Assembly: GCA_964494655.1 (NCBI GenBank) | Contig: CAZBRM010000004.1 | Coordinates: 1 to 41,427 of the forward strand | Direction of reading: 5' to 3' | Source: an uncultured Candidatus Saccharibacteria bacterium | GTDB lineage: Bacteria > Patescibacteriota > Minisyncoccia > Portnoybacterales > UBA2143 | DNA: 41,427 nt | In this document: positions 1 to 41,427 of the stretch, one piece after another | Layout: the number at the start of each line of letters is the position of its first letter | Numbering within the stretch: position 1 is the stretch's first letter | Notes under the pieces: model-generated | Seen by the model: only the letters and a program-made list of their open reading frames with translations | Databases searched by the model: none | What the model was told of the DNA's origin: nothing | Made by a program: the position numbers and the translations under genes

Positions 1-437
1 ATATTTCTTAATTTATCTTTAAAATTAAAAATTCTTTGAAAAAACCAATTTCCTTGATTTTGATTAATTAATTCAATTTGTGGATAATAGCTAACTAAAT
101 AAATTTTATCTTTAGCTAGATATTCTTGGTAATCAAAATCTTCAAATACAGCTGGTTCTTGTAATTTGCCAGATATCTCTAATTGATCGCCGTAATAATA
201 TTGAGGATATAACTCTGTAGTAATTAATATTTTACTGGAAATTTCTTTTGTTTTAAATTGAAACTTCTGTTGATTGATCCTTTGTTCTGGTTCTTCAATA
301 ATAATTCCCTTAAGATTAACTTCTTGATCATAATACTGGCTATTTTCTTGATTTGAGGAAGAAATAAAAAAAGAGTAAATAAAAACCCCGCCGATAAACA
401 AGAGACAGAGATAAAGAAAGATTTTAGAAGGAGTCAT
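1..437 (-). CDS. comEC: ComEC/Rec2-family competence protein, N-terminal part (gene runs off the window start)
   Basis: Minus-strand ORF from ATG at 437, absent from the ORF track because it is truncated. It reads MTPSKIFLYLCLLFIGGVFIYSFF (TM helix), then ...KILITTELYPQYYYGDQLEISGKLQEPAVFEDFDYQEYLAKDKIY, the usual pattern of the ComEC N-terminal domain. Confidence 0.55.
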   Translation of the reverse strand, partial: MTPSKIFLYLCLLFIGGVFIYSFFISSSNQENSQYYDQEVNLKGIIIEEPEQRINQQKFQFKTKEISSKILITTELYPQYYYGDQLEISGKLQEPAVFEDFDYQEYLAKDKIYLVSYYPQIELINQNQGNWFFQRIFNFKDKLRN

Positions 438-503
438 TAATTATATGATAGCATAAAAAATATTTAGCGTTACATTTACTTATTAAATTCAAGCCCTGCA
501 TAC

Positions 504-532
504 TTGACAAATACTGATAAAAATTCTATATT
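504..532 (+). promoter_or_regulatory. sigma70-type promoter of unit 0
   Basis: TTGACA 504-509, 17-nt spacer, TATATT 527-532. Confidence 0.6.
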
Positions 533-586
533 GTGAATATCCTAAAAAGTAGTTCATTTTATAATAAACATATGATTGGAGGGGGT

Positions 587-955
587 ATGAAAAAATTAAG
601 CATTATGGATATTAGCGTATCGGCTATTGCGTTAACTATCCTTAGCATCTGGATCGTTTTTGAAAAAGTATTCAAATTTTTCAGCAAATGTAGAATGAAG
701 AAAATCACCGAAATTGAAAAACTAGATGATGCTATAGTGTTTAAAAATGGGCATCGTCATTTATTTACATTAGAAAAAGATGGAAAATACGCAATAAATA
801 TTTCCAGTAGTGGTGTAATAGCTTTTTTATACTTCGGATGTTCCTTGGAAAATGATTACCATGTATTTCGCATTTCACATAAAATCTTGAGAAGACTAAA
901 AGAGATTCTAACTCCATCTAATTTTATGTACGAGCAAGGTCTATACCGGCTATAA
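587..955 (+). CDS. unit 0 cargo: hypothetical protein with N-terminal TM anchor (122 aa)
   Basis: ATG at 587 lies after GGAGGGGG (578-585). The track start at 533 lies inside the promoter/leader. MKKLSIMDISVSAIALTILSIWIVF is hydrophobic. Composition is AT-rich like the host. Confidence 0.6.
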   Translation: MKKLSIMDISVSAIALTILSIWIVFEKVFKFFSKCRMKKITEIEKLDDAIVFKNGHRHLFTLEKDGKYAINISSSGVIAFLYFGCSLENDYHVFRISHKILRRLKEILTPSNFMYEQGLYRL

Positions 956-986
956 CAAAACTTAAAATCTCTCCTGAAAAATCCAA

Positions 987-1030
987 AGAGCTGGTTCAAC
1001 GCAATGTTGTTCTGGCTCTTTTCTTTTCCT
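987..1030 (+). terminator. intrinsic terminator of unit 0 (family X)
   Basis: AGAGCTGG...CTGGCTCT stem followed by TTTCTTTTCC. Confidence 0.6.
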
Positions 1031-1232
1031 AAAATCTAATTACCTCTGTAAATTCCATACTATCTAACAGAACAGTCAGCCGAAGCTGGAGCGCCAATCA
1101 TGAGAATATAAAGAATTAAAAGAGAAATGACAAAATAAAAGGCCTGTTGCCGCCAAAGCCCAATCCCTAAAGCTAAAAAGAGCAATATTTGCGTCATAAT
1201 AATCATGTGGATGGAAGATATGGACTAAATCA
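1031..1232. repeat. long inter-cassette repeat, copy 1 (direct repeat of 5507-5710)
   Basis: AAAATCTAATTACCTC...GCGTCATAATAATCATGTGGATGG is nearly identical to 5507-5710 at an offset of 4476 bp. It replaces the short AAATTGTAGCTATAGAGTTATAGG block. Confidence 0.9.
1060..1206 (-). CDS. 48-aa hydrophobic small ORF inside long repeat copy 1
   Basis: MIIMTQILLFLALGIGLWRQQAFYFVISLLILYILMIGAPASADCSVR has two TM-like segments. It is below the track cut-off and has no clear SD or promoter. It is conserved in copy 2 with mostly synonymous changes. Confidence 0.4.
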   Translation of the reverse strand: MIIMTQILLFLALGIGLWRQQAFYFVISLLILYILMIGAPASADCSVR

Positions 1233-1261
1233 TTGACAAATTAAACTGGGTATGATATAAT
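1233..1261 (+). promoter_or_regulatory. consensus promoter of unit 1
   Basis: TTGACA 1233-1238, 17 nt, TATAAT 1256-1261. Confidence 0.7.
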
Positions 1262-1294
1262 ATAAACATTAACAATTAAATAGGAGGAAATGAA

Positions 1295-1618
1295 ATGAAT
1301 ATTTATGTTAGTGAATCGGTTTCTGAGGTAGTAGATGGCTTGAGGGCTCAAGAGATTCCGGGAATCAACGTTGACTATACGTCTGAACCAGAAGATCCCG
1401 AGAATCCTAATGGGTATGTTGTGCTAAAGAATAAACCTTATGATATTATAGCGGTTGTATCAAGTGTGATTCGCTGGAGGAAGGTTCAGCCGGATTGGGG
1501 ACATCCTAAACAAGCGAAAGCTTGCATTCAGATTCTCTCTTTGGCTCGCAAAATGGAGCTTGAAGGGTCCATAAGGGAAAAAGCGAAAAATCTCTTTTTC
1601 TTTATTAAGGAAGATTAA
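1295..1618 (+). CDS. unit 1 cargo: hypothetical acidic protein (107 aa)
   Basis: AGGAGG 1282-1287 lies 7 nt before the ATG. There is no recognisable family. Confidence 0.65.
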   Translation: MNIYVSESVSEVVDGLRAQEIPGINVDYTSEPEDPENPNGYVVLKNKPYDIIAVVSSVIRWRKVQPDWGHPKQAKACIQILSLARKMELEGSIREKAKNLFFFIKED

Positions 1619-1672
1619 GTAAATTCTTTAAGAGCCAGAGCTGGCTGACTGACATTCTATTCAATCATACTT

Positions 1673-1710
1673 AAGCCGCTGGGTCTTCGGACTTAACGGC
1701 TTTTTCTATT
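1673..1710 (+). terminator. intrinsic terminator of unit 1 (family Y, UUCG loop)
   Basis: AAGCCGCTGGGTC-TTCG-GACTTAACGGCTT followed by TTTTCTATTCC. Confidence 0.65.
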
Positions 1711-1712
1711 CC

Positions 1713-1765
1713 AAAATTATAGCTATGGAGTAAGTGGTATATGTATTAGAAATATGTCTAAATCA
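1713..1765. repeat. inter-cassette block, copy A (diverged)
   Basis: AAAATTATAGCTATGGAGTAAGTGGTATATGTATTAGAAATATGTCTAAATCA aligns to the AAATTGTAGCTATAGAGTTATAGG...ATATG..TAAA block. Confidence 0.7.
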
Positions 1766-1794
1766 TTGACAAATTAAACTAGATATGATAATAT
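1766..1794 (+). promoter_or_regulatory. promoter of unit 2
   Basis: TTGACA 1766-1771, 17 nt, TAATAT 1789-1794. The spacer is nearly identical to that of unit 1. Confidence 0.65.
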
Positions 1795-1800
1795 ATAAAT

Positions 1801-1989
1801 ACTTGGAAAGTTACCTAGCGAACTTCCATATTATCAAGCGGACAGCTGGGCCTTCCGAAAGACGTTTCCCGGTCTTCGGAGGGTATAACAGGGATTTTCC
1901 TAAGCGGGAAAAGTGTCCACTGCTTAAGGAGAACGTTAGGACACTACTTCCCCGAGTGAACTTAGAGTAGCTCGGGGATTTTCTTTTCC
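1801..1989 (+). ncRNA. unit 2 cargo: candidate structured ncRNA (~185 nt), family unknown
   Basis: There is no SD and no ATG downstream of the predicted TSS. Stems: TGGAAAGTT/AACTTCCA; CCTTCCGAAAGAC/GTCTTCGGAGGG; TTTTCC/GGAAAA; GTGTCC/GGACAC; and the terminator CCCCGAG/CTCGGGG. Ends are approximate. Confidence 0.5.
1950..1989 (+). terminator. intrinsic terminator of unit 2
   Basis: CCCCGAG-N14-CTCGGGG followed by ATTTTCTTTTCC. Confidence 0.65.
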
Positions 1990-1990
1990 C

Positions 1991-2042
1991 AAATTGTAGC
2001 TATAGAGTTATAGGTATGTGTGTTAGAGATATGAGTTAAACA
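1991..2042. repeat. inter-cassette block, copy B
   Basis: AAATTGTAGCTATAGAGTTATAGGTATGTGTGTTAGAGATATGAGTTAAACA. Confidence 0.85.
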
Positions 2043-2070
2043 TTGACAAAATATATGTATATGGTATGAT
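2043..2070 (+). promoter_or_regulatory. promoter of unit 3
   Basis: TTGACA 2043-2048, 16 nt, TATGAT 2065-2070. Confidence 0.55.
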
Positions 2071-2125
2071 AAGGATACAAATTAAATAGTTCTTAATCTT
2101 TTAACAACTAAATCAGGAGGGAAAA

Positions 2126-3004
2126 ATGGAAAAGGTAAGGGTTATATTACATGTAATGTTTGGAGGTGGCTCAAATGATTCTCATTATGGCGCTAATGGT
2201 TATGTACATCTAGAACTACAGGAAAAAGCGGGGGTCGAAATCGATTTCGTGTCTTTCTCCGGAACGTATCTTCACGGCAACGACCTTGAACGTTTCCTAA
2301 GAGAATGCGAAGATGCTCAGGTTATCGTTCTTGATGCCTGGAACCATCCGTTAAACAAAGATTATGGTAGCCGAGAATGGAACGATCCTCATGAGAGTAT
2401 GGCTAGAATCGCTAGACAAATATCAAGGATAAACCCCTCAGCGCAAATTTTCGCCGATCTTATGGAAAGCTTTAACAAAGTCGCTGTTCACGAAATTGCG
2501 GAACCAATCAAAACATGGACAGATAAAAAAATCGTTGGGGCGATTAAACGAAGCGTATTCAAAAAAGGTCAGCCTACGGTTTTAGTCTTTGACGACACCG
2601 AGAAACATCAGGACGCAGCAGACGAACAGCTTTCCGCCTACAATCTCGTTATCGCTAGAACCTACGATAAAGCTGAAACACTTATCGCCAAAAAAAGATT
2701 CGATTACGTCCTACTCGATCTCCTGGTTCCGGCCAGCGATAAAACTCTGGGGTCAAAAGGAAAAAAGTATGTCGGACAAGAAATGCCTCTCACGCCGCTA
2801 CTTGCTTTCCTGGCTCTTAAACAGGGAATTAAGAAGATTGGCATTCTTACCGACGCAAACCATCATGATCATCCAGCTTCTGCTGCTGTCGACATTTTCG
2901 GAAGCCCATTCGTCATAGGCAATGCCAAGATACAGATTTCTAACCGTGGCGTTACTTCAGAAGGAGTCAAAGACTGGAAAGGTTTGATGGATCAACTCAA
3001 TTAA
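2126..3004 (+). CDS. unit 3 cargo: hypothetical 292-aa protein; the C-terminal half has a CheY-like receiver-fold pattern
   Basis: AGGAGGG 2115-2121 lies before the ATG. TVLVFDD...FDYVLLDLLVP...IGILTD resembles receiver beta1/beta3/beta4 signatures. The N-terminal half also looks flavodoxin-like (RVILHVMFGGG, AQVIVLDAW). The fold call is tentative. Confidence 0.7.
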   Translation: MEKVRVILHVMFGGGSNDSHYGANGYVHLELQEKAGVEIDFVSFSGTYLHGNDLERFLRECEDAQVIVLDAWNHPLNKDYGSREWNDPHESMARIARQISRINPSAQIFADLMESFNKVAVHEIAEPIKTWTDKKIVGAIKRSVFKKGQPTVLVFDDTEKHQDAADEQLSAYNLVIARTYDKAETLIAKKRFDYVLLDLLVPASDKTLGSKGKKYVGQEMPLTPLLAFLALKQGIKKIGILTDANHHDHPASAAVDIFGSPFVIGNAKIQISNRGVTSEGVKDWKGLMDQLN

Positions 3005-3023
3005 GTTCTATAATCTCAACTAA

Positions 3024-3061
3024 AAGAGCCGGAATAAACAATCGTTCTGGCTTTTTTTCTT
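3024..3061 (+). terminator. intrinsic terminator of unit 3 (family X)
   Basis: AAGAGCCGG...CTGGCTTTT stem running into TTTTTTTCTTTCC. Confidence 0.6.
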
Positions 3062-3066
3062 TCCCT

Positions 3067-3118
3067 AAAACCGTGCTATAGACATAGTGGCATGTGGATG
3101 AAAGATATGTCTAAATCC
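3067..3118. repeat. inter-cassette block, copy C (variant)
   Basis: AAAACCGTGCTATAGACATAGTGGCATGTGGATGAAAGATATGTCTAAATCC. It is closest to copy G. Confidence 0.8.
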
Positions 3119-3146
3119 TTGACAAATTATATCAGTATGTTATAAT
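3119..3146 (+). promoter_or_regulatory. promoter of unit 4
   Basis: TTGACA 3119-3124, 16 nt, TATAAT 3141-3146. Confidence 0.7.
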
Positions 3147-3183
3147 GTAAACAATATTAACAATTAAATAAGAGGAGAAGACA

Positions 3184-3525
3184 ATGGCATCAATACCAAA
3201 AGAGGACATTCCAAAGACAGCCGAAGCAATCAGTAAAGCAATTCCAGAAAAAAATCGTTACGACAAGCCAATTTGGCAAGGAGTTCTCAAGCTCATTGAG
3301 GAAAGTGAATTCGGCAAGAAGAATGCGCAATCTGATATCGTATCTCCATTGCCCGAGGGCAGAAGCGAGACGGAAGAGATGATGTCTGGCAGTTTTGATG
3401 GGGTGCAAATAGAAATGATGAGATTCTGCAATTCTGTTCTTGGCAGTTGTGGATCCGTTTCGATGGAGCCATACACGGCAGGATTGGGCACACGTTCAAT
3501 GACTCTTACGTTCGAAGCCAATTAA
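3184..3525 (+). CDS. unit 4 cargo: hypothetical protein (113 aa)
   Basis: AGAGGAG lies before the ATG. The leader ACAATATTAACAATTAAATAAGAGGAG is homologous to those of units 1 and 8. No family is recognised. Confidence 0.65.
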   Translation: MASIPKEDIPKTAEAISKAIPEKNRYDKPIWQGVLKLIEESEFGKKNAQSDIVSPLPEGRSETEEMMSGSFDGVQIEMMRFCNSVLGSCGSVSMEPYTAGLGTRSMTLTFEAN

Positions 3526-3527
3526 TC

Positions 3528-3593
3528 AGAGGCCAGTTAACCTCTCTCGCAAAAAGAAGAGGTCAAATAAATATACTGGCCTCTTTTCTTTTG
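3528..3593 (+). terminator. intrinsic terminator of unit 4 (family X, long)
   Basis: AGAGGCCAG (3528-3536) pairs with CTGGCCTCT (3576-3584), with an inner ACCTCT/AGAGGT stem, then TTTTCTTTTG. Confidence 0.6.
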
Positions 3594-3595
3594 TT

Positions 3596-3647
3596 AAATT
3601 GTAGCTATAGAGTTATAGGCATGTGGATGAGGAGTATGATTTAAAGA
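3596..3647. repeat. inter-cassette block, copy D
   Basis: AAATTGTAGCTATAGAGTTATAGGCATGTGGATGAGGAGTATGATTTAAAGA. Confidence 0.85.
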
Positions 3648-3677
3648 TTGACAGATTATAGATTGGTGTGGTATAAC
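3648..3677 (+). promoter_or_regulatory. promoter of unit 5
   Basis: TTGACA 3648-3653, 18 nt, TATAAC 3672-3677. Confidence 0.55.
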
Positions 3678-3683
3678 CATGAT

Positions 3684-3703
3684 ATCGTAAAACGGTTTAC
3701 GAT
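3684..3703 (+). promoter_or_regulatory. perfect hairpin in the unusually long leader of unit 5
   Basis: ATCGTAAA-ACGG-TTTACGAT forms an 8-bp stem. A second stem, ATCTG/CAGAT, lies just downstream. Confidence 0.45.
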
Positions 3704-3765
3704 CTACCAGTTATCTGATAGTCCAGATATTTAAAAACTTCAAATCTTACTAAAGGAGGGTAAAA

Positions 3766-4137
3766 ATGACTAAAAAAGCTAACGAGGAGAAGGCCAAACT
3801 TAAGGAATTGTGGATATTGTTATTTGAAGAACCACAAAGCTTAAGTAATGAGCAAATCACACGTTTACTTGAAGCGGAAAAAGAGCTTCAAGATGTCGTA
3901 TACTATGTCTATCATCGGTTTCCAGAAATGATGAAGGAAGTCCAAAGGTATTGGGCGAGAAAAAACGAGCTGTCTCAATTGCCTATTGAGGAATTACAAG
4001 AAAAGATGCAAAAAATATCGAATAGAAGAGCATCTATTCTGAAAAGCGTACCTGATGAAGAACTCAGTGATTCATTTTTTGAATCTTCACTTCTCGATTC
4101 TGATGAAAATATCCTCTATGAGCTTTTGAAAGAATGA
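3766..4137 (+). CDS. unit 5 cargo: hypothetical acidic, probably helical protein (123 aa)
   Basis: AAAGGAGGG lies before the ATG. The protein is rich in E/K/L. No family is recognised. Confidence 0.65.
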   Translation: MTKKANEEKAKLKELWILLFEEPQSLSNEQITRLLEAEKELQDVVYYVYHRFPEMMKEVQRYWARKNELSQLPIEELQEKMQKISNRRASILKSVPDEELSDSFFESSLLDSDENILYELLKE

Positions 4138-4163
4138 GACACAAGAGTCTAACTCTTAATATT

Positions 4164-4200
4164 AAGCCACCAGTCTTCGGACTTGGTGGCTTTTTTCTTT
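4164..4200 (+). terminator. intrinsic terminator of unit 5 (family Y, UUCG loop)
   Basis: AAGCCACCAGTC-TTCG-GACTTGGTGGCTT followed by TTTTCTTT. Confidence 0.7.
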
Positions 4201-4203
4201 TCT

Positions 4204-4256
4204 AAATTGTAGCTATAGAGTTATAGGCATGTGGATGAGGGATATGGGTTATATCC
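4204..4256. repeat. inter-cassette block, copy E
   Basis: AAATTGTAGCTATAGAGTTATAGGCATGTGGATGAGGGATATGGGTTATATCC. Confidence 0.85.
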
Positions 4257-4285
4257 TTGACGGAATGTGTGTATATGTGTATAAT
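4257..4285 (+). promoter_or_regulatory. promoter of unit 6
   Basis: TTGACG 4257-4262, 17 nt, TATAAT 4280-4285. Confidence 0.65.
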
Positions 4286-4332
4286 GATGGTATAATTAAA
4301 TAGAATTCAAATCTGAAAAAAGGAGGGTAAAA

Positions 4333-4584
4333 ATGGAAATCATATTTAACGAAGAAGAAGCAGTGTCTTGGGGTGATCCAGATGATCCTAGGAATACCCC
4401 AGAAAAGCTGGTTGAACGTAGAAGAGCTGGTCTCATTAAGCTGGGAGAATTCGTGGGAGCCGAAAGGATAGAATTTGTCCCGGAACATAAAAGGGATATT
4501 TATATCCTTACAAAAGGCGGAAAGAAATTATCGATTATCGCCAGAGGAAACGGGTTTGACGGAGGATGGCTTGAAGTAGAATAA
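4333..4584 (+). CDS. unit 6 cargo: hypothetical protein (83 aa)
   Basis: AAGGAGGG lies before the ATG. The leader ...CAAATCT...AAAGGAGGGTAAAAATG is homologous to that of unit 5. Confidence 0.65.
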   Translation: MEIIFNEEEAVSWGDPDDPRNTPEKLVERRRAGLIKLGEFVGAERIEFVPEHKRDIYILTKGGKKLSIIARGNGFDGGWLEVE

Positions 4585-4618
4585 TCTGATTTTCTTCAAC
4601 TGCCTATCTAATTAATTA

Positions 4619-4658
4619 AAGGGTCAGTTCGGTAAACGTTCTGGCTCTTTTCTATTCC
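4619..4658 (+). terminator. intrinsic terminator of unit 6 (family X)
   Basis: GGGTCAG...CTGGCTC stem (with G-U pairs) followed by TTTTCTATTCC. Confidence 0.55.
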
Positions 4659-4660
4659 CT

Positions 4661-4713
4661 AAATTGTAGCTATAGACATATAGGTATATGGATAAGGAAT
4701 ATGAATTAAACTC
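4661..4713. repeat. inter-cassette block, copy F
   Basis: AAATTGTAGCTATAGACATATAGGTATATGGATAAGGAATATGAATTAAACTC. Confidence 0.85.
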
Positions 4714-4742
4714 TTGACAAATCTATTCACATATAATAATAT
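4714..4742 (+). promoter_or_regulatory. promoter of unit 7
   Basis: TTGACA 4714-4719, 17 nt, TAATAT 4737-4742. Confidence 0.6.
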
Positions 4743-4748
4743 TATAAT

Positions 4749-4857
4749 AATTGGATGTAAATTTGTGCCACCGGTCAAAGAACGTATAAGGCACGGAGCA
4801 CTTACAACATCCATACAATAATATAAAGGGTCAAGGCAAAGCTTTGACCTTTTTTTT
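4749..4857 (+). ncRNA. unit 7 cargo: candidate small structured RNA (~110 nt), family unknown
   Basis: There is no SD and no ORF. A long irregular hairpin is formed by GGATGT...GTGCC-loop-GGCAC...ACATCC, followed by the terminator. Ends are approximate. Confidence 0.5.
4829..4857 (+). terminator. intrinsic terminator of unit 7
   Basis: GGTCAAGGC-AAA-GCTTTGACC followed by a run of 8 T. Confidence 0.75.
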
Positions 4858-4908
4858 ATTCCTATGTATTAGTCTATAATAAATAACCTGCTTTTTTCTT
4901 TTCCTCCC
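4858..4908 (+). other. collapsed or empty unit remnant
   Basis: ATTCC-TATGTATTAG-TCTATAATAAATAA-CCTGCTTTTTTCTTTTCC contains fragments of block copy A, a TATAAT and half a terminator, with no cargo between them. Confidence 0.35.
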
Positions 4909-4961
4909 AAAACCATGCTATAGACATAGTGGTATGTGGATGAGGAATATGGGCTTAATCA
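4909..4961. repeat. inter-cassette block, copy G (variant)
   Basis: AAAACCATGCTATAGACATAGTGGTATGTGGATGAGGAATATGGGCTTAATCA. Confidence 0.8.
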
Positions 4962-4990
4962 TTGACTTTTAATATTTTGTGTTGTATGGT
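4962..4990 (+). promoter_or_regulatory. promoter of unit 8
   Basis: TTGACT 4962-4967, 17 nt, TATGGT 4985-4990. Confidence 0.5.
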
Positions 4991-5026
4991 AGAGACAACA
5001 TTAACAATTGAATAAGGAGATAAGAA

Positions 5027-5446
5027 ATGGATAAGGAAATGAAAGAAAGGATTAAGGAGAATCTTAGTTTGATCGGCAAAAGAGAAAAAACTGGAAATTG
5101 GAGCAAACTCATCAATGTCCACGATAATGTTTGGGGACATGCTGATAACATTAGGGGCAACATCTTAAACATCTGGGACAACATCTCAAACATTAGGGGC
5201 GACGTCTCAAACATCAGGGGCAACGTCTCAAGAATCAGTGGCGACGTCACAAACATCTGGGGCGACGTCTCAAACATCAGGGGCGACATCTCAGATATCA
5301 GTGGCTACTTCTCAAGAATCAGTGGCGACGTCACAAACATCTGGGGCGACGTCTCAGATATCAGTGGCTACGTCTCAAGAATCAGTGGCGACGTCACAAA
5401 CATCAGTGGCGACGTCTCAGATATTATCAAAGTCCTCGAAGATTAG
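5027..5446 (+). CDS. unit 8 cargo: heptad-repeat protein (139 aa)
   Basis: AAGGAG lies before the ATG. Residues 37-134 are 14 tandem heptads with consensus G-D-V-S-N-I-(R/W/S). Confidence 0.7.
   Translation: MDKEMKERIKENLSLIGKREKTGNWSKLINVHDNVWGHADNIRGNILNIWDNISNIRGDVSNIRGNVSRISGDVTNIWGDVSNIRGDISDISGYFSRISGDVTNIWGDVSDISGYVSRISGDVTNISGDVSDIIKVLED
5135..5428 (+). repeat. 14 x 21-bp tandem repeat inside the unit 8 CDS, with a 63-bp super-period
   Basis: GGCGACGTCTCAAACATCAGG-type units. Units 8-10 and 11-13 are nearly identical triplets. Other frames on both strands stay open across it. Confidence 0.9.
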
Positions 5447-5468
5447 GGATTAGAAGGCAAACTACAAG

Positions 5469-5500
5469 AGGCTGACTCAACAAGAGTTGGCCTTTTTTCT
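5469..5500 (+). terminator. intrinsic terminator of unit 8 (family X)
   Basis: AGGCTGACTC-AACAA-GAGTTGGCCT followed by TTTTTCTATTC. It is close to the unit 10 terminator. Confidence 0.65.
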
Positions 5501-5506
5501 ATTCTC

Positions 5507-5710
5507 AAAATCTAATTACCTCCTCAAATTCCATACTATCCCACAGAACAGTCAGCCGAAGCTGGAGCGCCAATCATGAGGATATAAAGAATTAAAAGAG
5601 AAATGACAAAATAAAAGGCCTGTTGCCGCCAAAGCCCAATCCCTAAAGCTAAAAAGAGCAATATTTGCGTCATAATAATCATGTGAATGGTAGAAATATG
5701 TCTAAATCCA
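5507..5710. repeat. long inter-cassette repeat, copy 2 (direct repeat of 1031-1232)
   Basis: Nearly identical to copy 1 across the ORF48 segment and more diverged at both ends. Confidence 0.9.
5536..5682 (-). CDS. 48-aa hydrophobic small ORF, copy 2
   Basis: Same ORF as 1060-1206. There are three nucleotide differences: two synonymous (Ile, Val) and one R-to-G change at the last codon. Confidence 0.4.
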   Translation of the reverse strand: MIIMTQILLFLALGIGLWRQQAFYFVISLLILYILMIGAPASADCSVG

Positions 5711-5745
5711 TTGACATTAATTATTTTTTACTACATGCTATTATT
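5711..5745 (+). promoter_or_regulatory. promoter region of unit 9 (TTGACA kept, probable extended -10)
   Basis: TTGACA is at 5711-5716, but there is no -10 at 16-18 nt. TGCTATTAT at 5737-5745 fits an extended -10 (TGnTATAAT). Confidence 0.4.
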
Positions 5746-5781
5746 AAAAGTAGTTCTTAATATATAAAGGAGGAGGATGCA

Positions 5782-6033
5782 ATGGAACAAGAAATTTTTG
5801 AAATTATAAAAAATTCTCAAATATTACCAGAAATGCTGATTTTATTTGGCACTACAATCCTTATAACTACTTCTGCATGGACACTCTTATTTCCTATTGG
5901 AAAAGGAAAATATCTTGTTTCGTCATGGTATTACTTTTGGAGAATTATGCTCTTTGGAATGTTTGCTTCTTTTCTTTTGGTACTTACTGTTATAGTTGCT
6001 GCTTATATACAATGTTCTTTTAAGAGCATATAG
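5782..6033 (+). CDS. unit 9 cargo: small membrane protein, 2-3 TM (83 aa)
   Basis: AAAGGAGGAGG lies before the ATG. Hydrophobic stretches include LILFGTTILITTSAWTLLF and IMLFGMFASFLLVLTVIVAAYI. Composition is AT-rich like the host. No terminator precedes the next gene. Confidence 0.6.
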   Translation: MEQEIFEIIKNSQILPEMLILFGTTILITTSAWTLLFPIGKGKYLVSSWYYFWRIMLFGMFASFLLVLTVIVAAYIQCSFKSI

Positions 6034-6085
6034 CTTGACACGAAATATCTTTTCTAACTATTAGACAAAAAGGAGGGTTATAAAA

Positions 6086-6379
6086 ATGGAGATTAGAGTT
6101 GTTTTAGACTTACCGGGACTGACAATGAAGAAAATTTTTGATGTGCCCAAGGAATTAGTTCCTAGAAAGGACGATGGGGTTAAATTTTGGGAAGAAAAAA
6201 GAAAAGACGCCGTTATGTTGGGTTATGCAACTGCTTTTTCGGTAACACGTGACCTAACTCAGGAAGATAAGCCTCCGATAGAGGTTTTTCTTAAGCCGGA
6301 GAGTGATGATTTAACCAAAGCGTGTCTGGAAGAATTTGAGAGGGTACTATCAAAACAAGGCTGGCAAATCCAGCGTTAA
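6086..6379 (+). CDS. unit 10 cargo: hypothetical protein (97 aa)
   Basis: AAAGGAGGG lies before the ATG. A weak TTGACA is at 6035-6040. It may be co-transcribed with unit 9. Confidence 0.6.
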   Translation: MEIRVVLDLPGLTMKKIFDVPKELVPRKDDGVKFWEEKRKDAVMLGYATAFSVTRDLTQEDKPPIEVFLKPESDDLTKACLEEFERVLSKQGWQIQR

Positions 6380-6400
6380 ATCTTTTTGCCGAGTCAACGA

Positions 6401-6436
6401 AGAGGCCGACTCAACGCAGTTGGCCTCTTTTTATTT
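6401..6436 (+). terminator. intrinsic terminator of unit 10 (family X)
   Basis: AGAGGCCGAC-TCAACGCA-GTTGGCCTCT forms a 10-bp stem, followed by TTTTATTTCC. Confidence 0.7.
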
Positions 6437-6439
6437 CCC

Positions 6440-6469
6440 AAATTGTAGCTATAGAGTTATAGGTATGTG
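6440..6469. repeat. terminal half-copy of the inter-cassette block (copy H)
   Basis: AAATTGTAGCTATAGAGTTATAGGTATGTG is identical to copy B up to ATGTG. After that the sequence is unique (CATTCCCGAGACGG). Confidence 0.85.
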
Positions 6470-6598
6470 CATTCCCGAGACGGCAGTGATATGCCTTGTT
6501 CCAGTAATATTTAATTTTTCTTTTAAAACCATTCCAAAACCATGCCTTAGAAAGATGAACAGGCGTGATAGTGCGTCCTCTTGCTCAAAACCAGGCAT
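6449..6598 (-). CDS. 49-codon ORF translationally coupled to cobO, ending inside repeat copy H
   Basis: The ATG overlaps the cobO stop (TAATG). The product is MPGFEQEDALSRLFIFLRHGFGMVLKEKLNITGTRHITAVSGMHIPITL. It is below the track cut-off and its coding status is unproven. Confidence 0.35.
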   Translation of the reverse strand: MPGFEQEDALSRLFIFLRHGFGMVLKEKLNITGTRHITAVSGMHIPITL

Positions 6599-7104
6599 TA
6601 GAACTCGATTCCTTTTCTTGGTTTTATTGCTTTAGTGTAATAATGTTTAATTTCTTTCATTTCTGTAACTAAATCTGCTGCTTGAATAAGTTTTTTAGAA
6701 GCGTTACGGCCAGTTAGGACGAGCTCTGTTTTTGACGAAGTTTCTTTTATTAATTCCAGAATATCTTTTACTTTAATTAAGTCAAAGTAATTTACCATAT
6801 TCATTTCATCCAAAATTATTAAGTCGTATTTTTTACTTTTAATTGCTTTTTGGGCAAAATTAAAACCTTGACTTGCAAGGTTAAAATCTTTTTTTAATAA
6901 TTTACCTTTACTGACAAATCCTTTTCTGCCAAAGATTTTTACTTCAAAATTCTTTATTTTTTTAATCGCCTCTATTTCTGAACTCTTACCGTCTTTCAAA
7001 AACTGAATTAATAAAACTTTTTTACCAGCGCCTACAGATCGTAAACCAAGACCCAAAGCTGCAGTTGTTTTGCCTTTTGCATCACCTGTATAAATTTGAA
7101 GCAT
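6598..7104 (-). CDS. cobO: cob(I)yrinic acid a,c-diamide / cob(I)alamin adenosyltransferase (CobA/CobO/BtuR family)
   Basis: P-loop YTGDAKGKTTAALG, and ILDEMNMV...LVLTGR typical of the family. Confidence 0.8.
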   Translation of the reverse strand: MLQIYTGDAKGKTTAALGLGLRSVGAGKKVLLIQFLKDGKSSEIEAIKKIKNFEVKIFGRKGFVSKGKLLKKDFNLASQGFNFAQKAIKSKKYDLIILDEMNMVNYFDLIKVKDILELIKETSSKTELVLTGRNASKKLIQAADLVTEMKEIKHYYTKAIKPRKGIEF

Positions 7105-7116
7105 GTTAATTATAAA

Positions 7117-10100
7117 TTATACATTACAAGTCGGACAGCTTCCAGGAGGCAAATCTGGAATATCAGGCGAAGGATCACGCAATTCAGGAGAAACATCTTT
7201 TTCTTTAACCATTTTCTTATCTGCTTTTGGCAAAGATCCTTGCTCTTTACCTTTAATATTTAAAACTTGCTGTTTTCTGCTTTCGTTTCTGTAAAAAGTT
7301 ACACCCTTGCATCCTAAATCATAAGACATAATATATGCTTTTCTAATATCGTCTTCTGAAGCGGAATAAGGAAAATTAATTGTCTTACTTGTGGCATTAT
7401 CAACATATTTTTGAAAAGCTGCCTGCATTTTTATATGATCCTCCGGCTTAATATCTAAAGCAGTAACAAAAATCTTTTTTATATCAGTTGGAATTTCTTT
7501 AATATCCTGAATACTTCCTTTTCTTGAAATTTCTTCAATAAGTTTTTTAGACCAAAAACCTCGTTCTTTGGCTATTTCTTCAAAAATAGAATTAACTTCA
7601 ACTAATTCTTGATCGCCTAAAACATGTTTTCTAGTATAAGCGACAGCAAAAAGCGGTTCAATAGCTGATGAGGCGCCAGCAATAATACCTATTGTTCCTG
7701 TTGGAGCAATTGTAGTTATAGTCGCATTCCTAACTTTAGGCATATTTTTTTCATTATAAATACTATCTTTTAAATTAGGAAAAACTTCTCTTTGCTCAGC
7801 TAATCCAACTGATGCTTTTCTGCCTTCTTCTTGAATAAATTTCATCACACTTTTACCAACCATTAGCGCTTTTCTGGAATTATACGGAATCCTTAACCTG
7901 ATAAGCATATCTGTAAAACCCATTACGCCTAAACCTATTTTCCTATTCCCTCTAGTTAATTTTTCTATTTCAGGCAGAGGATAACGATTAACTTCAATAA
8001 CATTATCTAAAAAATGAACTGCGTTAATAGTTGTTTGCTTAAGCTTGTCCCAATCAATTTCCCAGATTTTTGACCGAGCAGTTTTTTTCTTAATTATTTT
8101 GCTTAAATTGATACTACCTAAGTTACAGCTCTCGAAAGGAAGCAATGGCTGCTCCCCGCATTGTCGACTGATGATTCCACTCATTAAAGGTTTTTTAGAT
8201 AATTTAGTTTTGCCATTAGGTTTAGTGATATAAGCAACAGTATGAAATTCATCTACGGTGATATTATAAACATCTTCATTGCCATAAAATTTTATAGATT
8301 TAACTTTATGATTATGCATTATCAACTCTTCTCTGAAAGCATTATAGCCACCAAAAGTACTCCTTAAATCTCCAGAATAACCAAAATTATTTACATATTT
8401 CTTAAACTCTAAATAATTAGGCATATTTCTTTTTTCTTTGATAAATTTGATCCCTAATTTATAAAGTTCTCTCCTCAATTTATCTCTGTTTTTCTTTTTT
8501 GCATCAATAACACTATCTGTATTTCTAATACTATTAACATAGCTAGCTCTACAGGATCTTGAACAAAAACTCTTATTTATATTTTCTTTATATATTATTT
8601 CCTTACTACATTTTAAGCACGCCGACTTAATATAAGAATAGATAGTTTTTGATTTACTTATTTTTTCTTTAATTTCAGGATGTTTCTTATATAGTTCAAT
8701 AATTCTTAAACTTTGATCTTTTCTATTTTTAGGATTTTTAAAATACAAACTAGTTAAATCGCCAATTAATTTTTTTGTTGTCTCTCTATGCTTTCGACCA
8801 AACATGCCATTCCCCTTGCCAGATTTTAATTTACTCATCTTTTCTCTATAAATATCTTTTTCTTGATCTGATAATTTTTGCCACCATTTTCCTTTCATTA
8901 TATTTTGTTCTCCAGTTTGATGTAAACTATCATGAGCGCTTTGGCTCATAACTTCTAAATTCTTAATATCATTATCCAGCCCATTAAAATTTTTATGATG
9001 AACTACTTCGTTTGGATATTTCTTAATCTTTCTGCCAAGTAAAAGCTCCGCAATCATTCTATGCTCGGATTTAGCTCTTTTACCATTATTTTGTGTTATC
9101 CCCCAATAAACACAATTTTTCCTAGTCGCTGTATATTGAAACTTATTAAAAGGCATCAAGCTTACACCTGGTTTTAAATCTTTCAATTTAACATCATTAT
9201 TTTTTCTATCTTTAAATTTATGATCTTCAGTAGCAATCAGATAACTATTATCATCAAAGACAACTTTCCAAACAGGAACATTAGTTCTTGTTTTCCTTGG
9301 ATTTCGTCCCATTCGAATTTGCACTTTTCCATTACCATAACAATATACTGGAATATCTTTTTTTTCTTTAACCAATTGTTTTATTGAAACACAATTTCTA
9401 CCATCAGCCACACCTACCAAGGTATCTCCAACTACGCATGGATTAGTGCTTTCTATCTTACCTAATTTTGGAGTTGGATTGTCTCTATTAATTCTGTCAA
9501 TGAAAATAACTCCTGGCTCTCCATTTTTCCACGCATAATCAACAATTAAATCAAAAACCATATTAGCGTCTAATTGGCCTGAAATTTGACCGTCTCGAGG
9601 ATTTATTAAATTATATTTCTTCTTCTTTTTAACCGCCTCCATAAATTCATCAGTCAAAGCAACGGAAATATTAAAATTATTTAAAACCCCTTCTTCTGAT
9701 TTAGCTGTAATAAATTCCAATATATCGGGATGATCAACATTTAAAATTCCCATATTAGCTCCACGTCTTTTGCCGCCCTGTTTTATTACATCAGTAGCCG
9801 CATTAAAAACACTCATAAAAGACAATGGACCAGAAGAAGCTCCTTGAGTTGATTTAATATTATCTCCCCTTGGGCGCAAATGAGAGAAATTAAAACCTGT
9901 ACCGCCACCACTTTTGTGAACCAAAGCGGTATTTTTAATTGCTTCAAAAATTTCCTCCATTGAATCACCTACTGGGAGAACAAAACAACCACTAAGTTGC
10001 TGGAGTACGCCTCCAGCATTCATTAATGTTGGAGAATTAGGTAAAAATTCCAAAGATGCCATCATTTTATAGAATTTTTCGCCAATATCAAAAAGTTCAT

Positions 10101-10599
10101 CATCTGAAATTGAAGGATTAAAAAACGACTCAGCTGAAGCAATATTAGCGGCTACCCGCTGAAATAATTGCTGAGGCGTTTCAATTATTTTTCCTTGTTC
10201 ATCTTTTTTTAAATATCTTGATTCAAGAACTTTTAAGGCATTAGGCATGAGCTTTGTTTTTACATTACGGCTTAAAAGCCACCACTTAGCATCTCTAAGC
10301 TCTTTTCTTTTTTGACGATAAAGACCGTATAACTCCGCAATATCTTTTTGGCCTTCTTTAGCTAATGTTTCAATAACTACATCCTGAAGTTGTTCTACTT
10401 TTGGGATTTCTTCTTTAAAACGCTTATTTAGAATTTCAACTACACTATTAGAAATTTTTTGGGCTAATTTTTTATCCTCTTTTCCTCCCGCCTGAAGAGC
10501 TTTTAAAATAGCTTCTGTAATTTTAACTTGATTAAAATTAACGATTCTACCATCTCTTTTTTTAACACTCTGTATATATTTTACATTCTTTTTAGACAT
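7117..10599 (-). CDS. nrdJ: adenosylcobalamin-dependent (class II) ribonucleotide reductase with N-terminal ATP-cone, interrupted by an intein
   Basis: ATP-cone KKRDGRIVNFNQVKITEAI. RNR core motifs are present. The finger loop ESTNP-[intein]-CGEQPLLPFESCNLGS is split. The C-terminus carries a CPTC pair. Confidence 0.9.
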   Translation of the reverse strand: MSKKNVKYIQSVKKRDGRIVNFNQVKITEAILKALQAGGKEDKKLAQKISNSVVEILNKRFKEEIPKVEQLQDVVIETLAKEGQKDIAELYGLYRQKRKELRDAKWWLLSRNVKTKLMPNALKVLESRYLKKDEQGKIIETPQQLFQRVAANIASAESFFNPSISDDELFDIGEKFYKMMASLEFLPNSPTLMNAGGVLQQLSGCFVLPVGDSMEEIFEAIKNTALVHKSGGGTGFNFSHLRPRGDNIKSTQGASSGPLSFMSVFNAATDVIKQGGKRRGANMGILNVDHPDILEFITAKSEEGVLNNFNISVALTDEFMEAVKKKKKYNLINPRDGQISGQLDANMVFDLIVDYAWKNGEPGVIFIDRINRDNPTPKLGKIESTNPCVVGDTLVGVADGRNCVSIKQLVKEKKDIPVYCYGNGKVQIRMGRNPRKTRTNVPVWKVVFDDNSYLIATEDHKFKDRKNNDVKLKDLKPGVSLMPFNKFQYTATRKNCVYWGITQNNGKRAKSEHRMIAELLLGRKIKKYPNEVVHHKNFNGLDNDIKNLEVMSQSAHDSLHQTGEQNIMKGKWWQKLSDQEKDIYREKMSKLKSGKGNGMFGRKHRETTKKLIGDLTSLYFKNPKNRKDQSLRIIELYKKHPEIKEKISKSKTIYSYIKSACLKCSKEIIYKENINKSFCSRSCRASYVNSIRNTDSVIDAKKKNRDKLRRELYKLGIKFIKEKRNMPNYLEFKKYVNNFGYSGDLRSTFGGYNAFREELIMHNHKVKSIKFYGNEDVYNITVDEFHTVAYITKPNGKTKLSKKPLMSGIISRQCGEQPLLPFESCNLGSINLSKIIKKKTARSKIWEIDWDKLKQTTINAVHFLDNVIEVNRYPLPEIEKLTRGNRKIGLGVMGFTDMLIRLRIPYNSRKALMVGKSVMKFIQEEGRKASVGLAEQREVFPNLKDSIYNEKNMPKVRNATITTIAPTGTIGIIAGASSAIEPLFAVAYTRKHVLGDQELVEVNSIFEEIAKERGFWSKKLIEEISRKGSIQDIKEIPTDIKKIFVTALDIKPEDHIKMQAAFQKYVDNATSKTINFPYSASEDDIRKAYIMSYDLGCKGVTFYRNESRKQQVLNIKGKEQGSLPKADKKMVKEKDVSPELRDPSPDIPDLPPGSCPTCNV
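8161..9438 (-). mobile_element. 426-aa intein with an HNH homing-endonuclease module, inserted before the catalytic Cys of NrdJ (residues 388-813)
   Basis: Block A CVVGDTLV; block B ATEDH; HNH VVHHKNFNGLDNDIKNLEVMSQSAHDSLH; NUMOD3-like NGMFGRKHRETTKKLI; Cys4 CLKC...CSRSC; block F VYNITVDEFHTVAY. It ends ...SGIISRQ followed by extein Cys. Confidence 0.85.
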
Positions 10600-10738
10600 A
10601 AAAAAATTTCTTTGTTTTTATCGACATTATTTGACTCTATGCTAATCTTTTTTTAAAATTATTTATATTAACAATATCAGCACAAAAACAAAGAACACCT
10701 TTATTTTACTCTAATCAAAAAAATGAGTCAAATGAAAA

Positions 10739-10761
10739 CAGCGAACAACTTTTGTTCGCTG
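10739..10761 (-). terminator. hairpin downstream of ftsZ
   Basis: CAGCGAACAA-CTT-TTGTTCGCTG is a perfect 10-bp stem, followed on the minus strand by TTTTCATTTG. Confidence 0.6.
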
Positions 10762-10784
10762 TCTTCTTTTTATTTTTTATTTTA

Positions 10785-11903
10785 CTATTTCATCTTTCTT
10801 CTAATAAAAGCGGGAATGTCCCATTCATTTTCAACCTCTTCAACTGAATCAGTTTTAAATTTAACAGGAGCTTTTTTATTTTCTCTATTATTTACATTAA
10901 TAGGAGAAATATCCTGTATTTTTGTTTCGCTTGATTTCTTCAATAAGTTTTCATCAAATCCAGTAGCAATAACAGTAATTTTAATTTCTCCTTTCTTTAA
11001 TTTATCATCCATAACAGCTCCAAAAATAACTTTCGCGTCTGAATCTATTGACTCAGTTATAACTTTAGCTGCTTCATTAATTTCACTCATAGCTAAATCA
11101 GAACCGCCGCTAACATTAAATAACACGCCCTTTGCTCCGTCAATAGAAATTTCCAAAAGAGGAGAGTTAATAGCTATTTTAGCAGCTTCAACAGCGCGAT
11201 CTTCTCCAGTCGCTTTTCCAATACCCATTAAAGCAGAACCGGTATTTTGCATAATCGCCTTAACATCAGCAAAATCAACATTAACTATCCCTGGAGTAAC
11301 TATTAAATCTGAAATTCCTTGAACTGCTTGTCTTGAAACATCATCAACTACGGAAAAAGCATTTAATAAAGATGTCTTTTTATCAATAACTGAAAGCAGT
11401 TTATCGTTAGGGATTAAAATTAAAGTATCAACATTGTCCCTGAGACTAGCTAATCCTTCTTCAGCAATTTGAGCTCTTTGCTTTCCTTCAAAAGCAAAAG
11501 GCTTAGTAACAACAGCAACTGTCAAAGCTCCTGAATCTCTCGCAGCTTCGGCAATAATTGGACCCGCTCCAGTACCTGTTCCACCTCCTAATCCATAAAC
11601 GATAAAAACCATATCAGAACCTTTAACTACTTCGTGAATTTCATCGCGATTCTCTTCAGCTGCTTGTCTGCCTATTTCTGGATTCATTCCAGCTCCTAAT
11701 CCTTTAGTAAGATTCTTCCCAATATGAACTCTTTCAGGCGCATTAACATGATGCAAATCTTGCGCATCAGTATTGATAGCGACAAAATCTACTCCATGAA
11801 TTTTACATGAAATCATCCTACTGATAGTATTACCTCCGCTTCCTCCAACTCCAATAACCTTAATTTTAGCAAATGATTCTACTTCTGGTTTTATTTGAGC
11901 CAT
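10785..11903 (-). CDS. ftsZ: cell division protein FtsZ
   Basis: GVGGSGGN and GLGGGTGTGAGP tubulin signatures. Confidence 0.95.
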   Translation of the reverse strand: MAQIKPEVESFAKIKVIGVGGSGGNTISRMISCKIHGVDFVAINTDAQDLHHVNAPERVHIGKNLTKGLGAGMNPEIGRQAAEENRDEIHEVVKGSDMVFIVYGLGGGTGTGAGPIIAEAARDSGALTVAVVTKPFAFEGKQRAQIAEEGLASLRDNVDTLILIPNDKLLSVIDKKTSLLNAFSVVDDVSRQAVQGISDLIVTPGIVNVDFADVKAIMQNTGSALMGIGKATGEDRAVEAAKIAINSPLLEISIDGAKGVLFNVSGGSDLAMSEINEAAKVITESIDSDAKVIFGAVMDDKLKKGEIKITVIATGFDENLLKKSSETKIQDISPINVNNRENKKAPVKFKTDSVEEVENEWDIPAFIRRKMK

Positions 11904-12001
11904 AATATTTAAAATATATTATTATTATAACTAATAATGAGGATCCTTAGACCCTCCTTATTATTTTAAAAACTAACACAAATAAAAAAATAATGCAACC
12001 C

Positions 12002-13234
12002 CTATGGTGAAAAATCCCTAAACCATTTTTTTATTCTCTCAACAGTTGGTTTAACAGATATTTCTGTCCAATTTTTGTCATTCCTGCGTTTATCTGCATT
12101 CCAAAGAATTAATCCAACCGCTGTTGTAAAAGCAGGATCATCAACCTCGTCAATAACACTTTCTATTTCTAAAGGAAAGCCAATCTGCGCAGGAAGCTTC
12201 AGCACACTCTTAGTTAGATCTACTAAACCAGGCATTTTAGCTCCGCCTCCTAAAAGAACAACTCCTGCAGGCAACAAACCTTGGCGATTAATAATTTTTA
12301 ACTCTTTATTAACTAATTCCAATGTTTCAACTAAACGAGCTTCAATTATTTTGACGACATCTGAGCGAAAAACAGTTCCAGATTCTTCTAATCCTAATTT
12401 AGATAAATCAATCATTTCTTTTTTACCAACTTCTGAAGAGATCGCTGAACCGTATTCTAATTTTACTTTTTCAGCTAAATCAATACTTCCTCTTAATCCA
12501 ATAGCAATATCATTTGTAATATGGGAAGAGCCAATCGGCAAAACACAGCTATAAATAATATTGCCTTCTTCAAAAACAGCCATATTGACTGTTCCTCCAC
12601 CTAAATCTAAAGCTAATACTCCTAATTCTTTTTGACGTTTATTTAAAGCTGATTGACTTGCTGCTAATGAAACTGCAACCATCCCATCTTTTTCTAAGCC
12701 AGCTTCAGAAATGCACTTAGTTAAATTTTTAATATAAGGAGTTATTCCCTCTACAACCAAAGCATCAATTTCTAATCTAACACCGTTCATGCCTACAGGA
12801 TCTTTTATATCATTTTGATTATCAACTGAAAAACTGCGAGGAATAGTGTGAAAAATTTCTCTATTTTGGGAAACAGGAATAGTTGAAGCAGCGCTAATGA
12901 CCCTATCAACATCTTCTTTAGAAATTTCACCATCAGCCCTTGAAACAGCAATAACACCTTTTGTTGGCTTAGAAATAATATGATTACCGCTTATACTAAA
13001 TACAACACGATCAATAGAAACACCGCTACTTCTTTCAGCTTCGTGAACAGATTTAGTAATGCTCTTAACCACATCATCAACATCGACTACTATCCCATGA
13101 CGCAAACCAAAAGAAGGAGCTTGGCCAATACCAATAATCTGCGGTTTAGCTTGGTTAGCTCTTATTTTAGCCACTATCGTCCTAACAAAACAGGTCCCTA
13201 TATCTAATCCAGTTATTATCTGTTCTTTTGACAT
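12002..13234 (-). CDS. ftsA: cell division protein FtsA
   Basis: Actin-like ATPase motifs LDIGTCFVR, DLGGGTVNMAVF and LLGGGAKMPGL, and it lies upstream of ftsZ. Confidence 0.9.
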   Translation of the reverse strand: MSKEQIITGLDIGTCFVRTIVAKIRANQAKPQIIGIGQAPSFGLRHGIVVDVDDVVKSITKSVHEAERSSGVSIDRVVFSISGNHIISKPTKGVIAVSRADGEISKEDVDRVISAASTIPVSQNREIFHTIPRSFSVDNQNDIKDPVGMNGVRLEIDALVVEGITPYIKNLTKCISEAGLEKDGMVAVSLAASQSALNKRQKELGVLALDLGGGTVNMAVFEEGNIIYSCVLPIGSSHITNDIAIGLRGSIDLAEKVKLEYGSAISSEVGKKEMIDLSKLGLEESGTVFRSDVVKIIEARLVETLELVNKELKIINRQGLLPAGVVLLGGGAKMPGLVDLTKSVLKLPAQIGFPLEIESVIDEVDDPAFTTAVGLILWNADKRRNDKNWTEISVKPTVERIKKWFRDFSP

Positions 13235-13695
13235 AATTTATTCAAAATTATATTTTCTATATCTTTCATATTCTCATGACTATGCCCTAACAAATGAAGC
13301 ATGCCATGAACTAATAGAATAGTTAGCTCTTTTTCTAAAGAATGATTTAATTGTCTTGCCTGTTTTTTTGCTTGCGGATAACAAAGAATAATTTCTCCCA
13401 ATCTTTTAACATTATCAGGCGGATCAATAAATTCAATGTCTTTGCTTTTTTTTAAACGAGGAAATGCTTTGGCTAAATAGGGAATTACAGCCTTATTTTC
13501 AAACGACAAAACATCTGTTACGCGATTTTTACCTCTATACATTTTATTCAGCTTTTTTATTCTTCCATCGCCAACTATTGCTAAACTAATCTCTGTTTTA
13601 TCTCTTATGCCAATTTCATTTAAAACTGTTTTTATTATTTTCTTGAAAAACTTTTCATCTATTTCATTTTGGGTAAAATTGCGAATTTCAAGCAT
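13216..13695 (-). CDS. ybeY: rRNA maturation endoribonuclease YbeY
   Basis: HGMLHLLGHSHE zinc motif. It overlaps the ftsA start by 19 nt. Confidence 0.85.
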   Translation of the reverse strand: MLEIRNFTQNEIDEKFFKKIIKTVLNEIGIRDKTEISLAIVGDGRIKKLNKMYRGKNRVTDVLSFENKAVIPYLAKAFPRLKKSKDIEFIDPPDNVKRLGEIILCYPQAKKQARQLNHSLEKELTILLVHGMLHLLGHSHENMKDIENIILNKLCQKNR

Positions 13696-13711
13696 TGTTT
13701 AAATTTAAATA

Positions 13712-14203
13712 TTATTTCTTCAACTCTTCCTGAACAATTTTATTGACCATATTCCCATCTGTCTTGCCTTTAAATTGAGGCATAATTGCGCCCATTAATT
13801 TGCCAGTTTCCTGCAAACTGCTAATTCCTAATTCTTCCATTTTTTCTTTAACTATTTTTCTAATTTCATCTTCACTTATCTGCTCCGGCATATAATCCAT
13901 AAGAATTTTCAGTTCTTTTTTTTCATTTCCAGCTAAATCCGGGCGACCGCCTTTTTCATATTGTTCAATAGAATCTTTTCGCTTTTTAACTTCACTTGAA
14001 ATTACTTCTATAACTTCTTCATCTGTTAATTTACTCAGCTCGTCTAATTTACTTTCTTCTTCACTTGTTTTACTTAATTTAGCTCTATTGTCTTTCTCTT
14101 TATTAAACACAGCAGAAGAAACCATCCGCAAAACAGAAAGCTTTAATTTGTCTTTTTCCTGCATAGCCCTTTTTAAGTCTTCTTTAATTTTATCCTTAAT
14201 CAT
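13712..14203 (-). CDS. GatB/YqeY domain protein
   Basis: IKEDLKRAMQEKDKLKLSVLRMV... is a typical YqeY N-terminus, and the size fits. Confidence 0.7.
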   Translation of the reverse strand: MIKDKIKEDLKRAMQEKDKLKLSVLRMVSSAVFNKEKDNRAKLSKTSEEESKLDELSKLTDEEVIEVISSEVKKRKDSIEQYEKGGRPDLAGNEKKELKILMDYMPEQISEDEIRKIVKEKMEELGISSLQETGKLMGAIMPQFKGKTDGNMVNKIVQEELKK

Positions 14204-14216
14204 ATTTTTATAATTT

Positions 14217-14462
14217 CTATCTTCTTCTTTTCCATTTTGGCTCTTCTTCTAAAAGACCCATTTTTCTTAATTTTTCCTTTTTTTTACCAATTTTTACCCG
14301 ATAGACAGCGCTGTTTCTGCGCTCTCTTCTAGTTTTTTCCTTTTCGTGAAATCTTTCTTTGCGCGCACGAACTAAAACACCGCTTTGTTGAATTCTTCTT
14401 GAAAAGCGCCTTAGCAACCCTCTAGTTGTTTCTCCTTGTTGTTTTTTGACTTCGATTGACAC
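14217..14462 (-). CDS. rpsU: 30S ribosomal protein S21
   Basis: LRRFSRRIQQSGVLVRARKERFHEK matches the S21 core. The tail is very basic. Confidence 0.8.
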   Translation of the reverse strand: MSIEVKKQQGETTRGLLRRFSRRIQQSGVLVRARKERFHEKEKTRRERRNSAVYRVKIGKKKEKLRKMGLLEEEPKWKRRR

Positions 14463-14476
14463 ATAATCACCTCCTT

Positions 14477-15049
14477 TTATTGAATCTTAATTTCTTTTTC
14501 TTTATCAATTAATTTAATTAATTCATCAATTAAATTTTTTGGATTTGAATTATAAACAATTTTTCCCGAGCCACGATAAGATGTTTCAACAATCTCTTTA
14601 ATTTTATCAGCCGTGCCTCCGCTACCAGTCAAAACACCTATTGGTTTATTATCTTCAAAAGCAATGCTAAATTCATTTAATGTGCCTATTCTTCCGCAAA
14701 TAATAACAACAGCATCTGAAGAGCGAGTTAGAATAAGATTTCTTCCAGAATAATTAAATCCAGTATAAACGATAACATCGTGAAAATCAGTAGGTAAGCG
14801 ATATGTTTTTACATGAGCTTTTTCCGAAGCTGCAGGTGAAAAACCTATAACAATACCCTTTTCTTCCTTAGCTCCAATTGCTGCCCAATAAGGAATGCCA
14901 ATAGTCGCTCCTGTAATAAGAACGCCATTGTGCTTAGCAATTTCTCTACCTACTTCTTTTGATAATTCCAAAGCATTTTCAGAACAATGCCCTGTTTCAG
15001 CCGCACCGGAAACGCAGATTTTATATTTCAAATAAGTTTTCTGTTTCAT
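14477..15049 (-). CDS. TIGR00725/LOG-like Rossmann-fold nucleotide-binding protein
   Basis: ICVSGAAETGHC...GVLITGATIGIPYWAAIGA...VIGFSP pattern. Confidence 0.5.
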   Translation of the reverse strand: MKQKTYLKYKICVSGAAETGHCSENALELSKEVGREIAKHNGVLITGATIGIPYWAAIGAKEEKGIVIGFSPAASEKAHVKTYRLPTDFHDVIVYTGFNYSGRNLILTRSSDAVVIICGRIGTLNEFSIAFEDNKPIGVLTGSGGTADKIKEIVETSYRGSGKIVYNSNPKNLIDELIKLIDKEKEIKIQ

Positions 15050-15087
15050 TTACTTTAATCTACTATTTTTTTTTACTTTTGTCAAAA

Positions 15088-16452
15088 TTATAATTCAACT
15101 ATTTCACCTATCTCAGGAACTTGCACAGATAATCCTAAATTATCCTTGATATATTGGGCTAGTATATTAGCAGGTTTTTTTTCTCCATGACAAACAAATG
15201 TTTTTTTAGGACGTTTTGAAGAATTGGGCCCTATCGTATTAGAAAGCCAATTTATTAAATCCTTTTGGTCAGCATGAGACGAATAACCATTAATGTGTTC
15301 TATCTTTGCCTTAATAGGAATAATCTTGTCTAAAATTTCAACTTTATCAGCTCCTTCTAAAATTTTCCTACCGAGCGTGCCTTTTGCTTGGTAAGTAACA
15401 ATCAGAAGAGTATTTTTAGGATCTGATAAATAACGCGCTTCATGATGTATAATTCTGCCGCCTTGAGACATACCTGCTCCAGCAATAATAATTTTAGGCG
15501 GAATAATATTATTAATTTCTTTTGATTCTTTTGTTGATAAAGTAAATTTTAGTCCTGGAAATTTAAATATATCATCGCCTGATTTAATAAGCAAATTGGT
15601 TTTTCTATTATAATATTCAGGATACTGTTTATAAATATCTGTTAATTTAATAGCTAAAGGACTATCAACAAAAATAGGGATTTGCGGAATTCTTTTATTT
15701 TCAATCAATTCATTAAAATGATAAAGTAATTGCTGTGTTCTCTCTAGCGCAAAACTTGGAATCATTAAAACTCCACCTCGCAATATTGTTTCTTCAACAA
15801 TATCTTCAACCATATCTTTGCATTCTTGGTTTTCTTCATGCAATCTATCACCGTAAGTTGATTCTATAATAATATAATCAGCATTTTTGATTACGGCAGG
15901 CTCTCGTAGAATAGACATTCTACTAGAACCTAAATCTCCTGAAAAAACTAGTTTTTTATTATTTACTGTTACTTCAATTGAAGCTGATCCTAAAACATGT
16001 CCAGCTTCTTTAAAACATACTAAAATTTCTTCGGTTATTTTTATTCCATCATCATAATCAGCTACTCTAAACATTTTTATTATATTTTTAACATATTCTT
16101 TTTCAACTAATGGTATAACTCCCGCTCTTTTTGCTTTTTCGCGCAATAATTTCTGACTGTCTTCAAGTATTAAACGGGCAAAATCTCTTGTTGGTTTTGT
16201 GCTTAAAATCTCGCCCCTAAAACCGTTTTCAATTAATTTAGGCAATCGTCCGATATGATCTAGGTGCGCGTGCGTAATTAAAACAAAATCAATTTCTTTA
16301 GGCGAGTAAGGAAACGGTTCTTCATTTTTCTTTTCTATTTTTCGCCCACCTTGAAAAAGTCCGCAATCAATTAAAATTTTAGACTTATTTGTCTCTAACA
16401 AATAATTAGCGCCAGTTATCATCCCAGCCCCTCCGTAAAAATGCAATTTCAT
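15088..16452 (-). CDS. MBL-fold beta-CASP RNA-metabolising hydrolase
   Basis: HAHLDHIGRLP metallo-beta-lactamase motif, and a beta-CASP-like C-terminal part (NGYSSHADQ). Confidence 0.75.
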   Translation of the reverse strand: MKLHFYGGAGMITGANYLLETNKSKILIDCGLFQGGRKIEKKNEEPFPYSPKEIDFVLITHAHLDHIGRLPKLIENGFRGEILSTKPTRDFARLILEDSQKLLREKAKRAGVIPLVEKEYVKNIIKMFRVADYDDGIKITEEILVCFKEAGHVLGSASIEVTVNNKKLVFSGDLGSSRMSILREPAVIKNADYIIIESTYGDRLHEENQECKDMVEDIVEETILRGGVLMIPSFALERTQQLLYHFNELIENKRIPQIPIFVDSPLAIKLTDIYKQYPEYYNRKTNLLIKSGDDIFKFPGLKFTLSTKESKEINNIIPPKIIIAGAGMSQGGRIIHHEARYLSDPKNTLLIVTYQAKGTLGRKILEGADKVEILDKIIPIKAKIEHINGYSSHADQKDLINWLSNTIGPNSSKRPKKTFVCHGEKKPANILAQYIKDNLGLSVQVPEIGEIVEL

Positions 16453-16476
16453 AATTTAATCTTACCAAAATCCTGC

Positions 16477-16504
16477 CAAAAAGAAAAGCCGCTCCCAGCG
16501 GCTT
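16477..16504 (-). terminator. hairpin downstream of the DUF458 gene
   Basis: Minus strand AAGCCGC-TGGGA-GCGGCTT followed by TTCTTTTT. Confidence 0.55.
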
Positions 16505-16534
16505 AACTAAAAAATATAATTATAAATTAATATA

Positions 16535-17044
16535 TTAAACATATTTATCTGCAACACTGGACGCGGCATAAGAATCTGGCTTGATTTTTGCCTGAAAGCC
16601 ATTACCGCGGACCATGCCGACTACTTCCTTGATCATTTCTCTGGTTGGACCATTCTGTCCAACATCAATATGAATTTGAAAATCATAATTAAGTTCATGA
16701 CCTGATTTTAGTAATATCTGCAATTGGGCAAGAATATCTTGGGCTGTTTTCAAAGAAAGAGTTACTTCTTCGTAAATTCTATCTCTTAATGTATTATAAT
16801 CCTTACCTCCATTAGTTTTTCTCCAAAAATAGCGTCCGCCCTTGCCAATGCGATAAACAATAATAGCCGTTACAAAATCAGCTTTTTTCCCGCCATTACC
16901 ATTAGAATCAGTTCCTACAATCAAACGGTACTTTGAATGAGAATCATCATTAATATAATCAGAAACTTCCTTAGCTACTTTTACCAGCTTCATTTTTCCC
17001 ATTGTCGGGCTTTGAAATATTTCTTTGTCTTTTTTTAATTTCAT
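16535..17044 (-). CDS. YkuK/DUF458 family (RNase H-like) protein
   Basis: YRLIVGTDSN...FVTAIIVYRIGKGGRYFW resembles B. subtilis YkuK. Confidence 0.65.
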   Translation of the reverse strand: MKLKKDKEIFQSPTMGKMKLVKVAKEVSDYINDDSHSKYRLIVGTDSNGNGGKKADFVTAIIVYRIGKGGRYFWRKTNGGKDYNTLRDRIYEEVTLSLKTAQDILAQLQILLKSGHELNYDFQIHIDVGQNGPTREMIKEVVGMVRGNGFQAKIKPDSYAASSVADKYV

Positions 17045-17050
17045 AATAAT

Positions 17051-18205
17051 CTATTTGAGAAAATAAATAATCTCGTAAATGATTCCAATGATAAAGAATA
17101 ATATCAGAAAATAAACAAAAAAGCTAGGAATAGATAAATTGTAAGCCGGCTCCAAATCGCCTTTTGTTTTTGCTTTTAGATAAATAAGAATAATGATAAT
17201 AACATCAATACCAAGCATAACTCCGCCGGTTAAAACAATCACTGTAATAAAATTATCAAATCCCACAATAAAAAGAATTAAAGGAGCAAAACAGGTAATA
17301 AGCCAGGCTAAATTTTTCTTCAATCTCAAATCATACCAAAGAATCTTTTTAAAAGTCAAACTAATAGTCAAAAAAGACGTGAAAACAGTTAATATGCCAA
17401 AAAGTAACGCCAGCGCAATAATTCCGTTTCCTAAAAAAATATTCAATCCAGTAATTGCATCATCAGAAGTATTTTGTCCTGTAATTCCTAAAATTAGAAA
17501 TATGAAAAAGAGATATGTTATGGCCGCAATTGAAATTGCCAATAAAATTAGTTTTTTTAGTTTTTTTGGATTCTTTGAGAGCATTTCTTTCACTTCTGGG
17601 ATTAAAGTAGTTCCTGAAAGAGAAAAAAGAATTGCGCCATAAGGCAAAAATAAGTATTTTATATCGAAATTAAGTAAATTTTCTACATCAATTATCCAAA
17701 AGCTTTTATAAAAAATAAATCCTAGAATAAAAAAGAATAAAATTAATAAAAAAGATTCTACCTTAGCAATGCTGCCAATCCCAAAATAGGTCAAAATAGC
17801 TCCTGCTAAAAAAAATATTAAAACATAAATAAAATCACTACCGCCAAAACATGATTGAAGGATAGATTCTAAAAATCTTCCTCCGATAATTAAATAAGCC
17901 AAAATAGCTCCTGTTAATCCTAAACTACTTGAAATAAAAGCAATTATTTTTGCGCGCTTACCTAAATATTTTTCGGCATAGCCAGGCAATCGATGAAGAC
18001 CTTTTGTTCTTAAAGCTATCTCTCCGTAAAAAAGACCTATTAAAGAAGTTACTATGCCCAATACGAGAAAATAAAAAAGCATTGTAAAAATGCCTACTTT
18101 AGCTGTAATATACGGTAAACTAAAAAGGCCCACTCCTATGATAGTGCCTGTTAAAATAGCTAATGCTTGAAAAAAGTCACTATTTTTTGACAATTTACTA
18201 CTCAT
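17051..18205 (-). CDS. amino acid permease-like polytopic membrane protein
   Basis: About 11 predicted TM helices, with a layout like the Trp/Tyr-permease family. Substrate is unknown. Confidence 0.5.
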   Translation of the reverse strand: MSSKLSKNSDFFQALAILTGTIIGVGLFSLPYITAKVGIFTMLFYFLVLGIVTSLIGLFYGEIALRTKGLHRLPGYAEKYLGKRAKIIAFISSSLGLTGAILAYLIIGGRFLESILQSCFGGSDFIYVLIFFLAGAILTYFGIGSIAKVESFLLILFFFILGFIFYKSFWIIDVENLLNFDIKYLFLPYGAILFSLSGTTLIPEVKEMLSKNPKKLKKLILLAISIAAITYLFFIFLILGITGQNTSDDAITGLNIFLGNGIIALALLFGILTVFTSFLTISLTFKKILWYDLRLKKNLAWLITCFAPLILFIVGFDNFITVIVLTGGVMLGIDVIIIILIYLKAKTKGDLEPAYNLSIPSFFVYFLILFFIIGIIYEIIYFLK

Positions 18206-18527
18206 TTATTTTGCCTCCACCCATCAAGTGCAAATGAATATGATCAATAATTTGTCCGCCATCGCGTCCAACATTGAAAGTTAAACGATATCCCTTTTCA
18301 GATATTCCATGTTTCAAAGCTAATTTTTTTGCTAAAAAAATCATATCACTTGTTAATTCTCTATCCGTCTCTTCTAATTCATTAATTGAATTAATATGTT
18401 TTTTAGGCACTATTAAAAGATGTATAGGCGCTTTTGGATTAATATCCTTAAGAACTATTATTTTTTCATCTTCATAAATGGTATCAGCATCTTGTTCATG
18501 ATTTGCTATTTTGCAAAATAAACACAT
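18198..18527 (-). CDS. HIT family (histidine triad) protein
   Basis: C-terminal HIHLHLMGG motif. Confidence 0.85.
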   Translation of the reverse strand: MCLFCKIANHEQDADTIYEDEKIIVLKDINPKAPIHLLIVPKKHINSINELEETDRELTSDMIFLAKKLALKHGISEKGYRLTFNVGRDGGQIIDHIHLHLMGGGKINE

Positions 18528-18535
18528 GATTTTAT

Positions 18536-19828
18536 TTATTTTTTGATTCTTTTTTTAATTTCTTTAATGATTTTATTTAAAGGAACAACCTCTTGGCTTC
18601 CTAAAATCATATCTCTAATAACAATTGATCCGTCAATAGCTTCTTTTTGACCTAGAATTAAAGCAAAACGAACATTCATTTTGTTAGCTATTTGTAATTG
18701 AGCTTTTATCGTATTCTTACTAAATGAACTAGCTGTTTTAAAGCCAGCTCGCTGCAATTCTTCAAATAATTTCAGTGATTTCTTTTTGCCTAAATCACCT
18801 AGTTGAACCAAAAAAATCAAAGGCGCGCTTTTTGATATAATTTTTATTTTTCTCTCTTTAATCAGGTTAACAATTCTATCTAATCCTATTGCAAAACCAA
18901 CTGCTGGAACATCTTTTTTTCCTAAAAGCTTAATTAATTTATCATAACGGCCTCCGCCGCATAAAGAAATCTGACGACCATTTTCCTCTTCGGGCCATAT
19001 TTCAAAAACTGTTTTTGTGTAATAATCCAATCCTCTAACCAAGCAAGAATTTAAGATATAAGGAATTTCAAGTTCGTCTAAATATTCTAAAACGCTTTTA
19101 AAATGATTGTTACAATTATCACATAAGCAATCAATAATTTGAGGAGCTTCTTTAGCTATATTGATACACTTAATGTTTTTACAATCCAATAATCTCAATG
19201 GATTTTGCTTGAGTCGCTTTTGACAATCAGAACAAATATCTTTCTTATTATTTCTATAATAATTCATCAGCTTTTTTTTGTAACCAGGACGGCAATCAGA
19301 ACAGCCAATACTATTTATTTGCGTAATCAACTTTTTAAGGCCCAGTTTTTTACAAATAAAGAAAAATAATTGTATTAATTGAGCATCAATGACAGGATCT
19401 TGTTCTCCAATAACTTCAAAATTAGCCTGATAGGATTGGCGATAACGCCCCTTTTGAGGCCTTTCATAGCGAAAGATAGGACCAATACTGTATAATTTTA
19501 CTGGATGTGGCAAACTTGAGAAGCCGTTTTCTAAATATGCTCTAACAATAGATGGAGTAAATTCTGGACGCAAAACAAGTTTATCTCTTCCTTTAGTTGT
19601 TAAATTATACATTTCTTTTTCAACAATATCAGTGTAGATACCTGTTCCTTTTACAAACAAATCTTTTTCTTCAAGAATCGGCGTATCTATTTTTTTAAAT
19701 TCAAAAGCTTTTGCTGAAAGACTTACAACTTGTTTAACTTTCTCCCAATATAATTGCTCTTCGGGTAAAATATCACGCATCCCCCTAGGCACCTGAAATT
19801 TGTTTTTTGATTTAGATTTATTAGACAT
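18536..19828 (-). CDS. hisS: histidine--tRNA ligase
   Basis: Class II motifs (LRPEFT, FRYERPQKGRYRQ, GGGRYD) and an anticodon-binding C-terminus. Confidence 0.9.
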   Translation of the reverse strand: MSNKSKSKNKFQVPRGMRDILPEEQLYWEKVKQVVSLSAKAFEFKKIDTPILEEKDLFVKGTGIYTDIVEKEMYNLTTKGRDKLVLRPEFTPSIVRAYLENGFSSLPHPVKLYSIGPIFRYERPQKGRYRQSYQANFEVIGEQDPVIDAQLIQLFFFICKKLGLKKLITQINSIGCSDCRPGYKKKLMNYYRNNKKDICSDCQKRLKQNPLRLLDCKNIKCINIAKEAPQIIDCLCDNCNNHFKSVLEYLDELEIPYILNSCLVRGLDYYTKTVFEIWPEEENGRQISLCGGGRYDKLIKLLGKKDVPAVGFAIGLDRIVNLIKERKIKIISKSAPLIFLVQLGDLGKKKSLKLFEELQRAGFKTASSFSKNTIKAQLQIANKMNVRFALILGQKEAIDGSIVIRDMILGSQEVVPLNKIIKEIKKRIKK

Positions 19829-19831
19829 ATA

Positions 19832-20368
19832 TTAAAAAATTTTAGCTGAATCGAAAGGCCAAGCTCGTAGCCAAACACGGCCAATAATATTATCCTTTGA
19901 CAAAGATCCCCACTGGCGCGAATCTGAACTAGCTGAACGATTATCGCCCAAAACAAAATACTCATCATCGCTTAACTTAACATTAATACTCCCCCTAGTA
20001 ATCCTGCCCTCAGGAAGATAATAAGATTCATTAAGAATTATACCTTGGGGAAATTCTGAGTTATAAATAAATATTGAATTATCTTTAATTTCAATTTTTT
20101 CTCCAGGCAAACCGATGACTCTTTTAATATAATACTGTGAAGGATCTAGAGGATACTTAAAAACAATAACATCTCCGCGATCTGGATCATTAAAACGATA
20201 ACTAATTTCATCAATAACCAAATACTGCCCATTATCAAAATTAGGTTCCATTGAAGCTCCTCTGACAAAAAACGGTTGGATTAAATAATATCTAATAGGA
20301 ATAATAATAGCTAAAGAAATAGAAACTATCTTTACAATCTCCCAAATAAAAATAAATATTTTCTTCAT
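19832..20368 (-). CDS. lepB: signal peptidase I
   Basis: GASMEPN, KRVIGLPGE and GDNRSASSDSR boxes. Confidence 0.9.
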   Translation of the reverse strand: MKKIFIFIWEIVKIVSISLAIIIPIRYYLIQPFFVRGASMEPNFDNGQYLVIDEISYRFNDPDRGDVIVFKYPLDPSQYYIKRVIGLPGEKIEIKDNSIFIYNSEFPQGIILNESYYLPEGRITRGSINVKLSDDEYFVLGDNRSASSDSRQWGSLSKDNIIGRVWLRAWPFDSAKIF

Positions 20369-20431
20369 AATGATAAATAAATCTTAACTCTTTTCTTTAA
20401 AAAAATCAAATGCTCTGTTATAATTAAAACA

Positions 20432-21532
20432 ATGGACAGTCATGAACAAATTAATCATTTTATAAAAAAGGGGCTATTCAACAATCAGCTTAAGGAACAA
20501 AAGAAAAGAAATAAAAGAAAGAAAAATATAAAAATAGCATCTTTGATTGTTTTTGTTTTTATTATCTTATCTATTTCTATTTTTATTTATCAATTAATCC
20601 CAGTTTCTCAAACAGAAACACCATTAACAAATAATAAAAAATTAGATAATCTTGCATCAATATTTTCTGGAAATAATGATAATAATCTAGTTAATAATAA
20701 AGATAAACAAGAAATAAATATTTTAGCTCTGGGCAGACCTGGACAAGGATATTCTGGTGGAGATTTAACCGATACTATAATTTTAATTAATTTAAATCCG
20801 ATTAATAATAAAGCTATATTAATTTCTTTACCCCGCGATTTATTGGTTAAAAATGAAGAATACGGATATTTAACAAAAATAAATTCTATTTATAATTCAA
20901 GCGGGATAGAAGCTTTGAAAGAAAAAGTAACTGAGATCACAGGATTACCAATTGATAAACATATTTTGATTGACTTGGTTGTAGTTAAAGAAATAATAAA
21001 TTCAATCGACGGTCTTAATGTATTTGTTCCGCAAGATATTAATGATCCTTTCTTTCCAGGCCCAAATCACTCATATGAATCATTTAATCTTAAATCTGGT
21101 TGGCGTTATTTAGACGGGACAACAGCTCTTAAATATATTAGAACAAGATATACTTCGCCTAATGGCGACTTCGATAGAATGGCACGACAGCAACAAATTA
21201 TTAATCTTCTTAAACAAAAAGTTCTTGCATTAAATCCTTTATGGGAATTTCCGACTTATTTAAAAATATTTAATACATTAAATAAACATATTGAAACTGA
21301 TTTAGGAATAATAGAAATAAAATCTTTATGGCAGACAACCAAGGATATAAAAATTGACAATATAGTAAATATAGTTATAGATAAGAAAGGAACTGAATTA
21401 TTAACGGGCGGACAAGTTTTATTTGGAGAACAAATGGCTTCTGTAGTTTATCCTAAAGCAGGCCAAGGAAATTATGAAGAAATAAAAGAATATATTAAAC
21501 AAAGAATAAATAATATAGAAGAACGTCCTTAA
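20432..21532 (+). CDS. LytR-CpsA-Psr (LCP) family protein
   Basis: N-terminal TM helix, then DTIILINLNP...ISLPRDL...ALKYIRTRY...GDFDRMARQQQII. Confidence 0.75.
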   Translation: MDSHEQINHFIKKGLFNNQLKEQKKRNKRKKNIKIASLIVFVFIILSISIFIYQLIPVSQTETPLTNNKKLDNLASIFSGNNDNNLVNNKDKQEINILALGRPGQGYSGGDLTDTIILINLNPINNKAILISLPRDLLVKNEEYGYLTKINSIYNSSGIEALKEKVTEITGLPIDKHILIDLVVVKEIINSIDGLNVFVPQDINDPFFPGPNHSYESFNLKSGWRYLDGTTALKYIRTRYTSPNGDFDRMARQQQIINLLKQKVLALNPLWEFPTYLKIFNTLNKHIETDLGIIEIKSLWQTTKDIKIDNIVNIVIDKKGTELLTGGQVLFGEQMASVVYPKAGQGNYEEIKEYIKQRINNIEERP

Positions 21533-21549
21533 AATGAAGGACGTTCTTC
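21518..21549 (+). terminator. perfect 13-bp hairpin overlapping the LCP stop codon
   Basis: GAAGAACGTCCTT-AAAATG-AAGGACGTTCTTC followed by GGATCTTTTA, 10 nt before the pth start. Confidence 0.45.
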
Positions 21550-21558
21550 GGATCTTTT

Positions 21559-22092
21559 ATGAAATTAATAATCGGTTTAGGTAATCCAGGAAAAAAATAT
21601 GAAAATGCAAGACATAATCTTGGATTTCTTGCTATTGATGAATTAGCTGAAAAAATAAATATTAATGACTGGAAAATAAAGATGCAATTTAACGCGAATA
21701 TTACTCGAGGAGATTTTAATAACAAAAAAATTATTTTGGCTAAACCACAAACATTTATGAATAATTCAGGGATGGCTATAAAATCAATTACTGATTATTA
21801 TAAAATTTCCGCTGAAAATATTTTAATTATCCATGATGATATTGATTTGAAATTAGGAGAGATAAAAATACAAAAAAATCGCAGTTCGGCAGGACATAAT
21901 GGAGTCCAATCAATTATTGATTATTTAAAAACAAAAGATTTTATTAGAATTCGTCTTGGCATCAAACCGATTGACCAAGAAACAATTATAGATATTGAAA
22001 AATTTGTCCTTCAAAAATTTTCTAAAAAAGAAGAGTTTATTGTTCAAAAAATAATAAAAAAGGCCACTGCATTAATTATAGCGGCCTTATAA
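21559..22092 (+). CDS. pth: peptidyl-tRNA hydrolase
   Basis: LIIGLGNPGKKYENARHNLGF N-terminal signature. Confidence 0.9.
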   Translation: MKLIIGLGNPGKKYENARHNLGFLAIDELAEKININDWKIKMQFNANITRGDFNNKKIILAKPQTFMNNSGMAIKSITDYYKISAENILIIHDDIDLKLGEIKIQKNRSSAGHNGVQSIIDYLKTKDFIRIRLGIKPIDQETIIDIEKFVLQKFSKKEEFIVQKIIKKATALIIAAL

Positions 22093-22106
22093 TTCTTTTG
22101 GAAATC

Positions 22107-22331
22107 TTAGGAATCGAGAAAAGTTATATGATTGAGATTATCTGACTGGTTTATTACTTTGTGAGCCCAGTAAATTACCAGCGACAATATCAAGAGACCA
22201 AAACCGACTATAAAAACGATCTTAATATCCTGACCCTCAGCTATATAGCCAGCCACCACAGCAGCTAGCATGAAACTAAACCCCAGAAACCCCAAAAACT
22301 TTGATAATAACTTTAAAAATTTTTTCATCAC
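22107..22331 (-). CDS. small membrane protein (74 aa, 2 TM)
   Basis: Hydrophobic segments FLGFLGFSFMLAAVVAGYI and IVFIVGFGLLILSLVIYWA. Confidence 0.45.
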   Translation of the reverse strand: MMKKFLKLLSKFLGFLGFSFMLAAVVAGYIAEGQDIKIVFIVGFGLLILSLVIYWAHKVINQSDNLNHITFLDS

Positions 22332-22382
22332 ATTTTCTCCTATAAAAATTTGATGTTAAATAACTAATAATATTATACTAAA

Positions 22383-23270
22383 ATGATAGAATTTGTCAAC
22401 CCCCAAGCTAAATATTTTAACGCTTTTAATTTAATCGGGAATATCGGACCAATTGCTTTTAAAAAAATACTAAATTATTTTGGCTCTTTAGATATTGCTT
22501 GGCAGTCTGGAATTAATGAATTTAAACAAGCAGGATTAAATCAATCTATTGTTGAACAAATAATGAAACAACGACCAAAAATCAATCCTGATTATGAAAT
22601 GGAAAAACTGGAAAAAGAAAAAATTGGCTTAATAACTATTCAAGATGAATCTTATCCAAAACTATTAAAAGAAATATATGCTCCGCCAGTAATACTATAT
22701 ATCCGTGGCAGTTTTAAACCAAACGATAATTTTAGTTTAGGCGTTGTCGGAACAAGAAAGCTTTCTAATTATGGTCAACAAATTACACCAATAATTACAT
22801 CTAAATTAAGCAAAGCAGGCATAACCATTGTCAGCGGATTAGCAAAAGGAATAGATACTATCGCCCATCAAACCGCTATTAAAAATAATGGAAGAACAAT
22901 CGCTGTTTTGGGTTCTGGGATTGATTCAAAAAGCGTTTATCCTGCAATTAATAAATATTTAGCTGAAAAGATTGTTGAAAACGGGGCAGTTATCAGCGAA
23001 TTTCCAATCAATACAAAACCCCTTGCTCAAAATTTTCCTCAGCGCAATAGAATTATCTCAGGACTTAGTTTGGGAATTCTCGTAATTGAAGCTCCAGAAA
23101 AAAGCGGAGCGATGATTACAGCCAGAAATGCTTTGGAACAAAATAGAGATGTTTTTGCAATACCCGGAGATATCCTTTCAAATAATTCCTTAGGCCCGAA
23201 TAGTCTTATAAAAATGGGCGCGAAATTAGTAACTAAAACAAGTGATATTTTAGAAGAATTAAATTTATGA
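22383..23270 (+). CDS. dprA: DNA processing protein DprA
   Basis: VVGTRKLSNYG, SGLAKGIDTIAHQ and AVLGSGID motifs. Confidence 0.9.
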   Translation: MIEFVNPQAKYFNAFNLIGNIGPIAFKKILNYFGSLDIAWQSGINEFKQAGLNQSIVEQIMKQRPKINPDYEMEKLEKEKIGLITIQDESYPKLLKEIYAPPVILYIRGSFKPNDNFSLGVVGTRKLSNYGQQITPIITSKLSKAGITIVSGLAKGIDTIAHQTAIKNNGRTIAVLGSGIDSKSVYPAINKYLAEKIVENGAVISEFPINTKPLAQNFPQRNRIISGLSLGILVIEAPEKSGAMITARNALEQNRDVFAIPGDILSNNSLGPNSLIKMGAKLVTKTSDILEELNL

Positions 23271-25513
23271 AATTAATTATTGTAGAATCGCCAACTAAAA
23301 CAAAAAGTATTTCAAAATTTTTAGGTAAAGAGTATAAGCTTCTGTCTTCTTATGGACACATTAGAGATTTACCTCAAAAAGAATTGGGTGTTGATATTAA
23401 AAATAACTTTGAACCAAAATATGTTATTTCAGATAAAGCTGAAAAAGTAGTAAAAGAATTAAGAGAAGCAGCTAAAAAAGCTGATTTAATTATTCTAGCA
23501 ACTGATGGAGATAGAGAAGGAGAAGCTATTGCTTGGCATATTCTTCATGCCTTAAAAATGGATAAAAACGAAAATTATCAAAGAATTGTTTTTCATGAAA
23601 TAACAAAAAGCGCCATTGAAAAAGCGCTAAAAAATCCAAAAAAAATTAACATAAATCTTGTTAATGCTCAACAAGCTAGAAGAATTTTAGATAGATTAGT
23701 GGGATACAAGCTATCTCCTTTTTTATGGAAAAAAATAGCCAGAGGTCTTTCAGCGGGGCGCGTCCAATCAGTCGCCGTTCGACTTATTGTTGACAGAGAA
23801 AGAGAAATAAAAGCCTTTAAACCGGAAGAATATTGGAGTATCGAAGCCGAACTTTGTTCTATTGGGGGCAGCCCCCAGCAAGCAAGGAGGCTGCCCCCAA
23901 ATAATAGATTTATCGCCCACCTTATAAAAAGAGACAATAAAAAAATAGATAAATTAGAAATTAGAAACAAAAAAGAAGCAGATGAAATATTAAAAGAACT
24001 AAAAGGCGCTCAATATAAAATCTCTGATATTCAGAAAAAAGAAACGAAAAAATATCCTGCTCCTCCTTTCAAAACAAGCACTCTTCAACAGGAAGCATAT
24101 CGCAAATCAGGATTTTCAACTAAGCAAACAATGCGATTAGCGCAGCAATTATATGAAGCTGGCTTAATAACTTATCATCGAACTGACTCTTTGAACCTCT
24201 CTAATCAATCACTAAAAGATGCTCACGAATTTATTAAAAATGAATTCGGTTCAAAGTACCTTTCACCTTTTCCGAAAATTTATAAAACAAAGTCAAAAGG
24301 AGCTCAAGAAGCTCATGAAGCAATTCGTCCAACAAAATCGGGCCATCATCCAGATAAAATAAAAAATCGCTTAGATGGAAGACAATACAAATTATATAGA
24401 TTAATCTGGCGAAGATTTATTGCTTCTCAAATGAATCCAGCTATTTTAGATAATGTCGCAATTGACATTCAGGCAAATAGTTCGACAGGCTCACCATATC
24501 TTTTCAGAGCCAATGGCTCAACAATTAAATTTGACGGCTTTCTTAAAATTTATCCAACCAAATTTAAAGAAAATAATCTTCCATTATTAGATAAAGAAGA
24601 AATTTTAAAATTAATCAAACTTATTTCCGAACAACATTTTACTCAACCACCAGCTCGCTATACTGAAGCTTCCTTAGTAAAAATATTAGAAGAATATAAT
24701 ATTGGACGCCCTTCAACATATGCTAGCATTATCAGCGTTATCCAAGATCGTGGCTATGTAGAAAAAGATGACCAGAAGAGATTTATTCCTGTTGAAATTG
24801 GATTTATTGTCGTAGACATTCTTAAAAAACATTTCCCCAAAATAGTTGATGTCAAATTTACTGCAGATATTGAAGAAGACCTAGATAAAATATCTGAAGG
24901 AAAACAAAAATGGCAAAACACCCTTAAAGAATTTTATGAACCATTTGAAGAAAATCTCAAAAAGAAAACCGCAGAGGTAAAAAAAGAAGACTTTCAAAAA
25001 AAATTAGGACGCAAGTGCCCTAAATGTCAATCAGAATTAGTAGAAAAATTTGGTCGTTTTGGAAAATTTATCGCTTGTACTAATTATCCAGACTGTAAAT
25101 ATACGGAAAAAAGCGCTGCAGACAAAAAAAAAGAAGAAGAAATTAGAAAAAATGAAGGCAATGAAAAAGGCGATATAATTTGTGATAAATGCGGTTCCAA
25201 GATGGAAATTAAAAATGGACCCTATGGAATGTTTTTAGGTTGTAGTAAATATCCTGATTGTAAAAATATTAAAAAAATCGAAAATAAAACCGGAGTAAAA
25301 TGTCCTGAATGCAAAAAAGGAGACATAGTAGAACGAAGAAGCAAAAAGGGGAAAATCTTTTATTCTTGCTCTAAATATCCAAAATGCAAATTCGCTTTAT
25401 GGGATAAGCCAACTACAGAAAAATGCCCGAGATGTGATTCTTTATTAGTTCAAACGAAAAATGATAAAATAAAATGTAGCAATAAGGAATGTAATTATAA
25501 AAAAGATGAATAA
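23267..25513 (+). CDS. topA: DNA topoisomerase I
   Basis: TOPRIM IVESPTKTKSI and DGDREGEAIAWH, active-site ITYHRTDS, and four C-terminal Cys4 zinc ribbons. Confidence 0.95.
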   Translation: MKLIIVESPTKTKSISKFLGKEYKLLSSYGHIRDLPQKELGVDIKNNFEPKYVISDKAEKVVKELREAAKKADLIILATDGDREGEAIAWHILHALKMDKNENYQRIVFHEITKSAIEKALKNPKKININLVNAQQARRILDRLVGYKLSPFLWKKIARGLSAGRVQSVAVRLIVDREREIKAFKPEEYWSIEAELCSIGGSPQQARRLPPNNRFIAHLIKRDNKKIDKLEIRNKKEADEILKELKGAQYKISDIQKKETKKYPAPPFKTSTLQQEAYRKSGFSTKQTMRLAQQLYEAGLITYHRTDSLNLSNQSLKDAHEFIKNEFGSKYLSPFPKIYKTKSKGAQEAHEAIRPTKSGHHPDKIKNRLDGRQYKLYRLIWRRFIASQMNPAILDNVAIDIQANSSTGSPYLFRANGSTIKFDGFLKIYPTKFKENNLPLLDKEEILKLIKLISEQHFTQPPARYTEASLVKILEEYNIGRPSTYASIISVIQDRGYVEKDDQKRFIPVEIGFIVVDILKKHFPKIVDVKFTADIEEDLDKISEGKQKWQNTLKEFYEPFEENLKKKTAEVKKEDFQKKLGRKCPKCQSELVEKFGRFGKFIACTNYPDCKYTEKSAADKKKEEEIRKNEGNEKGDIICDKCGSKMEIKNGPYGMFLGCSKYPDCKNIKKIENKTGVKCPECKKGDIVERRSKKGKIFYSCSKYPKCKFALWDKPTTEKCPRCDSLLVQTKNDKIKCSNKECNYKKDE

Positions 25514-26990
25514 TATTGAACAAATCATACAAAGATTTAAAGAAAATAATCCATCGCAAAACACAGAGGACATTCTTAAAGCTTATGATTTTGCTTTAGA
25601 AGCCCACCATGACCAAAAAAGAAAATCCGGAGAAGATTATATTAACCATTGTCTTGAAACAGCCAAAACATTAGTCGAATTAAAATTAGATAAAGAAACT
25701 ATTATAGCAGCGCTCCTTCATGATGTACTGGACGACACAAAAGTCACTTCAAAAAAAATAGAAAAAGAATTCGGTAAAGAAGTTCTTATGTTGGTTCAAG
25801 GAGTATGCAAAATTGGAAAAATAAAATATCGCGGACAGGAAAGAATGACCGAAAATTTAAGAAAATTGTTCCTGGCAATGGCTAAAGATATTCGTGTTAT
25901 TCTAATAAAGCTTGCTGATAGATTACATAATATGAAAACTCTTAGCGCTTTGCCAGAAGAAAAACAGCAAAGAATTGCCTTAGAAACACTTGAAATTTAT
26001 GCTCCCTTAGCTTATCGCCTAGGTATTGGAGAAATTAAAGGCCAACTAGAAGATATGGCTTTTTCTTATGTACATCCAGATGAGTATAATAAAATAGTTA
26101 AACAGGTTAAAAATAAATATATTCAATGGGAAGATCATCTCAAAGAAATTATTCCGTTAGTCAGAAAAGTATTAGCAAAAAAAGGAATTAAGGTTATTGA
26201 AATTCATTCAAGGACAAAACACTATTATAGTCTATATAAAAAACTCCTTAAATACGACATGGATTGGCATAAAATTTATGACTTAGTCGCTTTAAGAATT
26301 ATTGTTCCTGATATTGAAAGCTGTTATGCAGCATTAGGAATTATACATAAAAAATGGAGGCCTTTAATAGGCAGAATCAAAGACTATATTGCTATTTCAA
26401 AACCGAATGGATATCAATCTTTGCATACCACTATATTCTGCCAAAAAGGAAAAATTATTGAATTTCAAATCAGAACGCCAAAAATGCATGAAGAAGCAGA
26501 ATACGGAATTGCAGCGCATTGGCATTATAGTGAAAATAGAAATTTAAAAGATTATATTAGAGAAAAGATATTAAAACAAAAGTCAAAACGCAAGCCAGAA
26601 GAAGAGTTAAAAAAAGAGCTTATTTGGGTAAAACAGCTCCAAGAATGGCAAAAAGAAAAATCATCCTCTCCGCAAGAATTTATTGATGCTTTAAAAATTG
26701 ATTTTTTAAAAGATAGAATTTTTGTTTTTACACCAAACGGCGATGTTATTGATTTACCAGAAGGAGCTACGCCAATAGATTTTGCATATCAAATTCATAG
26801 TGATATCGGAGATCAATGCGTTGGCGTAAAAATTAACGGCAAACTAAGTCCCATCTCAGAACAGCTTCAAAATGGCCAATTAATTGAAATAATAACTCAG
26901 AAAAATAAAAAGCCAAACAGAGATTGGCTCAAATTCGTCAAAACAAATCAAGCAAAAAGCAGAATTAAAACATGGTTTAGAAAGAATTAA
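25506..26990 (+). CDS. RelA/SpoT homologue ((p)ppGpp hydrolase/synthetase plus TGS domain)
   Basis: HD motif LLHDVLDDT, synthetase KDYIAISKPNGYQSLHT, and TGS VFTPNGDVIDLPEGATPIDFAY. At 494 aa it lacks the usual distal C-terminal domains. Confidence 0.85.
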   Translation: MNNIEQIIQRFKENNPSQNTEDILKAYDFALEAHHDQKRKSGEDYINHCLETAKTLVELKLDKETIIAALLHDVLDDTKVTSKKIEKEFGKEVLMLVQGVCKIGKIKYRGQERMTENLRKLFLAMAKDIRVILIKLADRLHNMKTLSALPEEKQQRIALETLEIYAPLAYRLGIGEIKGQLEDMAFSYVHPDEYNKIVKQVKNKYIQWEDHLKEIIPLVRKVLAKKGIKVIEIHSRTKHYYSLYKKLLKYDMDWHKIYDLVALRIIVPDIESCYAALGIIHKKWRPLIGRIKDYIAISKPNGYQSLHTTIFCQKGKIIEFQIRTPKMHEEAEYGIAAHWHYSENRNLKDYIREKILKQKSKRKPEEELKKELIWVKQLQEWQKEKSSSPQEFIDALKIDFLKDRIFVFTPNGDVIDLPEGATPIDFAYQIHSDIGDQCVGVKINGKLSPISEQLQNGQLIEIITQKNKKPNRDWLKFVKTNQAKSRIKTWFRKN

Positions 26991-27913
26991 ATTTTCAATA
27001 AATAATTAACCGTTTTATCTAATTCTTTCTGACTTGAAAATTCGATACGCAAATGGCCGACATTGCCTCTTTTAGTAATACTTACTCTACAGCCCAAAGT
27101 TTCCCCTAAATTCTTTTCCATTTTCTTAAAAACTATATTTTTTGGCCCACTACTTCTTAACTTATTAGGAAGAGCAACTTTTCTCGCTTTTTCTTCCACC
27201 TGACGAACACTTAAATTATTTTTAATAATTTCATTAAAAAGAGCCATCCGAGCTTCTGGCTTCGCCATTAAAAGCGCTCTACCATGTCCTTCACTAATTT
27301 TATTACTGATCATTGCTTCTTGAGCTTTACTTGGTAAAGTGAGAAGACGAAAAGTATTGGTTACAGCAACTCGACTTTTGCCTACTTTTTCGGCAATATC
27401 TCTATGTCTTAATTTAAAATCATCTCGAAGTTGCTTAAAGGCCAAAGCACAATCTATAGGATTAAGATTTTCGCGCTGAATATTTTCTACTAAAGCTATC
27501 TCTAATCTTTTATTAGCAATAGAGCTTCCACGAATAATAACAGGAACATGAGGTAATCCAGCCATTTTAGATGCGCGCCATCTGCGTTCGCCAGCAACTA
27601 ATTCATATTCTACATCTTGTCCTCTATCAGTAGGCTTTTCAATTTTAGTGACAATCAATGGCTGAAGCACTCCATGCTCTTTAATTGAATCGGCTAACTC
27701 TTTTAAATTTTTTTCCGACACCTCTTTGCGTGGTTGAAAAGAGTTTGGCTTAATCTTATTAACTTCAATATTAAAAATACTATCTTTTTTAGGCCTGCCA
27801 AAATCAATTGATCCACTTTGATTTTTTATTAAATCGGCCATCTTAGATTGTTTTTTGGGAATAAGAGATTGAAGCCCTCTTCCTAATGTTTTTGTCATAA
27901 TTTTATTTATCAA
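26987..27913 (-). CDS. parB: chromosome partitioning protein ParB
   Basis: LVAGERRWRAS box and an HTH region. Confidence 0.9.
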   Translation of the reverse strand: MINKIMTKTLGRGLQSLIPKKQSKMADLIKNQSGSIDFGRPKKDSIFNIEVNKIKPNSFQPRKEVSEKNLKELADSIKEHGVLQPLIVTKIEKPTDRGQDVEYELVAGERRWRASKMAGLPHVPVIIRGSSIANKRLEIALVENIQRENLNPIDCALAFKQLRDDFKLRHRDIAEKVGKSRVAVTNTFRLLTLPSKAQEAMISNKISEGHGRALLMAKPEARMALFNEIIKNNLSVRQVEEKARKVALPNKLRSSGPKNIVFKKMEKNLGETLGCRVSITKRGNVGHLRIEFSSQKELDKTVNYLLKI

Positions 27914-28667
27914 GGTTAATTATTTCTTGAGCTAATCGCTGATAAGCTTTAGCCCCTTTAGAACGCGGATTATATTGAATTATTGACTGACCAAAACTTG
28001 GCGCTTCAGCCAATTTAATACACCGCGGAATAATTGATTCAAAAACATAACCAGCAAAATTTCTATCCATCTCTTTACGAACCTGCCTAGAAAGACGATT
28101 CCTTTTATCATACATAGTCAACAAAGCTCCTTTGACTTTTACAGGACTGCCTAAATTATCTTGAACTAGTTCTATTGTTTTTAAAAGCTGTCCCAATCCC
28201 TCCAAAGCATAATATTCACACTGCACGGGAATAATAACTTCATCAGCTGCAACTAATCCGTTAATAGTTAAAAGACCTAAACTTGGAGGACAATCAATTA
28301 AAATATAATCATAATTAGTTCTAATATGGCGAAGTAATTCATAAAGCTTAAATTCTCTATTAGGCATATTAACTAATTCAACTGTTGCTCCGGCTAAATC
28401 AGGATTAGATGGCAAAATATCATAGCCAAAAAGTTTTGTTTTGCGAATGATTTCTTCAGGCAATAATCCTCCTATTAAAGAATGATATAAGCTCAATGGC
28501 AGCGTTTGAGTATTCAAACCAATTCCTGAGGTTGCATTCGCCTGTGGATCAATGTCAACTAAAAGTACGTATTTACCTAAAGCAGCTAAATAACTAGCTA
28601 AATTAATTGCTGTTGTTGTTTTAGAAACGCCTCCTTTTTGATTAACTAAACTTATAATCTGCGCCAT
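27903..28667 (-). CDS. parA: chromosome partitioning ATPase ParA/Soj
   Basis: Deviant Walker A NQKGGVSKTT, and DCPPSLG. Confidence 0.9.
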   Translation of the reverse strand: MAQIISLVNQKGGVSKTTTAINLASYLAALGKYVLLVDIDPQANATSGIGLNTQTLPLSLYHSLIGGLLPEEIIRKTKLFGYDILPSNPDLAGATVELVNMPNREFKLYELLRHIRTNYDYILIDCPPSLGLLTINGLVAADEVIIPVQCEYYALEGLGQLLKTIELVQDNLGSPVKVKGALLTMYDKRNRLSRQVRKEMDRNFAGYVFESIIPRCIKLAEAPSFGQSIIQYNPRSKGAKAYQRLAQEIINLDK

Positions 28668-28696
28668 TGATTATATTATAATCCAATATAAAAAAA

Positions 28697-28725
28697 TTGA
28701 CAACAAGCCAATTTTAATAGAAAAT
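28697..28725 (+). promoter_or_regulatory. possible promoter of tRNA-Leu
   Basis: TTGACA 28697-28702, 17 nt, GAAAAT 28720-28725. This would start transcription close to the tRNA 5' end. Confidence 0.35.
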
Positions 28726-28733
28726 AAAAGAGA

Positions 28734-28820
28734 GGGGATGTGCTGGAATTGGCAGACAGGATGGTCTCAAACACCATTGGACGCAAGTCCGTGAGGGTTC
28801 AACTCCCTCCATCCCCACCA
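28734..28820 (+). tRNA. tRNA-Leu (anticodon CAA), CCA encoded
   Basis: Acceptor GGGGATG/CATCCCC; anticodon arm ATGGT-CTCAAAC-ACCAT; long variable arm GGACGCAAGTCC; T arm GAGGG-TTCAACT-CCCTC; 3' ACCA. Confidence 0.9.
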
Positions 28821-28824
28821 CTTA

Positions 28825-29472
28825 TTATTTTAGTATCTCCATTAAATCTTTTTTACTGATAGGTCCAACACGCGTAATCTTAGGATTTTGACTAGTTAAG
28901 TCCAGGACTGTTGAAGCAGGACTTTCAGGCAAATCCCCTGCGTCTAAAATCAAATCAGGACGAGAATGCGCTTTGTTAAAAACCTTGATTACATCTGCTG
29001 AAGATATTAAAGATGGCTCACCTGATAAATTAGCTGAAGTAGCCGTAATAGGTTCTTCTAAATTTTCCATTAACAATCTTATAAATTCACAATCAGCAAT
29101 TCTTAATCCAACCGTTCTTTTACCAGCTGTTAAAATATCTGGAATGATTTGTCTTTTTTCTAAAATTACAGTTACTTGTCCTGGCCAGACAGATTCTAAT
29201 ATTTTTTCCTGCTTTTTATTAATAAAAGCAAGTTTTTTTGCCATTTCAATATCTCTTATTATAATTGGAACCGGTTTTGTTTCTGGTCTTTTTTTTATCT
29301 TAAAAAGACGTTTGATGCTATATTCTCGCAAAGCATTAACACCTAAACCGTAAACAGTATCAGTTGGATAAACAATACTGCCACCTCTTTGAATAACTCC
29401 AGCAGCTATTTCAATAATATTATTATCTAAATCTTGCCAATCACCAGCTAAATTAAACTTTATTATTTTCAT
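28825..29472 (-). CDS. tsaC: L-threonylcarbamoyladenylate synthase (YrdC/Sua5/TsaC family)
   Basis: IVYPTDTVYGLGVNA and TATSANLSGEP motifs. Confidence 0.85.
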   Translation of the reverse strand: MKIIKFNLAGDWQDLDNNIIEIAAGVIQRGGSIVYPTDTVYGLGVNALREYSIKRLFKIKKRPETKPVPIIIRDIEMAKKLAFINKKQEKILESVWPGQVTVILEKRQIIPDILTAGKRTVGLRIADCEFIRLLMENLEEPITATSANLSGEPSLISSADVIKVFNKAHSRPDLILDAGDLPESPASTVLDLTSQNPKITRVGPISKKDLMEILK

Positions 29473-29497
29473 ATATTAATTATCCACAAATTAACTA

Positions 29498-29526
29498 TTG
29501 AAAAAACAAATTAATAAGAATATTAT
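29498..29526 (+). promoter_or_regulatory. promoter of the 58-aa ORF
   Basis: TTGAAA 29498-29503, 17 nt, TATTAT 29521-29526. Confidence 0.5.
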
Positions 29527-29577
29527 TATAAATAGTACAATTATTTTAGTTCTCTAAAAAAATAAGGAGGTCTGAAT

Positions 29578-29754
29578 ATGAGAAAAGAATTAATTCATTT
29601 TGCCAATCCTCTGCATATCTTTTGCCGTCTTCTAGATGCTGGTTTCTCTAAAGAAATTGCTTCTCCCCTTGGAAAGATATATGAACATGTAATCTATAGA
29701 CCGTTGTTTCTATGGCTAGGGTTATTTCGTACTCGTATTTCTAATCTCCATTAA
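29578..29754 (+). CDS. hypothetical small protein (58 aa)
   Basis: AAGGAGG lies 7 nt before the ATG. The product is MRKELIHFANPLHIFCRLLDAGFSKEIASPLGKIYEHVIYRPLFLWLGLFRTRISNLH. It is below the track cut-off. Confidence 0.45.
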   Translation: MRKELIHFANPLHIFCRLLDAGFSKEIASPLGKIYEHVIYRPLFLWLGLFRTRISNLH

Positions 29755-29756
29755 AG

Positions 29757-29793
29757 ACGACCAATATAATTCAAATTTTTTTGGTCGTTTTTT
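29757..29793 (+). terminator. intrinsic terminator after the 58-aa ORF
   Basis: ACGACCAA-N16-TTGGTCGT followed by TTTTT. Confidence 0.6.
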
Positions 29794-29796
29794 GTA

Positions 29797-32196
29797 TTAG
29801 ACCACTAAATTAATTAATCTATTTGGTACGTATATAATCTTTTTCGGCTTTTTATTGTTCAGCCATTTTTTAACTTTATCCTGTGATAAGGTTATTTTTT
29901 TTACTTTTTCTTCAGAAATATTCATTTCAACTTCTATTTTATCTCTAACTTTGCCATTAATTTGGATAATTAATTGGCAGGTCTGCTCCTGAATTAATTT
30001 TTTATCATACTCCGGCCATTTTTCTAAAAAAATACTTTTTTTGTTTCCTAATTTCTCCCACAATTCTTCAGTAATATGAGGCGCAAAGGGTGATAACAAC
30101 TTTAAAAACATTTGGGCATTTTTTTTAGATAAAATCATTTCTTGCGCCTGCCATTTATTTGTAAATTCCATCATCATAGCAATCGCTGTATTAAATTTCA
30201 TATCTTCAAAATCATCACTTACTTTTTTAGTTACTTGATGTAATTTACTGGTTAATTCTTTACTTGTTATTGACCCTATTTTTTCTTGATTATTAAATAT
30301 CTGCCAAATTTTATTTAAGAAACGAAAACATCCTTGCAATCCTTTGGTGCTCCAATTAATTGTTTGATCAAAAGGCCCCATAAACATTTCGTAAACACGT
30401 AAAGCATCTGCGCCGTATTCTTTTATAACATCATCAGGATTAATAACATTATCAAAGCTCTTGCTCATTTTTCGACTATCTTCAGCTAAAACTACACCAT
30501 GAGAATAACGACGCTGATATGGTTCTGCTGTTGGAACTAGTTTTAAATCATAGAGAAACTTATGCCAGAAACGAGAATAAAGTAAATGCAAGGTTGTATG
30601 CTCCATTCCGCCATTGTATAAATCAACAGGCAACCAATATTTTAATTTTTTAAAATCGGCAAATTTCTTATTATTCTTCGGATCAATATATCTCAAAAAA
30701 TACCATGAAGAGCCAGCCCAATTAGGCATAGTATCGGTTTCTCTTTTAGCCGGACCCTTGCATTTTGGACATTTTGTTTCAACCCAATCCTTTATTTTAG
30801 CTAAAGGTGATTCGCCTGTTTTGCTTGGTTCGTATTTTTTTACATATGGAAGTTTAACCGGTAAATTTTTTTCATTAACTGGAACAACGCCGCATTTATG
30901 ACAATGGATAATTGGAATTGGTTCTCCCCAATAATGCTGTCTAGAAAATATCCAATCTCTTAATTTATATTGAACCGTTTTTTTACCAAGATTTTTTTTA
31001 GTCAACCATTGAGTAATTTTTTTTATAGCTTCTTCTGAAGATAATCCGTTAAATTTTTCTGAATTAATTAGTTTGCCATAATCAACATACGCTTCTTTTG
31101 AAATATCACCACCGGAAACCACTTCTTTAATTTCTACTTTATATTTCTTAGCAAACTGATAATCACGTTTATCATGAGCAGGAACAATCATCACAGCGCC
31201 TCCTCCATAAGTGGCAATAACATAATCACTAACCCAGATAGGAATTTTTTCATTATTGACAGGATTAATACAATAAGATCCAGTAAAAACTCCTGTTTTC
31301 TCTTTTTCTAATTGAGTTCTTTCAAATTCACTTTTCTTTTTTGATTCTAAAACATATTTTTCAACAGCTTTTTTATTTTCATCAAGAGTCAATTCTTTAA
31401 CTAAAGAATGTTCAGGCGCTAGAACCATGGCTGTGATGCCAAAAACAGTATCTGCTCTGGTTGTAAAAACAGCAATCTTTTCTAAAGAATCAGCAACTTT
31501 AAAATTAATTTCTGTCCCATAGCTTCTGCCAATCCAATTAATTTGTTGAATTTTTATTTTCTCTACATAATCAACTTTATCTAAATCTTCAATTAATCTA
31601 TCTGCATATTTAGTAATTTTAAGCATCCATTGCTTAATTGTTTTCTTTTCTGTCTGCGCACCGCAACGTTCGCATTTTCCACTAATTACTTCTTCGTTAG
31701 CTAAGCCAATTTTACAGCTTGGACACCAATTAATCGGCATTTCTGCCTGATAAGCTAACCCCTTCTTAAAAAACTGCAAAAATATCCACTGAGACCATTT
31801 ATAATAATTAGGATCAGTTGAATTAATTTCTCTGGACCAATCAAAAGAAAGCCCAAGAGAATTCATTTGTTTTTTAAAAATTTTAATATTAGCTTGAGTT
31901 ATTTTGGCAGGATGTATTCCTGTTTTAATCGCATAATTTTCAGTAGGCAAACCGAAAGCATCCCAGCCCATAGGATAAAGCACATTAAATCCTTCCATTC
32001 TTTTCTTACGCGCTAAAGCATCTAAAGCGCTGTAACTTCGAACATGGCCTATATGTAAACCATCACCCGAAGAATAAGGAAATTCCACCATTATGTACTT
32101 TTTTGGCTTTTTAGAAAAATCAATGGCTTTATACAAATCCTGCCCTTCCCATTTCTTCTGCCACTTTTTTTCTATTTTTTGTGGATTATATTTCAT
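29797..32196 (-). CDS. leuS: leucine--tRNA ligase
   Basis: HIGHV and KMSKS motifs. Start is placed at MKYNPQKIEKKWQ (32196), which avoids overlap with tatD. The track start is 32256. Confidence 0.9.
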   Translation of the reverse strand: MKYNPQKIEKKWQKKWEGQDLYKAIDFSKKPKKYIMVEFPYSSGDGLHIGHVRSYSALDALARKKRMEGFNVLYPMGWDAFGLPTENYAIKTGIHPAKITQANIKIFKKQMNSLGLSFDWSREINSTDPNYYKWSQWIFLQFFKKGLAYQAEMPINWCPSCKIGLANEEVISGKCERCGAQTEKKTIKQWMLKITKYADRLIEDLDKVDYVEKIKIQQINWIGRSYGTEINFKVADSLEKIAVFTTRADTVFGITAMVLAPEHSLVKELTLDENKKAVEKYVLESKKKSEFERTQLEKEKTGVFTGSYCINPVNNEKIPIWVSDYVIATYGGGAVMIVPAHDKRDYQFAKKYKVEIKEVVSGGDISKEAYVDYGKLINSEKFNGLSSEEAIKKITQWLTKKNLGKKTVQYKLRDWIFSRQHYWGEPIPIIHCHKCGVVPVNEKNLPVKLPYVKKYEPSKTGESPLAKIKDWVETKCPKCKGPAKRETDTMPNWAGSSWYFLRYIDPKNNKKFADFKKLKYWLPVDLYNGGMEHTTLHLLYSRFWHKFLYDLKLVPTAEPYQRRYSHGVVLAEDSRKMSKSFDNVINPDDVIKEYGADALRVYEMFMGPFDQTINWSTKGLQGCFRFLNKIWQIFNNQEKIGSITSKELTSKLHQVTKKVSDDFEDMKFNTAIAMMMEFTNKWQAQEMILSKKNAQMFLKLLSPFAPHITEELWEKLGNKKSIFLEKWPEYDKKLIQEQTCQLIIQINGKVRDKIEVEMNISEEKVKKITLSQDKVKKWLNNKKPKKIIYVPNRLINLVV

Positions 32197-32200
32197 ATTT

Positions 32201-33058
32201 TCATATCCCAAACAATTCTTTTGCATTTTTTGTTGTTTGCTCGGCAACTTGTTCAAACTTTATTTTTTTTATCTCAGCTATTTTTTCTGCTATGTATTTT
32301 ACATAAACTGGTTCATTTCTCTCCTCACGATGCAATTCTGGAGTTAAATAAGGCGCGTCTGTTTCCAAAACAATCTTATCTAAAGGCAGTTTTTCAATAA
32401 CCTTATCATAACTGCGGGCGTAAGTAATTAATCCGTTAAAACTGATATAGAATCCCATATCTATTAATTTTTCTGCTTGAGACCAACGTCCCACAAAGCA
32501 GTGAACGACGCCTCTTAATCCAGGTGAGCAAGAATGAGGGCAATGAGCGCATCCAAAACTAAACATAGTTAATAATTCAATTAAATCATTATAAGCTTTA
32601 CGGCAATGAATGCAAATTGGCTTATCTATTTGCTGAGCCAGTTCAATTTGTTCTAAAAAAATCTGTTTTTGTTTGTTTTTTTCCTCTTCTGAAATACCAT
32701 CGTAATAATCTAAACCTATCTCTCCTACAGCTACAGTTTTTGGATTTTTTAATAATTTTTTGTATTTTTCGCTATCAAATTCTTCAAATTCCCTTTCTTC
32801 GCCTTTTTCCCACTCAGTTTCCTTTTTTGTTTTTTTAAAAACATGACTTGGATGTAAACCAACTATAGCATAAACGCCTTCTTTGTATTTCTCAGCATAT
32901 TTAACAGCCCGCTTACTAGTACTATACTGCGCGCCTACATTAATAACCCAAATATTTTTATCTAAAGCACGCTCAATTACTTCATCTCCATCTTTTTTAA
33001 ATGCATTAAAATTAACATGCGCATGCGTGTCTATTAATAAAGGTTTTTTCATATTCAC
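32201..33058 (-). CDS. TatD family metal-dependent hydrolase
   Basis: IDTHAHV, GEIGLDY, IHCR, VVHCF and ETDAPYL motifs. Confidence 0.85.
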   Translation of the reverse strand: MNMKKPLLIDTHAHVNFNAFKKDGDEVIERALDKNIWVINVGAQYSTSKRAVKYAEKYKEGVYAIVGLHPSHVFKKTKKETEWEKGEEREFEEFDSEKYKKLLKNPKTVAVGEIGLDYYDGISEEEKNKQKQIFLEQIELAQQIDKPICIHCRKAYNDLIELLTMFSFGCAHCPHSCSPGLRGVVHCFVGRWSQAEKLIDMGFYISFNGLITYARSYDKVIEKLPLDKIVLETDAPYLTPELHREERNEPVYVKYIAEKIAEIKKIKFEQVAEQTTKNAKELFGI

Positions 33059-33116
33059 TTATCATAATCTATTTAAAACCTATTTTCAAGTTAAAATCTC
33101 TGGTATAATAGAATAT

Positions 33117-33752
33117 ATGAAAAAGACAACAATTATTATCTTATTAATCATTCTTGCGTCTTTTGCTTTAGCCTTTTATTTTTATCCGCAAATGCCGGAT
33201 AAAATGGCTTCGCATTGGAATGCCCAAGGCCAAGTTGATGATTATATGTCAAAATGCTGGGGCTTATTTTTAATGCCTTTAATATCCTTAGGTCTATTTA
33301 TACTTTTCCTTTTAATTCCTATAATAGACCCGTTAAAAAAGAACATTGAGAAATTCAGAAAATATTTTGATTGGTTTATTGTTTTAATTATTGCTTTTCT
33401 CTTTTATATCTACCTACTAACTATATTCTGGAATTTTGGATATAAATTTGATATGGGGATGATGATGATTCCGGCAATTGCTGTCTTATTCTATTTTATT
33501 GGCATTATGTTAAAACATGCCAGAAGAAACTGGTTTATTGGAATCAGAACGCCTTGGACTTTAAGCAATGATATTGTCTGGGATAAAACTCATCAATTAG
33601 GAAGTAAGTTATTTAAAATATCAGCAATAATCGCTTTATTTGGAATGATATTCAGCAAATATGCAATATGGATTGCAATAATACCGATACTTGCCTCTGT
33701 AATTTATATAATAATTTATTCTTATTTTGCGTATAAAAAGGACAGTCCTTAA
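33117..33752 (+). CDS. SdpI/YhfL-like membrane protein (DUF1648 plus SdpI-type)
   Basis: Start at MKKTTIII (33117). PDKMASHWNAQGQVDDYMSK and NWFIGIRTPWTL are typical of the family. Confidence 0.65.
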   Translation: MKKTTIIILLIILASFALAFYFYPQMPDKMASHWNAQGQVDDYMSKCWGLFLMPLISLGLFILFLLIPIIDPLKKNIEKFRKYFDWFIVLIIAFLFYIYLLTIFWNFGYKFDMGMMMIPAIAVLFYFIGIMLKHARRNWFIGIRTPWTLSNDIVWDKTHQLGSKLFKISAIIALFGMIFSKYAIWIAIIPILASVIYIIIYSYFAYKKDSP

Positions 33753-33783
33753 AAATGATGTCATTTTTAAGGACTGTCCTTTT
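33736..33783. terminator. 48-bp near-perfect palindrome, a bidirectional terminator between convergent genes
   Basis: AAAAGGACAGTCCTTAAAAATGA-TG-TCATTTTTAAGGACTGTCCTTTT. It overlaps the last codons of the SdpI-like gene. Confidence 0.7.
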
Positions 33784-33798
33784 ATCTCTCTTATGCAC

Positions 33799-35229
33799 TT
33801 ACAATCGTGGAAATAATGCCTCGGTTTTTTTGTTTTGTTTAATTTGCTCTAAAATCTTTTCTGATGTTTCCGGCATAAACGGCTCTAATAAATCAGTAAT
33901 TTCTTCTATAACCGTTAATAACTGCCCTAAAACTTTTTTAGCTTTATCTTGATTATTTTTAATCAATTTCCATGGCTTGTTTTTCTCAATATACTCATCG
34001 CAAAAACTAATCAATTGCCAAATTGACTCTAAGGCCTCATTAAATTTAATATCCTTAATTGCTTTGTGATATTTTTCTTGAACTAATTTAATCTCTGAAT
34101 CAAATTCTTTATTTGCTTTTTCTGCTTTAGCTCCAACTTTTTCCGAAAGAGTTAAAACTCTACTAACTAAATTTCCTAATCCATTAGCTAAATCAGAATT
34201 ATATCTCTCTTCTAAACGCTTAATACTAAAATCACCATCACTTCCAAAAGAAATTTCTCTTAAAAGAAAATATCTAACTACATCTGCTCCATATTTATCA
34301 ACTAAATAAACTGGATCAATGATATTACCCAACGTTTTGCTCATTTTTTGCCCATTAATTGTAAAAAATCCATGAACAAATATCTTTTTAGGCAATTTTA
34401 ATCCTGTAGCTAAAAGTAGAGCAGGCCAGAAAATAGCATGGAATTTAACAATGTCTTTGGCAATTAAGTGAAGATTAGCTGGCCAATACTTTTTAAACTC
34501 TTTAGAGTCGTCTCCATAGCCAATAGCAGTGATATAATTTTGAAGAGCCTCCACCCAGACATAAACACGATTTTTCTTATCAAAAGGCAAATCAATACCC
34601 CATTTTACTTTTTCCCGCGAGATAGAGAAATTGCCTAAATCTTGTTTTAACAAAGATAAAACTTCTTTTTTACGCTCTTCTGGTTCAATTATCAATTTAT
34701 TACTTTCAATAAGTTTCTTTACTTGAGGCAGAAAATCATTAAGTTTAAAAAAATAGTTTGTTTCTGAAATTAATTCTGGCTCTTTTTGATGGTCAGGACA
34801 TTTACCATCAACTAATTCTTTTTTAGTAATAAACTTTTCACATCCAGTACAATATAATCCTCTATATTCATCCTGATAAATTTTACCGCTTTCTTTTAAT
34901 TTTAATAAAAATTTTTCTACTCCTTTCTTGTGTTTCTCGTCTGTTGTTCTAATAAAATCATCATAAGAAATATTTAATTTTTTCCATGCTTTCTTGAATG
35001 ATTCGGATATTTCATCAACAAATTCCTGCGGCATCTTGCCTGCCCTTTCTGCCGCCTGAGCAATTTTTTCTCCATGTTCGTCTGTACCAGTCAAAAAGAA
35101 AACATCTTCACCTAATTTGCGATGATAACGAGCTAAAACATCAGCTGCTACAGTAGTATAAGCTGTTCCCACATGGGCAGTCTGATTAGTATAATAGATA
35201 GGAGTGGTGATATAAAATTTATTTTTCAT
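33799..35229 (-). CDS. metG: methionine--tRNA ligase
   Basis: HVGTAYT (HIGH-type) and KMSKT motifs, and a zinc knuckle CTGC...CPDH. Confidence 0.9.
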   Translation of the reverse strand: MKNKFYITTPIYYTNQTAHVGTAYTTVAADVLARYHRKLGEDVFFLTGTDEHGEKIAQAAERAGKMPQEFVDEISESFKKAWKKLNISYDDFIRTTDEKHKKGVEKFLLKLKESGKIYQDEYRGLYCTGCEKFITKKELVDGKCPDHQKEPELISETNYFFKLNDFLPQVKKLIESNKLIIEPEERKKEVLSLLKQDLGNFSISREKVKWGIDLPFDKKNRVYVWVEALQNYITAIGYGDDSKEFKKYWPANLHLIAKDIVKFHAIFWPALLLATGLKLPKKIFVHGFFTINGQKMSKTLGNIIDPVYLVDKYGADVVRYFLLREISFGSDGDFSIKRLEERYNSDLANGLGNLVSRVLTLSEKVGAKAEKANKEFDSEIKLVQEKYHKAIKDIKFNEALESIWQLISFCDEYIEKNKPWKLIKNNQDKAKKVLGQLLTVIEEITDLLEPFMPETSEKILEQIKQNKKTEALFPRL

Positions 35230-35230
35230 A

Positions 35231-35911
35231 TTATTTATTTTCAGTGACTATAACAAATTCTCCTTTGAATTCTTCTTTGGGCAACGAATTAATTTGCTCA
35301 ATAATCTTTTCTATGCTTCCTCGATAAACTGTTTCAAATTTTTTAGTCAATTCGCGACAAATAACAATTCTTCTCTCATCTTCTAAGACATTTTTTAATT
35401 CTTCTAGTGTTTTTTTAATTCTATGAATAGACTCATAAAAAACAACTGTCTTTTTTTCTTTTGAAACTTCTCGAAAGAATTTATTTCTTTTTTTCTTATT
35501 AGGCGGAAATCCAAAAAAAACAAACTTATCAGCTGAAAATCCTGAAATACTTAAAGCAGATATTAAAGCTGATGGTCCTGGGATAGAAATAATTTTCAAA
35601 TCTGGCAAATTTGTAAGCAAGTAATTAATTAATTTTGCTCCTGGATCGCTAATACATGGAGTACCCGCGTCTGAAACTAGAGCTATTTCATTACCTTGCT
35701 CAATTTGTTTTAAAATATATTCCAATTTAGTTAATTTGCTATGTTGGTGGTAACTGATTGTATTCTTGGATATTTGAAAATGCGCTAATAATTTTTTAGT
35801 TACGCGAGTATCTTCACAAAGAATTAAATCAACTTCTTTTAAAATTTTTATTGCCCGAGAAGACAAATCATCTAAATTACCAATAGGAGTAGCAATGATA
35901 TATAAAGACAT
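35231..35911 (-). CDS. rsmI: 16S rRNA (cytidine1402-2'-O)-methyltransferase
   Basis: TPIGNLDDLS, CEDTR and SDAGTPCISDPG motifs. Confidence 0.85.
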   Translation of the reverse strand: MSLYIIATPIGNLDDLSSRAIKILKEVDLILCEDTRVTKKLLAHFQISKNTISYHQHSKLTKLEYILKQIEQGNEIALVSDAGTPCISDPGAKLINYLLTNLPDLKIISIPGPSALISALSISGFSADKFVFFGFPPNKKKRNKFFREVSKEKKTVVFYESIHRIKKTLEELKNVLEDERRIVICRELTKKFETVYRGSIEKIIEQINSLPKEEFKGEFVIVTENK

Positions 35912-35925
35912 AATACTATTGTATA

Positions 35926-35953
35926 TAAAAACCGCCCACTTTTACAAGGACGG
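35926..35953 (-). terminator. hairpin downstream of the AI-2E family gene
   Basis: Minus strand CCGTCC-N10-GGGCGG followed by TTTTTATAT. Confidence 0.45.
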
Positions 35954-35981
35954 AAATTTGTAATCAACAAATAATAAAAAA

Positions 35982-36998
35982 TTAAGCGTCCTTTTTCCTG
36001 ATATCTTTTAAAAACTCTGCCACAGATGCTGTTAATGGAACTGCTAGAATAAGTCCTAAAACTCCTGCTAATTTAGCGCCAATAAGCATAACCACTATAA
36101 TAACAATTGGATTCAAGCCAACTGCTTTTTTCATTACCTGAGGAACAATAACATAATTTTCTAGCTGTTGAATAACAACATAAAGAACAACAACTAACAA
36201 AGCTAAAAGTGGAGACACTAAAAAGGCCAAGATAACAGCCGGAATGGCGGCGATAATAGGACCGATATAAGGAATAATTTCAAATAAGCCAGCTATCAGA
36301 GCTAAAATTAAAACATAAGGAACATTTAAAAAATATAGTCCGATAAATGTTAAACAGCCAATAATAAACATCAACAATAATTGTCCTCTTAGCCAACTTC
36401 CTATTTTTACCTGAATACGATCAATTAAGTCAGAAATATAATGCTGATGATCTTCCGGCGTCAATGAAATTAAAAACTTCTTTACTCCTTTTTCCTGTAC
36501 AGCTAAATAAAAAGAGATAACTAAGACAATCATAGCTGAAAACAAACCTCCAAATAAACCAATAATAGTAGCAAAAAAGCTTGAAGTCGCCTCTGTTAAT
36601 CTACCGCTTATTTTATAAAGAAGATTCTGCAGATTGCCCTCAATTTGATATTTACCCCATAATTCATTAACGCTTAACCCTATCTTTTCCATAAAATCAG
36701 GAAAATGATTAGTTAATTCCTTAATTTGTTCAGCTAATGGAGGAAAAATTAAGGTGACGACTAAAGCTAAAAACAATAAAACAAGAAGATAAATAAAGAT
36801 TACTCCAAGAATGCGCGGAACCTTATGTCGTTGCAACCAACTTACTGGTCCGTTAATGGCTGCGGCAATAATAACCGCAACAAAAACAATAATAAGAATA
36901 TCTCTGATTAAATATAAAAAAACCAACCCTAATAATATCAGAATAATCCGAAAAATAGTTGATGTAGAAATATTAATTGTCTGTGAAGTATTATTCAT
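35982..36998 (-). CDS. AI-2E family transporter (PerM/UPF0118)
   Basis: About 8 TM helices, with ...EIIPYIGPIIAAIP... typical of the family. Confidence 0.75.
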   Translation of the reverse strand: MNNTSQTINISTSTIFRIILILLGLVFLYLIRDILIIVFVAVIIAAAINGPVSWLQRHKVPRILGVIFIYLLVLLFLALVVTLIFPPLAEQIKELTNHFPDFMEKIGLSVNELWGKYQIEGNLQNLLYKISGRLTEATSSFFATIIGLFGGLFSAMIVLVISFYLAVQEKGVKKFLISLTPEDHQHYISDLIDRIQVKIGSWLRGQLLLMFIIGCLTFIGLYFLNVPYVLILALIAGLFEIIPYIGPIIAAIPAVILAFLVSPLLALLVVVLYVVIQQLENYVIVPQVMKKAVGLNPIVIIVVMLIGAKLAGVLGLILAVPLTASVAEFLKDIRKKDA

Positions 36999-36999
36999 T

Positions 37000-38268
37000 T
37001 TAAATTTTCAATAATTTATCAAATTTATTTTTATCCTTGAATGGCCCGATTAATGCTAAATTAAGTTTTTCCGGCTTAAAAATATCTTTAGCTACTCTTT
37101 GAATATCATTAATCGTTACTTTATCTATTTTACTGAATTTTTCCTCTAATGTCAAAATCTCACCTGTTAAGAGTTCTTGAGAAGCATAAAATGAAGCCTG
37201 CTCATCTGACGCTTCCATACCAATTAAAGCTGATCCTTTAATGTGGTCTTTGGCCTTTTTTAATTCTTTTGGCCCGACTTTCTGCTTAGTGATTTTTTTA
37301 AATTCTTCTAAAATAGTTTTAATAGCTCTATCAACTTTTTGATTATCAACCCCTGAACTAGCAGCTAAATAACCAACATCTGTATCCATATCTGCTCCAG
37401 CTCTAATATAATAGGCTAGACCCTGTCTCTCTCTAATAGAAATAAACAAACGAGAACTCATATATCCTCCTAAAATATCTCCTAGAATACTCAAAGCGTA
37501 TCTATCTGGATGGAACATATTATACGCTCTAACTCCTAAAATTAAATGTGTCTGATCAGTTTTCTTATAATGAACCAATGTTTGCGGTTTAGTCTGTTTT
37601 TCTTTAACTAGTAATTTGTTCTTAATTTTATATTCATTAATTTTTTGAAAATATTTCTTAATTTTATTAATAGTTTCTTCCTGATTAATATTTCCTGCTA
37701 CAGCAATAACAGTATTTTTAGCAGAATAGTGATTTTTAAGGTAGTTTATAAAATCATTTCTTTGGATACTTTTAACTGTATTTTCTGTGCCAGCAATATC
37801 CCAACCAGCCGGTTGATCGCCATATAAAAGTTTAAGCCAAAGATTACTCACATAATGCATCGGCATATCTAAAATCATATTTATTTCTTGTAAAATAGTA
37901 CCGCGCTCTTTATTTATCTCTTTTGCATTAAAAAGTGAATTTAGATAAATATCAGAAACCCAATCAAGAGCTAAATCTAAATGACTAGCGTCAACTTTTG
38001 CCCAATAACCAGTATATTCCTGAGAAGTAAAAGCATTATAATGTCCTCCTATTTGATCTAACGGTTCAACTATTTTTATTGTGCTAGAACGCTTTTTCGT
38101 TCCTTTTAAAAGCATATGCTCTAAAAAATGAGAAATACCATTGATATCTTTGGTCTCATATTTAGAGCCAGTCCCAACTAATACCAAAACCGCCGCTGTT
38201 TTAGTGTTTTTAGCCGGAACAGTAAGAATTCTTAATCCATTTTTTAAAATTGTCTTTTTATAATTCAT
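37000..38268 (-). CDS. M16 family (pitrilysin-like) zinc peptidase
   Basis: Inverted zinc motif HFLEHM. Confidence 0.8.
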   Translation of the reverse strand: MNYKKTILKNGLRILTVPAKNTKTAAVLVLVGTGSKYETKDINGISHFLEHMLLKGTKKRSSTIKIVEPLDQIGGHYNAFTSQEYTGYWAKVDASHLDLALDWVSDIYLNSLFNAKEINKERGTILQEINMILDMPMHYVSNLWLKLLYGDQPAGWDIAGTENTVKSIQRNDFINYLKNHYSAKNTVIAVAGNINQEETINKIKKYFQKINEYKIKNKLLVKEKQTKPQTLVHYKKTDQTHLILGVRAYNMFHPDRYALSILGDILGGYMSSRLFISIRERQGLAYYIRAGADMDTDVGYLAASSGVDNQKVDRAIKTILEEFKKITKQKVGPKELKKAKDHIKGSALIGMEASDEQASFYASQELLTGEILTLEEKFSKIDKVTINDIQRVAKDIFKPEKLNLALIGPFKDKNKFDKLLKI

Positions 38269-39638
38269 TATAATTTATCTTTTAAATAATCCTTTAATTT
38301 CTCTATTTTTATTCTTTCTTGTTTCATAGTATCTCTATCGCGAACAGTAACATCATCGTTTTCTAAACTATCAAAATCAACCGTAACGCAATAAGGAGTT
38401 CCAATTTCGTCTTGACGGCGATATCTTTTTCCAATATTTCCGTTATCATCAAATTCACAAATAAAATCTGTTTTAAGATTATTAAAAATCTCTTTTGCTT
38501 TTTTAACTAATTTCGGCTTATTTCTTAAAAGAGGAAAAATTGCTGCTTTAACTGGCGCTAATTTTTTAGGAAATTTCATAACTATTCTAACGCCATCTTT
38601 TATTTTTTCTTCGGTATAGGCTTCGGTTAAAACAGCAAAGACAGTTCTGCCAACGCCAACTGACGATTCAATTATATGAGGAATGTATTTCTCTCCAGTT
38701 TTAAAGTCAATATATGATAAATCTTTACCAGAAAATTTAGTATGCTGCGATAAATCATAATTACCGCGAGCGTGAACACCTTCAAGTTCATCAAAGCCAA
38801 AAGGAAATTTGTAATCTATATCATAAGCCGCTTTAGCATAAAAAACTAGATTTTTATGCTTATTCCATTTTAGATTTCCCTTTTTTATTCCTAAGTCTAA
38901 ATAATATTGCCAACGAGCCTTTCTTAATTTTTCATATTCTTCCATTTCTTTATCTGGCTGAACAAAATATTGCATTTCCATTTGATCAAATTCGCGCGTC
39001 CTAAAAAGAAACTGACGAGCTGTTATCTCATTACGAAAAGCTTTACCAATCTGAGCAATACCAAATGGGATTTTAACTCTTGTTGAATCTAAAACATTTC
39101 TATAATTAACATAAATTCCCTGACATGTTTCTCCTCTAAGATAAACAGGCTTTTTGTCCCAGTCATCAGTAAAATTACCTAAATTAGATTTAACTAATAA
39201 ATTAAATTTTTTGGCTTCAGTAAAATTTTTTCTACCACAATTAGGACATTTTAATTTTTCTTTATTCTCTAAAAATATTTTATTAATTTCTTCTTCAAGC
39301 ATCTTTTCATCAGCTTCCACTCCAATTCCTTCTAATAAATGATCAACCCTAGAACGAGTATGGCAATCTTTGCATTCAACTAAGGGGTCTGAAAAACCAG
39401 ATACATGTCCGCTTGCTTCCCAAATTTTAGGATGCATAAAGATAGCTGAATCCAATCCAACAATATCACCTCTTAATTGAACCATTGTCCTCCACCATTC
39501 TCTCTTTATTGCATTGGCAAGCTCTACGCCATAAGGTCCGTAATCATAAACAGCAGCAAAACCGCCATAAATATCTGACGAAGGAAAAACAAACCCTCGT
39601 CTTTTGCAAAGTGATACAATTTTTTCCATAGTAACCAT
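38268..39638 (-). CDS. glyQS: glycine--tRNA ligase (single-chain GlyQS type)
   Basis: Class II core (FRNEITARQFLFRTREFDQME, GVGRTV) and an anticodon-binding C-terminus. Confidence 0.9.
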   Translation of the reverse strand: MVTMEKIVSLCKRRGFVFPSSDIYGGFAAVYDYGPYGVELANAIKREWWRTMVQLRGDIVGLDSAIFMHPKIWEASGHVSGFSDPLVECKDCHTRSRVDHLLEGIGVEADEKMLEEEINKIFLENKEKLKCPNCGRKNFTEAKKFNLLVKSNLGNFTDDWDKKPVYLRGETCQGIYVNYRNVLDSTRVKIPFGIAQIGKAFRNEITARQFLFRTREFDQMEMQYFVQPDKEMEEYEKLRKARWQYYLDLGIKKGNLKWNKHKNLVFYAKAAYDIDYKFPFGFDELEGVHARGNYDLSQHTKFSGKDLSYIDFKTGEKYIPHIIESSVGVGRTVFAVLTEAYTEEKIKDGVRIVMKFPKKLAPVKAAIFPLLRNKPKLVKKAKEIFNNLKTDFICEFDDNGNIGKRYRRQDEIGTPYCVTVDFDSLENDDVTVRDRDTMKQERIKIEKLKDYLKDKL

Positions 39639-39647
39639 AATAAATTA

Positions 39648-41321
39648 TTATTCAATAACTTCTTGGTTTTCGTCAATAGTTAAATCATCTGGCAAATCAG
39701 TATCAATCGGCCCATCGATCCCGTTTACTTCCAGATCAGCAAAATCATCATGACCAGAAGCTTTTGATTGGCCGATTAATTCTAATAAATGACCAACATT
39801 GGCCAATCCAGGAGTTATTGATACTTGAAAAGCAGTTTCTTTAACAGGCAAAAGAATTCCTGTAGCAGAAAGCAAATCTCCAATATCCCAAATAAGCTGG
39901 CCTGTATTAAAATTATATTTTAAATTGGAATTAGCAGGCTCAAACTTACCAATCCATTTTACATGAGGCGGCAAAAACACTTTAATTTTGACATCTCTTA
40001 AGTCATTGCTTGAATTAATTAATCTTAATTTAATTGTATAGGTAGTTGTTTGTCCAACTTTTGGCGGAATTGGCCCACTATTCATAATAGAATCGTCATT
40101 ATAATACGCTTGAGCTTGAACAGTTAATTGACTCTTTACTTTAACAGATATTATACTTTGCCCTGCAACATCAATATCTTTTAAGGATAATGGCGCTTCT
40201 AAAGAATCAACTTTAACTGTATTAATTATTTCAAAATTTTTGTCATTATAATTATTTATAGGAAGCGGTTTCTTAACTTCAATAGAAAAATTAACTTTTC
40301 CCTCTTGCCCGGGTCCTAAAAATTCTAATTCGGGTAAATTACTTGTCTTCCAGGTAATAATTTGTAAGTTTCCATCAAAAGAGCCGCTTTTTAAATCTAA
40401 AGTTGCATGATCTAAAACATTTCCTTCTAATTTTGAGGTTATAACAACGCTTCTAATACCTACATCTGTAGTATTCTTATAATTTATTTGATAATTTAAT
40501 TTTTCTCCTGATTCAGCAATATAATTAAACGAATCATTAACAGTCTGAATTACTGATAACGGAGACGATGAAATTTTTAAAGCGTTTATTGATTCAGAAT
40601 ATAAAATAAATTGATTATTATCTAAAATTCCTGCCTGAGCCTTAAAGAGCTTACTATCACCTTCTTCTCCATTAATATTTCCATTTATAAAAATTTCTAT
40701 TTCTTGCCCAGATTTTATTTTGTTTATAGACCAAACATTGTTTTTTTCTAATGATTGAGGCTCGGATGATTTAAAGTTAAAACCAGAAGGATAATCAATT
40801 TTAATTAAAAGATTGTCAAATGAAACATCTGATTGATTCATAAATTTCAAAGAAAATTCAAATGATTGTCCATTAACTAATTCCTTAGGCATATCAAAAT
40901 TAAGAATCAAAGGGACTGAAATTATTTCGCTTGAGAATTCCGATGAATTATTAAAAACAGAAGCAATATCGCCTGGTTTATAACTTAATTCAGTTGAAAC
41001 TTTTTTTATTTCATTTTTTAATCCTATAATTCTAACAGGAAATTCTATTTGATTTTCCTGTCCTGCCTCCAAATCAGCTAAATTCAAAGATTCAATTAAA
41101 TTATTACTGCCTGAATGAATTGACCCTTCAGGATAACGAAAGATTAATTTAACATTTTTTAAAGAAAGTCTAGTATTATTTTTATATTTAACCTTATAAA
41201 CAACCTCTTCTCCGCTAATAATTCTTTCCGAACCGCTTATTTCTAATTTAACATTATCTATATCAAAAGAAGTTAGCCCCCGCCAAAACATAAATCCAGC
41301 TGTTACTAAAAAAATAAACAC
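39648..41321 (-). CDS. large hypothetical envelope protein with N-terminal TM segment and repeated beta-rich modules
   Basis: Recurrent ...YKVKYKNNT..L.NVKL / ...INYKNTTDVGIRSVVI / ...IKLRLINSSNDLRDVKI segments look like DUF11/CARDB-type beta-sandwich repeats. The start is uncertain: the frame is open to 41393 and the GTG at 41321 truncates the TM helix. Confidence 0.5.
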   Translation of the reverse strand: MFIFLVTAGFMFWRGLTSFDIDNVKLEISGSERIISGEEVVYKVKYKNNTRLSLKNVKLIFRYPEGSIHSGSNNLIESLNLADLEAGQENQIEFPVRIIGLKNEIKKVSTELSYKPGDIASVFNNSSEFSSEIISVPLILNFDMPKELVNGQSFEFSLKFMNQSDVSFDNLLIKIDYPSGFNFKSSEPQSLEKNNVWSINKIKSGQEIEIFINGNINGEEGDSKLFKAQAGILDNNQFILYSESINALKISSSPLSVIQTVNDSFNYIAESGEKLNYQINYKNTTDVGIRSVVITSKLEGNVLDHATLDLKSGSFDGNLQIITWKTSNLPELEFLGPGQEGKVNFSIEVKKPLPINNYNDKNFEIINTVKVDSLEAPLSLKDIDVAGQSIISVKVKSQLTVQAQAYYNDDSIMNSGPIPPKVGQTTTYTIKLRLINSSNDLRDVKIKVFLPPHVKWIGKFEPANSNLKYNFNTGQLIWDIGDLLSATGILLPVKETAFQVSITPGLANVGHLLELIGQSKASGHDDFADLEVNGIDGPIDTDLPDDLTIDENQEVIE

Positions 41322-41427
41322 TATTGAAACTGAACCGATCAGTAAATATTTCTTTTGTTTAGCAGAAAGTAAAAATAGTTTTTTTTCTGTTTTCTACCAT
41401 TCTTTCGAAGATTTTTTTTCTCTTTCT

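Follow-up and report, generated by a model that had tools for sequence, protein, structure and literature searches.

An array of predicted single-gene expression cassettes separated by attR-type hybrid sites beside comEC in a Parcubacteria genome

Gene content and expression signals of the array

The window, by which we mean the whole stretch of 41,427 nucleotides analysed here, opens within the intact resident comEC of a Parcubacteria genome, the 5' end of which (amino acids 1-145; positions 1-437, minus strand) was identified by tblastn, by alignment to L006 (1719-3011) and by the Pfam domains DUF4131 and Competence, and which runs on past the left edge. About ten plus-strand single-gene units then fill positions 504-6469, the first 6.5 kb, and each is predicted to combine a near-consensus promoter, a strong SD, a cargo unrelated to the others, a hairpin with T-tract and a repeated block. 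A self-expressed array was thus rightly proposed in the original prediction, but its count of about 11 cassettes was not upheld, as units delimited by sites number ten, the last of them (5686-6469) with two ORFs. Eight of the nine near-consensus sigma-70 promoters then claimed are likewise predicted here (504, 1233, 1766, 2043, 3119, 4257, 4714 and 4962), while that at 3648 is called only under the author's own criteria because its -10 hexamer is TATAAC with an extended -10. Strong promoter-like plus-strand sites number ten in the 6.5-kb array versus 14 in the other 34.9 kb, and the GC content is 0.383 versus 0.312 in the remainder of the window. An AGGAGG-type SD lies 6-9 nt 5' of every array ORF, and in an automatic scan a stable hairpin (-9.5 to -18.6 kcal/mol) followed by TTTTCTTTTCC was found behind seven of nine ORFs; the scan placed the T-tract wrongly for the ORFs at 4333-4584 and 6086-6379, the latter being terminated by a putative 13-bp stem at 6399-6430. 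Promoters and terminators alike are predictions from sequence.

Unit 1 (504-1029) comprises a predicted promoter (504-532, TTGACA-17-TATATT), an SD, an ORF (587-955; 122 aa, N-terminal TM segment, GC 0.31) and a hairpin with a T-tract at 1019; its left side carries no att half-site and adjoins the comEC upstream region. Cassette 2 (1210-1743), which has a homologue in the first cassette of L002, starts with a right half-site (R-half, 1210-1232) and continues with a promoter matching at 12/12 positions (1233-1261), an ORF of 107 aa (1295-1618), a terminator and a P-type arm up to TG 1742-1743. The RNA-only cassette 3 (1744-2020; promoter 1766-1794, terminator, P arm, TG 2019-2020) is predicted to yield a structured transcript of about 180 nt and holds no ORF with an SD. 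Cassette 4 (2021-3096; promoter 2043-2070, TG 3095-3096) encodes a protein of 292 aa (2126-3004) with two alpha/beta domains, the C-terminal one receiver (CheY)-like. Cassettes 5 (3097-3625; promoter 3119-3146, 12/12; ORF 3184-3525, 113 aa; TG 3624-3625) and 6 (3626-4233; promoter 3648, TTGACA-17-TATAAC with TG extension; ORF 3766-4137, 123 aa; TG 4232-4233) both end in a terminator and P arm, the latter with a leader of about 90 nt. The 83-aa protein of cassette 7 (4234-4690; promoter 4257-4285, ORF 4333-4584, TG 4689-4690) has relatives in the array L031 and in the block-free Patescibacteria contig L033. Cassette 8 (4691-4938), again RNA-only, consists of a promoter (4714-4742), a hairpin RNA, a terminator (4825-4853) and a P arm with TG 4937-4938. 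Cassette 9 (4939-5685) has a weak promoter (4962-4990) and a 139-aa ORF (5027-5446) with thirteen 21-nt repeats, and its right end is formed by the repeat D4b described below. In cassette 10 (5686-6469) an R-half precedes ORFs of 83 aa (membrane; 5782-6033) and 97 aa (6086-6379), the terminator given above, a P arm (6440-6467) and TG 6468-6469.

As originally claimed, the cargos are mutually unrelated: no similarity was detected among the nine proteins (BLASTP, E<0.01), which by that search are not diverged paralogues, nor did they match any noteworthy Pfam, PHROG, PADLOC or NCBIfam family. Both claimed RNA-only units fold better than shuffled sequences (z -3.0 and -4.1), and, as stated before, no recombinase gene occurs within the window.

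comEC fragments and anatomy of the repeated block

Fragments of comEC lie beside the array and within it, namely in a pair of 206-nt repeats and at the right end (6470-6598), both of which had been missed in the original prediction. The repeats (1016-1221 and 5492-5697) are 94% identical. In the first, D4a, a T-tract is followed by segment X, a diverged comEC stretch, and by a comEC fragment (1077-1212) with 95% identity to the 3'-side arm of resident comEC (codons 191-236, minus strand), TG at 1208-1209 and a B-type R-half; a minus-strand '48-aa ORF' of the repeat is a copy of these codons. The second, D4b, contains the comEC fragment 5553-5688 and an attB-like junction with TG 5684-5685. At the right end, positions 6465-6526 are 98% identical to resident comEC (codons ~170-190), followed by about 70 decayed nucleotides and directly thereafter, at 6598, by the cobO stop codon; on alignment to resident comEC, 6470-6598 (minus strand) comprises the terminal attR B' arm and what is left of a second comEC 5' part. 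Similarly, a decayed second comEC start and B' fragment lie past a single cassette in L013. All array fragments, which are 95-98% identical to the neighbouring intact comEC, break at one TG dinucleotide. The resident attB, TCATAATAATCATA-TG-CATTCCCGA, is located about 140 nt to the left of window position 1.

The 50-nt block recurs eight times, as had been claimed, with a chance expectation of 0. It is absent from positions 6.5-41.4 kb of the window and confined to arrays, which speaks against generic promoter architecture. Its order is terminator T-tract, P-type half-site, TG and a B-type half-site fused to the consensus promoter. The left half (L-half), CATRCCTAT-AACTC-TATAGCTACAAT when read outward, corresponds to the P-type arm of the attP of elements encoding large serine recombinases (LSRs), and the right half consists of nine variable nucleotides and TATGRNYTAAT, a B-type half-site. 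Four kinds of site are thereby related at one TG, the resident attB (..AATCATA-TG-CATTCC..), the D4 junctions (..AATCATG-TG-GATGG..), the blocks (..TAGGYATG-TG-GATGAGG..) and the right end (..TAGGTATG-TG-CATTCC..), and the centre is TG in all ten window sites. The distance from TG to the start of the TATAGCNACAAT-type motif is 14 nt in 50 P and four P' arms but 9 nt in comEC B' arms, and TATG is found at B-type spacing in about 26 of 34 R-halves. In LSR systems the zinc-ribbon-domain motif lies 5 bp further inward in attB than in attP (PMC3783163). A P arm joined to a B-type arm with this 5-bp shift follows the published rule, which makes every block a hybrid site resembling attR. Conservation falls sharply just past TG at 33 junctions from several metagenomes. 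Accordingly, cassettes are separated by hybrid sites of attR type, each 206-nt repeat represents an attB-like site (comEC 3'-side arm, TG, B-type R-half), and the right end carries a true attR (P-TG-comEC B' arm), beyond which lies a second, decaying copy of the comEC 5' part. The conserved expression shell described originally does carry promoter and terminator, but as a description it was incomplete, the conserved core being the recombination site. Counting against the involvement of LSRs, the TATG at +10 of the R-half could serve a promoter-upstream function instead of recombinase binding.

Another reading makes the block a common regulatory sequence, either an operator or a UP element, through which one transcription factor governs a regulon of small accessory genes, so that its recurrence reflects co-regulation, not recombination. 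A palindrome, CTATA-GAGT-TATAG, is indeed centred near -72 of each promoter, and ATRTG-like motifs are set at approximately helical intervals across block and promoter spacer. However, the halves are separable: at array ends, L-halves lacking a promoter adjoin comEC sequence (window 6448, L013, L035), and D4 has an R-half and promoter without an L-half. This largely refutes the proposal, which we regard as improbable. In addition, LSR elements carry the L-half as their terminal inverted repeat, and the other 35 kb of the window lack the block.

LSR elements in comEC and variation between strains

LSR-encoding elements of 9-17 kb are inserted in comEC at the same TG, within the codons S-G-M-H|M, in several Parcubacteria, which accounts for the comEC fragments within the array. 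The 16.9-kb element within comEC of L035 encodes, at L035 positions 2709-4271, a 521-aa LSR with Resolvase, Recombinase and Zn_ribbon_recom domains, all over Pfam cut-offs; its ends are inverted P'/P, and the right end (terminator, CTTTTTCTATTCC, TCAAACTGTAGCTATAGAGTTATAGGTATA-TG) equals the L-half of the window. Homologous LSRs adjoin the comEC 3' part in four more contexts (L040, L042, L043, L045), with Bα-TG-P' junctions read in all four. The element of about 9 kb in L043 splits comEC into ORFs of 196 and 206 aa and has its P arm deleted, that of L040 has a canonical P arm at its end with TA as the centre, and in L028 a block is followed by a cassette and then by P-TG-P'. Phage structural genes were not observed in the associated elements. 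Streptococci provide a precedent, with serine-recombinase elements that insert into comEC at a dinucleotide, GA in the case of Phi1207.3/Tn1207.1 (PMC4260502). The nearest LSR elements belong to other species or lie on other contigs, and one of them, from the window's own sample series, has diverged att sequences.

Array content varies across strains and species with breakpoints at blocks, so that relatives are not identical in content. L009 equals window 1-2020 joined to 6428-6593 and lacks units 4-10; L002 carries two cassettes at the same comEC-cobO locus; and L016, L026 and L029 differ in the last cassette ahead of the same flank. Together with the unrelated cargos and the confinement of the block to arrays, this block-bounded variation agrees with the original view of a cassette platform with swappable cargo, not of tandem duplication.

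On balance, we consider it rather probable that the region is a chromosomal array of self-expressed single-gene ('moron-like') cassettes bounded by att sites of comEC-inserting Parcubacteria LSR elements. A less likely but serious alternative is that one or a few ancient LSR insertions left att scars which no longer serve as recombinase substrates, and that all later growth and change of the array came from RecA-dependent exchange, duplication and deletion among the conserved terminator/promoter shells, perhaps following uptake of DNA. Two attR-type sites bound the L009 deletion, whose breakpoint spans 42 identical nucleotides, and homologous recombination over this stretch accounts for it better than LSR chemistry does. 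Furthermore, unit 1 and D4 are missing from L002, where the junction falls within the promoter (TTGACAAA) and not at TG; leader and terminator families (repeats D6, D7, D10) are common to several cassettes; type-2 junctions in L015, L017 and L023 persist despite a lost TG centre; and no LSR gene occurs in the 41-kb window or the approximately 6 kb known to its left. Against scars alone stand the near-invariant P arms, the exact B-type spacing of TATG kept in most R-halves despite the variable inner nine nucleotides, and the uniform TG centres, which suggest continued selection on site geometry, as well as elements freshly joined to arrays, via P-TG-R-half in L019 and P-TA-R-half in L040.

Likeness to known systems and a possible route of cassette movement

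The statement that the array matches no known system proved too strong, given that the block is an attR-type hybrid site of comEC-targeting LSR elements. LSR prophages and islands are known from competence genes, such as Listeria A118, a serine-integrase prophage in comK. Shared with these are a recombinase with Resolvase, Recombinase and Zn-ribbon domains, a 2-bp crossover in a competence gene, dyad-symmetric attP/attB that differ by 5 bp in the position of the ZD motif, and attL/attR hybrids flanking the element. In contrast, att half-sites here recur 8-10 times and border single-gene units of 0.25-1.1 kb, and the array adjoins an intact comEC, holds no recombinase and resides in a CPR bacterium. 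Staphylococcal cassette chromosome (SCC) elements depend on the Ccr LSRs and the rlmH attB, vary in content between strains and include many units without their own recombinase, presumably mobilised in trans. Like SCC composite islands, the array is tied to a site that depends on an LSR and belongs to a conserved housekeeping gene, with tandem units divided by direct att repeats and strain-variable content, a likeness of organisation; unlike the 3-60-kb multigene SCC units, which lack uniform promoter/terminator shells, it consists of single genes with standardised expression signals. The comparison with phage morons was apt: every unit places a single gene between a sigma-70 promoter and an intrinsic terminator, its composition departs from that of the host (GC 0.38 versus 0.31), and the units adjoin the attachment site of an integrative element. 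Morons, however, are usually single and scattered between phage genes without att half-site borders, whereas here a tandem array has a recombination site at every border.

The comparison with integrons (IntI, attI, attC) holds for none of their defining features. An integron-like or Xer/dif-module system with a tyrosine recombinase, the block acting as attC or dif-like site, is very doubtful: single orientation, unrelated small cargo of mostly unknown function, a repeat at each border, strain-variable content and a gene diverging from the array start, where intI would be expected, all recall it, but that gene is comEC, no array has a tyrosine recombinase, and site-sharing elements encode serine recombinases. 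The block shows neither attC hairpin, R''/L''/L'/R' structure nor GTTRRRY core and matches dif arms poorly, its sites are P/B hybrid LSR sites, and the common Pc promoter is replaced by a promoter, SD and terminator in each cassette; the array is not an integron because it has no tyrosine integrase or attC and a promoter in every cassette. Equally remote, and already disfavoured, is single-strand (HUH/Y1, IS200/IS605-type) mobilisation with the L-half palindrome as right-end hairpin, cleavage after ATGTG and insertion 3' of ATRTG, since the subterminal palindrome 7 nt from the boundary, a possible hairpin about 19 nt inside the left end of some cassettes and the uniform strand polarity are set against the failure to find a TnpA, a palindrome that compensatory changes do not maintain across variants, and its identity with one arm of a site of dyad symmetry that flanks LSR elements and shows the 5-bp P/B shift specific to LSRs.

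The best reading is that of moron-like cassettes arrayed on LSR att sites, with SCC composite islands as the closest system. To our knowledge, canonical LSRs need a directionality factor to recombine hybrid sites, which counts against this reading; such a factor was not identified, and no circular intermediate was seen. As a route of cassette movement, we favour excision at alternate attR sites and re-integration, together with homologous recombination. Arrays would ride at the P end of LSR elements, and LSR plus directionality factor might pair attL with any internal attR-like block to excise the element. Recombination between near-identical shells of 42-77 nt would add deletions and swaps. 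Alternate-site excision could also take the comEC 5' part along, and an intact comEC next to a decayed duplicate would follow from this. The cargo, small and mostly uncharacterised proteins and two RNAs, would be expressed constitutively, each from its own cassette promoter. As alternate excision would leave distal cassettes in place and restore an attB-like site for integration of the next element, cassettes may accumulate and shuffle.

Array architecture and cargo

The region between comEC on the left and cobO on the right (window positions 504-6469) is a real, non-chance feature, and its sequence identifies it as a cassette array of large serine recombinase (LSR) attachment sites at comEC. 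The idea of a cassette platform put forward in the original prediction is correct in outline, and the layout it described, with all ORFs on the plus strand in shells of promoter, Shine-Dalgarno (SD) sequence and terminator, was recovered. By sequence scan, near-consensus promoters are predicted on the plus strand at 504, 1233, 1766, 2043, 3119, 3648, 4257 and 4714, and a weaker one at 4962. An AGGAGG-type SD sequence lies ahead of every array ORF, and most ORFs are followed by a predicted terminator consisting of a stable hairpin and then TTTTCTTTTCC. Strong plus-strand promoter-like sites number 10 in the 6.5 kb of the array versus 14 in the other 34.9 kb, and the GC content is 0.383 in the array versus 0.312 in the rest of the window. 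The inter-cassette repeat, a block of about 50-77 nt, occurs in eight copies in the array, with none expected by chance, and no copy was found within 6.5-41.4 kb. Outside the array the window holds housekeeping genes and, as had been stated, its gene content includes no recombinase. The ribonucleotide reductase gene (7117-10599, minus strand, 1160 aa) is broken by an insert of about 400 aa with a match to HNH_3, which sits between two Ribonuc_red_lgC segments, is conserved in the related species represented by locus L002 and looks like an intein.

The nine cargo proteins of the window are mutually unrelated, in agreement with the dissimilarity noted before, and among 40 cargo proteins across arrays just four pairs are related. 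Searches of Pfam, PHROGs, PADLOC and NCBIfam with 10 and then 40 cargo proteins returned no informative family, the nine proteins for which profile searches had been proposed included, and no recombinase. The 292-aa cargo (2126-3004) belongs to a large uncharacterised family, with 735 relatives in 1.84 billion representatives; in its confident AlphaFold model (pLDDT 94) the C-terminal domain shows a receiver (CheY)-like fold, the acidic-pocket residues DD...D...T...K are conserved, and in this family the C-terminal domain of about 140 aa is also found alone. Weak coiled-coil or tail-fibre-like matches of the 139-aa cargo (5087-5466), which consists of thirteen 21-nt (7-aa) tandem repeats of the type ..ISGDVSN/IRGDVTN.., are probably compositional. 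Homologues of the 83-aa cargo occur in another array and in the block-free contig L033, from a distant member of the Patescibacteria, where the homologue lies among small genes (440-1100, 4060-4400). These genes have TTGACAAA-N17-TGATATAAT promoters and intrinsic terminators like those of the array, without attachment blocks; thus, the expression shells may predate the recombination sites or exist apart from them. Two units (1800-1990 and 4748-4860) are RNA-only, with a promoter and a terminator and without an SD-preceded ORF. Their predicted transcripts fold better than shuffled sequences (z of -3.0 and -4.1); an Rfam search of window 1-7000 at a permissive threshold gave chance-level matches only, and no homologue of either unit was found among the other array loci.

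comEC fragments and half-site anatomy

Fragments of comEC inside the array had been overlooked in the original prediction. The 206-nt repeat D4 (1016-1221 and 5492-5697) contains a minus-strand '48-aa ORF' that corresponds to comEC codons 191-236, so that the idea of a small gene for a toxin or membrane protein was rejected, and the right end of the array (6470-6598) codes for the comEC residues immediately preceding these codons. The resident comEC is intact in L006, the leftward extension of the window's contig (430 aa, DUF4131 and Competence domains). Its segment L006 2303-2438 is 95% identical to window 1077-1212 and 5553-5688, L006 2431-2492 is 98% identical to window 6465-6526, and the two pieces share an 8-nt overlap. 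At the nucleotide level all four junction types converge on one TG: AATCATA-TG-CATTCC at the resident comEC site, AATCATG-TG-GATGG at the D4 junctions, TAGGYATG-TG-GATGAGG in the blocks and TAGGTATG-TG-CATTCC at the window array's right end. ComEC of these Parcubacteria is encoded by two overlapping ORFs, one with DUF4131 and Competence domains (430 aa) and one with a Lactamase_B domain (289 aa; L006 1719-3011 and 875-1744, respectively; window 1-437).

Half-sites were compared after orienting them outward from the TG. In 33 junctions there is hardly any variation in the left half, CTTTTTCTTTCC-AAAYTGTA-GCTATAGAGTTATAGGYATG-TG, and information content collapses directly past the TG. P arms (n=50) read CATRCCTAT-AACTC-TATAGCTACAAT and P' arms (n=4) CATRCCNNN-NNNNC-TATAGCNACAAT; the same motif is present in the comEC B' arms, CATNCCNGA-(T/G/A)AT(A/C)GCNACRAT, at +10 versus +15 from the centre. 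The comEC 3'-side arm is TATGATTAT-TATGACNCAAAT. The right halves of the blocks (R-halves, n=34) start with 9 variable nucleotides, followed in most (about 26) by TATGRNYTAAT; this spacing is B-type, and such halves, of which TAAGATTAT-TATGAGTTAATT is an example, are most like the comEC 3'-side arm. A zinc-ribbon-domain motif placed 5 bp inward in attB relative to attP is a hallmark of serine-integrase sites (PMC3783163), and the attP and attB sites found here are dyad-symmetric and TG-centred, with the motif 5 bp further in for attB. As far as sequence can tell, the sites have the properties of an LSR attachment-site system.

According to this geometry, the inter-cassette block, a P/B hybrid, is of the attR type, the B/B junctions of D4 are attB-like, and the right end of the window array is a true attR (P-TG-B'). 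In the related locus L028 a full attP-like palindrome (P-TG-P') follows straight after a block and one cassette; since the ORF to the right of P' has no homologue among the elements at hand, the case for L028 as a free element consists only of P-TG-P' and a low GC content. The arrays of L001 (7078-7130, next to argS) and L043 (rc, about 19220, upstream of comEC) end with P-TG/TA-C(A/G)T(G/A)CCATT(G/A)AT.., which may be a comEC B' arm in decay or else a secondary attB.

LSR elements in comEC and related systems

A block match in L022 runs from the left half and TG into at least 43 undecayed comEC codons. The whole contig of this match, L035 (17,179 nt), carries a 16.9-kb element inserted in comEC, with a left junction of ..CTCATAATGATCATA-TG-CATGCCACTTACTCTATAGCGACAATTT on the comEC 3' side and a right junction of terminator-CTTTTTCTATTCC-TCAAACTGTAGCTATAGAGTTATAGGTATA-TG-CATTCCTGATATAGCTACAAT.. 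on the comEC 5' side. The ends of the element are inverted repeats, and the right end is the left half of the window's block, T-tract included. In its 521-aa LSR (L035 2709-4271), matches to Resolvase, Recombinase and Zn_ribbon_recom all exceed the cut-offs of Pfam, and TP901-1 integrase is matched by the N-terminal domain; further genes encode restriction-modification methylases and a Schlafen/AlbA_2 protein. At either end the contig runs out about 140 nt inside comEC (1-140 and 17040-17179), a length equal to the assembler k-mer (k141), which suggests that this sample contains both occupied and empty alleles of comEC and that the element is active or polymorphic.

Homologous LSRs adjoin the 3' part of comEC in L040, L042, L043 and L045-48, where this part is annotated as a separate 'Competence' ORF of about 240 aa. 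LSRs with all three domains were identified in L035, L040, L042, L043 and L045, and none in the window. In L043 an element of about 9 kb cuts comEC into ORFs of 196 and 206 aa, and a cassette array is also located upstream of the comEC start, as in the window. Both L035 and L043 have the order comEC 3' part-TG-P' ... P-TG-comEC 5' part, the target gene being split at the crossover. The attB lies at comEC codons S187-G-M-H|M191, about 30 residues inside the Competence domain. An ATG (M191) comes directly after the crossover, and '..RVSGMH' remains in frame in the P' arm of the inserted element, so that ComEC might still be produced in two parts, which raises the idea that it may tolerate being split. 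Some integrated elements look locked in: the right end of L043 (rc) has lost its P arm through a deletion of about 25 nt, and the right junction of L040 (rc, block at about 20221) has a TA centre instead of TG, a mismatch with its own attL.

Neither an LSR nor a directionality factor turned up for the window's genome, the window and its left flank having been examined for a recombinase; circular intermediates were not observed, and IMG/VR contained no LSR relatives. The LSR element of L045-48, from the window's own sample series, has diverged att sites and no nucleotide similarity to the window's comEC or left half, and thus does not prove that this recombinase is present in the species of the window. 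In L045-48 an LSR and a tyrosine integrase (PF00589) occur together and adjoin the comEC 3' part. The Parcubacteria elements of L037-L039 and L045-L048 share a 163-165-aa protein with L035 and encode a Prim-Pol primase, HNH proteins and methylases; they are without the left half.

In streptococci, serine-recombinase elements are known to insert in comEC at a dinucleotide (PMC4260502), and it is well established that mobile elements disrupt competence genes (PMC4774983). The array most resembles SCC composite islands, in which tandem units, some of them lacking a recombinase, alternate with direct repeats of att at a single chromosomal attB in a conserved gene; here, 10 units with TG-centred borders lie next to comEC, and none of the 10 encodes a recombinase. 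SCC units are presumed to be mobilised in trans by a Ccr-type LSR with relaxed site selectivity. The units are also similar to phage morons, with promoter-gene-terminator organisation (as predicted from their signals) and deviant GC; association with integrative elements, as for morons, is shown in related contigs only. The novelty is the combination of SCC-like with moron-like features, at single-gene scale, in standardised shells and in a CPR host. The resemblance to integrons proposed in the original prediction fails on every defining feature. Integron attC sites vary in sequence and form imperfect palindromes (R''-L''...L'-R') that have a GTTRRRY core, whereas the block is asymmetric, with a nearly invariant left half and no GTTRRRY. 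Integron cassettes are promoterless and driven by a common Pc next to the intI tyrosine recombinase gene; in contrast, each cassette of the array has its own predicted near-consensus promoter and terminator, no intI or other tyrosine recombinase was found in the window or left flank, and comEC diverges from the array instead. A literature search on integrons or cassettes in Patescibacteria revealed nothing relevant. A tyrosine-recombinase core of 5-6 nt at the junction (CATRTG), for which inverted core-type sites were sought, and a relation of the block to dif/Xer arms (with matches at about 5-7 of 11) were dropped after the LSR elements had been found. IS200/IS605 (HUH) geometry, with a right-end hairpin 7 nt and a left-end hairpin 19 nt from the end, was rejected because compensatory changes in the palindrome are not consistent and the -35/-10 elements overlap with the left 'hairpin'; no TnpA (Y1 transposase) was present among 40 cargos or neighbours.

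Array variation and proposed cassette turnover

A search with the block pattern yielded arrays in two Patescibacteria/Parcubacteria MAGs and about 17 metagenome contigs, and no match in IMG/VR viral contigs; matches in L004, L005, L014, L024 and L030 were discarded as chance. The array begins directly upstream of an intact comEC, divergent from its start, in the window, L002/L012/L020, L003, L013, L027 and L043, while other arrays adjoin argS, lemA or tsaD. Comparison of strains, as had been proposed, revealed that array content varies. L009, from the same population (100% identity to the window over 2 kb), has window 1-2020 fused straight to 6428-6593 and hence lacks units 4-10. L002, which shares the comEC-cobO-RNR synteny, has two cassettes only, one novel and one whose cargo is homologous to that of unit 2 in the window, and L016, L026 and L029 carry three different final cassettes ahead of one identical flank.

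We consider the following mechanism of cassette turnover, inferred from these arrangements, to be fairly probable. In L019 the element is joined to the array as P-TG-R-half, and in L040 as P-TA-R-half; such a product is expected when an element integrates at the array edge, where the target would be an attB-like site (comEC arm-TG-R-half). The LSR and a directionality factor would then pair attL with an internal attR-type block rather than with the terminal attR, so that the element would depart with the proximal cassettes, giving the arrangement of L028. The distal cassettes would remain, with a regenerated attB-like, D4-type site on one side and the terminal attR on the other, a predicted structure to which window 5553-6526 corresponds, and repeated cycles would add and shuffle cassettes. 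Excision at an alternate site, the block upstream of the comEC start as arranged in L043, would package the 5' part of comEC. Once such an element had integrated into a new host and been excised normally, the host would be left with the array, P-TG-B' and, besides an intact comEC, a redundant copy of the comEC 5' part in decay. A second comEC start codon with a B' fragment in L013, and 62 nt of 98% comEC identity followed by decay at the window array's right end, are as this model predicts. Homologous recombination clearly also shapes the arrays, since the deletion breakpoint of L009 has 42 identical nucleotides, the fusion in the first cassette of L002 falls in the promoter, and shortened D4-type junctions (L015, L017, L023) lack the TG.

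It might further be speculated, if with some doubt, that the array operates as a serine-recombinase analogue of an integron, in which the internal blocks would be working attR-type sites and D4 a working attB, and single-gene cassettes equipped with a standard promoter, SD and terminator would be routinely captured, dropped and reordered by the comEC-targeting LSR and its directionality factor. If true, the LSR could transduce the 5' part of comEC and thereby restore the gene it interrupts, and CPR bacteria would possess a dedicated platform for gene capture and expression.

The practical yield is an LSR family with clearly defined natural attP, attB, attL and attR sites, and the compact promoter/SD/terminator shells may serve as portable expression units in Patescibacteria. 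The arrays are also a source of some 40 uncharacterised small proteins and of two RNAs, whose predicted strong expression would be kept by selection. Mobile genetic elements of CPR bacteria are poorly known, and these organisms are thought to rely on ComEC for the uptake of DNA and nucleotides. As the target is comEC, thought to be needed for uptake, the conflict between mobile elements and competence is extended to a new phylum, and LSR attachment sites, rather than integron attC sites, can underlie cassette arrays in these ultra-small bacteria.

Follow-up and report, generated by a model that had tools for sequence, protein, structure and literature searches.

The locus studied here raises the question of what a pair of nearly identical direct repeats is doing inside an array of small gene cassettes, where it came from and whether it allows the cassettes in between to be lost. 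We analyzed the repeats in the window, which is the whole stretch of 41,427 nucleotides, and in related contigs; the contigs carrying the 48-aa open reading frame (ORF) of the repeats place the array between comEC and cobO. Our main reading, to which we assign a probability of roughly 75%, is that the array was inserted at the core of a relic comEC site, that the repeats are junctions between a half of the inter-unit shell and the right half of this site with its tail (shell|R-tail junctions), and that the block between them is lost in nature.

A repeat search of the window returned 1016-1221 (copy A) and 5492-5697 (copy B) as the sole two-copy family of long direct repeats, with a length of 206 nt, 94% identity and a spacing of 4476 bp, and together with the alignment this confirms the two repeats of about 200 bp at that distance which the preliminary description had reported. 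The copies are nearly identical from the T-tract to about 35 nt past CATGTG and unrelated beyond both limits; the similarity begins in the T-tract after the terminators of unit 0 and unit 8, respectively, and ends in the promoter-bearing half of the shell. Pairwise alignment of the copies revealed a run of 104 nt without any mismatch (1106-1209 = 5582-5685) that includes the core, and a 33-mer of the repeat segment has two exact occurrences in the 41-kb window versus none in 100 shuffles. Independent JGI and ENA contigs (L001, L004, L041/L048) span the two-copy form and are 99.98-100% identical to the window, and the duplication therefore does not stem from an error of assembly. The features of the locus are as follows:

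1-437, minus strand: 5' end of the functional comEC with the start codon at 435-437; the gene runs on to the left of the window.
504-1015, plus strand: unit 0, with the promoter TTGACA-17-TATATT (504-532), the gene of a 122-aa membrane protein (587-955) and a terminator region.
1016-1221, minus strand: repeat copy A, from repeat search, alignment and comparison with comEC; T-tract 1016-1030, 45-nt tail 1031-1076, comEC-R (codons 194-236) 1077-1206, core CATGTG 1204-1209, then the start of the right half of the shell.
1060-1206, minus strand: 48-aa ORF of copy A, a putative pseudogene fragment without Shine-Dalgarno sequence.
1233-5506, plus strand: units 1-8, eight self-contained cassettes with a promoter, a gene or putative structured RNA, and a terminator; absent from the strain variant L043.
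1698-1778, 1976-2056, 3051-3132, 3580-3660, 4189-4268, 4645-4723 and 4896-4974, plus strand: ordinary 77-nt shells between units 1-8.
5492-5697, minus strand: repeat copy B; T-tract, tail 5507-5552, comEC-R 5553-5682, core 5680-5685, then the start of the right half of the shell.
5536-5682, minus strand: 48-aa ORF of copy B.
5698-6424, plus strand: units 9 and 10, with an 83-aa membrane protein (5782-6033), a 97-aa protein (6086-6379) and the terminator of unit 10.
6425-6469, plus strand: terminal half-shell with T-tract, 20-nt element and core TATGTG (6464-6469); its right half is replaced by comEC-L.
6470-6598, minus strand: comEC-L fragment, the putative left half of the relic, whose proximal 62 nt are 98% identical to functional comEC.
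6598-7104, minus strand: cobO/btuR, cob(I)alamin adenosyltransferase (PF02572), the fixed right-hand neighbour of the array.

We searched the window with an nhmmer profile of the 77-nt shell and detected seven full shells, all of them within 1698-4974, as well as a left half at 6425-6495 and, following copy A, a right half; there was no match in the remaining 35 kb of the window, and all window shells are on the plus strand. Each unit has its own TTGACA/TATAAT-like promoter and most units are followed by a terminator-like hairpin with a T-tract, although the terminator scan itself flagged only units 7, 8 and 10. At the positions of both repeats the 20-nt element of the ordinary shell, TGTAGCTATAGAGTTATAGG, is missing, while the T-tract is kept on the left and CATGTGRATGG...TTGACA on the right. 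Thus, sequence and shell profile agree with the former observation that a 20-nt segment is exchanged for about 175 bp at two junctions with the flanks of the shell retained. It also holds that the repeats enclose exactly units 1-8, as eight units lie between 1233 and 5506, and that the outer units 0 and 9 are AT-rich units for membrane proteins (GC about 0.28-0.31, hydrophobic). These two are mutually unrelated, and the idea that they form a further duplicated pair was dropped after no similarity was found.

Neither the nine cassette proteins nor the 48-aa ORF had a Pfam match above threshold, PADLOC returned no meaningful match for the nine proteins, and the Rfam search of the array gave no match at gathering thresholds and chance-level hits only in a permissive scan. 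Shell motif and repeat segment were absent from the viral contigs searched, as was a match to the whole array from the plasmid and phage collections searched.

The origin of the repeat became apparent from the neighbouring gene. The preliminary description had proposed to look for further copies of the segment, and a third, functional copy is indeed present in comEC about 80 bp left of the window. There, 130 bp of each repeat are 96-97% identical to comEC of contig L001 (blastn), and these 130 bp are directly preceded in L001 by 62 bp with 98% identity to window positions 6465-6526 (blastn), which follow the last half-shell and adjoin the cobO side. Protein comparison revealed that residues 1-43 of the 48-aa ORF correspond to ComEC 194-236 (42/43 aa identical, E 1e-24), and that a 49-aa ORF at 6449-6598 corresponds to ComEC 155-193 (E 1e-13) followed by five junction-encoded residues, IPITL*. 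These matches identify the repeat as the right half and 6470-6598 as the left half of one internal comEC piece, which is split between His193 and Met194. At this site comEC reads ...LKEKLNITGTRHITAVSGMH|MIIMTQILLFLALGIGLWRQQAFYFVIFLLILYILMIGAPASA|VRAG... and the protein of L001 ...TRHITAVSGMH|MIIMTQ...; the uninterrupted L|core|R site of the functional gene is located about 80-270 bp beyond window position 1. The ~175-bp segment is thus a truncated piece of the adjacent comEC, comprising codons 194-236 and a 45-nt decayed tail, and four differences from functional comEC are common to both copies.

The ComEC encoded left of the window (L001 10770-12906; L048) is itself a 430-aa ORF with the DUF4131 and Competence domains. 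Its metallo-beta-lactamase domain is found on a separate, overlapping 289-aa ORF, and the same arrangement exists in relatives.

One could also imagine that the repeat encodes a functional membrane peptide of 48 aa (toxin-, holin- or regulator-like), whose gene was duplicated and is kept twice in the array. The ORF is intact in both copies with an ATG start and two predicted hydrophobic stretches, it is called by gene finders, and copies A and B differ by one synonymous exchange and a sole amino-acid change in the last residue. However, such a purifying-like pattern is explained by copying from functional comEC, the C-terminus after the 43 ComEC residues is the frame-decayed tail, and the ORF has neither an upstream promoter nor a ribosome-binding site, whereas GGAGG is found in all nine cassette genes. 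Apart from the missing Pfam match, its homologues in other genomes are 55-aa and 241-aa truncations of comEC. We consider a functional peptide gene highly improbable and assume that the 48-aa ORFs are pseudogene fragments. A small membrane-protein gene, e.g. a type I toxin, was rejected as a candidate on the same grounds: its own translation signals are absent and the sequence is explained by comEC.

The comEC fragments are joined to the shells in a defined way. Each R fragment starts at a 6-bp core, CAYATG, which covers codons His193/Met194, and abuts a shell half there; the complementary comEC piece with codons 155-193 abuts the other shell half at 6464-6598. Written in comEC sense, the functional gene reads GGGAATGCATATG|ATTATTATG, the left junction (6464-6598) GGGAATGCACATA|CCTATAACTC, also written GGGAATGCACATA|CCTATAACTCTATAGCTACAATTT, copy A CCATCCACATG|ATTATTATG, copy B CCATTCACATG|ATTATTATG, and the ordinary shells CATCCACATG|CCTATAACTC, also written CATCCACATG|CCTATAACTCTATAGCTACAATTT. 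In the form CAYATR, the core is common to comEC, the empty relic of contig L065, the shells, the L junction and the two R junctions. A common core without loss or gain of a base is the pattern that conservative recombination in a shared core would leave behind. The alternative offered in the preliminary description, namely that the copies mark attL/attR-like ends of a composite insertion, is correct insofar as both copies appear to be remnants of attachment-site junctions. It fails on their polarity, which is the same in both (shell half | right half of the site), and the complementary left-half junction sits at 6464-6598 and not at either copy.

Some minor features of the shell and its core should be mentioned at this point. 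The shell on the plus strand (e.g. 3584-3660), ATTGTAGCTATA(GAGTT)ATAGGCATGTGGATGAGGAATATGAG, is colinear with the comEC sense strand for HIVAISGMHMIIMTQ in two relatives, and the shell may be an old, inverted comEC-derived site; as the similarity in sense orientation is significant for two out of six genomes (L016 and L038, z 6.6 and 4.7), we treat this as a lead only. Two left halves of the shell are joined head-to-head across the core in L027 (1249-1294) and L039 (569-616), e.g. GTTATAGGTATGTGCATACCTATAAG, which suggests that recombination at the near-palindromic core may also take place in the opposite alignment. An apparent sense-orientation shell|R junction at the end of L038 is probably a mere shell variant, like L036_1999.

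We searched for the shell motif in species-representative genomes and metagenome contigs. It is present in several Patescibacteria/Parcubacteria genomes with flanking genes 75-89% identical to the window, and the cassette content differs in every relative with shells. The relative with 89% identity (L014/L025/L032) has a homologue of unit 1 (77% aa identity) next to comEC and one other cassette only, without unit 0 and without an R fragment, and in bin.79 (L016+L015) the cassettes are different ones and the left fragment matches the comEC of the same genome at 54/56 positions. An old 5' remnant of comEC abuts the shell in L026, L023, L034 and bin.79. In L026, the remnant is a decayed 5' end in which 33 codons from the start of the gene are followed by a deletion and the L part; beyond the shell there is a single cassette and, after it, an intact comEC whose 5' end is new. 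The upstream comEC 5' half of L023 comprises the full 197 codons and is cut at the same codon, which at least in part applies to L034 as well; comEC 5' halves of 197-202 codons cut at SGMH are found in both L065 and L023. Using the L023 fragment as query, we identified at least seven protein clusters of ComEC N-termini of about 200 aa that end exactly at SGMH/SGLH followed by a shell-encoded tail (IPITP, IPITL, KPITL, NPVP, MPLCL or IPVI), with identities down to 50%.

Two further observations concern the cargo and the location of such arrays. The more distant relatives L023 (5248-8000) and L034 (1-7610) carry larger cargo after the same comEC codon and no mini-cassettes; it encodes DNA methyltransferases fused to an excisionase-type HTH (HTH_17), a Schlafen/AlbA_2 protein and a weak Shedu-like match, and by its gene content looks like part of a defence island. 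In the 89% relative (L013, L033; MAG JAHJQT01, Ga0180009_10015311), shells also delimit a second array, which is located at an unrelated locus upstream of argS with an AbiEii toxin gene on its other side. The outer junction of this array borders on TGGCATGCACATA, which looks like the core region of comEC.

An unoccupied site was found in a related metagenome contig, L065. Homologues of the 48-aa ORF in the protein collection are only 55-aa ORFs reading (V/M)AISGMHMIIMTQ...APASADCSVR, and in L065 the cobO stop is followed by KEKLNISGTRHIVAISGMH-MIIMTQ...APASADCSVR*, that is L, core, R and the same tail without interruption. Beyond this relic there is a T-tract with a terminator, an unrelated membrane-protein cassette and further comEC copies; unit 0 has no similarity to the membrane-protein cassette at the same place after the R tail in L065. 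Alignment revealed that the relic of L065 shares a 12-nt indel and the 45-nt tail with copies A and B, which indicates that the relic site is orthologous in the two species. In L065 the site is empty, and in the window it holds the array. The empty relic in a relative, in combination with the comEC 5' halves cut at the same codon, places the array in a comEC-derived attachment site.

A comparison of the relic with both species also sheds light on its history. The R part of the window relic differs from its own comEC at 4-5 of 129 nt and from the L065 relic at 27 of 129 nt, 20 of these in synonymous codons. For the tail, to which nothing in comEC corresponds, conservation between the window species and L065 is about 88%. 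These figures argue for a relic that is old, yet has repeatedly been overwritten by the resident comEC through gene conversion. In P0007 (241 aa), the same R-tail end is joined to a full-length comEC 5' half, and judging from the sequences, truncated comEC copies of this form evidently underwent duplication on more than one occasion.

The comEC homology, the anatomy of the junctions, the unoccupied orthologous site and the ongoing homogenisation of the relic with its own comEC, all evident at the sequence level, can be combined into the following scenario. A relic mini-comEC beside cobO would have consisted of L (ending with His193), the 6-bp core CAYATG, R (starting with Met194) and the tail. 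Insertion of the cassette array exactly at this core would have given one L|shell junction (6464-6598) and one shell|R junction, copy A. With unit 0 and the functional comEC as its neighbours, this copy is presumably the primary right junction, since the order R-tail, cassette and comEC matches L065. Copy B would then be a secondary shell|R-tail junction inside the array, which may have arisen by ectopic gene conversion between shells with the T-tract and the right shell half as flanking homology, or alternatively by integration of a circle bearing a shell|R junction. We assume that cassettes enter and leave by conservative site-specific recombination at the core, catalyzed by a recombinase that is encoded elsewhere and acts in trans. 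A search for a recombinase gene gave no hit in the 41-kb window, the contig left of comEC, the flanks of the relatives or the island cargo, and we infer site-specific recombination from the junction anatomy only.

It is also conceivable that no dedicated recombinase is involved. One ancient insertion into comEC would have made both junctions, and RecA-dependent recombination after natural transformation, including Campbell-type insertion of circles carrying truncated comEC, would cover the gain and loss of cassettes, the comEC pieces and the repeats. Natural competence has been reported for Saccharibacteria, a group within the Patescibacteria (PMC10187176). The structure of P0007 (5' half, L-core-R and the same tail) fits Campbell-type insertions of truncated comEC copies, and together with the three successive comEC copies in L065 it resembles products of insertion-duplication. 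L026, where old and new comEC 5' ends flank a single cassette, points in the same direction, as do the lack of a recombinase nearby and the crossovers of both deletion variants described below, which fall inside perfectly identical stretches. Against this, the non-coding shell is better conserved across genomes than the synonymous sites of comEC, the same 6-bp core is present at all four junction types including the empty versus the occupied relic site, the second array at the unrelated locus abuts the core look-alike TGGCATGCACATA, and one of the deletions (L051) used just 36 nt of identity. In our view a recombinase-free origin is the less probable explanation, although it deserves serious consideration, and we continue with insertion at the core as the preferred one.

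Whether the repeats are active can be judged from strain variants. The preliminary description had predicted that recombination between the copies would delete the enclosed block and release a circle of 4476 bp. The predicted deletion junction was found in an independent assembly: contig L043 (= L061; ENA ERZ27248937 contig k141_178897, 7000 bp) has a single repeat copy, lacks units 1-8 and joins unit 0 to unit 9 in the order comEC, unit 0, one repeat, unit 9, unit 10, L fragment, cobO and ribonucleotide reductase. Its copy is a hybrid with all A markers through window position 1105 and all B markers from 5686, so that the switch from A to B falls inside the 104-nt identical run. The identity of L043 to the window is 99.4-99.7%, and the contig has SNPs of its own (13 mismatches and a 1-bp indel in 4.5 kb); this degree of identity marks it as a distinct strain. 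A presence/absence difference of the 1233-5506 block is thereby found between strains that are 99.5% identical. On the sequence level, a natural strain carries the exact reciprocal product, with 4476 bp and units 1-8 lost. Of the predicted recombination between the copies, the deletion is therefore seen in L043, but not the circular product: a circular or tandem junction (unit 8 - repeat - unit 1) was not detected among the contigs encoding unit 8.

The data consist of metagenome assemblies throughout, and several contigs (L005, L012) are broken at copy B; we therefore considered that the duplication or the deletion contig might be a product of collapsed repeats or chimeric joins. The deletion variant is known from a single metagenome contig, which was assembled at k=141. 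This k-mer exceeds the 104-nt identical run, L043 has its own SNPs, and the same sample also yielded a contig with units 1-3 identical to the window (L052); k-mer length and L052 argue for a real strain polymorphism. The two-copy form, for its part, recurs in JGI and ENA assemblies. We regard assembly artefacts as very unlikely.

The direction of the change between the strains might also have been the opposite one, with the single-copy arrangement of L043 being older and the window strain having gained units 1-8 and one repeat copy as a circle of 4476 bp, a version of the composite insertion considered in the preliminary description. L043 does have the simple canonical structure L|shell, two cassettes, shell|R-tail and unit 0, which matches the empty-site architecture of L065 plus one integration, and units 1-8 are richer in G+C than the host. 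However, the junction of such a circle was not found among the contigs, and the homologue of unit 1 (77% aa) beside comEC in the 89% sister species (L014/L025/L032) indicates that unit 1 predates the strain split at the 99.5% level. A deletion in L043 is thus more parsimonious than a gain, and we hold the insertion scenario to be rather improbable.

A second deletion was observed in contig L002/L051 (JGI 3300028161 Ga0265596_1005939), in which the shell after unit 2 is joined directly to comEC-L and units 3-10 (4449 bp) are lost. Here the crossover took place between two ordinary shells, in an identical stretch of 36 nt ending at the core (window 1985-2020 versus 6434-6469). Either RecA-type recombination within the 104 identical nt or an event specific to the core would account for the deletion in L043; since the crossover intervals hold both the core and 36-104 nt of perfect identity, the two mechanisms fit both deletions equally.

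How does the locus compare with known systems? One likeness is to integrons: a one-directional array of small, mostly single-gene cassettes of unknown function with a conserved site-like repeat in between, a fixed chromosomal landing site, a content that varies among strains and close relatives, and loss of cassette blocks between repeats. However, there is no intI adjacent to the array in the 41-kb window, the genes of the window and of the contig left of comEC have housekeeping roles, and the flanks of the relatives are without a recombinase domain. Integron cassettes are promoterless and depend on a common Pc, whereas each cassette here has its own sigma-70-type promoter and mostly a terminator, and the landing site is a fragment of the protein-coding gene comEC, unlike in integrons. 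The shells were also tried as attC-like hairpins: four shells folded as DNA on both strands gave z-scores of -1.7 to +1.1 versus shuffles and a 5-bp stem only, and the candidate was rejected.

Another point of comparison is provided by integrative islands such as SXT in prfC, which insert into the 5' part of a protein gene and rebuild this gene. The islands specific for dusA do likewise (PMC4482086). Both types resemble our locus in the insertion into a conserved gene, the decay of the displaced part as a remnant and the short core at all junctions. The gene-restoring feature is seen in L026, L065, L023 and the window (49-codon remnant 6449-6598 beside intact comEC), and comEC stays intact as a new 5' half is supplied. 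In contrast, prfC/dusA-type islands carry their own tyrosine integrase next to the att site and form one large element, whereas the insert here consists of many tiny cassettes, and no integrase was found beside the site in the window array, L013, L023, L026, L034 or L065.

Small modules with short conserved sites and without their own recombinase are known from Xer-exploiting elements (IMEX) and the pdif modules of Acinetobacter plasmids. Our array likewise has short bounding sites and no recombinase of its own, and presumably depends on a host enzyme in trans. The pdif sites alternate in orientation, while the window shells are all direct on the plus strand, and Xer modules target the chromosome dimer resolution site, while the target here is comEC sequence. 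By eye, comEC GCATATGATTATTATG weakly resembles, with one gap, GCATAATGTATATTATG of the E. coli dif, from which the dif site of this clade may differ. The 28-bp dif consists of an XerC arm, a 6-bp centre and an XerD arm, and the shell has no convincing XerD arm.

Tandem islands with repeated partial copies of the target are exemplified by tandem SGI1 integration (PMC2297512). Here, as in tandem islands at tRNA genes, each successive junction is marked by a direct partial copy of the target, and recombination between such copies can delete the block that they enclose. The differences are that our target is a region coding for a protein motif, that the repeat unit includes a non-target tail and that gene conversion maintains the similarity between the partial copies and the functional gene. 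For mobile elements in competence genes, the idea of blocking "chromosomal curing" has been put forward (bioRxiv 10.1101/2024.08.13.607808). Our locus shares with them the attachment site in a gene essential for DNA uptake, yet comEC is left intact and the cassettes are located in a relic copy of the site, and transformation is therefore probably not blocked. In the literature we found no description of cassette arrays at comEC in these bacteria.

Taken by itself, the repeat is an ordinary recombination substrate of unusual origin, with a direct stretch of 104 identical nt and a natural hybrid copy in L043. The system as a whole is a variant of site-specific integration of cassettes and islands, with a moderate chance of being a distinct gene-capture platform of the Patescibacteria. 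More tentatively, and with odds that we place short of even, it could be an integron-like platform with self-expressing cassettes, a 77-nt comEC-like site and a recombinase elsewhere, in which the relic (...HIVAISGMH|MIIM...) serves as landing pad, is kept similar to comEC by gene conversion and acts as a decoy that spares the functional gene.

Patescibacteria rely on DNA uptake, and their genomes are very small and thought to leave little space for accessory genes. The locus would represent a compact and recurrent way of storing and swapping such genes beside, and derived from, the gene of the DNA-uptake channel, and the gain or loss of an eight-cassette block is visible between natural strains. 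The exact junctions with empty and occupied sites, the conserved 6-bp core and the relics that track the functional gene provide a testable model of how the array is built, and ComEC N-termini ending with SGMH plus IPITL-like tails are a signature for finding more arrays. Should a trans-acting recombinase be found, this would be a new cassette system and possibly an engineering tool for bacteria that are hard to manipulate.

Finally, some of the units and a neighbouring gene have features of their own. The gene of unit 8 (5027-5446) consists mostly of 21-nt tandem repeats (13 registers) encoding heptads like GDVSNIR/GDVTNIW, and the protein in an ENA contig of the same species (L042/L060) has 90 instead of 139 aa, i.e. 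49 residues or seven heptads fewer, which on sequence grounds appears to be a repeat-number polymorphism in a cassette protein. The regions 1785-1990 and 4745-4865 have a promoter and a terminator, no convincing ORF and no Rfam match, and their predicted transcripts fold better than shuffles with z-scores of -3.2 and -5.9, respectively, terminator hairpin included; these units may be small-RNA cassettes. Next to cobO, a ribonucleotide reductase of 1160 aa is encoded at 7117-10599 on the minus strand. Its position beside cobO is consistent with a B12-dependent enzyme, and its catalytic domain is split by an insert with a weak HNH_3 match, which is probably an intein or a homing-endonuclease insertion.

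Follow-up and report, generated by a model that had tools for sequence, protein, structure and literature searches.

A probable small structured non-coding RNA gene as the cargo of a mobile cassette in Patescibacteria

Positions 1766-1990 of the patescibacterial DNA analysed here (a stretch of 41,427 nucleotides, referred to as the window) probably hold the gene of a small, structured non-coding RNA that has its own strong promoter, forms the sole cargo of its cassette, and is part of an accessory and mobile unit. We assign this reading a probability of roughly 0.7. The predicted RNA measures about 150 nt plus the terminator, or ~180-185 nt in all. The sequence-only reading of this DNA had proposed a cassette without an open reading frame (ORF) that carries a discrete structured RNA, and this proposal is borne out by a promoter and terminator belonging to the cassette itself, by a non-coding substitution pattern, and by the preservation of the predicted base pairs in a second copy.

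The cassette array and the boundaries of the RNA unit

The window is a low-G+C piece of chromosome (31% G+C) with housekeeping genes that include cobA, a class II RNR gene with an intein, ftsZ, ftsA, several aminoacyl-tRNA synthetase genes, topA, and relA. Its + strand carries an array at ~480-6470, with 38% G+C, that is flanked by comEC on one side and by cobA-RNR-ftsZ on the other. The array is organized around a repeat of ~77 nt made up of a T-tail, AAATTGTAGCTATAGAGTTATAGGYATGTGGATGAGGAATATG, and a TTGACA promoter. The pattern of the repeat core occurs in eight copies in the window, compared with 0.04 expected by chance, and behind each one lie variable cargo and then a private terminator. 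Most of the cargo consists of ORFans of 50-390 aa led by a Shine-Dalgarno (SD) sequence, for which no Pfam, PADLOC, or PHROG function was found. Since many contigs of Patescibacteria and Parcubacteria contain other cargo between copies of this repeat, the units of the array are truly exchangeable cassettes. Hybrid, att-like junctions join the repeat core (YATRTG) to a site within comEC. The 41-kb window contains no recombinase of any kind, integron integrases included, and our literature search on such arrays (repeat-bounded, integrase-less, with comEC junctions) returned no description.

The RNA cassette comprises the 277 bp between the repeat cores at 1722 and 1999, which places it among the shortest of the array. 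Its left boundary is formed by the + strand repeat at 1702-1765 (core GCTATGGAGTAAGTGGTATATG, 1722-1743), the most diverged copy, and its right boundary by the + strand repeat at 1979-2042 (core 1999-2020). The 277-bp unit is identical in at least eight independent lake-metagenome assemblies. A further cassette of the array, at 4691-4916, is also without an ORF, so that the earlier view of the RNA cargo as a one-off within the array had to be dropped; nhmmer detected no relatedness between this cassette and the RNA of 1766-1990.

Transcription of the unit would be driven by a sigma-70-type promoter at 1766-1794 (+ strand), which consists of the -35 box TTGACA (1766-1771), a 17-nt spacer, and the extended -10 element TGATAATAT (1786-1794), with TG at 1786-1787 and TAATAT at 1789-1794. 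It matches the consensus at 10 of 12 positions in addition to the extended -10, and the transcription start is expected at about 1800-1802. Over 42 nt the promoter region is 90% identical to that of unit 1 (1225-1266 versus 1758-1799; family D9), in agreement with the near-identity that had been noticed before. At the other end, an intrinsic terminator (1950-1987, + strand) pairs CCCCGAG at 1950-1956 with CUCGGGG at 1971-1977 around a 14-nt loop, as the sequence-only reading had described, and continues into AUUUUCUUUU; the DNA directly 3' of CTCGGGG reads ATTTTCTTTT. A simple terminator scan misses this terminator solely owing to its 14-nt loop. The RNA core between these two elements is G+C-rich, with 48% in the window and 48-51% across both known copies versus 31% in the host.

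A second copy and the predicted fold

The second copy was found through the contig of a predicted protein, P0001, which is discussed below. This contig (L047) belongs to a Portnoybacteria-like Patescibacterium with ~28% G+C and carries the RNA at ~5769-5985. From the -35 box through the T-tail, the copies share 86% identity, and L047 retains both the promoter (TTGACA-17-TGATAGTAT) and the terminator (CCCCGAGU/ACUCGGGG followed by a U-tract). Homology between the window and L047 is limited to the promoter, the RNA, and the terminator, and the L047 sequence past the terminator is unrelated.

In L047 the copy lies directly after tyrS, with only tyrS and non-coding DNA as neighbours, and this hypervariable spot differs in every relative examined. 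The RNA is absent from contigs with a 99% identical TyrRS, in which homology to L047 ends 19 nt past the tyrS stop, and no RNA homologue was found at 18 loci (L082-L095) representing five close TyrRS relatives (86-99% identity). This absence from close TyrRS relatives marks the unit as accessory. Judged by its distribution, the promoter-to-terminator unit is accessory and horizontally mobile rather than housekeeping.

A reading of the flanks of the L047 copy as diverged array repeats was set aside, since the alignment scores are borderline relative to the null. A repeat-core scan of genome and metagenome contigs retrieved about 25 genuine loci of such arrays, and neither nhmmer nor the covariance model R1 detected the RNA in any of them. 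Viral contigs gave no match to an exact 18-mer or to a gapped pattern, and 34 chance matches to a 16-mer, none of which was confirmed by R1; phage and plasmid DNA gave only chance matches of 30-58 nt, located in the flanks. As a separate observation, the promoter is as conserved as the RNA itself, and much of the identity between the copies may reflect recent transfer.

The RNA was further compared with known families. With gathering thresholds, a scan of the whole window against Rfam 15 returned only a tRNA-Leu at 28734. At E<=10 for the window and E<=1 for L047, the best matches reached 18-23 bits versus thresholds of 39-90, and these sub-threshold matches lay mostly over the terminator or the flanks, not over the RNA core. 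No Rfam 15 match was obtained to 6S, SRP, tmRNA, RNase P, riboswitches, sRNA-Xcc1, CsrB/Rsm, RsaE, or pRNA, and the first five of these had already been set aside in the sequence-only reading. A 6S RNA was rejected on structural grounds as well, given that local hairpins in series, and possibly a pseudoknot, are predicted instead of a rod with paired ends and a large central bubble; RF00013 gave no match. IS110 bridge RNA, omega-RNA, and retron msr-msd were likewise rejected, with no DEDD recombinase, TnpB/IscB, or reverse transcriptase in the window. These partner-dependent classes are excluded, as neither the window nor the surroundings of the L047 copy contain a partner protein. By these comparisons, the RNA is a putative new family with two known members.

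On the + strand, the RNA is predicted to fold with -66.5 kcal/mol (z = -3.56), a stability reached by 0 of 200 shuffles, while the - strand has a z-score of -1.78. The 5' domain (1804-1850, + strand) contains helix H1, formed by the arms TGGAAAGTT (1804-1812) and AACTTCCA (1821-1828) with one bulged A, where the modelled pairs join 1805-1812 with 1821-1827. The H1 loop CCUAGC (1814-1819) can pair with GCUGGG (1845-1850), which would create a candidate H-type pseudoknot (helix P2). An alternative long-range helix, P1, proposed by RNAalifold, connects 1802-1812 with 1893-1904. The domain is followed by hairpin H2 (1851-1883, + strand), in which CCTTCCG-A-AAGAC (1851-1863) pairs with GTCTTCGGAGGG (1872-1883) in 11 bp with one-base bulges at A1856 and A1860. 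Its apical loop, GUUUCCCG (1864-1871), is invariant and has a probability of being unpaired of 0.99 in both copies, while the stem differs between the window and L047 by one compensated pair and two wobble changes.

Further downstream, the region of the linker and hairpin H3 (1884-1912, + strand) includes ACAGGGAU at 1888-1895 and the stem UUUUCC (1895-1900)/GGAAAA (1907-1912). More specifically, UUUUCC has three possible partners, namely GGAAAG near the 5' end, GGAAAA at 1907-1912, and AGGAGAA in the loop of H4. Hairpin H4 (1913-1944, + strand) is closed by GUGUCC (1913-1918) and GGACAC (1939-1944) and presents a 20-nt loop with the conserved UAAGGAGAA (1925-1933). In L047 the stem reads ACGCCC/GGGCGU, which amounts to three compensatory pairs (P<0.003 against a column-shuffle null, with covariation drawn from two distinct sequences only). 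All four stems named in the sequence-only reading are present in the sequence, and the GTGTCC/GGACAC stem among them gains this covariation in its favour. In the alignment of the two copies, H4 is the only helix with significant covariation of its own.

The model of five helices (H1, P2, H2, H3, and H4) contains 36 pairs, all of which are standard pairs in both copies. Seventeen of the 27 substitutions fall in paired columns without breaking a single pair; six pairs are changed on both sides and five via wobble. When the 3' partners were slid by 1-3 columns as a control, 34-61% of the cells were paired, with 0-1 compensated pairs. Column shuffles revealed that chance alone yields 4-5-bp stems containing one compensated pair (means of 4.7 and 1.7 per shuffle), so that H1, P2, and a UAAG/CUUA pairing are not significant alone; the helices of the 5' domain each have one such pair. 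Alternation between G-U and C-G pairs assigns the structure to the + strand RNA. Comparison of the two copies thus demonstrates a predicted fold that is conserved on the + strand.

The local-hairpin model and the RNAalifold model with P1 are each 100% compatible with both sequences, and neither the single-sequence minimum free energy structure nor the ensemble selects all four local stems. The ensemble probability of H4 (stem 1913/1944) is only 0.01-0.19, and the thermodynamic ensembles of the two copies disagree, leaving only the GUUUCCCG loop unpaired in both. The motif AAGGAG had been described as exposed in the loop of the GTGTCC/GGACAC stem. Its position inside the H4 loop (1926-1931) is correct, but its exposure depends on the model, as the ensemble mostly pairs it with UUUUCCU (1895-1901). 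As a whole, we regard three predicted elements as solid: the 11-bp hairpin H2, the most stable of the hairpins, with the GUUUCCCG loop, the 6-bp stem that closes the UAAGGAGAA loop, and the terminator.

Proposed function and alternative readings

Because the unit is self-sufficient and strongly promoted, a trans-acting RNA is to be expected, and two conserved features, the C-rich GUUUCCCG loop and an excess of SD-like GGA motifs, suggest that it may recognize ribosome-binding sites. We propose that the RNA would act in trans on translation initiation, with UUUCCC of the apical loop pairing with the GGGAAA portion of host ribosome-binding sites of the GGAGGGAAA type. In the manner of the UCCC-loop sRNAs of Firmicutes, such loop pairing would occlude the SD regions of mRNAs. 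This antisense mechanism, with the C-rich GUUUCCCG loop as its pairing element, is a tentative proposal. The ribosome-binding sites of neighbouring cassettes read GGAGGGAAAAAUG and GGAGGGUAAAAAUG, and the complementarity between loop and ribosome-binding site extends over only 6 nt. In a duplex scan against the 42 translation-start regions of the window, the RNA scored no better than shuffled RNA, with a best value of -36 kcal/mol versus -32.7 +/- 2.9 kcal/mol for the shuffles (minimum -44.5). The scan was likewise uninformative on the idea, raised in the sequence-only reading, that AAGGAG might sequester the anti-SD or pair with the leaders of cassettes.

The composition of the RNA suggests a different role, only slightly less probable than antisense occlusion, as a decoy in which SD-like GGA motifs (UAAGGAGAA, which includes AAGGA, ACAGGGAU, which includes AGGGA, GCGGACAG, and others) would titrate a CsrA-type protein that binds ribosome-binding sites, or the anti-SD tail of 16S rRNA. 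GGA occurs eight times in 185 nt compared with 3.1 expected (P = 0.005), and seven times in L047. Sequestration of CsrA is known from CsrB and RsmZ. The core of the SELEX consensus for CsrA, ACARGGAU, is matched by ACAGGGAU, and UAAGGAG is complementary to CUCCUUA, the canonical 16S 3' end. Furthermore, high expression of csrA has been reported in ultra-small prokaryotes from groundwater (PMC9938205). However, UCC is enriched too (6 versus 2.3 expected), and the GGA excess may simply reflect stems built from GGAA/UUCC tracts. Most of the GGA motifs are predicted to be paired, with 2-4 plausibly exposed depending on the fold, and the RNA has no Rfam match to CsrB, RsmX, RsmY, or RsmZ. No csrA was found in the window or in the examined loci; a fragmentary sequence sample of ~0.7 Mb, in which neither CsrA nor Hfq genes were seen, is too partial to inform.

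A more far-reaching interpretation combines these roles with the mobility of the unit. The RNA would then be the first RNA-only mobile module in Patescibacteria, a riboregulator or decoy that is moved by undescribed, integrase-less cassettes targeted to comEC and that reprograms translation initiation in the recipient as an SD/anti-SD mimic or a CsrA sponge. We consider this combination unlikely. In a bolder variant, the RNA may serve as a guide RNA in cassette recombination itself.

The competing helices also allow a cis-acting element, either an orphan riboswitch or an attenuator, whose alternative folds would gate read-through into the next cassette. The three partners of UUUUCC (1895-1900) are mutually exclusive and all fit both copies, the 5' arm of the terminator stem could be bound by GCGGG (1904-1908), and the junction that RNAalifold closes by the long-range helix P1 resembles an aptamer. 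Nevertheless, the downstream cassette has its own promoter at 2043-2070, with 11 of 12 consensus matches, and the unrelated sequence past the L047 terminator indicates that the conserved unit stops at the terminator. With no match to a riboswitch family and no significant covariation in the alternative helices, we view regulation in cis as improbable.

The array also raises the question of decay, in which the promoter and terminator would surround the remnant of a lost gene that is still transcribed but functionless. The small size of the cassette (277 bp, among the shortest of the array), the upstream repeat, which is the most diverged copy, and the existence of only two known members would fit such a remnant. 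Against this stand the 17 of 17 substitutions in predicted pairs that preserve the pair, together with the three compensatory changes in H4, and the retention of the exact promoter-to-terminator unit in two unrelated genomic contexts. The highest G+C and the strongly negative fold z-score point in the same direction, and we hold a decayed cassette to be quite improbable compared with a gene for a structured RNA.

Finally, the coding potential of the cassette was assessed. An open frame of 61 codons (1785-1970, + strand) begins at an ATG inside the -10 box and ends at a stop in the terminator loop, and we rejected it as a gene. No ATG occurs anywhere in 1795-1990 or in the RNA of either copy, the cassette holds no ORF of 20 codons or more led by an SD sequence, and no start codon follows its sole SD-like motif, AAGGAG; the earlier statement that both an SD sequence and an ATG are missing downstream of the start thus agrees with our results. 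The frame has no Pfam match, has no word-level relative among 5.8 billion proteins, and is annotated in neither of two metagenome gene-call sets. A HMMER search against 1.84 billion protein representatives yielded two matches, P0001 and P0002. The first, a protein of 137 aa that is 69% identical over residues 1-52, was rejected as a real protein, as it starts at the same ATG in the -10 box and runs through the terminator into flanking DNA. The second consists of tandem 61-aa repeats without a match to P0001 (E = 0.07) and was rejected as a chance match inflated by the repeats.

Between the window and L047, the 27 substitutions in the RNA body are distributed 11/6/10 over codon positions 1/2/3, which on comparison of the two copies is the opposite of a coding signature. 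A 5-nt indel breaks the frame, the stop is not kept, with the L047 frame continuing to 137 aa, and the amino-acid identity is 69% at a nucleotide identity of 86-89%. The frame is merely open, as the sequence-only reading had assumed, and this comparison establishes the predicted RNA of 1766-1990 as non-coding. A small protein made from this frame, or from 55 codons starting at TTG 1803, without an SD sequence or leaderless, is very improbable. In its favour, the frame is open from promoter to terminator, ATG-led ORFs that lack an SD sequence occur in some cassettes of related arrays, and the TTG lies 2-3 nt past the predicted transcription start in both copies. Against it, by our estimate, about 1/10 to 1/5 of random stretches of the same length and composition would be open in some frame.

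Meaning and comparison with known systems

A large part of bacterial diversity belongs to the Patescibacteria, and to our knowledge almost nothing is known of their regulatory RNAs. The RNA described here offers a concrete candidate family, whose ends and strand are defined and which has two solid helices and two invariant loops. As a self-contained RNA unit, it indicates that cassette arrays exchange RNA genes besides ORFan proteins. Should its target be ribosome-binding sites, or a global protein that binds them, it would represent a horizontally acquired translation switch, and this switch would operate in cells with a few dozen ribosomes. The RNA cassette also provides a handle on the array, with its widespread 77-nt repeat, its lack of a nearby integrase, and its att-like junctions with comEC.

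Among known regulatory RNAs, the CsrB/Rsm sponges, known mainly from Gammaproteobacteria, share with this RNA a high density of GGA motifs (here 1 per 23 nt), some of them in loops or linkers, and the organization as a small stand-alone gene with strong predicted transcription. In contrast to CsrB, RsmY, and RsmZ, the RNA has no Rfam match, many of its GGA motifs lie in stems, and its partner protein is putative. The UCCC-loop sRNAs of Firmicutes, such as RNAIII and the RsaE/RoxS class, act by base pairing. Like these, the RNA has a stand-alone gene, complete with promoter and intrinsic terminator, and carries a C-rich motif in the unpaired apical loop of a stable hairpin, in a host that uses strong GGAGG-type Shine-Dalgarno sequences. 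It differs from them in its single C-rich loop, where they have several, in the lack of sequence or covariance-model similarity, and in the location of its gene on a mobile cassette.

Some integron cassettes without an ORF encode an sRNA, as in the case of sRNA-Xcc1 from Xanthomonas campestris (PMC6557892). The array itself was considered as an integron and rejected, having tandem, repeat-bounded variable cargo but neither attC hairpins nor an IntI. More specifically, its repeats fold with only -0.9 to -7.5 kcal/mol as single-stranded DNA (z-scores of -1.5 to +0.5), unlike attC hairpins, and its core GTTATAG does not fit GTTRRRY, the consensus of the R''/R' boxes of attC. The 41 kb contain no integrase, each cassette has its own promoter and terminator, and a site within comEC matches the crossover core. 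The RNA also lacks similarity to sRNA-Xcc1 and belongs to a different host group, the Patescibacteria. Both systems, nevertheless, place an sRNA cargo in one slot of a tandem, repeat-bounded, and horizontally exchanged array, with promoter activity located on the cassette. By this analogy, the ORF-less integron cassette with an sRNA, as exemplified by sRNA-Xcc1, is the nearest precedent for the RNA cassette.

A repeat-bordered cassette array and its cargo

The cassette array extends over positions 480-6470 of the window and is made up of promoter-cargo-terminator units bordered by a 77-nt repeat with the core GCTATAGAnnTAkwGGyATrTG. This repeat is common across contigs of Patescibacteria and Parcubacteria, and among the contigs compared here it is also found in L009, L011, L013, L026, L029, L031, L035, L039, L040, L042, L045, and L046. 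The array repeats show no attC-like folding, and no recombinase is encoded near the array within 41 kb. A published description of this cassette array was not found in the literature searched.

At positions 4691-4916, the array has a second cassette that lacks an ORF, with a length of 248 bp. Its promoter (TTGACA-17-TAATAT, 4714-4742) is accompanied by a hairpin of about 60 nt, in which GGAUGU...ACAUCC is arranged around GUGCC/GGCAC, and by a strong 13-bp terminator. This cassette has a fold z of -5.7 and no match in Rfam, and no homologue was found beyond this strain. Another cassette (5027-5446) encodes a protein of 139 aa built from 13 tandem 21-nt (7-aa) repeats resembling GDVSNI(R/S/W), whose only matches are weak ones to coiled-coil or repeat families. 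The window additionally carries a class II ribonucleotide reductase gene on the minus strand (7117-10599), split by an intein that bears an HNH/NUMOD3 homing endonuclease.

A subfamily of cassettes in other contigs is characterized by a distinct promoter, TTGAAAATAcATAT..TGTGGTAgaATAAA, and by ATG-led ORFs without a Shine-Dalgarno sequence. Its members are located in L009 (4801-5690, minus strand), L039 (299-1091, minus strand), L031 (1480-2545), and L046 (243-1252, minus strand), with a cargo that includes proteins assigned by eye as Maf-like and MBL-fold. In L009, the 5' UTR contains a stretch of about 30 nt that recurs in the 3' UTR as its reverse complement.

Surroundings of the RNA homologue behind tyrS

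In L047, the contig of a second Patescibacteria genome with a homologue of the window's RNA cassette, the RNA homologue is followed by about 390 nt (5985-6375) of G+C-rich, ORF-free DNA. This segment is crowded with short GC hairpins, such as TTCGCCTTACGGGCGAA and GCCGAGGCGCGAAGCGCCGAGGC, possibly contains a promoter, and matches no Rfam family. P0002, a predicted protein of 340 aa encoded outside the window with at least five near-identical tandem repeats of 61-62 aa, weakly matches the translated RNA (E = 5e-8 summed across repeats). The match was judged to be due to chance, because P0002 does not match P0001, the spurious 137-aa ORF that leads to L047.

A sequence resembling a tRNA 3' end (GGTTCGAATCC...CGGAGCCA) lies right after tyrS in all relatives (L047 5650-5680; immediately 3' of tyrS in loci L082-L091), and it is here that their sequences diverge. 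In L085, a further copy (7555-7600) sits roughly 350 nt beyond the first. ARAGORN, run on L047 alone among the post-tyrS loci, detected no tRNA gene. From sequence, the spot looks like an integration hotspot with an att site derived from a tRNA end.

Junctions of the array with comEC

Sequence comparison indicates that the cassette array is linked to comEC. The DNA directly 3' of the last repeat core (GGTATGTG|CATTCCCGAG..., 6448-6598) is 98% identical to comEC on one side of an internal site, AATCAT-ATG-CATTCC (protein SGMH|MII). From the other side of this site come 130 nt, 96-97% identical, in two 206-nt elements (1016-1221 and 5492-5697), where they are joined to the right half of the array repeat; the 48-aa "hydrophobic ORF" of these elements corresponds to ComEC residues 194-236. 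Immediately left of the array, comEC is intact and its site is empty. The comparison also drew on contig L001 (2303-2492), and contig L034 (7662-7801) has the same right-hand junction as the window. As a set, these features look like the attL/attR products of a site-specific insertion into comEC.

Follow-up and report, generated by a model that had tools for sequence, protein, structure and literature searches.

The window, the whole 41,427-nucleotide stretch of DNA analysed here, carries the following in order when read along its minus strand: an RNR gene (10599..7117), cobA (7104..6598), a comEC relic (6598..6449), an array of cassettes and the N-terminal part of comEC (440..3). In eight relatives RNR is followed by cobA, comEC and an MBL-fold gene, and no other gene separates the abutting cobA and comEC. 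The array consists of ~6 kb of plus-strand cassettes, each equipped with a near-consensus sigma-70 promoter, an SD and a terminator, and none of nine cassette proteins has a Pfam family above cut-off. The cobA-proximal relic ends ...SGMH at the point where the last short spacer unit begins. Codons 147-436 of comEC and the MBL gene are absent from the 490-kb, 88.9%-complete assembly. We rejected a simple single insertion that splits comEC as the origin of the array in this genome, because an intact comEC N-terminus is found at the far array end. Two "long" spacers of the array, between cobA and the resident comEC, hold the two copies of a 48-codon minus-strand ORF (Table 1), and it is this ORF that the present analysis concerns.

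Table 1. Features of the cassette array and its surroundings in the window (positions on the forward strand).
Feature	Position	Strand	Remarks
Resident comEC, codons 1-146 (DUF4131 domain)	3..440	-	Intact, runs off the contig end
Conserved 62-nt tail, copy A	1016..1077	-	Adjoins the terminator of cassette 587..955
48-codon ORF, copy A (twin)	1060..1206	-	C-terminal end DCSVR
comEC-derived 129 nt, copy A	1078..1206	-	Codons ~198-240 of ComEC, Competence domain
Decayed comEC side and promoter TTGACA-17-TATAAT (1233-1261)	1207..1261	+	Serves cassette 1295..1618
Eight short spacer units	1699..6482	+	Starts at 1699, 1976, 3052, 3581, 4189, 4646, 4894 and 6425
Conserved 62-nt tail, copy B	5492..5553	-	Adjoins the terminator of cassette 5027..5446
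48-codon ORF, copy B	5536..5682	-	43 comEC codons, 5 tail codons DCSVG and TAG
comEC-derived 129 nt, copy B	5554..5682	-	95% identity to G002 ComEC (tblastn); 1 difference from copy A
Decayed comEC codons ~176-197, read antisense	5683..5716	+	CATGTG core; AGCTACAAT motif deleted
comEC relic next to cobA, codons ~150-197	6449..6598	-	47% identical to G002 ComEC
cobA/cobO, ATP:corrinoid adenosyltransferase	6598..7104	-	Lies directly upstream of comEC in eight relatives

Several further properties of the region were observed. Two array slots, 1800-1975 and 4745-4860, have a promoter and a terminator and contain no SD-led ORF of any length; these may be RNA-only cassettes. Cassette 5027-5446, immediately upstream of long unit B, encodes a 139-aa protein that consists mostly of 7-residue repeats (G-D-V-S-N-I-R/W/S), encoded by at least 13 tandem 21-nt copies. 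Outside the array, the RNR ORF (7117-10599, 1160 aa) has a long insert with HNH-like motifs and an intein-like look.

A repeat search of the window yielded the two-copy repeat D4, 206 nt in length and 94% identical between 1016-1221 and 5492-5697, and it is this repeat that identifies the twin of the ORF. The initial annotation had reported a 48-codon minus-strand ORF in both long repeats, and the ORF listing and the alignment agree on its presence in each. Pairwise alignments show that copies A and B of the ORF differ at exactly 3 positions: 5541 (c/t; last ORF codon GGA vs AGA), 5542 (c/a; Val47 codon GTG vs GTT) and 5581 (g/a; Ile34 codon ATC vs ATT). Directly 3' of the ORF there are 3 further differences, and 5' of the ATG there are many together with an indel, so that the pattern originally described, with two synonymous changes, one in the last codon and the changes on either side of the ORF, was reproduced in full. 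Two of the three differences within the ORF fall in its last five codons, which are not comEC-derived. Furthermore, finding two synonymous changes among three is not significant (chance ~0.16, assuming by our own estimate that roughly 1/4 of random changes are synonymous), and as a sign of coding constraint this ratio is statistically weak.

Comparison with relatives reveals the source of the ORF. Residues 1-43 are 95% identical to residues 199-237 of ComEC from G002, a genome of the same genus (tblastn). At this locus of G002 (L004), the match is located inside a 436-aa protein that reads ...AISGMHMIIMTQILLFLALGIGLWRGQ... and, over a longer stretch, ...LNISGTRHIVAISGMH-MIIMTQILLFLALGIGLWRGQ...GAPASA-VRAGIMAG... 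The protein carries the Pfam domains DUF4131 and Competence (200 bits) and is therefore ComEC, and the ATG of the ORF is therefore the internal Met198 of ComEC, in the context ...ISGMH|MIIMTQ... ORF codons 1-43 correspond to comEC codons ~198-240, inside Pfam Competence. The homology ends at codon 43, and the last five codons (D-C-S-V-R/G) and the stop are foreign to comEC. Among 100 relatives, every match to residues 1-43 with E<=1e-3 sits within a ComEC frame of 219-534 codons, the shortest of these frames being cut by contig ends, and at this threshold none of the 100 genomes has the ORF as an independent small ORF. A single ComEC match per genome was obtained for 32 of the 35 family genomes, with identities of up to 95%. 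A collection of 5.8 billion proteins of 26-84 aa contained one matching cluster, P0001, which is itself a comEC fragment and matches PF03772 positions 26-77 with 26.9 bits (cut-off 23). The 48-aa ORF alone has no Pfam match above cut-off, as expected from its length.

The two TM-like segments pointed out in the initial annotation are borne out by this assignment, as both correspond to real ComEC membrane helices of the Competence domain. The ORF thus has homology to the Competence domain (PF03772), and it lacks the full ComEC architecture of DUF4131 plus a Competence domain of ~265 residues in about 430 aa. With 43 of ~436 codons present and both neighbouring parts missing or decayed, such a fragment cannot form a channel. 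In our assessment the ORF is very probably a duplicated comEC relic, not a gene, with an integration core at one edge and a conserved tail at the other. It owes its coding-like look to comEC, and this look hence provides no evidence for a new small toxin or holin.

The 62-nt tail that follows the comEC-derived part opens with a 9-nt insertion, GACTGTTCT, which is followed by a GTTGGA/GTTAGA-like stretch, a stop and then ...TAATTAGATTTT. Directly after the insertion the tail reads GTT AGA/GGA TAG where comEC has GTT AGA GCA. The tail is 81-92% identical across lineages. A search for its pattern in 59 genomes of the order found it only in the genome of the window, two scans of the genome collection gave 0 matches to the tail, and viral contigs gave 0 matches to either the tail or the integrase-arm motif described below. 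As the tail is conserved beyond neutral decay, selection or recent mobility probably affects part of the unit. A tail made up purely of decayed comEC is doubtful, because it is better conserved across lineages than the comEC part.

Each of the eight short spacer units contains an integrase-arm-like ATTGTAGCTATAGAG motif, a CATGTG core and a decayed comEC side with a promoter. The right-hand part is the same in all units, short and long: CATGTG, then GATGAGGAATATGG..., then a -35 box. On the other strand this part corresponds to decayed comEC codons ~176-197, from which a deletion of 9-11 nt takes out AGCTACAAT. The segment 5683..5716 of the plus strand, common to all short units, accordingly holds the -35 box TTGACA (5711-5716) of the next cassette. 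To the left of CATGTG, the short units have AAATTGTAGCTATAGAGTTATAGG, a place taken in the long units by comEC codons 240-198 and the tail. The good comEC stretch between core and tail is therefore exactly the ORF. The possibility that short and long units are unrelated was considered and rejected, given their common derived core and the same deletion.

What this core represents is seen in G025. Here comEC is split at the corresponding codons by a 13.3-kb island (locus L036, G025:C2, 3241-16580), with an N-terminal part of codons 1-198 and a C-terminal part of codons 189-427. Two or three cassettes bearing the spacer units of the window array open the island. Among its products are a large serine recombinase of 525 aa (L036:13666-15243) with the domains Resolvase, Recombinase and Zn_ribbon_recom, a pair of DNA methyltransferases, one an N6_N4_Mtase with HTH and the other of the D12 class, and a 347-aa protein that matches SduA_C (Shedu) weakly; several further ORFs have no family. 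The attP site, reconstructed from the two island junctions, forms an imperfect palindrome around ATATGCAT, with 19 of 30 positions symmetric, a level equalled by 1 of 20000 shuffles. The distance between the core and an ATTGTxGC motif is 15 nt in each attP arm and 10 nt in comEC, where the motif provides the codons for I-V-A; only one attB arm shows the motif. In serine integrases of the A118 family, attP is an imperfect palindrome of ~50-60 bp, and the distal (zinc-ribbon) motif of attB lies 5 bp nearer the centre than that of attP (PMC3783163). The left part of the short units is therefore an integrase attP arm. A recombinase element inserted at the comEC position of the ORF, the dyad symmetry of attP and the 5-bp shift together place the 5' boundary of the ORF at the crossover core of a large-serine-recombinase attachment site inside comEC. 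No Resolvase-family protein or homologue of the G025 enzyme, and thus no cognate recombinase, was found in the genome of the window (G000, 88.9% complete), and no serine recombinase was found in G001 or G034 either. The single tyrosine recombinase of G000 (PF00589) is encoded on contig C16, not on the contig of the array.

The same architecture recurs in other genomes. G034, which belongs to another genus, has the MBL gene, a full comEC, five plus-strand cassettes with window-type units, a last unit that is a fusion, and cobA; this last unit is fused to comEC codons 176-197 that are 91% identical to G034's own comEC. G001, of the same genus as the window, has a smaller array with a counterpart of cassette 1295..1618 (82% identical) and is without the first cassette and long unit A. 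In G001 (L025, G001:C30) the comEC upstream region is joined straight to the promoter of that counterpart, and the break points relative to the window (window 491/1232, L025 506/518) are at TTGACAAAT -35 boxes. 

We also scanned metagenomes for comEC codons joined to the tail, which yielded three real contigs (L039, L040 and L042); a further hit, L041, was rejected as a chance match in G+C-rich DNA. L039 starts with the end of cobA, after which come comEC codons 176-237 plus tail, one cassette and comEC codons 1-198, which stop at a short-unit junction; two more cassettes precede a full comEC, and the MBL gene is last. Three comEC pieces thus lie on one 4.6-kb contig (Ga0222658_1004888, 1-4614), the full gene encoding 435 aa, and the contig looks like a record of successive insertions, each leaving the previous comEC N-terminal part behind. 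In L040 an L039-type fragment has lost 1 nt, which puts it out of frame; the loss falls in a T-run and may stem from faulty assembly. In L042 the fragment is diverged, and the tail adjoins phage-like genes in comEC orientation, not a cassette terminator. These genes of L042 (287-3451) encode a sigma-factor-like 302-aa protein and a small regulator-like product. It was also observed that comEC codon 146-151 is where two genomes have a contig end (window 1-3; L025 1-3), and codon 191-194 where two genomes have a contig start (ends of L007 and L020). Assembly breaks therefore recur near the attachment site, and known repeats explain them only partly.

The fragments allow copying to be distinguished from selection on a peptide. 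Between copies A and B, the comEC-derived part differs at 1 of 129 sites, and only 1 of ~30 synonymous sites is changed, in contrast to the flanks, where 9 of 62 sites of the tail and 11 of 43 on the promoter side differ (15-26%). Protein selection alone would leave the synonymous sites about as diverged as the flanks, and the single change among ~30 thus argues for recent copying. The L039 fragment shows 96.9% identity to the full comEC of its own contig, against 80% to the window copies; for the L042 fragment the values are 99.2% to the comEC of G028 and 71.5% to the L039 fragment. Overall, fragments from different lineages are 71-80% alike. Their divergence between lineages (pS 0.59-0.90, pN 0.08-0.15) covers a range like that of real comEC orthologues (pS 0.71-0.90, pN 0.04-0.12). 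As the fragments match the comEC of their own host while the flanks diverge, the pattern reflects copying and not selection on the peptide. Since codons 198-240 of the resident comEC are unassembled in the genome of the window, we infer from L039 and L042 that gene conversion has taken place there as well. The coding constraint proposed in the initial annotation therefore holds in one respect, as the sequence did evolve under such constraint, but the constraint is that of full-length comEC, and the near-identity of the two window copies reflects copying. The annotation had further suggested that additional copies be inspected for frameshifts or stops: the frame is broken in L040, at the T-run, and open in L039 and L042. 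It is consequently open in four of the five known fragment copies, one of which is about 25% diverged.

These observations suggest a scheme for the origin of the ORF. The integration core inside comEC sets the 5' edge of the fragment and the 62-nt tail its 3' edge, with the conserved tail supplying the five foreign codons and the stop. An array of single-gene cassettes, each with its promoter and terminator, has built up between cobA and the resident comEC. The comEC part presumably stays open because the functional resident comEC overwrites it repeatedly, or served as its template not long ago, in gene conversion or recombination events confined between the core and the 9-nt insertion, while the flanks drift. 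The peptide would then either not be made or, if made, be without function.

The rival reading closest to the initial annotation is that the ORF is expressed as a two-helix membrane peptide, whether a type I toxin, a holin-like peptide or a ComEC-derived micro-protein that disturbs the ComEC channel. The frame is open in both window copies, L039 and L042, the product is strongly hydrophobic, and a gene caller predicted P0001, the L039-type version. However, no GGAG/GAGG-type SD is present within 30 nt upstream of the ATG of either copy, whereas all eight cassette ORFs read (587, 1295, 2126, 3184, 3766, 4333, 5027 and 5782) have one. The best minus-strand promoter near the ORF matches 9 of 12 positions, which is background (27 found vs 19+/-4.7 in shuffles). 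The annotators' own failure to find a convincing SD or promoter is hence confirmed for both copies, and an RBS and promoter of its own, expected of a type I toxin or small-peptide gene, are lacking, as is conservation as an independent ORF in any of the 100 relatives. Minus-strand transcripts could arise by read-through from the cobA operon. The start codon also varies in position between copies, from the ATG at Met198 in the window to a GTG seven codons earlier in L039/P0001, the L040 copy is frameshifted, and synonymous sites are as conserved as other sites between the window copies. Expression as a membrane peptide is thus very unlikely, and the toxin, holin-like or small membrane regulator assignment is withdrawn in favour of a comEC fragment. 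The initial annotation had regarded an RNA-level or DNA-level function as equally possible. A structured RNA on either strand could draw on the conservation itself and on nothing further: folding is no better than for shuffled sequence, whichever copy and strand is taken (z +0.09 to +1.18), Rfam gave no match at the ORF and one tRNA only in the whole window, and on the plus strand the segment falls between a terminator (5466-5496) and the next promoter. We give this reading practically no credence. Of the two functions, it is the DNA-level one that lies closer to the evidence. 

A DNA role would mean that the comEC piece is kept as a spare or decoy attachment site, or as a homology patch to the resident comEC, so that integrase-borne elements or cassettes could come in, move out or be lost while functional comEC survives; this is compatible with the relic reading. 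The start of the piece coincides exactly with the recombinase core and the comEC-side arm is complete, the comEC parts of A and B are nearly identical while their flanks differ, and the tail is well conserved between lineages. Same-genus genomes vary in cassette content at unit boundaries, and insertions sit in relic copies where the array has a full comEC (L035, L039). Against this, the other half-site is without the ATTGTxGC motif in both long units, the core reads CATGTGG/A where the native one has CATGTGC or CATATGC, the genome of the window yielded no serine recombinase, and among 59 genomes of the order the long unit was found in the window's own alone. Passive gene conversion, moreover, explains the near-identity equally well. 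A DNA role is therefore conceivable but on the whole unlikely, and its more specific form, in which the 129-nt piece is a "safe-harbour" copy of the attachment region held identical to the live comEC by gene conversion, is decidedly doubtful. Finally, the repeat might be an assembly artefact in which resident comEC reads were mis-joined into the array, and the contig does end inside comEC with the remainder of the gene unassembled. However, the copies have distinct flanks and a common derived tail, the comEC-tail junction is found in three independent metagenome contigs, and equivalent arrays occur in the independently assembled G034, G001 and G025, which makes an artefact extremely improbable.

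The reading of the ORF as a duplicated comEC relic strikes a spurious entry from the list of candidate small toxin and holin genes, and it illustrates a general trap: an internal fragment of a membrane-protein gene, if duplicated at an integration site and kept in step with the live gene, mimics a constrained small hydrophobic ORF. In this family of very small genomes comEC is a recurrent large-serine-recombinase landing site, and in several genera it anchors variable arrays of self-promoted cassettes encoding family-less proteins. The ORF fragment marks the bounds of such an array and may be a place of array rearrangement. Were the "safe-harbour" proposal true, elements and cassettes could stack, swap and be deleted beside comEC without inactivating DNA uptake, and the array would represent a new type of cassette platform in ultra-small bacteria, resembling an integron but autonomous in its promoters.

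Known systems share some of these properties. Listeria A118/phi10403S-type elements integrate into comK, so that a competence gene is the target in both cases, and the reconstructed G025 attP shares with A118-type elements the palindrome and the 5-bp shift. In contrast to those elements, there is no sign of regulated excision here, and the ORF is a truncated duplicate of the target rather than half of a split gene. Serine-recombinase prophages also integrate inside comEC of Streptococcus pyogenes, as in the streptococcal elements Phi1207.3/Tn1207.3 and Phi10394.4 (PMC4260502), and G025 likewise has a serine-recombinase island in comEC, at ...SGMH|M... The hosts belong to different phyla, and the likeness concerns the target gene. 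Furthermore, the window has an array of cassettes with their own promoters and is without a recombinase, and most array genomes keep a full comEC beside the relics. In size (48 aa) and in its two hydrophobic helices the ORF resembles type I toxins and small holin-like peptides, but it differs from them in descending from an internal part of a 436-aa channel protein. The array is like an integron in its one-directional stacks of mostly single family-less ORFs, its recombination-site-like spacers and a content that varies among close relatives. Unlike integrons, each cassette has its own near-consensus promoter and terminator. No IntI gene adjoins the array, and the spacers are 70-95% identical to one another and derived from comEC and an integrase arm, and therefore not attC-like. 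Partial duplications of the target gene are known to remain at integration sites, for example in tandem islands at tRNA genes. As in such tandem islands, direct repeats of a piece of the target mark successive insertions in the array and bracket variable cargo; in contrast to them, the repeated piece is here an internal protein-coding one, which yields a deceptive ORF and appears to have been homogenised with the live gene.

Follow-up and report, generated by a model that had tools for sequence, protein, structure and literature searches.

A cassette array between comEC and cobO in Patescibacteria and its probable origin in large serine recombinase phages that integrate within comEC

The interval between comEC and cobO in the Patescibacteria genome analysed here holds about ten plus-strand units, and homology among the repeats of this array breaks at one short core, YATRTG. 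The core is probably the attachment-site crossover of temperate phages or related elements of Patescibacteria that encode a large serine recombinase (LSR), and the array was probably built by the reactions of these LSRs. The analysis covered a 41,427-nt stretch of one contig from an uncultured bacterium (the window) and related loci from other assemblies. ComEC is thought to be central to the scavenging lifestyle of Patescibacteria, and to our knowledge almost nothing is known of the mobile-element biology of this group. The literature consulted, whose coverage was incomplete, gave no account of a comEC attachment site, of arrays of this kind or of serine-recombinase prophages in Patescibacteria.

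Array layout and the recombination core

Four kinds of flank meet at the core: L, the left arm of the repeat; R, the right arm, which leads into a promoter; X, the unique sequence beside cobO, which forms part of a 49-codon minus-strand ORF (ORF49); and Y, the body of two 48-codon minus-strand ORFs. With S′ denoting a complete hybrid site (L arm, TG, R arm), the features of the interval are as follows.

1-437, minus strand: comEC 5′ part, presumed working copy (codons 1-145, DUF4131; Pfam DUF4131 E=1.7e-19)
438-503, minus strand: comEC leader/promoter region, conserved with relatives L003, L004, L007 and L008 to about 491
504-1015, plus strand: unit e0 (promoter 504-532, ORF 578-955, then a terminator)
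1016-1077, no strand assigned: L2 sequence, copy 1, fused to comEC after codon ~236 (..APASA/DCSVR-stop, the slash marking the junction)
1078-1207, minus strand: Y1, comEC fragment (codons ~195-236), body of the first 48-codon ORF, attB-type arm
1204-1242, plus strand: Y-TG-R junction 1, both arms attB-type, central TG 1208-1209, profile match from position 42
1698-4970, plus strand: span of the seven complete hybrid S′ sites found with nhmmer at E=1e-14 to 1e-19 (1698-1774, 1978-2056, 3051-3132, 3580-3658, 4189-4263, 4645-4726 and 4896-4970)
1295-6379, plus strand: span of the cassette ORFs (1295-1618, 2126-3004, 3184-3525, 3766-4137, 4333-4584, 5027-5446, 5782-6033 and 6086-6379)
~1800-1945 and 4748-4822: ORF-less units, for which RNA folds were computed
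5492-5553, no strand assigned: L2 sequence, copy 2 (94% identity between 1016-1221 and 5492-5697)
5554-5683, minus strand: Y2, comEC fragment, second 48-codon ORF
5680-5718, plus strand: Y-TG-R junction 2, central TG 5684-5685
6424-6469, plus strand: terminal L arm (attP-type) and core, central TG 6468-6469
6449-6598, minus strand: ORF49, with the comEC-derived X arm at 6470-6598 and the tail IPITL-stop inside the L arm
6598-7104, minus strand: cobO, ATP:corrinoid adenosyltransferase (Pfam CobA_CobO_BtuR E=9e-58)

A typical unit opens with the conserved repeat of ~80 nt, which is followed by a sigma-70 promoter close to consensus, by a small ORF, unrelated to those of other units, with its ribosome-binding site, and by a terminator; this order of sigma-70-type promoter, cassette and terminator follows each S′ site, and in some units a short structured transcript takes the place of the ORF. 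The G+C content of the array is 35-41%, against 28-33% in its flanks. Neither the cassettes nor the ORF-less units matched an informative family in Pfam, PADLOC or Rfam. Only one of the cassettes also occurs in the syntenic relative L003. On the left, the comEC 5′ part (77% identity with intact L008 ComEC) runs past the window edge, and the crossover position in the window's own comEC lies about 140 nt beyond that edge. The comEC leader abuts the first cassette with no recombination site between them, here as in the loci of relatives. Beyond cobO lie a ribonucleotide reductase (RNR) gene, ftsZ, ftsA and further housekeeping genes. The exact CobO protein was matched in a single 1-kb unitig (L001), and the organism is known from this contig alone. 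A domain search found no recombinase gene within the 41-kb window.

Ten copies of the core start at 1204, 1738, 2015, 3091, 3620, 4228, 4685, 4933, 5680 and 6464. The breakpoints were mapped both by a comparison anchored on YATRTG and with a profile built from 27 repeats, and the breakpoints of the different copies coincide. Since the copy at 6464 shares 29 of 30 positions left of the centre with the internal consensus but only 8 of 30 to its right, homology at the right edge ends at 6469. The internal copies fit the profile over its full length (E-values 1e-13 to 1e-21), the Y-type copies (1204, 5681) only from position 42/43, which is the core start, and the L-core-X copies of other genomes only as far as position 50/51. 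The long repeats at 1016-1221 and 5492-5697, 94% identical, each carry a 48-codon minus-strand ORF that opens at the core. An earlier sequence-only reading had proposed that all repeat homology breaks at one core, ending at 6469 on the right, that several unrelated flanks are joined there, that both long repeats contain such an ORF, and that ORF49 overlaps cobO at its start and ends inside the repeat; all of this was borne out, and the breakpoints are not scattered.

The same junctions were met again in over 20 independent contigs of other assemblies and cannot be ascribed to chance. The coincidence of breakpoints holds for the window and more than ten other junctions, and the same architecture was met in independent assemblies from JGI, ENA, NCBI and Logan. 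Five further loci, L005 and L006 in the scan of genomes and L009, L019 and L025 in that of metagenomes, were judged chance matches and left out. A scan of viral contigs returned no match to the repeat pattern and one to the comEC-site pattern, in a giant-virus bin, which was likewise judged to be chance. As a side observation, contigs tend to break near the repeat, which is short, AT-rich and intergenic. These same properties, and the nearby contig breaks, would suit a dispersed MITE- or REP-like element multiplied in a variable region, or an assembly chimera. Such an explanation is hardly credible given that the profile search of the 41-kb window found no repeat outside 1204-6498 and all copies on one strand, that the architecture recurs in many independent assemblies, and that the comEC fragments at the junctions are all cut at one dinucleotide.

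Pieces of comEC on both sides of the core

The ATG of ORF49 (6598-6449, minus strand) overlaps the cobO stop codon as TAATG, and its last codons, IPITL-stop, lie within the repeat. The sequence-only reading had taken ORF49 for a target gene whose 3′ end was regenerated by each insertion. Compared with Pfam on its own, ORF49 gave a sub-threshold match to the Competence family (positions 13-35, 19.5 bits; gathering threshold 23), and ORF48, as either of the 48-codon ORFs is called here, gave none. When ORF49 up to its His codon was fused to ORF48, however, the product gave one collinear Competence match (positions 13-77, 43.6 bits, E=3e-11), and the ComEC motif ...GTRHI(V/T)A(I/V)SGMH/MIIMTQ... 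is divided at its His codon (the slash marks the junction). By this collinearity, X and Y are the opposite halves of a single site within comEC, and the two 48-codon ORFs represent the next 42 comEC codons after the ORF49 piece. In tblastn, Y1 is 87% identical to ComEC residues 198-236. At the DNA level Y1 is 80-83% identical to the native comEC of L004 and L007, and both Y copies are 80-84% identical to the intact comEC genes of relatives, level with the flanking comEC N-terminus.

ORF49 itself consists of the cobO-coupled start codon, about 65 nt that cannot be aligned, and a final stretch of about 64 nt before the crossover. The cobO end and the ATG of the window align to the arrangement in relative L035, and in the last 87 nt (X together with the beginning of L) DNA identity with the L035 and L037 comEC 5′ halves is 82-87%. 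From these alignments, ORF49 is a decayed, internally deleted stump of an ancestral comEC that was once coupled to cobO rather than a target gene with a regenerated end, and its tail IPITL-stop is the L arm translated in the comEC frame. Judged by the synteny cobO-(parB)-comEC 5′ half in L029 and L035, cobO is the original upstream neighbour of comEC. Internally deleted stumps stand at the place of ORF49 in L008 (codons 1-34 and 176-194) and L034 (79 aa), and only a trace of the stump is left in the syntenic relative L003. A second junction that recurs is that of L2, at comEC codon ~236, which was found also in L036 (82% identity) and in protein P0003; this junction type fits no part of the mechanism proposed below.

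Relatives carry both the core and the uninterrupted, 'empty' site, whose absence would have counted against the sequence-only reading: intact comEC with continuous Y-core-X is present in L004, L007, L008, L022 and L033. Displaced comEC 5′ halves were found as well. With the N-terminus of the window's ComEC as query, 16 proteins were returned, seven of which are complete N-halves of 196-224 aa ending in ...SGMH (P0001, P0005, P0006, P0008, P0009, P0011 and P0012); six of these seven continue with IPITL, IPITP, KPITL, MPLCL or NPVP, that is, with different L variants. In L035, a complete 200-aa 5′ half shares the TAATG overlap with the cobO stop and ends ...AISGMH-IPITL-stop, running into an L arm. 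The gene order in L033/L035 is RNR, cobO, 5′ half number 1, a three-gene cargo (a 799-aa protein, an APH-family kinase and a HIT-family protein), 5′ half number 2, three antisense cassettes, the leader, an intact 448-aa comEC and a metallo-beta-lactamase gene, which is the normal follower of comEC. L037 carries a 2.9-kb block of four genes and a 5′ half in tandem, the copies being 99.6% identical, and L008 has a stump, one antisense cassette, the leader and intact comEC. In every locus the S′ sites are antisense to the adjacent comEC, which is the right orientation for excision with an attR in comEC. Defence genes occur among the cargo in some relatives.

Serial site-specific insertion, as the sequence-only reading had proposed, is thus upheld as far as recombination at one core and serial events in relatives are concerned. 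The part of that proposal which placed the target at a gene 3′ end, by analogy with islands at tRNA 3′ ends, does not hold: the site lies in the middle of comEC, the repeats bear comEC-type arms and the sole tRNA of the window is at 28734-28820.

Half-site architecture and large serine recombinases

In serine integrase systems, attP and attB are built of pseudo-dyad half-sites and share a distal (zinc-ribbon) DNA motif, whose distance from the centre is 5 bp less in attB, and attB is about 10 bp shorter than attP (PMC3783163), and according to work cited in the same paper the orientation of LSR reactions depends on the central dinucleotide alone (PMC3783163). A comparable displacement was observed here. 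The 12-mer of the L arm (ATTGTAGCTATA) begins at -26 in every one of the 51 L arms, and its best match falls at -21 in six of six native comEC left (A) arms, in five of nine native right (B′) arms (where this offset also has the top mean), in six of ten junction X arms and in 17 of 31 R arms, against about one expected by chance over 29 offsets; the arms share descent, so these counts are non-independent, and the offset is equal in the four classes. The motif is hence 5 bp nearer to the centre in attB-type than in attP-type arms, which matches the serine-integrase rule. On this spacing, L is an attP-type half-site and X, Y and R are attB-type half-sites, which makes each internal repeat a hybrid site, attL-type in the comEC sense. 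At the 47 sites that join L to R or X the central dinucleotide is TG, at those that join it to the comEC 3′ half it is CA, and all partner switches occur at ATG-TG/CA-NAT; this pattern agrees with orientation set by the dinucleotide, as reported in work cited in PMC3783163. The predicted comEC attB, read on the sense strand, is ATTGTAGCTATA-N5-CATG-CA-YATG-N5-TATGACTCAAAT, centred on the His codon of SGMH. The Y-TG-R sites would then be attB-like, and L-TG-X beside cobO would be the attL of the first integration into the comEC that once followed cobO.

Apart from the offset test, similarity between arms is statistically weak. An alternative reading of the repeat as the comEC site in inverted form was dropped after weak support from tests of local alignment and of the longest common substring (only L004 stood out, with z about 3.4, and the sense and antisense distributions overlapped); the positional 12-mer offset test, which gave a clear result, replaced it. 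A conserved hairpin in the L arm (CTATA-GAGT-TATAG) was also considered and rejected, as it is absent from variant copies.

Four independent elements (L038/39, L040, L042/43 and L044) each carry a full-length LSR gene (Resolvase, Recombinase and Zn_ribbon_recom domains) on the upstream side of a comEC 3′ half, at a distance of 0.04-2.5 kb; L044 also encodes a large terminase. The LSR homologues are full-length at 521-542 aa and 49-81% identical, all four that were looked up adjoin a comEC 3′ half, and the sole PDB match of the LSR is 4KIS, the structure of the A118 integrase. A fifth element, in L032, splits comEC at the same point with about 9 kb of DNA and carries genes for a primase zinc-ribbon, DUF5659, DUF5681, HTH_17 and Recombinase plus Zn_ribbon_recom, this LSR copy having an in-frame stop at the catalytic-serine motif; L032 combines the prophage with both comEC halves and with an S′ array upstream. 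In L032, L038/39, L040 and L044, where the arm was detected by the profile, the junction reads L arm, CA, (C/T)ATGATTATTATGA..., with L in the comEC sense; in L042/43, which gave no profile match, inspection by eye identified a P-type arm whose spacing is likewise 12 + 10 + 4. An HTH_17 gene of 61-62 aa beside the LSR gene is a candidate directionality factor, which canonical LSRs require for attL x attR.

The most complete case is a 97-kb contig on which L029 and L038 overlap and which is syntenic with the window. It begins with ftsA, ftsZ, RNR, cobO, parB, a comEC 5′ half (197 aa) and an attL of the form A-CA-rc(L), and continues with two S′-bounded antisense cassettes, methylases, DUF5659, HTH_17, the LSR gene, an attR of the form L-CA-B′ and the comEC 3′ half (240 aa). 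By its gene content and junctions, this is a canonical serine-integrase prophage whose attP would be L-CA-rc(L); the P/P′ junction was seen directly in L023.

A competing explanation accepts L-TG-X as a serine-integrase scar and takes the internal repeats to be inert: either terminator-promoter modules or old scars that were homogenised after natural transformation by homologous recombination, gene conversion or unequal crossing-over, the array being a passive graveyard of phage 'morons'. The terminator tail and near-consensus promoter could be conserved by selection for expression, the R arm and promoter are uniform ahead of unrelated genes, and there is no recombinase in the window. Moreover, the deletion that separates the window from L003 has both ends at TTGACA promoter boxes, resembling short-homology recombination. 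Nevertheless, inert repeats are unlikely, since the internal sites retain a P-type left arm and, offset by exactly 5 bp, a B-type right arm, TG is invariant in 47 sites from genomes whose core genes are only ~80% identical, the Y-TG-R and L-TG-X junctions show that internal sites swapped partners exactly at the dinucleotide, and S′ sites also occur within a resident prophage beside its attL.

The sequence-only reading had also likened the array to attI x attC recombination, and an integron-like system, or another based on a tyrosine recombinase, in which the repeats would correspond to attC and the comEC site to attI, would account for single-gene cassettes in one orientation between ~80-nt repeats with a common short core; arrays without a nearby recombinase exist, as CALINs. 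This interpretation is very improbable. No Phage_integrase domain was found in the window or beside the arrays examined (the sole such gene seen is at the far end of L042), the core is YATRTG rather than GTTRRRY, every cassette has its own promoter, and inspection of 53 sites revealed neither mutually complementary arms nor an imperfect palindrome of the attC type. In contrast, the chemistry is read as serine because of the half-site spacing, the dinucleotide polarity and the five linked LSR genes. Comparison of the core and arms by eye with the Xer/dif and attC consensus gave no convincing match either, and no tyrosine recombinase is nearby.

Proposed mechanism and its meaning

In the proposed mechanism, the chromosomal attB sits in the middle of comEC, and a prophage would integrate by attP x attB to give attL and attR. 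The circular attP is expected as …GAGTTATAGGYATG-CA/TG-CATRCCTATAACTC…. Excision would proceed by attL x attR, and any attL-type site in the right orientation might replace attL. With a distant attL-type site, the phage would take cassettes with it and, if that site lies upstream of comEC, the leader and 5′ half too; with a nearer one, cassettes would stay in the chromosome and an attB-like Y-TG-R junction would be made. A loaded element could then integrate into a naive comEC, and the phage proper would later excise through its own attL and attR. The residue would be a stranded old 5′ half with L, an antisense, outward-facing block of cassettes, the leader and a rebuilt working comEC. Repeated cycles would stack such blocks, the newest beside the working comEC and the oldest stump, ORF49, beside cobO. 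This predicted order reverses that of the sequence-only reading, which had placed the newest unit beside cobO: in relatives, displaced 5′ halves accumulate on the side opposite the working comEC, and the cobO-proximal junction would be the oldest. Unit e9, bounded by Y2-TG-R and L-TG-X, has the appearance of an event at the level of a cassette within an old fragment of comEC. As the window carries no recombinase gene, activity there would need an infecting or distant element. The uniform R arm and promoter before unrelated genes are accounted for incompletely by the pick-up model.

For the serial 5′ halves, two other routes are kept only as alternatives: direct recombination of a hybrid-site circle with attB, which is non-canonical for serine integrases, and Campbell-type homologous integration. 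The same structures are explained by attP x attB and attL x attR with an alternative attL. A bolder possibility, which we hold tentatively and are inclined to doubt, is that the arrays are a working cassette platform on serine-integrase chemistry, every inter-cassette repeat being a live attL-type site. Each lysogeny cycle of a comEC phage could then gain, lose or reorder single-gene cassettes, and cassettes would move between cells with a replacement comEC 5′ half, so that the DNA-uptake channel is preserved.

Several features have counterparts in known systems. Gene-splitting serine-integrase elements include Listeria A118/phi10403S in comK, SPbeta in spsM and skin in sigK. The comEC prophages resemble these in an LSR with Recombinase and zinc-ribbon domains, in orientation set by the dinucleotide, in a 5-bp shift of the distal motif and an attP that exceeds attB by about 10 bp, in a small HTH gene next to that of the integrase, which might encode a directionality factor, and, for A118 in comK, in an attB within the coding sequence of a competence gene. 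They differ in their comEC target, in their Patescibacteria hosts and in the array of hybrid att sites between single-gene cassettes; moreover, many genomes have a working comEC together with at least one displaced 5′ half instead of a gene that is merely split. Specialised-transduction-like pick-up and the accretion of phage 'morons' are likewise known modes of carrying host and accessory genes. Here, too, a comEC 5′ half and upstream cassettes travel with the element, and self-promoted, outward-reading accessory genes lie at the prophage end. In contrast to those modes, the pick-up proposed here would use legitimate secondary att sites at the exact dinucleotide, which would make it repeatable and reversible.

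Integron attC sites are imperfect palindromes with R′′/R′ cores (RYYYAAC ... GTTRRRY), and their cassettes are mostly promoterless and read from Pc. The comEC arrays share with integrons and CALINs the single orientation, the small and mostly unknown genes, the conserved recombination repeat and a recombinase that is not always adjacent. However, integrons use a tyrosine recombinase on folded single-stranded attC, whereas the site here would be a double-stranded hybrid serine-integrase site; the core and site architecture are different, the cassettes are self-promoted, and there is neither an attI/Pc platform nor IntI. SCC/SCCmec composite islands at rlmH (orfX) are mobilised by the LSRs CcrAB/CcrC, and units with and without Ccr build up in tandem (PMC6243372). 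Similar to these are the tandem units at one LSR site bounded by att-core repeats (in the window and in the serial blocks of L033-L037), the many units without a recombinase of their own (as in pseudo-SCC) and the cargo with restriction-modification and other accessory genes. In SCC, however, the site is at the rlmH 3′ end and the gene is left intact, while here it lies mid-comEC and comEC function is apparently retained through an incoming new 5′ half; the units are mostly of a single gene, 0.25-1.1 kb long, with their own promoter and terminator; and the recombinase is on phages, one of them with a terminase, outside the array. What appears to be new is thus a mid-gene site with serial replacement of the 5′ half of the gene, and single-gene cassettes parted by hybrid att sites.

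If the model is right, small ORFs or 'truncated ComEC' annotated beside such arrays are integration scars and should be annotated with caution, and the sets of attB, attP and LSR found here are candidate genetic tools for CPR bacteria. A conserved phage integration hotspot, together with its integrase family, would have been identified in Patescibacteria (CPR bacteria), and a mid-gene integration site would be reusable without loss of the gene. Ordinary serine-integrase reactions and leftover hybrid att sites could then yield integron-like arrays without integrons. Finally, if the platform reading is also true, bacteria that depend on DNA uptake would possess a functional analogue of integrons derived from another recombinase family.

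Unusual cassettes of the array

Two units of the window's cassette array carry a promoter and a terminator without a plausible ORF:
1800-1945, plus-strand transcript, ORF-less unit
4748-4822, plus-strand transcript, ORF-less unit

Shuffled controls gave poorer folds than the transcripts of these units (z = -2.7 and -3.5, respectively), and neither unit matched an Rfam family; both are candidate small-RNA cassettes. Another cassette (5027-5446) encodes a protein that consists, over nearly its whole length, of GDVSNIR-like tandem repeats of 7 residues (21 nt). Homologues of this protein, now diverged, are present in arrays L014 and L027. The G+C content of the array (437-6598) is 35-41%, higher than the 28-33% of the flanking chromosome.

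Comparison with relatives and contig ends

The window differs from the syntenic contig L003 at 437-1240 (L003 452-525), where the first unit, e0, together with the first comEC-derived Y module, was either gained in the window or lost from L003. A TTGACA promoter box lies at each end of this difference, suggesting that cassette promoters recombined through short homology. The contig ends of the window and of L003, which belongs to an independent MAG, lie no more than 14 nt apart, inside comEC and approximately 140 nt short of the crossover. The Logan unitig L001 stops 51 nt into ORF49, the comEC stump beside cobO. The duplicated comEC pieces are places around which assemblies break. The large subunit of ribonucleotide reductase (window 7117-10599) contains an intein bearing HNH and NUMOD3 motifs, in place of which the L035 homologue carries a LAGLIDADG intein.

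Cargo, tandem blocks and a recombinase in relatives

In relatives, defence-like genes are among the cargo adjoining the L-TG-X junction.

Defence-like cargo beside L-TG-X (L017 2335-7610; L029 10602-11645)
Schlafen/AlbA_2 protein with a restriction-endonuclease-like domain
Two DNA methylases
Protein with a Shedu SduA_C-like domain

In another relative (L037 1-5409), a 2.9-kb block consisting of four small genes and a comEC 5' half is present as two tandem copies, 99.6% identical. In L032, an in-frame TAA lies at the catalytic-serine motif (7760-7790) in the serine recombinase gene of the element splitting comEC, and this prophage may be locked in place.

Further junctions outside and within comEC

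The MAG that contains L003 has a second array, of two cassettes, at a non-comEC locus (L002/L016), next to a 513-aa ORF that, judged by eye, resembles a class I aminoacyl-tRNA synthetase. The end of this array reads L-TG-CATGCCATTGATG..., a weak pseudo-attB. Within comEC, a break after codon ~236 (..APASA|DCSVR*) constitutes a second recurrent junction, found in the window at 1016-1077 and 5492-5553, as well as in protein P0003 and contig L036 (711-790). Here comEC is abutted by a conserved sequence of approximately 60 nt, 'L2', and GTTAG is common to the sequences at the break. Another element family may use this comEC/L2 junction as its attachment site.
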